A stretch of DNA of 26,510 nucleotides. Origin: Acidobacteriota bacterium (lineage in GTDB: Bacteria > Acidobacteriota > Vicinamibacteria > Marinacidobacterales > SMYC01). Numbering within the stretch: position 1 is the stretch's first letter; each line of letters starts with the position of its first letter. Made by a program: the position numbers and the translations under genes. Of this stretch, positions 1 through 26,510 are shown one piece after another. The DNA is taken from the NCBI GenBank assembly GCA_029263435.1, contig JAJCXL010000502.1:1-26510 (forward strand), written 5' to 3'. The notes beneath the pieces were generated by a model. The model searched no databases. It had not been told where the DNA came from and saw nothing but the letters and a program-made list of their open reading frames with translations.

Positions 1-662
1 GAGCAATCCGCGGAGTAGTTCGTGGTCTCCGAGATAACCTTCGTGGTGCTTCCGTCCTCACCTTGGGCCGCGAGATCGGTCAACGTCGCGAGGAGGAGGT
101 CGGACCCGATGCCCTGAGCGTTGAGCGTGATGCCGCGTCCATCGAGAAGGCTCTGGAACGTCACACCGTTGGCCGCTTCGTAGCCCGCGCGATCGAGGGC
201 GCCGTTATGCGATACCGTCTGGTTGCCGTCGGTGAATAGATAGATGGTGCGCTTGTCCGCCGGACCGCTCGTCGGAAAACTTGGCCACGAGACGGGAAGG
301 TTATCCATCCAATCGGCCGTCTGACGTATGGCTCCGAAGATGTCCGTCAGATTCCCGACCGCGGACTGATTGGAGGACTGGTTCTCAACGGCTTTCACGA
401 CGTCTTTCATCACGTTGACCGTGAAGTCCTGGATCGACGCGTTGAACATTTGTTGGCCCACGAGCCCACCAAATCCGCTCGCGAAACGCCAAATCGAGAC
501 CGCCCATTCGTCGCTCGAGCTACGGACGTGATTCTTGATCTCTTCCAGGATCCATTGAGCGGACTCCGAGGCTTCCACGACTTTGTCGTGAGCGCAGTCG
601 TTGGCCGCCGGATGGTACATCGAGCCCGATGTGTCGATAACGATAGCTATCTGCTTGCGCAT
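1..662 (-). CDS. von Willebrand factor type A (vWA) domain protein, N-terminal part (runs off the left edge)
   Basis: Not in the ORF track. Manual translation from ATG 662 is open to the window edge: MRKQIAIVIDTSGSMYH...NLTDIFGAI...IYLFTDGNQT. It has the MIDAS DxSxS, T and D elements. Purine-rich GCAGGA lies just upstream. Confidence 0.85.
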   Translation of the reverse strand, partial: MRKQIAIVIDTSGSMYHPAANDCAHDKVVEASESAQWILEEIKNHVRSSSDEWAVSIWRFASGFGGLVGQQMFNASIQDFTVNVMKDVVKAVENQSSNQSAVGNLTDIFGAIRQTADWMDNLPVSWPSFPTSGPADKRTIYLFTDGNQTVSHNGALDRAGYEAANGVTFQSLLDGRGITLNAQGIGSDLLLATLTDLAAQGEDGSTTKVISETTNYSADC

Positions 663-783
663 TCCTGCACCGCACCTTTCCGCGAACGAGTGATGTCTTG
701 TTTGGCGTAGGACGAAAGCTTAGTACGTCTCGCCCCGATGCGCGAGTGTTAGAAAAAAATTGAAAAGAACGATTTTCAGGAAG

Positions 784-2115
784 TCATGGAGGCGCAGCGT
801 CGCTCTGGCGCAGTGCCACGCGACAGGATGCGATCTTCTCCGTGAGGAGTGCGCGCTCCGGTAGCGACGGGGTGGCCTCCAGGCCGCGCTCGAAACAAGC
901 GATCGCGGTGGCGCAATCCCCCGCGAGCCTCGAAAGCTCGCCTCTTACGGCGTGATAGAGGGAGTAATCCTCGAGCACCGCGTGATCCTCGATGGCTGTG
1001 AGCGCTCGTAGTCCCGCCGTCGGACCCTCCGCTTGACCGACCGCGACGGATCGATTCAACCGCCATACCGGAGAGGGTTCTATCTCCAACAATCGGTCGT
1101 AGTGCTCGACGATGCGGCTCCAGTTCGTGTCCTCGAATCGCACGGCGAGGCAATGCTCGGCGGCGATTGCGGCTTGCAAGTGATAGACGGAAAGGTGCTC
1201 GCCTCGCGCGGAACGCTCGAGCCAGTGAAACCCGGTTCCAATCGCTTTCTGATCCCATCGAGAGCGATCTTGCTTGGCGAGTAGCAGAATGCGTCCTTCG
1301 CCGTCGAGACGCGCGTCGAAGCGAGACACGTGGAAGTACTGCAGGGCGAGCAGTGCCCAGGTGGCCGGCGTCGCGCAGATCGAGTGTCCGGCAAGCATCG
1401 CGGTGAGGCGGATCGCCTCGTTGCAAAGCTCCAAGCGGATCAGATGGTCGGGATGCTTCGAGCTATATCCCTCGTTGAAGAGGAGATAGAGCGCTTGATG
1501 GACGCTCCCCGTCCTCGCCGCGAGCGCTGCGCCTCGGGGTATGACAAGCCTTCCCCGCTGCGCGAGCCGCTTCTTTGCCCGGACGATCCTTTTCTGCGCG
1601 GCATCTTGGCTGACGAGGAGCGCCTGGGCGATCTCCTCAGTGCTCAAGCCGCAAAGGAGCTTGAGGATGACGGCCACGCGCGATGCGGGAGAAAGCGATG
1701 GGTCACAGCACGCGAACATCATGCGCAGCTGGTGGTCGGCGACATCTCCGTCTAGGTGGAGGGGGCTACGATCGTAGCGCGCTTTGGCAAGGGTGGCTTC
1801 CACCCGAGCGAGCTCCGCACCGTACTTCGCCGCGGTGCTCTCGCGGCGGAGCGCGTCGAGCGCGCGATGCTTCGCCACTCGGAACAGCCACGCGGTCGGG
1901 TGCTCGGGAACCGCGCCCAGCTTCCAGCTTTCGAGCGCCTCGACCAACGCATCCTGCACGACGTCCTCTACGAGCTCTATCCTCCCCAAGCCAAGGGTGC
2001 CAACGAGTGTCGAGACGAGGCGCCCATAGCTGTGACGAAAGAAGTGCTCGATGAGCTCGCCCTTAGGCATCGGCTCGAAAAGCTCGGGAGCGTCCCGGGT
2101 GGATGACGACGTCAT
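784..2115 (-). CDS. ECF sigma factor with long C-terminal extension (ECF42-like, TPR-type tail), about 443 aa
   Basis: Sigma region 2 (EDVVQDALVEALESW...AWLFRVAKHRALDALRR), region 4 (LSTEEIAQALLVSQDAAQKRIVRAKKRL) and the conserved extension (LYLLFNEGYSS, RLELCNEAIRL, YHLQAAIAAEH). The start is set at ATG 2115, which forms an ATGA overlap with the YciI stop. ATG 2070 is an alternative. Confidence 0.88.
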   Translation of the reverse strand: MTSSSTRDAPELFEPMPKGELIEHFFRHSYGRLVSTLVGTLGLGRIELVEDVVQDALVEALESWKLGAVPEHPTAWLFRVAKHRALDALRRESTAAKYGAELARVEATLAKARYDRSPLHLDGDVADHQLRMMFACCDPSLSPASRVAVILKLLCGLSTEEIAQALLVSQDAAQKRIVRAKKRLAQRGRLVIPRGAALAARTGSVHQALYLLFNEGYSSKHPDHLIRLELCNEAIRLTAMLAGHSICATPATWALLALQYFHVSRFDARLDGEGRILLLAKQDRSRWDQKAIGTGFHWLERSARGEHLSVYHLQAAIAAEHCLAVRFEDTNWSRIVEHYDRLLEIEPSPVWRLNRSVAVGQAEGPTAGLRALTAIEDHAVLEDYSLYHAVRGELSRLAGDCATAIACFERGLEATPSLPERALLTEKIASCRVALRQSDAAPP

Positions 2116-2450
2116 CTCCGGCTCGGTCGCACCTCGACCGTCATCCCTGGGTGATCCAAGCCCGGGCAACCCTTGGCGAGCTCGCACGCCTCTTCGAGAC
2201 TGTCGCACTCCACGATGAAGAAGCCTCCGACAAGCTCTTTGGACTCGACGAAAGGCCCGTCGGACACCAGTTGGTTCGAATCGACGACGGAGCCTTCCGG
2301 CGCCAAACGCGAGCCACCGCGCATGGCGCCTCGAGAGGCGAAGCTGTCGGCCCACTTCGACCACCGAGCCATCACTCGTTGCATTTGGTCGGGCGACAGC
2401 TCCTGCTTTTGGGATTCCACCCCCCTAAAAATGTAGACGTACTCTGGCAC
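2112..2450 (-). CDS. YciI/DGPF family protein
   Basis: Signature DGPFVESKELVGGFFIVECDSLEEACELAKGCP. It lies directly upstream of an ECF42-type sigma factor, the usual pairing. Confidence 0.92.
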   Translation of the reverse strand: MPEYVYIFRGVESQKQELSPDQMQRVMARWSKWADSFASRGAMRGGSRLAPEGSVVDSNQLVSDGPFVESKELVGGFFIVECDSLEEACELAKGCPGLDHPGMTVEVRPSRR

Positions 2451-2462
2451 CCCGCGCCTCCT

Positions 2463-2819
2463 TCAATTGTGCTCGACCAGTCCCAGCGCTGCGCCGGTGG
2501 GATCCACGATGACGCCGAAAAAGCCGTTGCCGGGGATGGGGGTTTTCTCCTGAACGACGGTGGCCCCCAAGGACTTCGCCCGTTCCAACCCGGCCGCGAC
2601 GTCGCTGACATCGACGAAACAGAGCCACCGTGACGGTGCGCTCTTGTCGGGGCTCGGCATCATGCCGCCCCCCACGCCCTCGCCGACCTGGATCATCGTA
2701 TACATCATCTCACCCATGGGAACGTCGACGAGCTTCCACTGGAATAACTCGCCGTAGAACTTCCGGGCGCGGTCGATGTCGGTCGTGGATAGCTCGATAT
2801 GTACGAAAGGATTGCTCAT
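2463..2819 (-). CDS. VOC (glyoxalase/bleomycin resistance) family protein, 118 aa
   Basis: MSNPFVHIELSTTDIDRARKFYGELFQW...VDPTGAALGL. Strong SD GAGGAGG upstream of ATG 2819. Confidence 0.92.
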   Translation of the reverse strand: MSNPFVHIELSTTDIDRARKFYGELFQWKLVDVPMGEMMYTMIQVGEGVGGGMMPSPDKSAPSRWLCFVDVSDVAAGLERAKSLGATVVQEKTPIPGNGFFGVIVDPTGAALGLVEHN

Positions 2820-2852
2820 GACTACCTCCTCGATAGGTCCGTTTTCATTCAA

Positions 2853-2879
2853 GACGTTTGAGGTGAACGAGAACGGACA
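2853..2879 (-). promoter_or_regulatory. Candidate ECF-dependent promoter (TGTCCG-N17-CGTC) of the VOC-YciI-ECF42 cassette
   Basis: Minus strand reads TGTCCG ttctcgttcacctcaaa CGTC, 33 nt before the VOC start. It resembles the TGTC.. / CGTC promoters of extended ECF groups, which are typically autoregulated. Confidence 0.5.
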
Positions 2880-2937
2880 CATCTATGGAGAAAGATTCTC
2901 GTGAGGACGAAAGAGGTGGGATGAGAACGAGGGCGCG

Positions 2938-3162
2938 CCGCCCGATTCGATGGGGCTCCCGACTTCGTTTAGGAGTCTCTTGGACTCAGTGCCTGGCTTG
3001 TGCGATGAGCTCGCCGTGCTCAGGCGGTCGCTATGGAGTCAGGATCACCCCGCCGTTTGGGTAATCAGCCTCTTGCCGCATTCCGGGTTCATTCACCGAG
3101 CGCCACAAGAGGCTCGTTATGGTCCGGTGGCATATCGCCTCCTTCCATTTGGGCCTGTCTCC
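2938..3162 (-). ncRNA. Candidate structured small RNA or leader carrying micro-ORFs (family not recognised)
   Basis: Nested inverted repeats (3067-3075/3106-3114, 3050-3055/3125-3130, 3035-3043/3154-3162) and a second multi-stem segment (2938-3027) downstream of a strong promoter. No credible protein-length ORF. Confidence 0.3.
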
Positions 3163-3191
3163 TGTATACACCCGAACCCAAAGGGTGTCAA
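3163..3191 (-). promoter_or_regulatory. Near-consensus sigma70 promoter TTGACA-N17-TATACA
   Basis: Minus strand: TTGACA (3191-3186), 17-nt spacer, TATACA (3168-3163), just downstream of the cooC stop. Confidence 0.65.
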
Positions 3192-3229
3192 CGGAAAATG
3201 TCTCGACCGAGCCGCTCTGCCGTTTCGTC

Positions 3230-4003
3230 CTAGTCTGGTGAGACGAGTGCGTCCGCGAGAGCGTTAATCGCGACCAAAGACGGGGCACCGGTATCGACGG
3301 GAGCCATGCGTTTTTGATCTCCTCTTCTCAGCTCATCGTCGTAGGGGATCTCAGCCAAGATATCGAGTCCGTGTGCGCCCGCGTAGTCGGCAATTGCTTT
3401 CCGGTCGACCGCATCTCTTACCTTGTTCGCCACCACCACGACCCGCTCGACGCCCAACTCCTTGCCGAGCGCCACGGTGCGCCGCGCGGTCTCGAGCGCG
3501 CGATAGTACGGCTCCATCATCACGACCAGCGTATCCACGTGTCGCGACGTGCCACGACTCAAATGCTCGAGCCCTGCTTCCATGTCCACGACCGCGACGA
3601 CACCCTTTTCTTGAAGCATTCCACCCACGAGTTGCCGCACCGCGGCATGAGCGCGGCACATTCATCCGGAGCCGGCGTGGTCGACTTGTCCCATCAAGAG
3701 TAAACGGACCCGGTCGGGGCTCTCGGTCCCGTACTGCACGACGATGTCGCGAGCAGGGATACGCAAGTCGAGCTTTCTCTTCCCCTCGGCATCCGTCGTC
3801 TCTTCCAGGATCGTGCGCGGCATGGGTCTCAGTGCGGCCTGCGCATCTTCAGACAAGCCTAGAGTGGAGGCGAGGTTCGGATTGGAGTCCGCGTCGATCG
3901 CCCACACTTCATGGCCTCGCTGTGCGAAGAGACGGGCGAGGGTGCCCGCCATCGTCGTTTTTCCCGTGCCGCCCTTTCCGGCGATCGCTACCTTCGGATG
4001 CAT
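3230..4003 (-). CDS. cooC: CooC/AcsF-like nickel-insertion ATPase with in-frame UGA (probable Sec114), 257 aa
   Basis: Deviant Walker A GKGGTGKTT, then IDADSNPNL, GSG-[UGA]-MCRAH and VDMEAGLEHLSRG. The two track ORFs (3662-4072 and 3230-3661) are in the same frame and separated only by TGA 3664-3662. SD AAGGAG precedes ATG 4003. The joined length is typical of CooC. Confidence 0.88.
3623..3652 (-). promoter_or_regulatory. Candidate bacterial SECIS hairpin
   Basis: Starts 10 nt after the UGA. Lower stem GCUCA/UGGGU, upper stem UGCCGC/GCGGCA, apical loop GGU beginning 21 nt after the UGA. Confidence 0.6.
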
Positions 4004-4019
4004 GAAACTCCTTTGACAC

Positions 4020-4406
4020 TCAGTGTGCGAGGTGCTGACAATCGGCCGGATCGCCGGTCTCACTGCAATCACAATTCGGGTCGCCGCACTCCCCGTGTCC
4101 CGGCTTGGTCATGTCCGAGAACTCGTCCGCGAACCGTCGACCACCTTCCTTATTGCCGATGATGGTGAGGCGAAATCGCGGCTCGGCGGGAGCGCCATGG
4201 ACAGGCTGGGCGAGCACGCGCTCGACGAAGCCGAGCTCTACCATGCGCTCGAGCACCGGCCGGATGTCTTGCTCTTTCATCGTCAGCCACCGAACGAGCT
4301 CTGGGGAGGCGACGTCGTCGGCGAGGCCTTCGCCTCGAAGCCAGAAAAGGATCTGCAGGATCTCGTCGACGGCCGCGACGGGTTGGGCTTCGGGGTCAGA
4401 GGACAT
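4020..4406 (-). CDS. Hydrogenase-associated winged-helix protein with C-terminal Cys/His-rich tail, 128 aa
   Basis: SD GAGGAG before ATG 4406. wHTH-like core (EILQILFWLRGEGL...LERMVELGFV...RFRLT) and tail GHGECGDPNCDCSETGDPADCQHLAH. Confidence 0.75.
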   Translation of the reverse strand: MSSDPEAQPVAAVDEILQILFWLRGEGLADDVASPELVRWLTMKEQDIRPVLERMVELGFVERVLAQPVHGAPAEPRFRLTIIGNKEGGRRFADEFSDMTKPGHGECGDPNCDCSETGDPADCQHLAH

Positions 4407-4917
4407 GAGTCTCCTCTGTCGTCGCCAGGTAATCGACAACGAGGCGCTCGGCCTCACGAACGGCGGGCTCGAGACTCGCCTCCATCGCGGCCGTGAGCTG
4501 GGTCGTTACGTCGTCGCAAGATCCGACCTGCGCGCCTACGATCCAAACAACCTCGGGCAAGACGTCCATCGTCGCCGCGAGGTGAAACACCCCTTCAGGC
4601 TTGGCTTCGTGAAGGTCTACCGGGGTCGTGTGATCGCTTCGGTAGTGGGCGAGATCGGGCTCGAGGACAAAGAGTCGTCCGGCTTCGCAACCTCGCTCCA
4701 ATGCGTCGAGCACGAGCAACGCGTCGTATCCGTCCATGAGCTCGTGCACGAGGCCGATGCCTGCGATCCCACTTTCCCAAAAATGTACTCGTGGCTCCGA
4801 GCCGAGCCGACCCGCTCGCAGGCGTTCGAGGGAGCGAATGCCGAAACCGTCGTCGCCCCGAAGCACGTTTCCGACACCGGCCACGAGAATGCGCGGCGCC
4901 GGTGGGACTCTAGGCAT
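4396..4917 (-). CDS. Hydrogenase maturation endopeptidase (HybD/HupD/HycI family), 173 aa
   Basis: GVGNVLRGDDGFG, LLVLDAL and VDLHE give the full acidic/Asp/His metal-ligand set. ATG 4917 overlaps the upstream stop. Confidence 0.92.
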   Translation of the reverse strand: MPRVPPAPRILVAGVGNVLRGDDGFGIRSLERLRAGRLGSEPRVHFWESGIAGIGLVHELMDGYDALLVLDALERGCEAGRLFVLEPDLAHYRSDHTTPVDLHEAKPEGVFHLAATMDVLPEVVWIVGAQVGSCDDVTTQLTAAMEASLEPAVREAERLVVDYLATTEETHVL

Positions 4918-5407
4918 TGCTCTGGGCGAGCTTGCCGGTGGCTTCTCCAGGTTCTTCGGGCTGAGCGAGCCCAAAGAATTCATAGGTGGCGCGGGGCGCC
5001 AGAACGAGAGCCGCGAGGCTGACCGACAGGATCACGTGCTGCAGAGACATATGAGCCGTGGCGAACAGGCCGCCCAAGGGGTGAGTCATGATGGCGCGGG
5101 CGAAGGTGGGAACACATTCGAGACCGGTCACCAGCCATCCGGCCGCGAGAATGCCGGTGGGCAAGCTCAAGAGGAGAGGCAGGCGGTGGGCAAGCGCGGG
5201 CTTGAGCGCGAACACGACCCCGGCCAATGCGAGCACCGAAGAGCTGGGAAATAGAATTCCGTACAGCCCGACCATGGTCTGGGGCTGGGCGATCATCTTA
5301 TAGGGGATGTAGCCCAACAGACTGAGCCCCGCAAGGAACATCAGCATCCGGTAAATCTTCCACCGTCGACGTTTCTTGCCTTCGCAGCTCTCACCGTCGC
5401 ATTTCAT
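4910..5407 (-). CDS. Uncharacterised integral membrane protein (about 4 TM), 165 aa
   Basis: Four hydrophobic segments after a basic KKRRRWK stretch. ATGA overlap with the upstream gene and 8-nt overlap with the downstream gene. Confidence 0.75.
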   Translation of the reverse strand: MKCDGESCEGKKRRRWKIYRMLMFLAGLSLLGYIPYKMIAQPQTMVGLYGILFPSSSVLALAGVVFALKPALAHRLPLLLSLPTGILAAGWLVTGLECVPTFARAIMTHPLGGLFATAHMSLQHVILSVSLAALVLAPRATYEFFGLAQPEEPGEATGKLAQSNA

Positions 5408-6087
5408 GGCGTGACTCCTCCTGGGGTGCTCGTAACGTTCGTGGCAACTCTGATTCTATCCCCATCGAGGCTCACTTGAAAAGCCTCGAGCCGGGTGTCG
5501 GGGGCTCCGGCTTTGATCCCGGTTTGGACGTCATAGCGGCATCCGTGCCAGGGACAATGAATCTCACCGTCGACGAGCGTACCCAAGTGAAGCGGCAGAA
5601 TACTTCCGGGGCACGTGTTGCGATAAGCGTAGACCGCATCGTCGGTGGCGGCGATGAGCACCGGCGATTGCTCGATCTGAATCGCTCGAAGCACTCCGGG
5701 CGGGAGATCCTCTCGCGCGAAGGCGACGTTCCACGCGGGCTTTCGCTCCACGCCGCCAATCGCATCGAGAGGTATGAATCCGGACGAGTAAGGTGAGGCG
5801 ACCGTGGAGGTACTCTCGACCGGGGTGAGCGGCTCGCTCGGTATGAGGTCGTAGAGGATGAAAAGCATTCGGACGGCGGGGTCCGAGACCATCCGCTCGA
5901 TAAGTCCTTTGCCGCCCAGCTCGCTGAGCACTTCGAACAGGCCCCACACGCAGCTTCGGTGGAGGTGGTCGATATTCTCCACGAGCTCCAACGCCTTGCT
6001 CTTGGCGCTGGATTCCGGCAGGGCCTCGAGCTCTGTGACGAGCTCCGCGACCCGCCGCGCATGATGTTCGAGGTCGTGGGAAGCCAT
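5404..6087 (-). CDS. Hydrogenase-associated Fe-S protein: helical N-terminal domain plus C-terminal Rieske-like domain
   Basis: C-terminus AYRNTCPGSILPLHLG...IHCPWHGCRYDVQTG is Rieske ferredoxin-like. The N-terminus resembles the leader domain of NifU-like hydrogenase accessory proteins. Confidence 0.78.
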   Translation of the reverse strand: MASHDLEHHARRVAELVTELEALPESSAKSKALELVENIDHLHRSCVWGLFEVLSELGGKGLIERMVSDPAVRMLFILYDLIPSEPLTPVESTSTVASPYSSGFIPLDAIGGVERKPAWNVAFAREDLPPGVLRAIQIEQSPVLIAATDDAVYAYRNTCPGSILPLHLGTLVDGEIHCPWHGCRYDVQTGIKAGAPDTRLEAFQVSLDGDRIRVATNVTSTPGGVTP

Positions 6088-6090
6088 CGC

Positions 6091-6603
6091 TCAGTCCATC
6101 TGCTCGGGGAGGACGGTTGCTTGCGCGAGCTCGCGCACGACGCGACAGACCTCAGGGAGCCGCGCCGCGACCTCGTCACTGGCGGTGAGACCCGCGCCGG
6201 TCGTGAGCGCACGGATCTCGACGATGATGACTTCGGGCGGAAGCGCGTCGAACTGCTGAGCGATGATGGGAAAGCTCTCGAGGTCGATGACACCCGTCAC
6301 CGCCTCTGCGACCCGGGTTTGGATCTCTTCAGGAGAGGGAAGCTGGCCGTGCCACGGATACCATCGGTAGCCCTGGTCCGACGACACGTTCTCCGATGCG
6401 CCCAGAAGAACCAACCGCTCGTAAGGAGGCTTTTTCTCTGACAGACGATGAACCGTCGCGATCGGGCCGCCATAGCTCAAGTCGCAAACGTCGACCTCTT
6501 TGGGCAGAGATTCTTGCTGCAGCCTCTCCGCGACCATCAATCCCGCCGACAAGTCGCTTAAGTTGAAATAGCCGACGCTTCCCACGAGCGTTCGCTTCGT
6601 CAC
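6091..6603 (-). CDS. Hydrogenase maturation protease-like protein with degenerate metal ligands
   Basis: LVGSVGYFNLSDLSAG...RLVLLGAS...PEVIIVEI follows the HybD/HycI fold pattern. GTG start with SD AGAAAGG. Immediately follows the large subunit gene. Confidence 0.72.
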   Translation of the reverse strand: MTKRTLVGSVGYFNLSDLSAGLMVAERLQQESLPKEVDVCDLSYGGPIATVHRLSEKKPPYERLVLLGASENVSSDQGYRWYPWHGQLPSPEEIQTRVAEAVTGVIDLESFPIIAQQFDALPPEVIIVEIRALTTGAGLTASDEVAARLPEVCRVVRELAQATVLPEQMD

Positions 6604-6609
6604 GCCTTT

Positions 6610-8496
6610 CTACTCATCGACACCGCACGCGCAGGTATTGATCTCTCGCGACACGACGTGATCGCCGGCGTGAACGTGGGTCGTGCACGGCATGCACGGG
6701 TCGAAGCTTCTCAGCGTTCTCAATACGTCCACCGCTTTGAAGCTCTCCGGCGAGTCGAACTCCTCCAAGATTGGAGTCGCCATGACGGCTTCTTCATAAG
6801 GGCCGAGGTGACCCCAAACGTCTCGGGGCGAGGCGTTGATCGTGGACGGAGTGATGATCTGATAGTTCGCGACGAGGCCGCCATCGAGCTCGAGATGATG
6901 ACTGAGCCACCCACGCCCGGCTCCGGAGAAACCGACGCCCACGCGAGTGCCTCGGGTGGGAATCTCGAACGGCGTAGAGACATCGGTCTTGCCCTGCTTG
7001 AGGTAGTCGAGGCCTTTTAGCCAGTTGTTCATCGCGACGGCGTTGTTGAACAAAATTGCGTAAGCTCTGGCGCGGTTTCGCTCGAACGTGTTCCACACTT
7101 TCGGAATCTTCCACTCCATCTCGACTTCGGGTTTCTGACTCTTGGGGACTCGAAACTTGAGACTCTTTCCCGTCGCTTCCACGAAATCGTTCGTCGGCAT
7201 TTTTTGCGCGGCGGCCGTCGTCCACAGTCGGGTATAAGCTCCGGCTTCGAAAGATTGGCGATCCCATCGGGGCGCACAGGACCAGGAATATTTCTCCTTC
7301 CAGTTCTGTCCGGTGGGCTTGGGTTTGGTCTCCTTGTTCCACGGGTGGTACGGGCTGAGCGGGTTGCCGCTCGGGTCACTTGCAAAACGCTTGCCCTCCC
7401 ACTCGTCGTAGAAGGAGTGCTCGACGAACTCCTCGATCCCGGCATTGATCGCGGTGAGCTTGGTCGTGACGAGCTCCCCGTTCATGATGACGCCCGGGGT
7501 GGACCACCTCTTTTCACCCCATGAGTCGCAGTTCTCGTAGGAGGCGTCATAGGCTTCCGGATCGTCCCAGAGCCCGAGATCCGCCATGTGGATCGGGCGC
7601 TCACCGCACTTCTTATAGAGGGGATTCAGCTCGTAGAAAAACTCCGTGATGTCGTCCCAGATCGCGGCCACTTTCTTCGAGTAGTCGAAAAGCTGCTGGA
7701 GCCTGGTGTAGTACTCGTTGAACGCTTGGAGGCTCACGAGCGTGCTGACCCCACCGGGGACGATCGTCTCCGGATGTGGATACTTGCCGCCGAGCACGAC
7801 ATAGGCCTCGCGGGCGAGGCGGGTCATGGCGAGAGCTTCGACGTATAACTTTCCGGATAGCGGGTTCAGGTCGGTCATGATCTCTGCCATCGTGCGGTAG
7901 CCGTGAAGATCTCGCCCTCTCGCGTCGTAGGTCTTGGCCTTTGCCCAGGCCGACGGGTTGGTTTGCTCTACGACGAGCTGGGAGTAGTCGGGCCCGGCGA
8001 GGAGAAACAAATGGAGCGGATGATCGTAGTTGAACTCCATCGCGAGCATGAGGTTGCGAATGACGATGCCCAGTGGAGGGGGCACCACTCCGAGGGCCAT
8101 CTCGATGGCTTTGACGGCGGCGATCGAATGGACGCCGCCACACACGCCGCAAGCGCGGCTAGTAATGAAGACGGCGTCGCGCGGGTCGCGTCCGTTCATG
8201 ATGATCTCGTAACCGCGAAACAAGGTCGCCATCGAGTTCGCATTGAGCATCTTGCGCTCTTTGAGATCCGCGACCGCGTGGAACGCCAGAGCACCCGCGA
8301 CCCGGGTGACCGGATCGAAGTCCACATCCTTGACGAAACCATTTCGCGCGAGAAGCTCTTTGATCGCTTTGTCCGACAGAGGCTTCGGCCCCACGATATC
8401 GGGCGTGCCGGCCAAGGCGAAGGCTCTCGTCGCTTCTTCCCGAAGGGTCATGCGGCCTTGGGCATCGATGTCGATCGGCAGATTTTTGAAGCACAT
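6610..8496 (-). CDS. hylL: [NiFe]-hydrogenase large subunit (group 1, probably 1l), 628 aa
   Basis: L1 TSRACGVCGGVH and L2 SFDPCMPCTTH, followed by a 21-aa cleavable extension. The group call rests on gene layout and motifs, not on a tree. Confidence 0.95.
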   Translation of the reverse strand: MCFKNLPIDIDAQGRMTLREEATRAFALAGTPDIVGPKPLSDKAIKELLARNGFVKDVDFDPVTRVAGALAFHAVADLKERKMLNANSMATLFRGYEIIMNGRDPRDAVFITSRACGVCGGVHSIAAVKAIEMALGVVPPPLGIVIRNLMLAMEFNYDHPLHLFLLAGPDYSQLVVEQTNPSAWAKAKTYDARGRDLHGYRTMAEIMTDLNPLSGKLYVEALAMTRLAREAYVVLGGKYPHPETIVPGGVSTLVSLQAFNEYYTRLQQLFDYSKKVAAIWDDITEFFYELNPLYKKCGERPIHMADLGLWDDPEAYDASYENCDSWGEKRWSTPGVIMNGELVTTKLTAINAGIEEFVEHSFYDEWEGKRFASDPSGNPLSPYHPWNKETKPKPTGQNWKEKYSWSCAPRWDRQSFEAGAYTRLWTTAAAQKMPTNDFVEATGKSLKFRVPKSQKPEVEMEWKIPKVWNTFERNRARAYAILFNNAVAMNNWLKGLDYLKQGKTDVSTPFEIPTRGTRVGVGFSGAGRGWLSHHLELDGGLVANYQIITPSTINASPRDVWGHLGPYEEAVMATPILEEFDSPESFKAVDVLRTLRSFDPCMPCTTHVHAGDHVVSREINTCACGVDE

Positions 8497-8497
8497 G

Positions 8498-8782
8498 TCA
8501 GTTCGATCCTTTTTGGCCGAGTGCGTCAGCCGTGCGTTCCAGGTTTTTGTCGACGTGCTCGAACTCGCCGCTCAAGGCTGAAAGAGCTCCGGCGATGGTT
8601 GTGATGCGCTCTTTCAGCGGCTTCGCGTTGTCGCGCACGCGGATGAGGCCGGCGGCGAGCTTATCCAGGTGCTGGCTCGCCCGGAGAAGATAAAACGCGA
8701 CGCCGCTGAGATAAGTGGCGAGCACCACGACGATGGCTGCGGTAAGAACGAGCGTCCAGAGAGTGAGGGTTTCAGTCGTCAT
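8498..8782 (-). CDS. Small single-pass membrane protein TM5 (94 aa)
   Basis: MTTETLTLWTLVLTAAIVVVLATYLSGVAFYLL followed by an amphipathic helix. Starts 2 nt after the TM4 stop and stops 1 nt before hylL. Confidence 0.8.
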   Translation of the reverse strand: MTTETLTLWTLVLTAAIVVVLATYLSGVAFYLLRASQHLDKLAAGLIRVRDNAKPLKERITTIAGALSALSGEFEHVDKNLERTADALGQKGSN

Positions 8783-8784
8783 GT

Positions 8785-9078
8785 CTACGAGTCCTTCGCG
8801 GACGTCACCGCGGTCGCGATATCGGCTGTGCGCGCCTTCACACTTTGCGTGGTGGTCAGTAGCTTCGTCGCCGTCGTTATCGTCGCCGATAGAGCCGCCA
8901 CCGCTTCGGTGTTCGACGCGATGCCGGCTCCGGCGGTGAGCGCTTCTTCGAGGTTGCGCTCGATGTTGCGAGCGGCGGTCAACGTACGATGTAGCAAGAC
9001 GATCGCGAGCGGTACTACGACGAAGCTCACCACGCCCAACGTGACGGCCCAAATCCAAAGTGCGGCTTCCGGGATCAT
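8785..9078 (-). CDS. Small single-pass membrane protein TM4 (97 aa)
   Basis: N-terminal TM helix plus Ala/Thr-rich amphipathic helix. ATGA overlap with TM3. Confidence 0.8.
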   Translation of the reverse strand: MIPEAALWIWAVTLGVVSFVVVPLAIVLLHRTLTAARNIERNLEEALTAGAGIASNTEAVAALSATITTATKLLTTTQSVKARTADIATAVTSAKDS

Positions 9079-9365
9079 TTTTCACCTCCGGTGAGGTTGC
9101 CGACGACGGTCTCGAGCTCTTGATCGACTGCGGCGAGCCCGTCGCCCAGCGACGCGAGCCCTGCATTGAGCTTCGTCACTTGCGGTGCGAGGTGCCCGGT
9201 CTCGGTCTCGATGGCGCGCAGCCCGAAGCGGATCTTCGCGAGAAAGCTCGTCGGGGATCCTCCGATCGCGTCGAGCTCTCGATGGATGAGGATGAGGTAG
9301 ACGGCGACCACCAACAGCAGGGCCACGGCTGCCAAACAGCTCAGAAGAGTCAGCAGCGTGATCAT
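9075..9365 (-). CDS. Small single-pass membrane protein TM3 (96 aa)
   Basis: MITLLTLLSCLAAVALLLVVAVYLILI followed by LAKIRFGLRAIETET. ATGA overlap with TM2. Confidence 0.8.
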   Translation of the reverse strand: MITLLTLLSCLAAVALLLVVAVYLILIHRELDAIGGSPTSFLAKIRFGLRAIETETGHLAPQVTKLNAGLASLGDGLAAVDQELETVVGNLTGGEK

Positions 9366-9658
9366 GACGATTGGGTAGCCTTTCTGATGCGCTGAGCGGC
9401 GGAAGCGATGCTCCCCGCCGAGTCTAGCAGCGCCCCGGCCAAGTGATTCGTCCGTTTGAGGTGAGCGATATTGACGGTGTTTCCGGCGATGCGTTTTCCG
9501 CCCGTCCAAATGTCGGACACGCTGGTGAGAATCCGGCGCGCGGTCATCAGAATCATTTGCAGGAGTGCTATCACGACGAGCAGCACGACCGCACCGAGCA
9601 CGAGCGCGACGATCCAACGTTGTTCGGAGACTGGGGAAAGTGTCCATAAAGTGAACAT
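9362..9658 (-). CDS. Small single-pass membrane protein TM2 (98 aa)
   Basis: WIVALVLGAVVLLVVIALLQMIL TM helix plus amphipathic tail. SD GAGGAAGG. TTG 9661 is an alternative start. Confidence 0.8.
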   Translation of the reverse strand: MFTLWTLSPVSEQRWIVALVLGAVVLLVVIALLQMILMTARRILTSVSDIWTGGKRIAGNTVNIAHLKRTNHLAGALLDSAGSIASAAQRIRKATQSS

Positions 9659-9673
9659 CAAAGGTTTCCTTCC

Positions 9674-9949
9674 TCAACCGAGCCGGTCGGCGATCGTGTG
9701 GACTCGCTGATCGACGGATTGCACCGTACGGGCGATACCCTCGGTGATTCGGTTGGCATCGCCAAGGGACCAGATGGGCTGGGTCGCGGACTCGATCTCA
9801 GCCGCCACGCTGAGCGCGGTCGCGGCGAGGCTCGCGATCTTTCGCGCCACCATCAGAATCGTGATGAGGAGCACGGCCACCGCGAGGACGACCACGGCGC
9901 CGAGGATGAACCCCAGCCGCCACTGTGCAAGAACGTCGGTCTCGGTCAT
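9674..9949 (-). CDS. Small single-pass membrane protein TM1 (91 aa)
   Basis: MTETDVLAQWRLGFILGAVVVLAVAVLLITILMV plus amphipathic tail. ATGA overlap with the small-subunit stop. Confidence 0.8.
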   Translation of the reverse strand: MTETDVLAQWRLGFILGAVVVLAVAVLLITILMVARKIASLAATALSVAAEIESATQPIWSLGDANRITEGIARTVQSVDQRVHTIADRLG

Positions 9950-11193
9950 CGGTTGTCTTCTCCGGTCTTGTCGACATGCGAGCCGGGCTTGGAAGTGCCG
10001 AGGAACTGATACTTCTCGTAGACTTCGTGAACGAGTCGTTTCGCGAAACTCGGCTTGTCCACGTTCCCCCAACCACTGGGGACGTGATCGTCCCACCTCG
10101 TCGTTCGGTTCTGAAATTGCTGGGTGAGACGCCGGAGAGTGCGGATGAACGTGCCGGTCACTCGAGACAAGTTGGTCGAGACGAGCGAACCAGGCGGCAT
10201 CTTGTAAAACGGTGCGAATCGGTCTGGGAATCCCGGCATGGTGCAGCCGATACAGATCCCTCCCGTGTTCATGCACCCACCCATGCCGTTGATGGCGCCG
10301 CGCTGGGTGATGTTGCATTGAACGACCGGACCCCAACAGCCCACCTCGACGAGACACTCCTTGTCCCCGTAGCTCTCGGCAAAGAGTCCTTCTTCGTAGA
10401 AGCCGGCGCGGCCGCAGCGCTGGTGTACGGTCTCTTGGAAAAGCCACGCGGGGCGTCCGAGCTCGTCGAACTCAGGCAGCGGGCCCAATCCTTGTAAAAA
10501 CAAGAGGACCGCGGCAACGGTCTCGGTAAAGTTGTCGCCGACGGGGGAGCAGCCCGGGATGTTCACCACCGGAAGCCCCAGATCGCTTCGATAGTTCTGG
10601 CCGAGAAAATCCATGACGCCCATAGCTCCGGTTGGATTGCCGGCCGCCGCTGGGACGCCTCCCCATGTCGCGCAGGTGCCGATCGCTATCGTCGCCGCCG
10701 CGTTAGGTGCGAGGCGCGAAAGCCAGCTCGCGGTCGGGATGGGTTTCGATTGTCCGTTGGGAAGCTTCTCCGCGCCGAGCGCCGACCAGTAGCCTCCGTG
10801 TTTCTCCGCCAATCTCTCATCGGCGACGGAGCCCTCGAAGATGACCACATAAGGAGCGCCAAGCTCGCCTCTTTCGGCCATCCGATAGTTCTCGACGAAG
10901 GCATCTCCCGCCTCCACCGACAGCACTGGATGATGAAGCACCACCCGTGGCACCCCTGGAATCGTTCCCGCCATCAACATTTCCGCCGAGGGACTGGTGG
11001 CTCCGACGACACAGATCGAGCAGCCGTCGCAGCTCATCCCGGCCAGCCAGAATGCATGGACGACGTCGTAGGGCCCGAGGTTTAGCTTCTCCGACTTTGC
11101 CTCTTGCAGCCGGGCTTCTCGAAGGGCAGCAGGCGCCGCCCAGCTGTCGGGATCCATGTTCGACGCAACGTTTCCGTTCGCGATTTCTGCCAT
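9946..11193 (-). CDS. hylS: [NiFe]-hydrogenase small subunit (no Tat signal), 415 aa
   Basis: Proximal SCDGC / GTCA / PGCSP, distal HQRC...ECLVEVGC, medial CN...GGCMNTGGICIGC. SD GAGGAG. Confidence 0.94.
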   Translation of the reverse strand: MAEIANGNVASNMDPDSWAAPAALREARLQEAKSEKLNLGPYDVVHAFWLAGMSCDGCSICVVGATSPSAEMLMAGTIPGVPRVVLHHPVLSVEAGDAFVENYRMAERGELGAPYVVIFEGSVADERLAEKHGGYWSALGAEKLPNGQSKPIPTASWLSRLAPNAAATIAIGTCATWGGVPAAAGNPTGAMGVMDFLGQNYRSDLGLPVVNIPGCSPVGDNFTETVAAVLLFLQGLGPLPEFDELGRPAWLFQETVHQRCGRAGFYEEGLFAESYGDKECLVEVGCWGPVVQCNITQRGAINGMGGCMNTGGICIGCTMPGFPDRFAPFYKMPPGSLVSTNLSRVTGTFIRTLRRLTQQFQNRTTRWDDHVPSGWGNVDKPSFAKRLVHEVYEKYQFLGTSKPGSHVDKTGEDNR

Positions 11194-11218
11194 CTTGTGG
11201 CTCCTCTCGAAAAACGCT

Positions 11219-12289
11219 TCAGCAAATCCTGGGGAGCTGTTCCCCCGAGATCATCGTGACGACGCGCTCTCCGCCGACCGCCGAGCGCATCAAGACCATT
11301 GTTGGGTGGTCCGCGACGGCCTCTCCGACGATCGCGGCGTCTGCCCCGAGCGGGTGCTGTCGCATGGCGTCGAGTACGTCTTCCGCGCTTTCGGCGGGCA
11401 CGGCCGCGACGAGCTTTCCTTCATTTGCGACGTAGAGCGGATCCAGACCGAGGATCTCGCAAGCCGCGCGCACTTCGCGCTTCAGCGGGATGGCACTCTC
11501 TTCGAGCACCAAGCCGACTTGAGAGCTTCGTGCCAGCTCATGAAGCACGCTCGACAGCCCGCCTCGGGTCAGATCCCTCATAACGCGAACGGGAGCACCG
11601 GTCGCGAGAACCTTCTCCGTCAGTCCGGACAACGGCGCGCTATCGCTTTCGATGGTGGTCTCGAACTCGAGGCCTTCTCTCACCGATAGAATGGCGATGC
11701 CGTGGTCGCCGAGGGTCCCGGAGACGATGAGCTTGTCTCCGGAACGAACGCTCGCAATGGAGAGGGTCCGGTCCTTGGCCACCAGGCCGACGCCCGAAGT
11801 GTTGATGAATATCTGGTCCCCTTTGCCGCGCTCGACGACTTTGGTGTCACCGGTTACGAGACGCACGTCCGCGTCCCGACACGCTTCGCCCATCGAGCGC
11901 AGCACCCGCTCGAGTGTCTCGATCGGGAGTCCTTCTTCGAGGATGAGCCCGGCGCTCAAGGCGAGAGGGCGCGCCCCGCCCACAGCGAGATCGTTGACCG
12001 TTCCATGCACCGCGAGCTTGCCAATATCTCCGCCCGGAAAAAACAGCGGCTGAACCACGTAAGAATCCGTCGTGAACGCGAGTCGGCTGTCACTTTGCGG
12101 CAGGCTGAGCGTCGCTTGATCTTCCAAAGCCGCCAGGATGTCATTGTCGAAAGTCGGCACGATGATGCGATGGATCAAGTCTTCCATGAGCTGTCCGCCA
12201 GCTCCGTGGCCCATCGTGATCTCGGGATAACGCGACTTGGGAATAGGACAGCTACCCGCGAGCTCCGGACCAGTGAGCGGTTGGCTCAC
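11219..12289 (-). CDS. hypE: Hydrogenase maturation carbamoyl dehydratase HypE, 356 aa
   Basis: [31 protein letters not shown] and C-terminal PRIC. GTG start overlaps the hypD stop (GTGA). Confidence 0.97.
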
Positions 12290-13401
12290 CGTGCGACCTC
12301 CGTCGTCGCGGCTTCGAGGTGCCGTCCATAGGCGTAATAGGCGGCACAGGCGCCTTCGGATGAGACCATCGTCGCGCCGAGTGGCGTTTGCGGCGTGCAC
12401 GCCGTACTGAACGCCGGGCAGTCGAGGGGTTTTTTCACCCCTTGTAGAATCTCGCCGCTGATACAAATCGGAGATTCTCGGGTCTCGACTGTCTCGACGT
12501 CGAAGCGGCTGGCGGCATCGAACGCGCGGTAGCTCTCCGAGAGCCGGTAGCCGCTCGCCGGGATTGTCCCTATTCCCCGCCACTTCCGGTCGCAGACGTC
12601 GAAGACTTCGGCGAGAAGATCGCGCGCGTGCGGATTGCCCTCCCGGCTCACGACTCGCCGGTACGGCGTTCGAACCTTGGCTTCACCGGCTTCGAGCTGC
12701 TCGACCGTACGTAGGATGCCCTCGAGCATGTCGACCGGCTCGAAGCCGGTGATCTCGATAGGCACGCCGTAGCGCTCCGCAAGGGGCTCGTACTCTTCGG
12801 TACCCATCACGGTACAGACGTGGCCCGGCCCGAGAAAACCGTCCACCCGATTCGCGGGCGACTGAAGCAGAAACTCGATGGCGGGGGGCACGAGCACGTG
12901 AGAGGCGAGGATGCTGAAGTTGTCGAGACCGCGGCGACGGGCTTGCTTCACCGCCATCGCGTTGGCCGGGGCGGTGGTCTCGAATCCCACCGCGAAGAAC
13001 ACGATGTCGCGGTAAGGGTGTTTGGCGGCGAGCTCGACCGCGTCTAACGGTGAGTAGACGACGCGAACGTCGGCGCCTCGTGCTTTGAGCTCGAGGAGGT
13101 CACCCTGAGAGCCCGGCACGCGCAGCATGTCACCGAACGAGGTAAAGATGACCTCGGGACGGGACGCGATCGAATGCGCGCGGTCGATGACCTCGAGGGA
13201 CGTCACGCATACCGGGCATCCCGGCCCATGAACCAGCTCGAGCGCCTTCGGGAGCAACCGATCGATCCCGAACTTCACGATCGTGTGTGTCTGTCCGCCG
13301 CAGATCTCCATGAGGGTCCAAGGTCGCGTCATCGCTCGTTCGATGCCCTGGACCAGCTTGCGAGCAGCGACGGGGTCGCGGTATTCGTCCAGATATCTCA
13401 T
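12286..13401 (-). CDS. hypD: Hydrogenase maturation protein HypD
   Basis: [26 protein letters not shown] and the C-terminal Cys cluster with [10 protein letters not shown]. Confidence 0.98.
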
Positions 13402-13655
13402 GAGCCGGGATCCTCGAGCTTCAACTCCGCGATCTCTCCCATGCTGTCGAGCAGCTCGAACACCTCGCGCGCGTACTGTTCGTCGATGCGTGACAGCGCA
13501 AATCCGACGTGCACGAGCACATACTCGCCCGGCTCGACCTCGGGAACGTGGTCGAGGCAGATCTTCTTGACCACTCCATCGAAGCTCACTTTTCCCATGA
13601 GGATGTCGTGCTCACGAAAGGTATCGATGACTTTTCCGGGAACTCCGAGACACAT
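13398..13655 (-). CDS. hypC: Hydrogenase chaperone HypC
   Basis: N-terminal MCLGVPG and YVLVHVGFA. Confidence 0.97.
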
Positions 13656-13658
13656 GAC

Positions 13659-16004
13659 CTAAACGCCTCCTTCAAGAGCTGCGGAGAGCTTCGCGGCAGC
13701 CACCGCGATCTGTCCGAGCGCGAGACCTCCGTCATTCGGAGGGACGTGATGGTGCGTGAGCACTCGAAAGCGTTTCGCTTCCAACGCCCGAAGGGCGAGT
13801 CGTGTCAGCAAAACGTTTTGAAACACACCGCCCGTGAGCGCGACACGATGAATGCTTCGCTCTTCGCGGATCCCGTCGCACATCTCGACGATGCATCGTG
13901 CGAGCGACGCGTGGAAACGTCTCGCTACGCGTTGGGGTGTGGCGCCCCCCGCGAGCTCTTCCACGATGGCCGTGGTAAGCGGTCGCGTATCCACGACCCA
14001 GCCGGACGCTCCGGGCGCGATCTCGAAAGGATAAGGCGCTTCGTCTGCTTCACCTTCGCAAAGCCACTCGAGGGCCATCGCCGCTTGCCCTTCGTAGGCG
14101 ACGACGTGCCGCAGCCCCACGAGAGACGCCACGGCGTCAAACAGCCGCCCGGCGCTTCCGCTCGGCGGAGATTGCACGCCGCGCTCGATCATCGCCCATA
14201 CGATCGCGGCTCGCTCCTTGGGGATGTCCGTGGCGTCACCCGCGTCGAGGCCGGCGTCGTGGAGATACGATAGAGCCATCCGCCAGGGCTCGCGGGCGGC
14301 GGCGTCGCCTCCAGGGAGAGGGACCGGCCGTAGCGACCCGACTCGGGTGAAGGACCGACAGTCGCCGACGAGAAACTCGCCTCCCCAAATCGTTCCATCG
14401 GTGCCCAGGCCCGCTCCGTCGAACGTGACGCCGATCGCCGGCTCGAGCGCCTCGGGCCCGTGGGAGATGGCATTGTCGGCGAGACAGCTGGCGAAATGCG
14501 CGTGGTGATGCTGGACGCCTATTTGGGCGACACCCCGTTCGTTTGCCCGGGTTGTCGCGTAGCGCGTCGAAAAATAGTCTGGATGAAGATCGTGGACCAG
14601 TGCCTCCGGCTCGAAATCGAAAAGGTCTTCATAGAGTGCGATATCCCGCTCGAAAGCCTGGCACGCTCGGAGGTCACTCAGATCGCCGATGTGATGACTC
14701 AGAAAGGCGTTGGGTCCAATGCCGAGAGCGAATGTGTTTTTCAAATGGCCGCCGACCGCGAGTAGCTTTTTCGAGGCCTCGACCGAAAGGCGCAGCGGCT
14801 CGGGAGCGAAACCTCGAGATCGGCGGATAGGCGTCGAGGTCGCCCCCACGACGCGCACTACGGAGTCGTCGCACCGTACCCGAATGGGCCGGTCATGCGT
14901 GAGGACGACGTCAGCGATAGCGCCGAGCCGGTCCACCGCGTCGTCGTCCTCGTAGGCGATGGGCTCGTCGGAGAGATTCCCGCTCGTCATGACGAGAGGT
15001 CGTCCGTCAAGAGCGCGCGAGAGCACGAGATGAAGGGGAGTGTACGGGAGGAGGACGCCAATCGTCGGATTGGAAGGCGCGACGGCTTCCACGACGATGG
15101 ACGGATGCCTTTTTTCGAGCAAGACGATGGGGCGGTGTCTCGAACGAAGCAGCTTCGCCTCGTGACTCGACACGTGCGCCCATCGACGCGCGGCGTCGAC
15201 ATCGGCCGCCATGACCGCGAAGGGTTTCTCGTAGCGCCTCTTCCGCTGCCGTAATCGGGTCACGGCCGCGGACGACGTCGCGTCGCACACGAGGTGAAAG
15301 CCTCCGAGACCTTTCACGGCCGCGATGGCACCGTGGCGAAGGCGCGTGACGAGATCGGTCATCGCATCGCCGGTTGGGCCATCTTCGTTCGCAGTGCCAT
15401 GCAACCGGAGCGTCGGACCACAAGCCGGACAAGCGTTCGGTTGGGCGTGGAATCGACGATGGGTCGGGTCTTTGTACTCTCTCCGGCAATCGCCGCACAT
15501 CGAGAAGCCCGACATCGACGTCCGTTCACGATCGTAGGGGGCACCTTCGATGATCGTCAGGCGGGGTCCGCACTGCGTGCAGTTCAAAAACGGATAGAGG
15601 TAGCGTCGGTCTCGCGGATCGAACAGCTCGCGCTCGCAATCCGAGCAGGTCCCGAGATCCGCGAGAAATCGAGGGCTAGGGCCGGGGCGGGTCGCTTCGG
15701 TCGCACTCGCTCGGATCTCGAACCGCTCGGCACCATCGACCGGCATCGGTTGCCAATGCAACGACTCGATGCGAGAGGTCTCGGGGGCGCTTTCGGGAAG
15801 GGCTTCGATAAACGCTTCCAGGCTTTGGGGCTCCCCCTCGATCTCGATGCGGACCCCGGTTACGTCGTTGACGACGAAGCCGCGGAGCGCGTGGCGCGCG
15901 GCGAGAGAGTGAACGTAAGGTCGAAATCCGACGCCTTGAACGAGCCCCCGCACGGAGATCGCCCGGCGTTCGGCATGTCGATCGTCTACGACGGGCGCAG
16001 TCAT
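13659..16004 (-). CDS. hypF: Carbamoyltransferase HypF
   Basis: Acylphosphatase domain (VQGVGFRP), two CxxC-x18-CxxC zinc fingers, KGLGGFHL, HDLHPDY, QHHHAH and LTGGVFQN. Confidence 0.98.
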   Translation of the reverse strand: MTAPVVDDRHAERRAISVRGLVQGVGFRPYVHSLAARHALRGFVVNDVTGVRIEIEGEPQSLEAFIEALPESAPETSRIESLHWQPMPVDGAERFEIRASATEATRPGPSPRFLADLGTCSDCERELFDPRDRRYLYPFLNCTQCGPRLTIIEGAPYDRERTSMSGFSMCGDCRREYKDPTHRRFHAQPNACPACGPTLRLHGTANEDGPTGDAMTDLVTRLRHGAIAAVKGLGGFHLVCDATSSAAVTRLRQRKRRYEKPFAVMAADVDAARRWAHVSSHEAKLLRSRHRPIVLLEKRHPSIVVEAVAPSNPTIGVLLPYTPLHLVLSRALDGRPLVMTSGNLSDEPIAYEDDDAVDRLGAIADVVLTHDRPIRVRCDDSVVRVVGATSTPIRRSRGFAPEPLRLSVEASKKLLAVGGHLKNTFALGIGPNAFLSHHIGDLSDLRACQAFERDIALYEDLFDFEPEALVHDLHPDYFSTRYATTRANERGVAQIGVQHHHAHFASCLADNAISHGPEALEPAIGVTFDGAGLGTDGTIWGGEFLVGDCRSFTRVGSLRPVPLPGGDAAAREPWRMALSYLHDAGLDAGDATDIPKERAAIVWAMIERGVQSPPSGSAGRLFDAVASLVGLRHVVAYEGQAAMALEWLCEGEADEAPYPFEIAPGASGWVVDTRPLTTAIVEELAGGATPQRVARRFHASLARCIVEMCDGIREERSIHRVALTGGVFQNVLLTRLALRALEAKRFRVLTHHHVPPNDGGLALGQIAVAAAKLSAALEGGV

Positions 16005-16489
16005 TCGCGCTCATGCCTCAAAGCGAATCTGACCACTGATTGGTGACCGGACGGTGGCAGGGCCGGCTGCGCGAATCGCTTCTGACCCTCGCCGATGCCT
16101 TCCGGCGTGAGCGCGTAGCGGGCCGGTATCCGAGTCGTTTGAGCGGCGACTAGGCCGCCGTCGGTCAACGCTTTGAGGTGGCGCTCAACCACTCTCGGAG
16201 AAACGTCGAGGAGCGATGCGAGCTCGGCCGAAGTAACCGTCAATCCCAGGCCCTGGCTCAACAGCCAGTGCATCAAGTGATGGGTCTCCGTCTGAAGGTC
16301 CGGCGGCTTCGCGGGTGAATGGTCCCGCTTCTGGGTCCACGTCACGATGGCGTCGCGGTGGAACCGCCAATCGGTTCCCATCTTGAACGCTGGAATCCGG
16401 CCTTTACGCGCGAGGCGGTAGACCGTGTTGGGATGTACCTTCAAAAAGTTCGCAACCTCGGCGACGGTCAAGACCTCTTGCGGGGACAT
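16001..16489 (-). CDS. Putative transcriptional regulator: excisionase-like (HTH_17/MerR-like) DNA-binding domain plus C-terminal winged helix, 162 aa
   Basis: LTVAEVANFLKVHPNTVYRLARKGRIPAFKMGTDWRF is a typical Xis-like HTH. SD GGAGG before ATG 16489. ATGA overlap with hypF. Confidence 0.85.
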   Translation of the reverse strand: MSPQEVLTVAEVANFLKVHPNTVYRLARKGRIPAFKMGTDWRFHRDAIVTWTQKRDHSPAKPPDLQTETHHLMHWLLSQGLGLTVTSAELASLLDVSPRVVERHLKALTDGGLVAAQTTRIPARYALTPEGIGEGQKRFAQPALPPSGHQSVVRFALRHERE

Positions 16490-16527
16490 TTCCAGCCTCC
16501 AAACCAATTACGTGGTGAACGTGTGTC

Positions 16528-16557
16528 ACCGTAGGTCACCCGGCGCCGGTCTGTCAA
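16528..16557 (-). promoter_or_regulatory. Candidate sigma70 promoter of the hydrogenase operon (TTGACA-N18-TACGGT)
   Basis: Minus strand TTGACA at 16557-16552 and TAnnnT-type box at 16533-16528, 39 nt upstream of the regulator start. Confidence 0.55.
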
Positions 16558-16587
16558 CCGAAACTGGGGGTCCCTGGTGGCCGTGGA

Positions 16588-18831
16588 TCAGGGCATGGGC
16601 TGGAACAGCTCATTGCCGAGATCGGCGTCGAAACGCACGTCCGTATAGGTGATCTCGGTTTGCTGATGGCTCAAGACGCCGTCGTCGTCGTAGCCCCACG
16701 CGAGCCGTCGGGTGGGCATGCGAATGCCGTCGATGGTCCGATGGTCCGCGTAAGTGCTGAACGATTGCTCGATCGGTTGCGGGCCGTATTTCAGGTGGTT
16801 CGCGACCAGCCTGGCATCCTCCGGAGAGAAGAAATAGGTCCACGTGTGGTACCCACCTGAGCTCCCCGCACCTTTCTCATAGTCGACGACCAGCTCATCC
16901 GCGCTCGATCCATCCGGAAGCTCGGCTCGGCCGACCCGCGTGAAGATCGCGCCAGGATCCGTGAGCTTGAACGGCATCGAGAACACGTAGTGGGAGCCAA
17001 ACGTCGAGTTCCACGCTTGATCTTTATCGGCTTGGGCGGTCGCGAGAGCGCCGTCCGCATACTTCCACGCCTGCTCGCCGTTGTTGATGAGCACGACCGT
17101 CTTGCCGGCCTCTTGTCGCTCCATCCGAACTTTGATCGTGGGGCTCAGAAGATATTGATGTTTCTCGGAGACGGTTCGCTCTAGGTTTCCGGCGGCGTCG
17201 AAATACTTGGTCGTCTTGATGTAGGAGACGCTCTTCTTCGCCGCCCAAGCTTCGAAACTGTCGGATGCGTAGGCGATGGCGCGGCGAACGAGCGCTCCGG
17301 CTTCGTTTTCCGGGAGCCTGGCCATGGGGCTGGAAGACGCTGTCACGGTGTCACCGTTTTTCGCGAGCCACTCTCTCACGTTTTCGAGAACGAGCGCGTG
17401 ACCGTAGCTTCCAGGCGGAAGCGCCGCGAGCTCGACAGCGATCTCTTTCGCGCGATCAGTGCTGCCGGCCCCGTCATGCGCGCGGGCGAGGAGCCAGCGA
17501 TTGAAAGGGTCGCCGAGCTGCGATTGTTGCAAGTGCTCGATGGCGTCTTCGAACGCCTCTTGCTCGACGAGGATATAGCCCATCAGATAGTGATAAGCGG
17601 GTAAGAAGCGTTCTGCCTGGTCACCGCTCTCGTCGATCCTCTCCTTCATCTGGGCGGCCATGGAGAGTGCCTCGTCGAATCGACCTTGCCGGGCCTTGAT
17701 CCGCGCCTGTGCGTGTAAGTAGCGTCCGTCCCACAATTGACGCATGAATGGCGACAGGTCCGGTTCTCGGCTGATGGCGAGACTGCGGTCGTAGGTCGCG
17801 GCGGCCACGTCGTAGCGGCCTTGCTCGAGATAGAGTCTGGCGAGCGCGTTGTAGAAAATCGGCGCGTTGTCGAGACGGGTCTCGTATGTGTAGTCGGCCG
17901 TCGCTTCGAACACTTGCGCGGCTTGCTCGGGATCGCCCGCGAGCAAATGCGTCATGCCGTAATCGAAACAAACGTCCTCGGCTTTGATCCAATCGAGATA
18001 GAGCTCCTTATAAGCCCCGTCGCCGAGCGCCTGCGTCGCGTCACACAAGTCCCGGTATGCTTCGATCGCGCTCGAATGGTTCTCGGCGATCCGAAAGCTC
18101 GCGGCCCGTCCATCGAGGGCGGGGACGAAATCACTATCTGCCCCGAGTGCTTCGTCATAACCGCGAATGGCGTCATCGATCTGGCCGCGGTTTCTGAGAA
18201 TGTCGGCCTGGACAGTCAGCGCCCGAGCACTCAGAGGCTCGAGCTCGACGGCACGGTGTATCGCTTCGAGCGCGCCGTCGGTGTCTCCGGCGGCCAGACG
18301 GGTCTCGGCAAGCCGAACGTGCGCCGGGGCGAATGTGTCATCGATGGCGATCGCCCGAGACATCGCCTGCTCTGCGGCGTCGAAGTCTCGCGATTTGTAG
18401 TGGAACCAGCCAAGCTCGAACTGCGCTTGAGCACTCTCAGGCAACGCACCGATCACTTGCGACAGGGTGTCGCGCGCGGCCGGGTAGTCCTGGCGCCCCC
18501 AGGCAGTGAGCGCCTCGAGCCAGAGCTTCTCGACCTCACTCGCTCCTTCGATCGTCGCCGCGGCGCGCTGCCAGTGTCCTTCGACATCGCCGGTATAGTT
18601 CATGCTCAACGCCTGGTATCCGTGCGCGAGCGCGAAATCCGGGTCGGCCGTGAGCGCGTCGCCGAAGGCCGCCATCGCCGGCGTCATCTGCTGTCGGTTG
18701 AAATGCGAGATTCCCGTCTGAAAGTGAGCCCGAGCCTCGTCCGACGAAGTCGTGAGCGGCATCGGTGACGGCCCGCGGTCGCAACCGCTAAGACAGACTG
18801 CCAGTAGAACCAAAGACAAACCAGCACGCAT
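16588..18831 (-). CDS. TPR-repeat lipoprotein with a C-terminal beta-rich domain (possibly DUF6503/LolA-like), 747 aa
   Basis: Lipobox LSGC (Cys17) from ATG 18831 with SD GGGAGA. Many TPR-like helical repeats, then a distinct domain (SHYVFSMPFKLTDPG). The family name of that domain is from memory and unverified. Confidence 0.8.
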   Translation of the reverse strand: MRAGLSLVLLAVCLSGCDRGPSPMPLTTSSDEARAHFQTGISHFNRQQMTPAMAAFGDALTADPDFALAHGYQALSMNYTGDVEGHWQRAAATIEGASEVEKLWLEALTAWGRQDYPAARDTLSQVIGALPESAQAQFELGWFHYKSRDFDAAEQAMSRAIAIDDTFAPAHVRLAETRLAAGDTDGALEAIHRAVELEPLSARALTVQADILRNRGQIDDAIRGYDEALGADSDFVPALDGRAASFRIAENHSSAIEAYRDLCDATQALGDGAYKELYLDWIKAEDVCFDYGMTHLLAGDPEQAAQVFEATADYTYETRLDNAPIFYNALARLYLEQGRYDVAAATYDRSLAISREPDLSPFMRQLWDGRYLHAQARIKARQGRFDEALSMAAQMKERIDESGDQAERFLPAYHYLMGYILVEQEAFEDAIEHLQQSQLGDPFNRWLLARAHDGAGSTDRAKEIAVELAALPPGSYGHALVLENVREWLAKNGDTVTASSSPMARLPENEAGALVRRAIAYASDSFEAWAAKKSVSYIKTTKYFDAAGNLERTVSEKHQYLLSPTIKVRMERQEAGKTVVLINNGEQAWKYADGALATAQADKDQAWNSTFGSHYVFSMPFKLTDPGAIFTRVGRAELPDGSSADELVVDYEKGAGSSGGYHTWTYFFSPEDARLVANHLKYGPQPIEQSFSTYADHRTIDGIRMPTRRLAWGYDDDGVLSHQQTEITYTDVRFDADLGNELFQPMP

Positions 18832-18913
18832 CGAATTATTCTCCCGCGGAGATTTTATCAGCCTTCCCGCATGCATCCCATCATCGAAGTCGCTGTTACT
18901 CCGGCTCGCGGCG

Positions 18914-20542
18914 TCAAGATGTCATTTCGTACAGGCAGACTCGGTTCCGACCACTTTCCTTCGCGCGATAGAGCGCTTTGTCCGCCTCCGCGAGAAGTCG
19001 GTCCGAGCTCCCCGAGGCGCTCTCGAGGCGCGAGACCCCTTGGCTGACCGTTACCTTCACGGTCTCACCGCTGGATGTCGAGACCTCGATGGCGGCGATC
19101 CGAGCCCGCAGCCGTTCCGCGACCGCGGCGGCCCCGGGGGTATCGGTCTCCGGGAGGATGATCCCGAACTCCTCTCCACCCAAACGAGCAATCAAGTCGA
19201 TCTCCAGCCGGCACGACTCGAGTGCCCGCGCGACCGCCATCAGGACTTCGTCGCCCACGAGATGACCGTAACGATCGTTGACGACTTTGAACCGGTCGAT
19301 GTCGATCATGATCAAGCTCAAAGGGTTGTCGTAGCGGCGAGAGCGCTCGACCTCGGTCGCGAGTCGGTTGAAGAATGAGCGCCGATTGCCCAGGCCGGTG
19401 AGTGGGTCGCGGTTGACCTGGCGATAGAGCTCTTGGTTGGCTTTGCTGAGCTCGTCCCGGGCCTGACGAAGCTCTTGCTCTGCCGCGCGTCGCTCGGTGA
19501 CGTCACGAAGCAGCAGCAGCCGCCCGCCGGGAGCACCCGCCTCGGGACCGAGCGCGCTCTGTCGGACGTCGAACACTCTGTCTCCCGACGCCTGTGGCCA
19601 GGCGATCTCGTGTGAATCTTCGATGGCGCTCGCTTGAACGAGCTCCATCAACGGTTCCGGCAGCAGCGCCTCGGCGAAATCGCCAACGACTTCGCTCGCG
19701 GGGCGGTCGATGAGATGCCGTCCGTTCGGATTCACGTCAGCGATGCGACCGTGGGAGTCGAGAACGATGGCGACGTCATGGATGCTGTCGAACACCGCGT
19801 CGCGTGCGACCGGGGTCAGGTCGAATAGCTTCAACCGGAACAATGCGAAGGCCGACAGTGATACCGCGAGGGCGAACCCCAATGGGGTCCCGTCCAGCCC
19901 ACCGAGAACATCCATGTCCATGAGATAGAGAATGTTGAACACGGAAGCTAAGATCGGCGTGAGCACCAAGATGGCTATCTGAGCGCGATGATGTTGAGAC
20001 CGCACGAAGCGCCAAAGCGTGAGCGCTACCGAAACGAAGACCAGCAAATAGTTGTAGCCGATGAGAACGTCGAACCAGGGGCCGTGCTCGACGACGTGCG
20101 CCTGGAGTGGCCCGGCGGCGTAGACTGAGCGCTCCTCCCAGATCAGAAGATGTTGTTCGTTCGTGAACGCAAGGACGATGGTGAATAACGGGATCGTGGA
20201 TAGGAGGCACACGTTGAACGCGCTCAACAATCGTCGCCACCCGTTATAGGTCAAAGCGAAGACGAAGAGGAGCAAAGCGGACGTGGATATTCCGAGATAC
20301 TGGATCTTCGCGATCCACACTTTGAGCGCCACCCCGTTTGCGGCGACGCCGAGCGCTTGCATGAGCGACCACTCGGACACGCAAACGAGGAGAGCGAGAT
20401 AGGCCGTCGCGCCGGGATAGGTACGTCGCCGCCAGATCAGCGGCATCAGGACGACGCACATCGCGCTCGAGATGACCGATGGCCAAATATACGGCGTGTA
20501 GCTGAACATGGCTTGGCTCAGCGTATCTGGAATAGCCGACAC
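18914..20542 (-). CDS. Membrane diguanylate cyclase (7TM sensor, PAS, GGDEF)
   Basis: Seven hydrophobic segments of the HisKA_7TM type, a PAS-like region, then DPLTGLGNRR, DIDRFKVVNDRYGHLVGDEVL and ARLGGEEF. Confidence 0.93.
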   Translation of the reverse strand: MSAIPDTLSQAMFSYTPYIWPSVISSAMCVVLMPLIWRRRTYPGATAYLALLVCVSEWSLMQALGVAANGVALKVWIAKIQYLGISTSALLLFVFALTYNGWRRLLSAFNVCLLSTIPLFTIVLAFTNEQHLLIWEERSVYAAGPLQAHVVEHGPWFDVLIGYNYLLVFVSVALTLWRFVRSQHHRAQIAILVLTPILASVFNILYLMDMDVLGGLDGTPLGFALAVSLSAFALFRLKLFDLTPVARDAVFDSIHDVAIVLDSHGRIADVNPNGRHLIDRPASEVVGDFAEALLPEPLMELVQASAIEDSHEIAWPQASGDRVFDVRQSALGPEAGAPGGRLLLLRDVTERRAAEQELRQARDELSKANQELYRQVNRDPLTGLGNRRSFFNRLATEVERSRRYDNPLSLIMIDIDRFKVVNDRYGHLVGDEVLMAVARALESCRLEIDLIARLGGEEFGIILPETDTPGAAAVAERLRARIAAIEVSTSSGETVKVTVSQGVSRLESASGSSDRLLAEADKALYRAKESGRNRVCLYEMTS

Positions 20543-20825
20543 ACCATCTTGCGCCTCCGACGTCTGGTCGCGTTTCCTATGTCCTCAGTCTAAGGGCCGC
20601 GGTCGTGGCAACGCAACGCGTTTGTCAGGCGTCGCTCATCCCACGAATCCAACCGGCCCTCTAACGACGATCGACGTCGATTTTCTTGACATTCGGACGC
20701 GGTTCGTGGTTCTTACGAGATCTAGCGGTTTTCGTGTGGTCATATCGGTGATTCGGAAGAGAAAACCAGAAACGTCGCTCGCTCGTGTTGCGGCGACGCC
20801 TGTGGGGGGCTGAGGCTCGAGCGTC

Positions 20826-21587
20826 ATGTCAAATATCGCAGGAAAAGCGTTTGCCATGAACCTGATTACGCCAATCGAGCGAAAACAGGTGAAATGGAAC
20901 AAGGTGGCGTTCTGGCTGCTAACGCCGTCGAAGCCACGAAACTTCCTCAACTGGTTCACCAAGCGTCTCGGGCCCCGCTTCGATTTCGCGGCGAAGCTCA
21001 ACGGCCTCATCACGCTTTCGATGATTCACTACGCGCGCTGGGTCATCGTGAAGCCGGAGGAGTGGCCGCATCTCGGTACGGAGCAGCCGCGAGAAGATCC
21101 CGCTTACGCGTATCAGTTGTTCTTCAGCAACTTCAACGGGAGCTGGGCGCAATACGTGGATTCGTTCTCCGCTGGAATCCCCGAAGGCCTCGATGGGCTG
21201 TGGAACAAGAACGTCGGTTGGCCGACCTCCGTGCCGCAGGGACCTTTCCACGACTATGTGAGACACAACGAGGTGTGGACGAACTACTACTACAGCGCCT
21301 ATCCCATGGCGGCCTCGAACGATATCAAATCCTCGAAGCGACTTCGAAACGAGCTGCTCGACTTCATCGATCGCTCGGAGAAAATGGGCGCGAAAGAGTT
21401 TCAACGCGAGTATCACAAGCTATTGAGCTCGCTCCAGGGAAACCCCAATCCCGACTTCACCGCGGAGGAAAAATTTCCCTGCCTCGGACAAATGGCGCCG
21501 ACTCCGATCGTGAGCTTGGCTTCCGTCGCGGTGCGGCGGGCTCGAGTCGAGATCCGCTCGGTCGAAGAGGTGCACGATGCCGAATGA
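20826..21587 (+). CDS. DyP-associated uncharacterised protein (paralog 1)
   Basis: MIHYARWVIV...FSNFNGSWAQY...IPEGLDGLW...VGWP...YYSAYP is clearly homologous to 23914-24396. It heads a coupled operon. Confidence 0.78.
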   Translation: MSNIAGKAFAMNLITPIERKQVKWNKVAFWLLTPSKPRNFLNWFTKRLGPRFDFAAKLNGLITLSMIHYARWVIVKPEEWPHLGTEQPREDPAYAYQLFFSNFNGSWAQYVDSFSAGIPEGLDGLWNKNVGWPTSVPQGPFHDYVRHNEVWTNYYYSAYPMAASNDIKSSKRLRNELLDFIDRSEKMGAKEFQREYHKLLSSLQGNPNPDFTAEEKFPCLGQMAPTPIVSLASVAVRRARVEIRSVEEVHDAE

Positions 21588-22236
21588 GGCAGGCGACGCT
21601 TATGGGTTGACGGCACTTTGCCCGATAAAAATCGGTGACGATCAGAAGTGCTCTTTCGCCTCGCTCACGAGAGCTTATCTCCAGCAGATGCAGGAGACTC
21701 GCGCCGATGAAGACAGCCCGATGGCGTCGGTGCCGAATACCTACTTGTGTCGGTTCTTCGTGCTGGACAACGTGAACTATCAAGGTAAGCCGGCGGTCTT
21801 GGACAGCTTGAAGTCTCCCTACCTCGTCTTCGTCGCGGAGCTTCATGGCGATCGGGACACTTATCTCGAAGGGATGTGGAAACGCGCCGAGCCGATGATT
21901 CGCGAAGTCTGGAAACATTGCGTTGGTTTCGGAAGCGTCGTTACGGCTGAGCACTTCGTCAACTACATCGTCCGCTGCCAGGTGGAAACGACCCTCTACT
22001 TCAATGGGTCCACGGACGATCCACTCCGAGAACAGCTCAAGGCTCTGTATCTCCAGCAAGAATTTTCGAAGTTCGCTTTCGCGTCCACGAGAAAGAGCGC
22101 CGAAGATCTTCAACGAGATTTCAGAAGTTTCGTTGCGCGGACCAGGCCCCATGACGTCGCCCGCCCCACCTGGCGGGCCGGCGCATCCGATTTGGCAAAC
22201 GTCGTCGTGAGTGGCGACGAAAGCGAGAATTCATGA
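21577..22236 (+). CDS. DyP-associated uncharacterised protein (diverged paralog 2)
   Basis: LTALCPI...TYLCRFFVLD...LVFVAELHG...VWKHCVGF follows the same pattern as the other two. Overlaps both neighbours. Confidence 0.72.
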   Translation: MPNEAGDAYGLTALCPIKIGDDQKCSFASLTRAYLQQMQETRADEDSPMASVPNTYLCRFFVLDNVNYQGKPAVLDSLKSPYLVFVAELHGDRDTYLEGMWKRAEPMIREVWKHCVGFGSVVTAEHFVNYIVRCQVETTLYFNGSTDDPLREQLKALYLQQEFSKFAFASTRKSAEDLQRDFRSFVARTRPHDVARPTWRAGASDLANVVVSGDESENS

Positions 22237-23858
22237 TGAGCACCGACCCCGACATTCCGCTCGATCTTCACGACATTCAAGGAAACATCATCAAAGCCTA
22301 TAACCGTGAGGACTACGTCACGGCCCGCTACGTTCTCTATCAAGTGACGGATGGGGCGAAAGGGCGCGAGTTTCTCGCTGAGCTTCTCCCCTACGTCACC
22401 ACCGCCGCTCCGTGGTCGAGAGAGTCGGCGGTGCGAGCAGGTAATCCCAAGCCACCCGTGACCCTCAACATCGCGTTCACTCATCAAGGCTTGGAGGCGT
22501 TGGAGCTTCCGGCGGCATCCTTGCTGACGTTCCCGCAAGAGTTCGTCTCCGGAATGGTCAAGCGCAGGGAGATCTTGGGCGACGATGGAAAGAGTGCCCC
22601 GGAGCATTGGGACCCAGTGTGGTTGAAGCCGGTCCATCTGCTGCTGTGGCTCAACGGTCCCGGCCGGCCGAATGAGCACGTCCTCGACGAGTATCACGGC
22701 ATGCTCGTCGAGCTGGCAAAGAAGTTCGCCCCGGGGGTCGAGTGCCTGTCGGGACATCGAGGGGAGGACGGGGCGGAACGCGATTATCAATCAGGCTCCG
22801 CGCTCTATGACGAAGACGGAAACATCACCGCGAAGGAGCATTTCGGCTATAGCGACGGGATCAGCAATCCGTTCTTCAAGGGGACGGGCGCAAATCCCAA
22901 CAACGTCATAGGCGGAGGAAAAGTCACTCGCGAGAGCCCGGACACCGTGGAGGGCTGGGAGCCACTCGAGACCGGGGAATTTCTGCTCGGTTACAAGGAC
23001 GAAGCCTTCGAGTATCCAGAGGCACCGCTGCCTCCTCTGCTCGCCCGCAACGGGACGTACCTGGTCTTTCGCAAGCTCCACGAGAACGTCGGTTCGTTCG
23101 AGAGCTATCTGGACGAGACGAGCAAGCACTTCGAGGGAGGTAAAGAAGCGCTGGCGGCCAAGTTCGTGGGACGGTGGCGCAATGGCGCCCCTCTCGCCAC
23201 TCACCCGACCGAAGAAGAGGCGAACGGGCTGGCGGCGCGTTGGAACCAGGCTTACGTAAGCATGAAGAAAGCGGAGGCCGACCATGACGACGGGGCCTAC
23301 GCCACCGCGAGCAACGTCTACGCGGACGTCCGCAAAGAGCTGGTCGCCTTCGACTATGACCAAGACCTTGCCGGAGGCCGCTGTCCGGTGGGAGCCCATG
23401 TCCGCCGTGTGAATCCCAGAGGCGGCCTCGAGTTTGGCCGCAGCGGCGCTTTCGCGAGCCGCGGAGCCCTGACCAATCGCCGTCGGATCTTACGTCGCGG
23501 ACTTCCCTACGGAATCTGTCGGGACCGAAGTCGAGACGACGGCGAACACGGTAACATCGTGATGATGTTGGTCGCGAGTATCCGTCGTCAGTTCGAGTTC
23601 GTCCAGCAGCAATGGATGAACTACGGCAACGACTTCAAGCTCGGGAACGACAAAGACCCGCTCCTTGGAAATCACAGCGACGACCCCGACGGCATTGACG
23701 GCAGAATGACCATCGAGTCCACGCCCGGATCCGGCAAGCCGCCGTTTCTATGCGCCGGGATTCCGCGCTTCGTAGAGACGCGGGGCGGCGCTTATTTTTT
23801 CGTCCCCAGCATGACCGCGCTTCGGATGATTAGTAAGGCTCTCGTCGATCCCACCTAG
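22233..23858 (+). CDS. Dye-decolorizing (DyP-type) peroxidase 1, 541 aa
   Basis: DIQGNI, EHFGYSDGISNP (GxxDG), proximal His in GAHVRRVNPRG, distal Arg in RILRRGLPYG, and QFEFVQQQW. Confidence 0.92.
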   Translation: MMSTDPDIPLDLHDIQGNIIKAYNREDYVTARYVLYQVTDGAKGREFLAELLPYVTTAAPWSRESAVRAGNPKPPVTLNIAFTHQGLEALELPAASLLTFPQEFVSGMVKRREILGDDGKSAPEHWDPVWLKPVHLLLWLNGPGRPNEHVLDEYHGMLVELAKKFAPGVECLSGHRGEDGAERDYQSGSALYDEDGNITAKEHFGYSDGISNPFFKGTGANPNNVIGGGKVTRESPDTVEGWEPLETGEFLLGYKDEAFEYPEAPLPPLLARNGTYLVFRKLHENVGSFESYLDETSKHFEGGKEALAAKFVGRWRNGAPLATHPTEEEANGLAARWNQAYVSMKKAEADHDDGAYATASNVYADVRKELVAFDYDQDLAGGRCPVGAHVRRVNPRGGLEFGRSGAFASRGALTNRRRILRRGLPYGICRDRSRDDGEHGNIVMMLVASIRRQFEFVQQQWMNYGNDFKLGNDKDPLLGNHSDDPDGIDGRMTIESTPGSGKPPFLCAGIPRFVETRGGAYFFVPSMTALRMISKALVDPT

Positions 23859-23913
23859 CGACGGCGACGAACCCTGGGGGCGGGATAGTGGAGATGGTTG
23901 GAGAACGCAAGAA

Positions 23914-24396
23914 ATGAGTCCTAGCGCAGAGTCGGGTTCTCCCTACGAGAACATCACCGAGATGACCTTGCTCACTCCGATCAAGGACGGAGAAGCCGAC
24001 GAGCTCGCTCAGGTGCTTGCGGCAGTCCAGATCGCGGAAGACAGCCCCATCAAGAAGATCTCGACGATCCACTACGCCCGATGGGTGATCCTCGACGAAG
24101 GGGCCCGGTTGCTGTTTACGAGCAACTTCGATGGGACGTGGGAGAAATACCTGCGTGATTTTTCGGAGAAGATCCCCGAGGGGCTCGACGCGATCTGGGG
24201 GCACTGTGTGGGATGGCCCGGCGCTCAGCCTTTCGCGCCGTTTCGAAAATGGGTCGATCGACATCAAGTTCCCGCGAACTTGTTCTACGCCGCCTATCCC
24301 GAGAGCACCGTTCGAGAGGTCCAACGAGCACTCGACTGGAAAGAAAAAACCGAACGCTTCGTCGCGGAGCTCGCGAAGCCTCCCCGGTCCTCATGA
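23914..24396 (+). CDS. DyP-associated uncharacterised protein (paralog 3)
   Basis: TIHYARWVIL...FTSNFDGTWEKY...IPEGLDAIWGHCVGWP...FYAAYP. Confidence 0.78.
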   Translation: MSPSAESGSPYENITEMTLLTPIKDGEADELAQVLAAVQIAEDSPIKKISTIHYARWVILDEGARLLFTSNFDGTWEKYLRDFSEKIPEGLDAIWGHCVGWPGAQPFAPFRKWVDRHQVPANLFYAAYPESTVREVQRALDWKEKTERFVAELAKPPRSS

Positions 24397-24421
24397 TGGG
24401 TGACGCCACGGAGAGTCGTCC

Positions 24422-25813
24422 ATGGTCGTGAGTGTTGGACGCGTGCTCCAAGAAAATCTCGGTGATATTCAAGGCAACCTCCTTCATGCGTACCACATGC
24501 CAGTGGCACGCTATGCGTTTTACCGGCTGGAAGATCCAGCCTCCGGCCGCGCGTGGCTGGGAAAGCTCAGCGACCGCGTCACCTCCGCCACGCGGTGGAG
24601 CGAGGGGGACAAGCCGAGCTCGACGATGAACGTGGCTCTCAGCTTTCGTGGTCTCGAAGCCCTTGGTTTGCCGACGGCGACGCTCGCGAGCTTCCCGGAG
24701 GAGTTCCGGTTGGGAATGGCCGAGAGGTCCGAGATTCTGGGCGATGTCGGAGAAAGTGCCCCGGAATGTTGGGAAGATGCCCTCAAAGGGGATGGCCTAC
24801 ACGTGCTGGTGGAGATCCACGCACAAACAACGACTGCGCTCGAGTCCCACACCGAGTGGCTCGAATCCGTGAGCCAGGCCGCCGAAGGCGTGGTCGTCGA
24901 GTACGTGCAGGACGCGGCTCTGCCGAAAACCGGGACGGAGCATTTCGGGTTCGTCGACGGGATCTCACAACCGTCCGTTGAAGGTAGCGCTCTGCCGGAG
25001 CTCCCGGGTCACGGCACCCCGGTCGAGAGCGGCAAATGGAAGCCTTTGAGACCGGGTGAGTTCATCCTCGGCTATGTGGGCGAAGACGGCTTGGCATCGG
25101 AGACCCCGACGCCTGCCGCGCTAGGGCTGAACGGCACTTTCGTGGTCTTTCGAAAGCTCCACCAACGCGTGGCGGACTTTCGCCAGTTCCTTCGTACCAC
25201 GGCGCAGGCGTTATGGGATACGGACGATCCGGAGAAAGTCGAGCTGTTGGCGGCCAAGCTCGTCGGACGGTGGCGCAGCGGATGTCCGCTGGAGCTCTCC
25301 CCGGACCAAGACAATGCGGCGATCGCCAATAATCCGCAGATCAACAACAACTTCCGCTTTGCTCAGGACCCGGACGGCGAGCGGTGTCCCATCGGGGCGC
25401 ACATCCGCCGCGCCAATCCAAGAGGCTCTCTGGATGCGACGGACACATTGGTGAGGCGGCACCGGATATTGAGACGTGGCTTACCTTATGGTGAGTGGCT
25501 GGAATCGGAGTCCGATGACGGCGCGGATCGCGGGTTGGTTTTCATCGCCGTAGGTAGCAGCATCAGCAGACAGTTCGAGTTCGTTCAGGAAGAATGGATC
25601 AACAAAGGCGATCTCTTCTTTCTGGATGGTGAAAAGGATCCGTTCGTGGGCGCAAACGATGGGACGGGCAAGATGACCCTCCCGGGCCCCAGCGTTCCGT
25701 TTATTTTCAATTTGCAGCGATTCGTGACCGTTAGAGGCGGGGAGTATTTCTTCATGCCCGGTTTAGAAGCGCTGCGCAAGCTGGCTCAGGGGAAGTGGTC
25801 CGCAGACTCCTGA
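24422..25813 (+). CDS. Dye-decolorizing (DyP-type) peroxidase 2, 463 aa
   Basis: DIQGNL, EHFGFVDGISQP, GAHIRRANPRG, HRILRRGLPYG and QFEFVQEEW. Confidence 0.93.
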   Translation: MVVSVGRVLQENLGDIQGNLLHAYHMPVARYAFYRLEDPASGRAWLGKLSDRVTSATRWSEGDKPSSTMNVALSFRGLEALGLPTATLASFPEEFRLGMAERSEILGDVGESAPECWEDALKGDGLHVLVEIHAQTTTALESHTEWLESVSQAAEGVVVEYVQDAALPKTGTEHFGFVDGISQPSVEGSALPELPGHGTPVESGKWKPLRPGEFILGYVGEDGLASETPTPAALGLNGTFVVFRKLHQRVADFRQFLRTTAQALWDTDDPEKVELLAAKLVGRWRSGCPLELSPDQDNAAIANNPQINNNFRFAQDPDGERCPIGAHIRRANPRGSLDATDTLVRRHRILRRGLPYGEWLESESDDGADRGLVFIAVGSSISRQFEFVQEEWINKGDLFFLDGEKDPFVGANDGTGKMTLPGPSVPFIFNLQRFVTVRGGEYFFMPGLEALRKLAQGKWSADS

Positions 25814-25826
25814 CCCGAAAGGAACG

Positions 25827-26510
25827 ATGATGTCTTTTCTCTCCGATTACGCGAAAGCCGGCTCGAGCGCGGCCGATCCCAAGTCCGCGGCGATGGCACA
25901 AGGTGGGTTGGTCCAAAAGTGGCTCGCGACCAACGCGTCCGGCATGTTCGACGAGCTGCGTGAGACCAACCCCATTTTCGTCGCACCCGGAACGACGATC
26001 GTCACCAAATACCGCGATGTGCGAGAGGTGTTGGCACAGGATGCGGTGTTCTCCGTGAGCACTTACGCGCCCAAAGTCGAAAACCTCCTCAAAGGTCCCT
26101 TCGTCCTCGGTATGCCGAACGATGCGCAGTACGAGCGGGAGCTCTCGATCATGCGCCTCGCGGCGTCGCGAGACGACGTCGCTCGGATCCGTGACTTCGT
26201 GAGTCAAAGTGCGACCACCCTCGTGAAAAACGCCGTGCCGAACAAAAAAATCGATGTCGTTTCGGGCCTCGCGCGAGTGGTGGCGACCCGGCTCGTCGCC
26301 GACTACTTCGGTGTGTCCGGGCCGGATGAGAAGACGATGATGCGCTGGATGCGGGCGCTCTTCTGGGAGATTTTCATCAATCTGGGCAATGACCCGAAGG
26401 TCCGCGCCACGGCCGAGGGAGCCGCGGCTGAGCTCAACCCCTATCTCGATCAGCTCATCGTCTCCCGCCGCGAGACGATCGACTCGGGCAAGGCCGTTGG
26501 CGACGACGTG
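25827..26510 (+). CDS. Cytochrome P450, N-terminal part (runs off the right edge)
   Basis: Not in the ORF track. Open frame from ATG 25827 (SD AAAGGA): ...MFDELRETNPIF...VTKYRDVREVL...FSV...FVLGM...DVVSGLARVVATRLVADYFG..., the typical bacterial P450 A-E helix pattern. The heme Cys lies outside the window. Confidence 0.82.
   Translation, partial: MMSFLSDYAKAGSSAADPKSAAMAQGGLVQKWLATNASGMFDELRETNPIFVAPGTTIVTKYRDVREVLAQDAVFSVSTYAPKVENLLKGPFVLGMPNDAQYERELSIMRLAASRDDVARIRDFVSQSATTLVKNAVPNKKIDVVSGLARVVATRLVADYFGVSGPDEKTMMRWMRALFWEIFINLGNDPKVRATAEGAAAELNPYLDQLIVSRRETIDSGKAVGDDV

Follow-up and report, generated by a model that had tools for sequence, protein, structure and literature searches.

The window analysed in this work is a stretch of 26,510 nucleotides from a metagenome-assembled genome (MAG) of an Acidobacteriota bacterium; the MAG comprises 587 contigs, is 76% complete and has low coverage (word depth about 5). 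On its minus strand, the window carries a cluster of [NiFe]-hydrogenase genes, the last of which (3230–4003) encodes a P-loop ATPase of the CooC/MinD type. Read along that strand, the cluster begins with hypF (13659–16004), hypC (13398–13655), hypD (12286–13401) and hypE, all recognized with Pfam and spanning 11219–16004 overall. Next come the gene for the small subunit (9946–11193; PF14720 and PF01058), three ORFs without an assigned family, the gene for the large subunit (6610–8496; PF00374) and one more such ORF. These are followed by the genes for a Rieske [2Fe-2S] protein (5404–6087; PF00355, 1.5e-12), a further ORF, a hydrogenase maturation endopeptidase of the HycI/HupD family (4396–4983; PF01750, 3e-10), a small protein named p145 (4020–4406) and, finally, the ATPase. 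The large subunit belongs to group 1h, i.e., to the actinobacterial, high-affinity type; its best PDB match is 5aa5, HofG of the O2-insensitive group 1h hydrogenase of Ralstonia eutropha (E = 4.6e-148). All nickel ligands of this subunit are cysteines, found in the motifs RACGVCGGVH and DPCMPCTTH, which agrees with the all-Cys active site claimed in the initial annotation of this DNA.

Five ORFs of the cluster (4910–5407, 6091–6603, 8498–9166, 9075–9677 and 9674–10447, minus strand) have no Pfam family; indeed, even at E = 1 Pfam offered none for p145 or for the other small proteins of the cluster. The reality of ORF 9674–10447 is uncertain, since part of it coincides with the small-subunit ORF, read in a different frame. 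On the same strand, the cluster is bordered by regulatory genes. On the upstream side (16001–16507, 16588–18876 and 18914–20542), these encode an HTH_17/HTH_20 protein, whose gene immediately precedes hypF, a large TPR protein and a 7TM-PAS-GGDEF diguanylate cyclase, while an ECF-type sigma factor with DUF6596 is encoded downstream of the ATPase (784–2364).

The ATPase gene and its internal UGA codon

Translated from the minus strand, positions 3230–4003 give an ORF of 257 codons closed by a TAG stop, with the ATG at 4003 and an AAGGAG Shine–Dalgarno sequence just upstream of it. The plus-strand reading of the same interval was considered too, but yielded a meaningless translation, which places the gene on the minus strand. 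The product reads MHPKVAIAGKGGTGKTT...GQVDHAGSG-TGA-MCRAHAAVRQL...VSPD-stop, and the sole internal stop of the frame is a TGA at codon 114 (3664–3662, minus strand) in the context TCC GGA TGA ATG TGC CGC. Thus, the initial annotation, which had described one continuous frame interrupted by nothing but this TGA and had given the same letters around it, proved accurate. It had also predicted that such a gene would be misannotated as fragments or as a pseudogene. This is what we observed: the public protein collection contains only a 143-aa C-terminal piece (P0006) that begins right after the TGA, so the gene is currently annotated as a fragment.

In a Pfam search, the ATPase matched CbiA (8e-18), a member of the CbiA/ParA/MinD group of P-loop proteins; no NCBIfam model reached its cut-off, and none covers the ATPase family. 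The best PDB match found with phmmer was CooC1 (3kje; E = 2.1e-34, query residues 4–223 against 2–219 of the chain), followed by MinD at 9e-8 and by Mrp-type proteins at 1e-4 or weaker. Residues 8–17 (AGKGGTGKTT) form a deviant Walker A motif with the signature lysine (xKGGxGK[ST]), and K10, G11, G12, G14, K15 and T16 are invariant in our alignment (A1). Altogether, 5073 homologues of the ATPase were found, with the nearest Cys forms being 62% identical to it and weaker similarity extending to the Mrp/NBP35-type and NifH-type ATPases.

The CxC motif of CooC1 binds Ni or Zn at the dimer interface. When the ATPase is aligned with 3kje, its U114-M-C116 falls in register with C112-Y-C114 of CooC1, which bears out the earlier claim that the UGA (3662–3664) sits on the first Cys of the CooC motif. 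The same position is an invariant Cys column in the alignment with about 20 homologues; the columns of C116, H109 and H119 are likewise invariant there, and all Cys homologues have C-x-C. The window gene would accordingly encode a variant of this motif, UMC, with selenocysteine (Sec) in place of the first Cys.

The low coverage of the MAG might raise the suspicion of a sequencing or assembly error hiding a true TGC or TGT, a check against which had been proposed from the start, but this idea is effectively refuted, because independent Logan contigs from two more samples of the biofilm-metagenome study behind this MAG (X2 record 2 and X3 record 8) are identical at 3662–3664 while carrying strain variants elsewhere in the gene, and because the TGA recurs at this codon in the two nearest relatives and in at least 119 other genomes.

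Conservation of the UGA across phyla

A six-frame search of 60 relatives revealed the ATPase gene in two genomes, G004 and G011, that belong to a different genus within the same family; the latter is a MAG from Vicinamibacteria (Acidobacteriota). The genes of both are 68% identical to that of the window, have TGA at the corresponding codon (GAGUMCRAHAAVRQL) and also use TGA as their regular terminal stop, which indicates that TGA has not been reassigned genome-wide in this lineage. One TGA flagged within hypA of G011 was its stop codon and not a sign of a second Sec gene.

A wider view was obtained by scanning genome contigs, one genome per species, with the degenerate DNA pattern M-x4-H-[AG]-[AG]-x-G-TGA-x-C-x2-H-A. 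This gave at least 120 matches, and 119 of the 120 among the matches listed were true orthologues with TGA; the remaining one, from Pseudomonas (L035), was a chance match. Among the matches listed, the orthologues keep an open frame of at least 110 aa upstream of the TGA, where the contig reaches so far, and of about 143–160 aa downstream. Going by the titles of their records, they span at least 13 phyla, including Gemmatimonadota (37), Actinomycetota (32, mostly Thermoleophilia and Rubrobacteria), Acidobacteriota (20) and Chloroflexota (6), as well as Rokubacteria/Methylomirabilota, Planctomycetota, Myxococcota, Armatimonadota and others. Overall, the orthologue search suggested in the initial annotation brought up abundant genes that share the TGA column and are conserved before and after it.

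One might still suppose that the gene is a pseudogene, or that it yields two separate polypeptides, the first ending at the UGA and the second restarting at the AUG directly after it. The presence of this AUG in the window, together with the fact that gene-calling programs list a separate protein for the 143-aa C-terminal part, speaks for such a supposition. However, among the 122 Sec forms compared, U is followed by Leu in 69 cases, by Met in 46, by Ala in 6 and by Lys in one, so the AUG is not a conserved restart codon. Moreover, a split would break up the CxC site, and in at least 13 phyla the TGA stays at one position, the gene being under purifying selection on either side of it. For the 128 codons after the UGA, comparison with L026 and L025 gave 70% amino-acid identity, a dN of 0.18 and a dS of 1.6–1.9, that is, a dN/dS of about 0.1. 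The downstream half of the ATPase is under strong purifying selection, contrary to the relaxed selection that the initial annotation had named as an argument against Sec. Considering also that a covarying hairpin without a counterpart in Cys forms accompanies the TGA (see below), we find a pseudogene or a pair of polypeptides very improbable.

The distribution of the two forms was followed on a FastTree phylogeny of 271 ATPase sequences (106 Sec and 165 Cys forms). At least 28 changes between the Sec and Cys states are required on this tree, against about 84 when the labels are shuffled, and 13 of them are forced by well-supported branches. The window ATPase groups with two Vicinamibacteria Sec forms, next to the Cys forms L175, P0002 and P0003. 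Recurrent exchange between Sec and Cys is also seen in other selenoprotein families.

A SECIS-like hairpin and the selenocysteine machinery

An adjacent SECIS element on the 3' side of the UGA was expected from the initial annotation, and a SECIS-like stem-loop is indeed located at 3625–3656 (minus strand), as judged from the window fold and from comparison within the family. Its upper stem pairs 3647–3642 with 3638–3633 (UGCCGC/GCGGCA) around an apical loop GGU (3641–3639), and its lower stem pairs 3656–3652 with 3629–3625 (CCGCG/CGUGG). The hairpin starts about 15–16 nt downstream of the UGA and, counted from the U of UGA, presents G25 and U26 in the loop; the SECIS of E. coli fdhF presents G23 and U24. 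Folded alone, an 81-nt stretch of the window was not more stable than its shuffled versions (z = 0.07); the structure becomes visible only when sequences are compared.

As a control, we collected 62 Cys-form loci from metagenome contigs by the same pattern with TGY for TGA, 53 of which were unique; one hit of the CxC pattern, L153, turned out to be a chance match. The stem around the GU loop averaged 5.7 bp in 115 unique Sec forms among the matches listed and reached at least 5 bp in 94 of them, whereas at the same position the 53 unique Cys forms averaged 2.4 bp, and only two had 5 bp or more; the nominal p-values exaggerate this difference because the sequences are related. The local minimum free energy was −10.5 kcal/mol in Sec forms versus −7.3 kcal/mol in Cys forms, at a G+C content of 0.68 versus 0.71. 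A codon-matched comparison was particularly instructive. For the same peptide HATVRS, Sec genes use GCU ACN GUN CGU AGC, creating a perfect GCUAC/GUAGC stem, while Cys genes use GCC ACG GUG CGC/CGG AGC/UCG and create none. The peptide HASVRG follows the same pattern, being paired in Sec genes and unpaired in Cys genes.

In an alignment of 49 sequences, 83% of the cells of the six-pair helix were paired, against 31–44% with the 3' arm slid. The covariation score of this alignment was 0.212 versus 0.123 in shuffles, none of 500 shuffles reaching the former value, and two pairs of the helix covary (CG/UA/UG and AU/GC/UA/CG). RNAalifold gave no consensus structure for 114 unique sequences, since lineages differ by 1 nt in the register of the hairpin; explicit pair counts were used for the hairpin instead. 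Thus, a covarying hairpin with a GU loop accompanies the UGA and is without a counterpart in Cys-form genes for the same peptides.

The genome also possesses Sec machinery, with profile matches above the cut-offs for selA (551 bits), selB (364 bits) and selD (284 bits). That the Sec trait is in use is shown by two genes for the formate dehydrogenase alpha subunit (fdhA) with in-frame TGA at the classical U-H-G/A-P site: QARL-U-HGPTV (contig C285 of the source genome G000, 1–651, minus strand) and CNRT-U-HAPSV (C277, 16569–17051, plus strand), both lying at contig ends. In an ORF of 746 aa (C586; L020:1387–3627, minus strand), a pyridine nucleotide-disulfide oxidoreductase domain precedes SelD as an N-terminal fusion. 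The search for Sec genes proposed in the initial annotation was therefore successful for selA, selB and selD, but the gene for tRNA-Sec (selC) was found by neither ARAGORN nor the Rfam model RF01852 in this 76%-complete MAG, from which 28 tRNAs were recovered. All candidates returned by the two tools were look-alikes of tRNA-Ser, tRNA-Tyr and tRNA-Leu, the best RF01852 match (41 bits) being a tRNA-Ser. Yet both Sec-form relatives, G004 and G011, have tRNA-Sec (74 bits, with the cut-off at 47).

Taken together, it is highly probable that the UGA of the ATPase gene is a selenocysteine codon. SelB and tRNA-Sec would recode it, directed by the stem-loop with the GU apical loop about 15 nt downstream, and the resulting ATPase would carry U-M-C where its relatives carry C-x-C.

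Putative metal site, neighbouring protein and possible role of the ATPase

The most instructive comparison is that with CooC1 from Carboxydothermus hydrogenoformans (PDB 3kje, 3kjg, 3kjh and 3kji) and with the CooC/AcsF ATPases in general, which share with the window ATPase the MinD-type fold of the SIMIBI class, the deviant Walker A motif and a metal motif in register. The differences are as follows. CooC/AcsF proteins mature Ni,Fe-CO dehydrogenase (CODH) and acetyl-CoA synthase, whereas the window ATPase is encoded in the operon of a group 1h [NiFe]-hydrogenase. It has Sec for the first Cys of CooC1 and two extra invariant histidines flanking the motif, and it is paired with p145, a winged-helix protein with a Cys/His motif, instead of CooT or CooJ. 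Given that its neighbours are group 1h hydrogenase genes and that a search of the 76%-complete genome for cooS/Ni-CODH (TIGR01702) gave no match, the ATPase is CooC-like by fold and motif and not a CODH maturation factor.

HypB, either as a G3E GTPase or in the Mrp/MinD-type form of Thermococcus (PDB 3vx3), offers another parallel, being an NTPase encoded with hydrogenase genes and presumed to deliver metal to the large subunit. However, the window ATPase matches 3vx3 only at E = 1.8e-4 over the P-loop and does not match the HypB model TIGR00073. Neither hypA nor hypB is present in the window, and neither was found in the genome at its 76% completeness, while G004 and G011 carry a canonical hypA–hypB pair on another contig. 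Since these relatives keep the pair elsewhere, the ATPase appears to supplement HypAB and not to be a simple replacement of HypB.

The linkage to hydrogenase genes extends beyond the window. Among the matches listed, p145 is adjacent to the ATPase, upstream or downstream, at 74 of the 121 Sec loci, and genes for the protease, the Rieske protein and the large subunit were found within the fetched flank at 59, 46 and 41 of them, respectively. At Cys loci, p145 lies directly beside the ATPase in 30 of 62 cases. In addition, at 38 Sec loci among the matches listed, p170 (6091–6603) occurs alongside the large subunit, and in other phyla p257, p200 and p222 are found repeatedly between the genes of the two hydrogenase subunits. 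The Logan contig L212, which holds a Cys-form relative, has the same order of genes for Rieske protein, HycI, p145 homologue and CooC-like ATPase; the last two overlap there by 4 nt, which suggests translational coupling of the pair.

In the window, p145 comprises 128 aa from the ATG at 4406 and is built of a winged-helix domain, the motif H-x2-C-x4-C-x-C...C and a His-bearing tail. Throughout the family, the motif H-x2-C-x(3-4)-C-x-C...C is invariant (H104, C107, C112 and C114), and the tail is usually His-rich. The 291 homologues, where named by their source, are nearly all called "hypothetical protein", and four bear generic names of helix-turn-helix, ArsR or IclR regulators. An AlphaFold model of p145 (AF2; pLDDT 86) displays a winged helix resembling MarR/PadR-like proteins, including the zinc sensors AdcR and ZitR, at an E-value of only about 1e-3. 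For a native Cys-form pair from another contig (two copies of P0003 with its neighbour P0176), the predicted complex scored 0.68 and one control 0.55, which speaks neither for nor against binding. p145 could be either a nickel-carrying partner, functionally similar to CooJ or CooT, or a metal-sensing regulator.

Such evidence allows us to propose how the ATPase may work. By homology with CooC1, the motifs of two ATP-bound monomers would jointly form one metal site between the halves of the dimer, offering two selenolate and two thiolate ligands. The protein would then serve as an ATP-driven factor delivering or inserting a metal, probably nickel, for the O2-insensitive group 1h hydrogenase, possibly acting together with p145. 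From homology and gene neighbourhood, the role of a nickel chaperone for the hydrogenase is the most likely one. As for the preference for Sec, a lower pKa, faster ligand exchange and reversible oxidation in aerobes might account for it.

It is, nevertheless, conceivable, if rather unlikely, that this selenoprotein does something other than insert nickel: it might supply an Fe-S cluster or another metal to the small subunit or the Rieske protein, or participate in selenium or sulfur handling. The ATPases of the Mrp/MinD/NBP35 type, which have interface cysteines, provide an analogy for such a role, and there is the weaker similarity to Mrp/NBP35-type and NifH-type proteins. The cluster does encode a Rieske protein along with other proteins without an assigned family, and the relatives have retained canonical HypA and HypB for nickel. 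On the other hand, the closest solved relative by far is the Ni-binding CooC1 (2e-34, compared with 1e-4 or weaker for Mrp-type proteins), with which the CxC motif is in register; the motif is additionally flanked by the invariant His109 and His119, and the Cys/His-rich tail of p145 is typical of Ni/Zn carriers. On the whole, we have high confidence in the reading of the locus as encoding a CooC-type Sec ATPase, produced by hairpin-directed recoding and most likely delivering metal to the group 1h hydrogenase.

To our knowledge, the bacterial selenoproteins described so far are nearly all redox enzymes; here, by contrast, Sec is predicted at the site where a putative NTPase chaperone would handle its metal. 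Consulting the selenoprotein catalogues, as advised in the initial annotation, gave a clear answer: the May 2026 review lists 119 prokaryotic families, and no CooC/MinD/CbiA-type ATPase is among them (PMC13188914, Table 1). The same table does include a CobW-related selenoprotein (NF041053, UxxC), the SO_0444 Cu/Zn efflux transporter (UxC) and a cation-transporting ATPase (UxxC). In these proteins of metal trafficking, as predicted for ours, Sec takes the place of a Cys that ligates metal, and they were likewise predicted from a UGA/Cys pair and a SECIS; however, they are of other folds and families, the CobW-related protein and a few metal transporters coming closest in concept. The deep-Sep paper makes no mention of a Sec-containing CooC-type ATPase, and our full-text search of the literature found no report of a Sec-containing CooC, although its coverage leaves out most subscription journals, so this absence is not proof. 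The [NiFeSe]-hydrogenases also tie selenium to the nickel chemistry of hydrogenases. In that case, the catalytic Ni is ligated by a Sec of the large subunit, in enzymes from anaerobes, while here the large subunit is all-Cys, Sec resides in an accessory ATPase, and the associated enzymes are of the aerobic-type group 1h. Overall, the family adds a Sec variant to an already known kind of ATPase, and the window holds an independent member of it from Vicinamibacteria. What the present analysis adds is the codon-matched SECIS control, at least 13 switches between Sec and Cys and a conserved neighbour protein with a metal motif, p145.

We might conclude that this ATPase family, almost certainly containing Sec, is widespread, routinely misannotated and encoded beside hydrogenases for living on atmospheric hydrogen. 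More than 100 genomes annotate its gene as two fragments or as a pseudogene, and a family model with a Sec position would repair them. The occurrence of Sec and Cys forms within single lineages, in turn, provides natural experiments on what selenium contributes to a metal-transfer site. The carriers are largely aerobic lineages from soil, desert and biofilm, not usually regarded as users of selenium. It is tempting to go further and suppose, quite tentatively, that the high-affinity, O2-insensitive group 1h hydrogenases with which soil bacteria of at least 13 phyla consume atmospheric H2 need selenium for their maturation, a requirement so far overlooked and imposed through a dedicated metal-delivery module of the Sec ATPase and p145 that has been hidden as broken genes. 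If the ATPase does mature group 1h hydrogenases, then Gemmatimonadota, Acidobacteriota, Actinomycetota, Chloroflexota and other phyla would depend on selenium supply for oxidizing atmospheric H2.

Follow-up and report, generated by a model that had tools for sequence, protein, structure and literature searches.

A CooC-like probable selenoprotein and a Cys/His-tail protein as candidate nickel-insertion factors in a group 1l-type [NiFe]-hydrogenase operon lacking hypA and hypB

Background

Maturation of [NiFe]-hydrogenases is generally taken to include nickel insertion by HypA and HypB. The latter is a G3E GTPase while HypA combines an N-terminal MHE nickel site with a zinc site formed by two CxxC motifs, and high nickel can rescue E. 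coli mutants of hypA/hypB. According to PMC13202556, which cites Sasaki et al. 2013, a MinD-type ATPase (PDB 3VX3) serves as HypB in Thermococcus kodakarensis. A CooC-type 'Ni insertion ATPase/GTPase' has been noted in the clusters of group 1m hydrogenases (Ray et al. 2022, PMC9561532), and the Rhodospirillum rubrum CooCTJ proteins are reported to be without action on hydrogenase (PMC6006190). The group 1l cluster has been published as HylSL, HylTM1-5, HylE and HupD (Ortiz et al., 10.1101/2020.08.06.239558), and in the Antarctic soils where the group was defined its enzymes are reported to prevail over other hydrogenase families. Literature searches on selenoprotein with CooC, and on CooC with group 1l, returned nothing on the gene pair described here, the only relevant match being the group 1m study.

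Here we analyse a 26,510-nucleotide stretch of an Acidobacteriota genome (the window) that contains a group 1l-type hydrogenase operon ending in a gene for a small Cys/His-tail protein and a CooC-like gene interrupted by an in-frame TGA. The original prediction held that these two genes provide a non-orthologous route of nickel delivery.

A compact group 1l-type hydrogenase operon

The operon occupies the minus strand from 16507 to 3230, as do all features given below, and, besides hypFCDE and the genes of a group 1l-type [NiFe]-hydrogenase, encodes an endopeptidase, a CooC-family ATPase and a Cys/His-tail protein of 128 aa. When the most plausible start codons are used adjacent genes share 4-11 nt or are separated by gaps of ≤ 25 nt, confirming the compactness that had been claimed for it. 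The promoter proposed near 16550 was not detected by a simple sigma-70 consensus scan, and a consensus scan found no intrinsic terminator 3′ of the cooC stop.

The first gene (16001-16507) encodes a lineage-specific putative regulator that joins a Xis/MerR-type HTH (PF12728) to a second domain, a paralogue of the tail-protein winged helix (88 aa aligned at 31 % identity, E 4e-6). A full-length copy was found only in one close relative (L032). It is followed by the Fe(CN)2CO assembly genes hypF (13659-16004), hypC (13398-13655), hypD (12286-13401) and hypE (11219-12289), each assigned as predicted by Pfam matches and start-codon analysis; neither hypA nor hypB lies among these genes (11219-16004).

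The structural genes comprise the small subunit (9946-11193; PF01058 and PF14720), five ORFs of ~91-98 aa each (8498-9949) defined by ORF and start analysis and arranged identically in two related loci (L029 and L030), and a 628-aa large subunit (6610-8496; PF00374). Five such small ORFs are peculiar to the group 1l cluster type. Downstream are genes for a degenerate protease-like protein (6091-6603), which matches TIGR00072 at E 1.4e-5, below the cut-off, a HylE-like Rieske [2Fe-2S] protein (5404-6087; PF00355), a membrane protein (4910-5407) and a HycI/HyaD-type maturation endopeptidase (4396-4917; PF01750 and TIGR00072). The last 11 nt of the endopeptidase gene are also the first of the tail-protein gene (4023-4406), and the operon closes with the CooC-like gene (3233-4003, 257 codons including one putative selenocysteine codon; stop codon 3230-3232).

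Compared with the large subunits of 80 other loci, among them loci from the Mackay Glacier (MGR) MAGs, that of the window shows 62-83 % identity. On this identity together with the gene arrangement we assign the cluster to group 1l. The large subunit carries a C-terminal extension (codons 6613-6675) that follows DPCMPCTTH and terminates in the residues N-T-C-A-C-G, and a CxC lies within this extension in 79/81 large subunits. The tallies given here and below include four unpublished genomes, and most of the genomes that enter them are incomplete MAGs.

Genome-wide absence of hypA and hypB

Zero matches to Pfam HypA or NCBIfam HypB were found in the window, in line with the original prediction, and neither family was present in the whole 4.5-Mb assembly (75.9 % complete, 587 contigs). 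Among 80 other group 1l genomes screened with the profile cut-off, HypB was missing in 61 of the 66 that encode 1l-type hydrogenases only. It exceeded the cut-off in 12 of 14 genomes with an additional non-1l hydrogenase versus 5 of the 66 (Fisher p = 8e-9, the genomes being related to one another), and in the 14 genomes with two types it usually adjoins the other hydrogenase, an example being hypAB at G061:C28. Co-occurrence of cooC with hypAB is therefore not free, which supports the anticorrelation that the prediction had proposed as a check. The HypA search covered 50 of these 80 genomes. The complete genome of Haloferax sp. S1W (CP172595.1), whose CooC-like gene is of the Cys type, encodes the large and small subunits, HycI, a tail-protein homologue, a CooC-like protein and hypCDEF, and contains neither HypA nor HypB above the cut-off.

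The five HypB-positive genomes with 1l-type enzymes only are heterogeneous. In G069 hypAB belong to a second hyp set with DUF6084/DUF5947, families that we take to be those of group 1h accessory clusters. The hypB matches of G072 and G120 are split/fragmented or frameshifted, the lone hypB of G138 adjoins a NicO-type transporter, and the hypB neighbourhood of G115 is uninformative. HypB absence is an imperfect marker because two genomes with group 3-like enzymes (G125 and G133) are also without HypB. Nor is the absence of hypAB a proof of a replacement, because high nickel can rescue the E. coli mutants.

One reading of these data is that hypA/hypB lie in the unassembled 24 % of the source genome, with the CooC-like gene as an accessory addition or else a pseudogene split by a real stop codon. 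The incomplete and fragmented assembly would accommodate this, as would the presence of hypAB in the closest relative (G011/G061) and the failure to recover a tRNA-Sec (see below). In G061 however hypAB directly adjoin a second, standard hydrogenase which the source genome lacks, and the scarcity of HypB among 1l-only genomes extends to the complete Haloferax genome. Together with the evidence below against a pseudogene, this makes the reading very improbable.

A CooC-family ATPase linked to group 1l hydrogenases

The closest solved relative of the terminal gene product is the nickel protein CooC1 (3kje), identified by phmmer against the PDB at E 2.1e-34 over residues 4-223. The protein contains the motifs GKGGTGKTT (residues 9-17) and G-S-G-U-M-C, where U denotes the putative selenocysteine. 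Walker A and the switch regions are both retained and CooC1 can be aligned along the VVDMEAGLEHLSRGT block, which places the protein in the CooC family. The TGA aligns with Cys112, the first cysteine of the CooC1 Cys112/Cys114 CxC Ni/Zn site (G-S-G-U-M-C versus G-S-Q-C-Y-C). Further Pfam matches were to CbiA, ParA/NUBPL and NifH-type P-loop families. Identity with the MinD-type HypB (mmHypB, 3VX3) was rejected on the grounds that similarity is confined to the P-loop (E 1.8e-4) and that the genome contains no HypA.

A CooC-like gene is present in 53/80 group 1l loci, most of the loci without one being on short contigs, and anywhere in the genome in 71/80. The CooC-linked loci are drawn from Acidobacteriota, Planctomycetota, Verrucomicrobiota, Chloroflexota, Gemmatimonadota, Methylomirabilota, Armatimonadota and Actinobacteriota. 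Neither CooS nor AcsB was found in the source genome (no match to PF03063 or PF03598), a check that had been suggested at the outset, and the CooS/hybrid-cluster family PF03063 was matched in only 2/50 genomes with related loci. The association with Ni-CODH/ACS expected of a CooC-family gene is thus not seen here; the gene sits in hydrogenase operons.

Mrp/NBP35/ApbC-type ATPases of the MinD family deliver Fe-S clusters, and the NBP35/Mrp motif is CxxC. Another cargo for the CooC-like ATPase is conceivable because such relatives carry Fe-S clusters: the protein might mature the hydrogenase through Fe-S delivery, conformational gating or assembly with the five small proteins, with nickel entering spontaneously or via another factor. 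The ParA/NUBPL and NifH-type P-loop matches, the small ORFs peculiar to the cluster type and the tolerance of E. coli to loss of hypAB at high nickel are compatible with such a role. We nevertheless consider it unlikely, given that CooC1 is by far the closest solved relative (E 2e-34 versus ~1e-4 for the Mrp homologue 3vx3), that the motif is a CooC-like CxC and not CxxC, and that without hypAB nickel insertion would be left with no assigned factor.

An in-frame TGA read as selenocysteine

Several lines of comparative evidence indicate that the TGA at 3662-3664 almost certainly encodes selenocysteine (U114). Among 60 hydrogenase-linked CooC homologues the codon at the first CxC position is TGA in 43 and TGC/TGT in 17, and TGA occupies the same site in two genomes of the same family (G004 and G011). 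The TGA is found at one codon across phyla, flanked on either side by a conserved reading frame.

A SECIS-type hairpin, read directly from the sequence at 3633-3647, consists of a 6-bp stem (UGCCGC/GCGGCA) with a GGU loop and begins 15 nt past the UGA. In the family-wide alignment (A4) loop positions G31 and U32 are invariant and the pairs 27-37, 28-36 and 25-39 covary. RNAalifold returned no structure for the 43 sequences, and covariation was tested by explicit pair counts: 32 double-change cells were observed versus 8.5±4.5 after shuffling, the observed score being reached in 0/500 shuffles, and slid controls scored lower. By inspection, cooC genes of the Cys type are without the hairpin. 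Minimum free energy folding of the single sequence after the TGA predicted a different 9-bp hairpin, which had no significant z-score and was dropped because the aligned homologues speak for the 6-bp stem with the GU loop.

SelA is present in 37/38 genomes with Sec-type genes versus 5/12 with the Cys type, and SelA, SelB and SelD all exceed the cut-off in the source genome. Neither aragorn nor Rfam RF01852 recovered a tRNA-Sec from the source assembly, in which only 28 tRNAs were assembled and the best matches were to tRNA-Ser. A genuine stop or pseudogene is rejected on the conserved frame on either side, the covarying hairpin, the co-occurrence with SelA and the conservation across phyla.

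The Cys/His-tail protein

The protein encoded at 4023-4406 ends, as had been pointed out, in a Cys/His-rich tail, H-x-E-C-x-D-P-x-C-x-C-x8-C-x-H-x2-H. It has no match in Pfam or NCBIfam, and its 291 homologues are without names or carry only generic regulator names. It is encoded in ~62/80 group 1l loci, often directly upstream of cooC. The H-x-E-C…C-x-C…C motif is invariant in the family, and 43/62 tails have at least two histidines within the last 12 residues. In 4/62 loci only, HycI and the tail protein share one stop-free open frame, and the same fusion is found in a database protein (P0204).

An AF2 model (pLDDT 83.6) displays a MarR/PadR-like winged helix, and the best Foldseek matches are MarR-family proteins at TM 0.45-0.57. 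The protein might therefore be a metal-sensing MarR/PadR transcription factor that regulates the operon and not a nickel carrier or adaptor. The likeness of the model to MarR/PadR/AdcR/ZitR structures (TM ~0.5), weak MarR_2/HTH_27 Pfam matches among family members and the HTH fusion of a paralogous domain encoded by the leading gene of the operon all lean this way. However its family members are strongly acidic, with a median pI of 4.8 and a net charge of -10, and conservation is lowest in the putative recognition helix, while the EGGRRFADEF helix and the Cys motif are invariant; it thus has neither the conserved recognition helix nor the DNA-compatible charge of a MarR/PadR regulator. Its fixed place beside the protease and cooC and the in-frame HycI fusions also point away from regulation, and we regard this alternative as improbable, somewhat more so than a non-nickel role for the ATPase.

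Homology to HypA was likewise rejected: the protein has no PF01155 match and no MHE motif, starts with MSSDPE, has its cysteines spaced as C-x4-C-x-C-x8-C and adopts a winged-helix fold. The four cysteines could form a structural zinc site and not a nickel site.

A candidate nickel-insertion module

We favour the reading in which the last two genes of the operon form a dedicated nickel-insertion module standing in for HypA/HypB, and assign it a probability of roughly 0.6. Next to hydrogenases of this type the pair occurs in one haloarchaeon and in no fewer than eight bacterial phyla, and it therefore probably marks an alternative, undescribed nickel-loading route. The non-orthologous delivery proposed by the original prediction is in this respect upheld, with the nickel function of both proteins resting on inference. 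Its suggestion that the (Sec)CooC protein replaces HypB is the stronger half; the second half, in which the tail protein is the analogue of HypA, is weaker, the protein having neither homology to HypA nor an MHE motif. None of the three observations named as counting against the proposal was made, these being hypAB elsewhere in the genome, a Ni-CODH/ACS that would explain cooC, and free co-occurrence of cooC with hypAB.

By analogy with CooC1, ATP binding would drive dimerisation of the CooC-type ATPase, with Ni(II) held at the dimer interface by the U-x-C motifs through two selenolates and two thiolates, and ATP hydrolysis would release the metal. The acidic tail protein may capture or buffer nickel through its H-x-E-C…C-x-C…C motif and His-rich end, and may dock the system both onto the large-subunit precursor that carries Fe(CN)2CO and onto the endopeptidase, which would then cut off the C-terminal extension. 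We infer that both proteins bind nickel, and likewise the sequence of hand-overs, the partners for docking and any advantage of selenium. A more elaborate version, in which nickel would pass in a selenium-dependent relay from site to site across three CxC-type sites, including the U-x-C of the ATPase and the C-x-C of the tail protein, before the extension is cut, is tentative and in our view rather doubtful.

A hydrogenase class spread over one haloarchaeon and no fewer than eight bacterial phyla is thus mostly without HypB, whose place is taken at these loci by the CooC-type ATPase and the Cys/His-tail protein. If the two proteins are nickel loaders, CooC-type chaperones are not confined to CODH/ACS, a widespread selenoprotein family has escaped the 2026 catalogue (PMC13188914) and is routinely split into two broken genes by annotation, and atmospheric H2 oxidation in soils may be limited by selenium supply. 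Heterologous production of these oxygen-tolerant enzymes would then need both genes with Sec decoding or a Cys variant, and not hypAB. Should the relay hold, many soil phyla would have a hidden need for selenium in oxidising atmospheric H2 and the system would represent a third, HypAB-independent maturation pathway. Haloferax sp. S1W has been cultured and its genome is complete, so that the idea can be tested directly in this carrier.

Comparison with known systems

The locus resembles the group 1l cluster of Ortiz et al. [quoted passage not shown] In their description however the conserved downstream ORFs, those of the tail protein and of a CooC gene that looks split, carry no label.

With HypA/HypB the module would share the same step, NTP-dependent delivery of nickel to a large subunit that already carries Fe(CN)2CO and is yet to be cleaved by the endopeptidase, and its genes are likewise grouped with hypCDEF. 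There is no homology between them, as no protein of the window matches TIGR00073 (HypB) or PF01155 (HypA). A SIMIBI/MinD-family ATPase in place of the GTPase HypB is also found in T. kodakarensis, where that ATPase has a canonical HypA as partner and is described as not itself carrying nickel (PMC13202556). Unlike mmHypB, the present ATPase has no accompanying HypA and a CooC-type metal motif, and similarity between the two is P-loop-confined (E 1.8e-4).

The ATPase shares its fold family, deviant Walker A and aligned CxC site with CooC1 of Carboxydothermus hydrogenoformans (PDB 3KJE), although in most members here the first metal ligand is, by alignment, selenocysteine. In contrast to the CooC of Ni-CODH/ACS it is linked to a [NiFe]-hydrogenase operon in a genome where Ni-CODH and ACS are absent. 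As with CooC and CooJ of R. rubrum (PMC6006190), the ATPase is accompanied by a small partner with a Cys/His-rich tail; unlike CooT/CooJ, this partner is an unrelated winged-helix protein. Group 1m hydrogenases (PMC9561532) provide another instance of a CooC-type gene annotated inside a high-affinity-type hydrogenase cluster. There it was noted in Actinobacteriota, among genes mostly unique to that group, in a paper that makes no mention of hypA/hypB, whereas the CooC-like gene described here is a near-constant component of group 1l loci.

Organisation of the hydrogenase operon

ORF listing in combination with Pfam/NCBIfam scans resolved a compact operon on the minus strand of the window, running from approximately 16507 to 3230, in a metagenome-assembled genome (MAG) of 4.5 Mb and 587 contigs (75.9% complete). 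The operon opens with an HTH regulator (16001-16507), followed by hypF, hypC, hypD and hypE (16004-11219), the hydrogenase small subunit (11193-9946), five small ORFs of 91-98 amino acids (9949-8498), the 628 amino acid large subunit (8496-6610), a protein resembling a degenerate protease (6603-6091; TIGR00072 match under the cut-off, E 1.4e-5), a Rieske protein (6087-5404), a predicted membrane protein of 165 amino acids with no family match (5407-4910), a HycI/HyaD-type endopeptidase (4917-4396), a 128 amino acid protein with a Cys/His tail and no family match, here called the tail protein (4406-4023), and a CooC-like ATPase (4003-3233). If the likeliest start codons are taken, consecutive genes share 4-11 nt or leave gaps of no more than 25 nt, in agreement with the near-contiguous arrangement originally described. 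HypA and HypB matched no protein of the window in the Pfam/NCBIfam scans and the listed genes are in place, so the description of an operon with hypCDEF and without hypA and hypB is correct. For the promoter that had been placed near 16550, a consensus scan gave no confirmation.

The degenerate HycI-like gene (6091-6603) directly follows that of the large subunit and by eye lacks the GDD/EG motif; its product may be a chaperone and not a protease. Two other loci (L029 and L030) have a gene of 185-186 amino acids without a Pfam match at this place. The membrane protein, whose gene separates those for the Rieske protein and the protease, is rich in Cys at its N-terminus (C-D-G-E-S-C-E-G) and seems to be missing in one relative (genome G011).

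Linkage of the ATPase and tail protein to group 1l loci

A survey with an alignment of four large subunits as query yielded 80 group 1l loci in species-representative genomes at 62-83% identity. Going by their record titles, these fall within eight phyla (Acidobacteriota, Planctomycetota, Verrucomicrobiota, Chloroflexota, Gemmatimonadota, Methylomirabilota, Armatimonadota and Actinobacteriota), and the study that defined group 1l supplied several of them, as MAGs from Mackay Glacier. We identified a CooC-like gene by tblastn in 53 of the 80 loci, those without it lying mostly on short contigs, and the tail protein in approximately 62. The CooC-like gene is an almost constant part of the 1l locus, and the ATPase and tail protein are tied near-universally to group 1l loci. 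Haloferax sp. S1W (L115, CP172595.1:2697046-2717819), a haloarchaeon available in culture and completely sequenced, is a useful experimental model. It carries large and small subunits, HycI and hypCDEF along with a Cys-type CooC-like gene and a homologue of the tail protein that shares its Cys/His motif; neither HypA nor HypB scored over cut-off in the complete genome. A single ORF of 112 amino acids lies between its hydrogenase subunit genes, with the Cys-type module alongside.

Distribution of hypA, hypB and Ni-CODH

The original prediction cast the ATPase and tail protein as stand-ins for HypB and HypA. Searches for HypB and for large subunits of this family covered all 80 genomes, and those for HypA the first 50. 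Because the group 1l large-subunit gene yields two characteristic partial Pfam matches, additional and different matches mark another hydrogenase type. The possibility that hypA and hypB lie elsewhere in the genome was not borne out, neither being found in the window's assembly (75.9% complete), where the 1l large subunit was the only hydrogenase large subunit found. Of the 14 genomes with a hydrogenase other than 1l, 12 had a HypB match over cut-off, against 5 of the 66 genomes with group 1l only, a contrast (Fisher p = 8e-9) whose strength is overstated because the genomes are related; leaving out four genomes flagged as unpublished gives 11/13 against 5/63. The first 50 genomes included 12 in which HypA passed the cut-off, each of them also with HypB, and HypB without HypA occurred among the 50 in G072 only.

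When present, hypAB usually adjoin the other hydrogenase (G061, G066, G084, G085, G089, G092 and G105), the closest relative having hypB (5273-5896), hypA (5917-6249) and a large subunit (7849-9399) on contig G061:C28. The five genomes with HypB but group 1l enzymes only are G069, with hypAB inside a second hyp set alongside DUF6084/DUF5947, families that occur in group 1h clusters; G072, with a hypB match broken over two reading frames and hypA absent; G120, with a hypB match in two pieces; G138, with a lone hypB adjoining a NicO-type transporter gene; and G115, where the hypB context is uninformative. The HypB-type GTPase and NicO-type nickel transporter genes of G138 (contig C348; L117 5869-7731) lie apart from any hydrogenase and may be a general nickel-handling pair.

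A Ni-CODH/ACS elsewhere could also account for cooC; neither the CooS/prismane nor the CdhC/AcsB family was found in the window's genome, and the prismane family, which takes CooS and hybrid-cluster proteins together, matched in 2/50 genomes. Nor do cooC and hypAB co-occur freely, as hypAB track the second hydrogenase and the CooC-like gene tracks the 1l locus.

A predicted selenocysteine in the CooC-like ATPase

When its single in-frame TGA (3664-3662) is read through, the ATPase comprises 257 residues, with CooC1 of Carboxydothermus hydrogenoformans (3kje) as closest solved relative (E 2.1e-34). In the alignment, the TGA falls exactly on the leading Cys in the CxC metal site (G-S-G-U-M-C, where CooC1 has G-S-Q-C-Y-C), and two further genomes of the window's family have this operon, again with TGA at that codon. 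Contigs found through tail-protein homologues and unrelated to the window, from an Acidimicrobiia MAG and another soil assembly, keep the gene order; in these the gene caller split the ATPase at the TGA codon into 111 and 139-144 amino acids. Downstream of the hydrogenase, some Chloroflexota and Gemmatimonadota loci have additional CooC/MinD-like paralogues in tandem (30-37% identity; L057 10944-12567 and L102 11891-13371), one per pair without the CxC cysteines.

Three independent lines of sequence evidence support decoding of the TGA as Sec. Among 60 linked CooC genes (59 from surveyed loci and that of the window) the codon at the CxC position is TGA in 43 and TGC or TGT in 17, the Sec/Cys swap being confined to this single codon with the frame conserved on both sides of the TGA. 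Across 42 aligned TGA contexts a hairpin 3′ of the TGA has an invariant loop G and U, and three stem pairs covary (CG 20 vs UA 12; AU 18 vs GC 15 and CG 2; GC 28 vs GU 8 and AU 3). Double-change cells numbered 32 against 8.5 ± 4.5 after shuffling (0/500 reached the observed value), every slid control scored lower, and pairing is preserved in places by a Gly-to-Ser codon change facing a synonymous Ala codon change. In the window and in the relatives closest to it, this hairpin is displaced by one base (UGCCGC-GGU-GCGGCA, 3647-3633); by inspection it was not found in Cys-type genes. SelA, SelB and SelD scored over cut-off in the window's genome, where tRNA-Sec was not recovered among the 28 tRNAs assembled, and SelA is present in 37/38 Sec-type against 5/12 Cys-type genomes (50 genomes). 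No CooC, MinD or ParA-type entry appears among the prokaryotic selenoprotein families tabulated in a review from 2026 (PMC13188914). The second hydrogenase of one surveyed genome (G085:C3:13000-14550) has two TGA within a full-length large-subunit match and may be a [NiFeSe]-type enzyme co-occurring with a Sec-type CooC.

The tail protein

The tail protein has 291 database homologues, unnamed or with generic regulator names only, and no curated family was found for it in Pfam or NCBIfam. Its AF2 model (pLDDT 83.6) combines a winged helix with a long helix, the tail being modelled at low confidence, and Foldseek returned MarR/PadR-type proteins at TM ~0.5. A role as DNA-binding regulator gains some support from the first operon gene, in which a domain paralogous to the tail protein sits behind an Xis-type HTH; this fusion is however lineage-specific, the tail-protein family is acidic (median pI 4.8, net charge -10) and its least conserved part is the putative recognition helix. 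Conservation is complete or almost complete in the helix E-G-G-R-R-F-A-D-E-F and in the motif H-x-E-C-x-D-P-x-C-x-C…C, and 43 of 62 tail proteins have at least two His among their last 12 residues. The HycI endopeptidase and tail protein share a single open frame without a stop at four loci, including the closest relative, and are fused in one database protein as well. These features are more in keeping with an adaptor that binds metal during maturation than with a DNA-binding regulator, the less likely role. The first gene itself (16001-16507) encodes an Xis/MerR-type HTH fused to a domain that shares 31% identity with the tail-protein winged helix (E 4e-6), with a full-length copy in the closest relative only; its product may couple regulation to the tail protein.

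Proposed nickel loading and comparison with known systems

Starting from the observed homology, linkage, absence of hypAB and Ni-CODH, and Sec signature, nickel steps can be proposed by analogy with CooC1 (PMC6006190) and the HypAB logic (PMC13202556). An ATP-bound ATPase dimer would hold Ni at its UxC sites, and the tail protein would capture the Ni and dock on the large-subunit precursor and protease. [quoted passage not shown] This extension (6613-6675, minus strand; the same region in L032-L111) ends N-T-C-[A/G]-C, nearly always followed by Gly, in 79/81 loci. As a third CxC site besides those of the ATPase and tail protein it suggests a relay, and we speculate that nickel could pass from CxC to CxC among the three. 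Among the unpublished genomes, the G066 locus is excluded from the SECIS alignment and included in the 43 TGA codons and the SelA and HypA tallies, G063 is included in the Cys-codon, SelA and HypA tallies, and the loci of G118 and G119 contribute to the lists of tail proteins and of large-subunit extensions; our conclusions are independent of all four.

Sequence places the ATPase in the CooC family; the client that defines the family functionally, however, is CODH/ACS, and this ATPase is linked to a hydrogenase instead. In Thermococcus a MinD-type ATPase replaces HypB and is still partnered by HypA (PMC13202556); that protein and the window ATPase have the P-loop alone in common. A 'CooC-type' gene has been reported in group 1m clusters, among genes mostly unique to 1m, in a paper that makes no mention of hypA or hypB (PMC9561532), and the ATPase and tail-protein ORFs are unlabelled in the published description of the 1l cluster (10.1101/2020.08.06.239558). 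Family membership, the differing client and these comparisons with Thermococcus, 1m and 1l together lead us to class the module, by homology and analogy, as a putative new form of NTPase-driven nickel metallochaperone system.

Follow-up and report, generated by a model that had tools for sequence, protein, structure and literature searches.

The gene clusters of group 1l [NiFe]-hydrogenases contain conserved ORFs without predicted function (Ortiz et al., bioRxiv 10.1101/2020.08.06.239558), and in Thermomicrobium roseum conserved hypotheticals named 'hhaABC' lie downstream of hhySL (bioRxiv 10.1101/457697); neither report assigns these ORFs a fold, a motif or a function or connects them with a regulator. 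Among transcription factors, BldC is known to occupy phased direct repeats in a head-to-tail arrangement (PMC5859096). Here we analysed a stretch of DNA of 26,510 nt, referred to as the window (GCA_029263435.1, contig JAJCXL010000502.1, positions 1 to 26,510, forward strand), in which one operon encodes proteins related to both subjects. CysT shares its gene neighbourhood with the unlabelled group 1l ORFs and hhaABC and is most likely one of them, and Reg is a regulator with an HTH_17 domain of the BldC/Xis type. At the level of sequence, the two proteins carry one specific homologous winged-helix domain.

The operon encodes a group 1l (Hyl) [NiFe]-hydrogenase for atmospheric hydrogen, an assignment supported by the five small genes that set HylL apart from the small-subunit gene, which is the arrangement described for this group. 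Both ORFs are found where the original prediction on this DNA had placed them, Reg as the first and CysT as the penultimate gene, and the final gene encodes a CooC-type ATPase (Table 1). The ATG of Reg is 7 nt downstream of GGAGG and that of CysT 5 nt downstream of GAGGAG, the CysT start overlapping the hupD stop by 11 nt. The ATPase gene has an in-frame TGA (3662–3664) where the CxC motif has its first Cys; among 41 homologous genes this codon is TGA in 32 and a Cys codon in nine.

Table 1. Features of the hydrogenase operon and its upstream region (positions in the window).
Feature	Position	Strand	Basis
Reg, 162 aa, operon gene 1	16001..16489	-	ORF and translation, Pfam, homologue clusters, AF2
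HTH_17 domain of Reg, BldC/Xis-type, residues 6-55	16325..16474	-	Pfam PF12728, E 2.9e-21
CysT-like winged-helix domain of Reg, residues 62-142	16064..16306	-	BLASTP, hhalign 98.8%, AF2 secondary structure
Three TGAC-type direct repeats, 10-bp period, candidate Reg operator	16515..16538	-	overlap with -10 region
-35-like TTGACA	16552..16557	-	read from sequence; kept in alignment A3
HylL, group 1l hydrogenase large subunit	6610..8496	-	NCBIfam NiFe large-subunit matches
prot170, second divergent protease-like gene	6091..6603	-	weak TIGR00072 match, E 1.4e-5
HupD/HycI-type maturation endopeptidase	4396..4983	-	Pfam HycI, E 3e-10
CysT, 128 aa, penultimate gene	4020..4406	-	ORF, homologue clusters, AF2
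CysT winged-helix core, residues 7-100	4107-4388	-	ORF, alignment
CysT Cys4/His tail, residues 101-128	4023-4106	-	ORF, alignment
CooC/ParA-type P-loop ATPase, last operon gene	3230..4003	-	sequence; Pfam CbiA/ParA

That Reg and CysT have a winged-helix domain in common had been predicted from a manual alignment, and this is borne out by systematic comparison. In BLASTP 27 of 88 residues are identical (31%, E 2e-6), and the manual counts of 13/47 and 9/17 followed by Gly-His can be read from the same alignment. A profile of the CysT family (A1, 34 sequences) matches that of the Reg family (A2, 14 sequences) in hhalign with a probability of 98.8% and E 6.9e-17 over 94 columns, which span the whole domain including the helices outside the helix-turn-helix (HTH). 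The domain comprises approximately 95 residues, laid out as helix 1, HTH, wing, a long helix 4 and Gly-His, and both families share the signature of a W in alpha1, L-T-x-x-G-x-x-E-x-x-x-R-F and G-H. Residues kept in both families sit in alpha1, alpha4 and the subsequent Gly-His; in MarR-type proteins the alpha1 and alpha4 regions build the dimer interface and metal sites. The likeness is specific and not that of winged-helix proteins in general. In 201 whole genomes A1 retrieved CysT orthologues and Reg only (E <= 1e-8), and on PDB chains it reached at most 19 bits, the top match being a MarR protein (E 0.013). Outside HTH_17, A2 scored 36–46 bits on CysT proteins whereas no winged-helix protein of the PDB exceeded 17 bits, and profile searches of the 201 genomes and the PDB found no other winged-helix protein with a comparable score. 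AdcR and ZitR, metal sensors of the MarR family, rank among the top fold matches of both models. In a domain tree, which is not rootable, a long branch lies between the Reg domains and every CysT.

From its sequence, Reg is a lineage-restricted transcription factor in which HTH_17 is joined to a paralogue of the CysT domain that has no tail. As predicted, it has an extra Xis-like DNA-binding HTH (75.9 bits for HTH_17 in Pfam; 57.5 bits for the excisionase-type TIGR01764), which is basic (pI about 10.4), and it lacks the Cys tail, its Cys residues numbering zero. Its winged helix is about neutral in charge and keeps a canonical recognition-helix pattern, S/P-x-R-x-V-x-R; it could bind DNA, and thus the domain may descend from a metalloregulator of the MarR/ArsR type. 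Beyond the CysT-like domain follow a conserved Gly148-His149 and a C-terminal helix (AF2 model, pLDDT 85), and H71, W75, G80, L127, G131, E134, R138, G148 and H149 are invariant in the family. The homologues form 15 clusters, Reg being confined to one acidobacterial family and one distant contig, and Reg is the first gene of the Hyl operon in every case. The closest relatives that carry Reg have CysT fused to HupD, and in two loci (L173, L174) Reg is divergent from a NikA-like ABC transporter.

Upstream of Reg lies a -10-like TACGGT (16528–16533) with TTGACA 18 nt further upstream, a pair that was not called by a strict consensus promoter scan. The TGAC-repeat pattern has a single match in the window, where 0.15 is expected and 13 of 100 shuffles gave at least one match, so that within the window alone chance makes it only modestly unlikely. 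Three phased TGAC repeats are kept in six loci; they occupy the same place upstream of the Reg orthologues in L081, L163, L173 and L174, and likewise precede a 33%-identical Reg homologue (L082). Judging from homology and repeat conservation, Reg probably binds the three repeats head to tail.

CysT homologues form 291 clusters, and there is no Pfam or NCBIfam family for CysT, nor does any DNA-binding model, MarR and ArsR included, reach threshold. The AF2 model (pLDDT 82) has a MarR/PadR-like fold with a low-confidence tail, which as sole query gave no match in the PDB. The predicted Cys/His tail holds throughout the family: the last 25 residues contain four Cys plus His, in the invariant pattern H-x-E-C-x-D-P-x-C-x-C-(6-10)-C-x-H, and the invariant residues are D14, E15, Q18, W22, the E87-F96 block, H104, E106, C107, D109, P110, C112, C114 and C123. 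Many tails end in H-x-H or poly-His. The family is acidic (pI 4.8, net charge -10) and its putative recognition helix is likewise acidic (net charge -2) and variable, in a protein whose alpha1, alpha4 and tail are invariant; CysT is therefore unlikely to be a DNA-binding protein. The Cys4/His tail suggests metal handling in maturation, the metal probably being nickel, but the Cys4 site could equally well hold an Fe-S cluster or zinc in a structural role.

CysT belongs to the core accessory genes of group 1l clusters. The species genomes that carry it number about 160 and are those of Acidobacteriota, Verrucomicrobiota, Planctomycetota, Chloroflexota, Gemmatimonadota, Actinomycetota and others, and the CysT-bearing group 1l clusters span at least eight phyla. 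In the class sample of 201 genomes it is present in all seven genomes with a HylL at least 61% identical, and absent from two with only a 43%-identical large subunit. Its position after HylL, prot170, a Rieske protein and HupD is conserved, prot170 being directly 3' of HylL in nearly all loci. It usually precedes the Sec/Cys CooC-type ATPase, which it adjoins in many loci, including those of Acidobacteriota, Gemmatales and Gemmatimonadota, and a C-x-C, present in the HylL C-terminal extension in 59 of 59 loci, is common to this cleavable extension, CysT and CooC. In-frame HupD-CysT fusions recur across many independent clusters (281-aa open frames in G109 and G136; a 271-aa protein in L174; further P0136, P0137, P0149, P0173, P0146, P0165 and P0166), and in one case prot170 is joined to CysT by a Cys-rich linker (P0169). 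Part of the HupD fusions may be mere adjacency with stop-codon loss between overlapping genes. In searches of MAGs, HypA or HypB above cut-off was found neither in four 99–100% complete Hyl/CysT genomes nor in G001, G003 (a single 10.4-Mb contig) and G004; three CysT genomes possess hypAB (G002, G005/G136, G109). In one locus, L025, CysT is the first gene and adjoins a divergent hyp operon, and a JGI annotation labels one member as an ArsR- or IclR-family regulator.

A second fusion to a regulator, by sequence independent of that with HTH_17, is found in five Chthoniobacterales assemblies, where a CysT paralogue (CysT2) is joined to a complete NikR and adjoins a TonB-dependent receptor and a NicO permease. 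Alpha1 is identical between the free CysT and this copy, which nests within the local CysT clade of the unrooted domain tree. Some tie of the CysT domain to transcription factors is thus plausible.

From the computed homology, phyletic distribution, fusions and conserved repeats we infer a metal, a maturation role, an operator and a signal as follows. The reading that we favor, at a probability of roughly 0.55, is that CysT is a metal-handling maturation factor and Reg an HTH_17 regulator acting on the TGAC repeats, its CysT-like half being an oligomerisation or input module. The metal would most likely be nickel, and CysT would have the HupD endopeptidase and the Sec/Cys CooC-type ATPase as its partners, replacing HypA/HypB or acting beside them. 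Reg would dock head to tail on the candidate operator at the -10 region, and it may respond either directly to metal, by way of the conserved residues His71 and His149, or to the condition of CysT and the maturation machinery. In view of the shared domain, gene expression may receive feedback from nickel supply or enzyme assembly.

It had originally been proposed that CysT and Reg form a heterodimer in which the metal state of CysT switches DNA binding by Reg, giving a nickel or maturation feedback, and this we regard as improbable. The shared conserved residues do fall where MarR-type folds dimerise, the fold matches include metal sensors, and Chthoniobacterales independently evolved a free CysT plus a paralogue fused to a regulator, in that case NikR. 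The expected co-occurrence was observed, as Reg (3/201 genomes) is never without CysT, but this was to be anticipated regardless because Reg resides within Hyl operons, and the converse fails. CysT is present in every group 1l cluster examined and the great majority of Hyl clusters keep it without such a regulator, thus sensing for Reg is not its main function. Moreover, the CysT-HupD fusion in the closest Reg-bearing relatives complicates a simple heterodimer, and alpha1 and alpha4 of the two proteins are only loosely similar in the source genome. Being core to Hyl clusters and carrying maturation-linked traits, CysT is no dedicated sensor made for Reg, and the original interpretation as a whole is partly supported.

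Somewhat more doubtful still is that CysT itself is a MarR/ArsR-type, metal- or redox-responsive transcription factor autoregulating Hyl clusters everywhere, with Reg as a derived second regulator. Its architecture resembles that of ArsR/SmtB metal sensors with alpha5 or C-terminal-tail sites, and the MarR/PadR-like fold, the JGI label, the L025 arrangement and the canonical recognition helix kept in the copy of Reg all speak for such a role. However, the strong acidity and unconserved recognition helix, the subthreshold DNA-binding families, the usual mid-operon place among maturation genes and the recurrent fusion to the maturation protease speak against it, and fusion to NikR or HTH_17 would yield two DNA-binding domains per protein. 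Since CysT is frequently fused to HupD and strongly acidic, its primary role appears to be maturation or metal handling and not sensing for a transcription factor. Finally, that the Reg-CysT likeness is generic or due to chance is very improbable: several generic HTH families weakly match Reg residues 65-131 (Pfam) and identity is only 31%, but the profile match (E 7e-17) extends beyond the HTH, other winged-helix proteins of the 201 genomes and the PDB score far lower, signature positions are shared and both genes belong to the same operon type.

Compared with known systems, the closest solved relative of the Reg HTH_17 is the MerR-like/Xis-like Streptomyces BldC (E 5e-5; BldC-DNA complexes 6AMA and 6AMK), and the three phased direct repeats at the Reg promoter recall those bound by BldC. 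However, BldC is a single domain of 68 residues without an input domain, to which Reg adds its CysT-like domain; the BldC repeats are AT-rich, and with 36 bits Reg falls short of the cut-off of 77 set for the NCBIfam BldC model. AdcR/ZitR and ArsR/SmtB are winged-helix dimers with metal sites from the N-terminal helix and a C-terminal helix or tail, the same regions that hold the invariant residues common to CysT and Reg, but in sequence they are only marginally similar (E >= 0.01, at most 19 bits), they have no counterpart of the Cys4/His tail, and CysT differs in its acidity and non-canonical recognition helix. The hydrogen-sensing two-component system HoxA/HupR-HoxJ-HoxBC controls uptake-hydrogenase operons, as Reg would, but domain searches of the operon proteins found no receiver, AAA+ or Fis domain, histidine kinase or regulatory hydrogenase. 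Reg likewise lacks the ribbon-helix-helix and NikR_C domains of the nickel-responsive NikR. Control unlike HoxA/HupR or NikR had been predicted; since the CysT2-NikR fusion, encoded beside Ni-uptake genes, parallels that of Reg with HTH_17, the system is not unlike NikR everywhere. HypA, the partner of the HypB GTPase in canonical nickel insertion into [NiFe]-hydrogenases, is like CysT a small Cys4 accessory protein whose gene lies in a hydrogenase maturation cluster together with that of a SIMIBI-class NTPase. Its nickel site, however, is an N-terminal MHE and its zinc site 2 x CxxC, whereas CysT joins a winged-helix core to the tail C-x4-C-x-C-x8-C; sequence and fold being unrelated, the resemblance would be a functional analogy only. 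CooJ and CooT are nickel chaperones, small Ni-binding dimers with tails rich in Cys or His whose genes adjoin that of a CooC ATPase, much as CysT, often with an H-x-H or poly-His end, adjoins a CooC-type ATPase. No homology of CysT to either was detected, and they serve with CooC in CO-dehydrogenase maturation, a different enzyme context, whereas the partner ATPase of CysT carries Sec in most lineages.

The C-terminal half of the operon's regulator (Reg, 162 aa) and the Cys/His-tailed winged-helix protein CysT (128 aa) share a domain, as the original prediction had proposed, and the partial identity counts reported there are visible in the BLASTP alignment of the two proteins (27 of 88 residues identical, E 2e-6). 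Clustering of the CysT homologues gave 291 clusters at 90% identity and, at 50% identity, 255 representatives; the Reg homologues gave 15 clusters. Profile-profile comparison of the two family alignments (34 and 14 sequences) gave a probability of 98.8% and an E value of 6.9e-17 over 94 columns, which span the entire domain from helix 1 through the helix-turn-helix and the wing to helix 4. That the match is specific to these two families is seen from three baselines: no PDB chain scores above 19 bits with the CysT profile; at E <= 1e-8 in 201 whole genomes this profile finds CysT orthologues and Reg and nothing else; and the Reg profile scores 36-46 bits on CysT proteins versus at most 17 bits on PDB winged-helix proteins. 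Together with the profile-profile score, the genome-wide and PDB baselines reject chance resemblance and also the merely generic winged-helix similarity that the original prediction had set against its own claim. It is the core that is shared; Reg keeps the core positions, has lost every Cys together with the Cys/His tail, and retains Gly-His as the sole part of the tail region. By sequence comparison, the Reg domain is thus a paralogous sister family of CysT with a common core only. In an unrooted tree the Reg domains form one clade on a branch of 2.09 substitutions from all CysT and do not nest among the CysT of Vicinamibacteria, and an origin of Reg by recent local duplication of CysT is unsupported by this placement.

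Both genes belong to a single minus-strand operon, running from about 16560 to 3230 of the window. Group 1l (Hyl) [NiFe]-hydrogenase clusters have been described as having five small genes between the subunit genes, a Rieske protein and HupD, along with further conserved ORFs "with no predicted function" (10.1101/2020.08.06.239558), and the window cluster fits this description with its small-gene block, Rieske protein HylE and HupD, an assignment made from gene layout. In orthologous contigs five genes of 89-97 aa, a group 1l hallmark, are called in place of the window's block, where mechanical ORF calls of 222, 200 and 257 aa overlap and mask the short membrane-protein genes. The nearest public genome is a Vicinamibacteria MAG with a large-subunit identity of 83%. 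In nearly all loci the divergent protease-like gene prot170 directly follows the large subunit gene.

Features of the hydrogenase operon and its surroundings, in order of transcription of the operon
Feature	Position	Strand	Remark
Two DyP-type peroxidase genes	20826-26510	+	interleaved with small genes without any Pfam family
7TM-PAS-GGDEF diguanylate cyclase	18914-20542	-	upstream neighbour of the operon
TPR protein	16588-18876
TGAC-type repeats	16515-16538		candidate operator
Reg	16001-16489	-	operon gene, ahead of hypF, hypC, hypD, hypE
hypF, hypC, hypD, hypE		-	between Reg and small subunit, in operon order
Hydrogenase small subunit	9946-11193	-
Block of small membrane-protein genes	8498-9949	-	between small and large subunit genes
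Large subunit, HylL	6610-8496	-
C-terminal extension of HylL	6610-6675	-	about 21 conserved residues, 3' of the C-x-x-C-x-x-H nickel motif
prot170, divergent protease-like	6091-6603	-	TIGR00072, E 1.4e-5
Rieske protein (HylE)	5404-6087	-
Membrane protein	4910-5407	-
HupD/HycI endopeptidase	4396-4983	-
CysT	4020-4406	-
CooC/ParA-type ATPase	3230-4003	-	one in-frame TGA, 3662-3664

The window's CysT, 50-66% identical to 33 family members, carries every invariant column of the family alignment. Its alpha1 signature D-E-x-L-Q-x-x-x-W-L-x-G-E, its alpha4 signature E-G-G-R-R-F-A-D-E-F and its tail G-H-x-E-C-x-D-P-x-C-x-C-(6-10)-C-x-H are all present, the tail residues being H104, E106, C107, D109, P110, C112, C114, C123 and H125. 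The tail is kept in 78 of the 78 stand-alone copies listed, and it often finishes in H-x-H or a run of His. In the AF2 model the winged-helix core is confident (pLDDT 82) and the tail is of low confidence, and Foldseek of the model gave MarR, PadR, AdcR and ZitR-type folds as the best matches (E about 1e-3); CysT is thus predicted to have a winged-helix fold with flanking dimerisation helices, as in MarR/ArsR-type proteins. No MarR/ArsR-type family HMM of Pfam or NCBIfam matched it, searches of Pfam, NCBIfam and the ESM Atlas led to unnamed hypothetical clusters only, and the Cys/His tail alone as a PDB motif query had no match at E <= 10. The family is strongly acidic (median pI 4.8, net charge -10), and its putative recognition helix has a net charge of -2 and is variable and poorly conserved.

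About 160 species genomes encode a CysT; they belong to Acidobacteriota, Verrucomicrobiota, Planctomycetota, Chloroflexota, Gemmatimonadota, Actinomycetota and other phyla. Nearly always the gene adjoins those for the large subunit, prot170, the Rieske protein and HupD, and it usually lies directly 5' of the CooC-type ATPase gene (window and 80 loci). Within a sample of 201 genomes of the window's class, CysT occurs in all seven with a group 1l-type large subunit and in neither of the two whose only large subunit is 43% identical. In-frame HupD-CysT fusions are common, as in the two closest Reg-bearing relatives, contig L174, and the representatives P0136, P0137, P0149, P0173, P0146, P0165 and P0166, and one further protein (P0169) joins prot170 to CysT through a Cys-rich linker. 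HypA (PF01155) and HypB (TIGR00073) gave no match above cut-off in the window's own genome (G000, 76% complete), in G001, G003 (a single 10.4-Mb contig) and G004, or in four 99-100% complete Hyl/CysT genomes (of the set including G042, G054, G078 and G177); hypAB is present in three CysT genomes (G002, G005/G136 and G109).

The C-terminal extension of the large subunit is the substrate of HupD-type proteases. It carries an invariant C-x-C, within the motif N-T-C-(A/G)-C, in 59 of 59 loci. The extensions of Chthoniobacterales gain a His-rich end. In the ATPase the TGA sits exactly at the first Cys of a CxC metal motif, and among 41 homologous genes from several phyla, 32 have TGA at this position and 9 have a Cys codon; alternation of TGA and Cys at one codon is a classic Sec/Cys signature. 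The extension and CysT thus have a C-x-C motif in common with the ATPase, where it reads Sec/Cys-x-C, and the three may form a nickel relay. Acidity, distribution, fusions, the absences of HypA/HypB and the shared C-x-C, taken together, lead us to infer that CysT is a maturation factor that handles a metal, most probably nickel; its partners would be HupD and the CooC-type ATPase, and its function would be analogous to that of HypA or CooJ/CooT.

Reg is built differently. Residues 1-55 form an HTH_17 domain (PF12728, 75.9 bits versus a cut-off of 27; TIGR01764, 57.5 versus 28.8) with a pI of about 10.4, and the best solved relatives of this N-terminus are the BldC-DNA complexes 6AMK and 6AMA. 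BldC multimers are known to assemble head to tail on phased direct repeats (PMC5859096). Directly 5' of Reg there are a TTGACA box and three T(G/C/A)AC repeats with a 10-bp period, which overlap the -10 region; these promoter elements were read by eye and from conservation, and a strict sigma-70 and terminator scan near the Reg start called nothing. The repeat site is the sole match in the window (0.15 expected; within-window chance 13 in 100) and is conserved in six loci including the window: the same arrangement precedes the orthologues in L081, L163, L173 and L174, and the repeats are recognisable 5' of a 33%-identical Reg homologue on the low-GC contig L082, which is likewise the first gene of a group 1l-type cluster. 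In a genome of 4.5 Mb some 25 matches to the repeat pattern would arise by chance. On two of these contigs (L173:6595-9910, L174:6520-9859) an ABC transporter is divergent from Reg with a common promoter region, and its SBP_bac_5 protein matches the NikA model best (162-179 bits, under the cut-off of 393); the window has the TPR protein in this place. In the CysT-like half an invariant His71 occupies the position of the invariant Gln18 of CysT, and since the third helix keeps the canonical S/P-x-R-x-V-x-R, unlike CysT, it is possible that this half also touches DNA. The original prediction had looked to co-occurrence of the fused and the stand-alone protein, and full-length Reg, found in 3 of the 201 class genomes (all of one family), is always accompanied by CysT; the GTDB species set adds only one further genome and L082.

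A second, independent fusion was found in Chthoniobacterales, whose two CysT genes are separated by about 1.2 kb. The second copy, CysT2, forms one reading frame with a complete NikR (both ribbon-helix-helix and NikR_C) in five independent assemblies (L003, L006, L008, L037 and L175/P0144); a composition of CysT plus the C-terminal nickel domain alone was ruled out for P0144, where the ribbon-helix-helix is present too. The genes 3' of it, inside the hydrogenase cluster, encode a TonB-dependent receptor and a NicO-type nickel permease (e.g. L006:11152-15202). CysT2 nests within the verrucomicrobial CysT clade of the unrooted tree, and in helix 1 it does not differ from the free copy. Fusion of a CysT-type domain to a DNA-binding protein has thus happened on at least two occasions, each with its own partner and domain order, and both fusion types co-exist with free CysT. 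A domain that already binds DNA is not expected to be added to DNA-binding proteins, and this repeated joining favours a role of the CysT-type domain as an input or interaction module.

How such a module would work in Reg can be read in several ways. Reg may form a homo-oligomer via its CysT-like domain and sense metal by its own His residues, for which AdcR and ZitR-type proteins, matched in fold, provide a precedent. Equally simple is the heterodimerisation of CysT and Reg through the common domain, as originally predicted; the recurrent fusion is its best circumstantial support, and we consider it possible but rather unlikely. The original prediction is right that a regulator and a metal-binding protein have a domain in common. 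The distribution, the fusions and the charge of CysT contradict the view that its purpose is to sense metal for Reg.

A wider model, with a probability of roughly one in five, is that the CysT domain may be a signalling module that couples nickel delivery or hydrogenase assembly to transcription, through a partner switch from chaperone to regulator that would have been invented twice. A free or HupD-fused CysT metallochaperone would pair by its alpha1/alpha4 face with the CysT-like domain of a DNA-binding protein, and loading or consumption of the chaperone would switch the hyl/hyp promoter or, in some lineages, a nickel-uptake promoter. Acidobacteriota would have arrived at this design with HTH_17-CysT, Verrucomicrobiota with CysT-NikR. 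If true, this would be a chaperone-to-regulator partner switch of a kind not described for any hydrogenase. Since the accessory domain occurs twice on DNA-binding proteins, a tie between hydrogenase expression and nickel or maturation status is directly testable.

Group 1l hydrogenases are reported to dominate the oxidation of atmospheric H2 in Antarctic soils; we know of no description of their maturation or their regulation. CysT is a widespread accessory family that travels with the endopeptidase and a Sec-containing CooC-type ATPase, in genomes where HypA/HypB are often absent, and this makes it a concrete candidate for the partner in nickel insertion that is missing there; Reg and its repeats are the first to be proposed as transcription factor and operator of a group 1l operon. 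Pfam and NCBIfam have no model for either family, no described function and no paper on either was found, and in the literature on 'hhaABC' and group 1l maturation the gene appears only as 'conserved hypothetical' or among unlabelled ORFs. The components are of known kinds, namely a winged helix, HTH_17 and a Cys/His metal site; new are their combination, the paralogy of accessory protein and regulator, and the recurrence of that design. Compared with known systems, HypA (PF01155) has an N-terminal MHE and two CxxC zinc motifs, whereas CysT has no Pfam match and another Cys spacing. NikR combines a ribbon-helix-helix with NikR_C, neither of which is found in the window's Reg or CysT. BldC, on whose subfamily model NF033787 Reg scores 36.1 bits, under the cut-off of 77, is a single domain of about 70 aa, whereas Reg is a two-domain protein of 162 aa.
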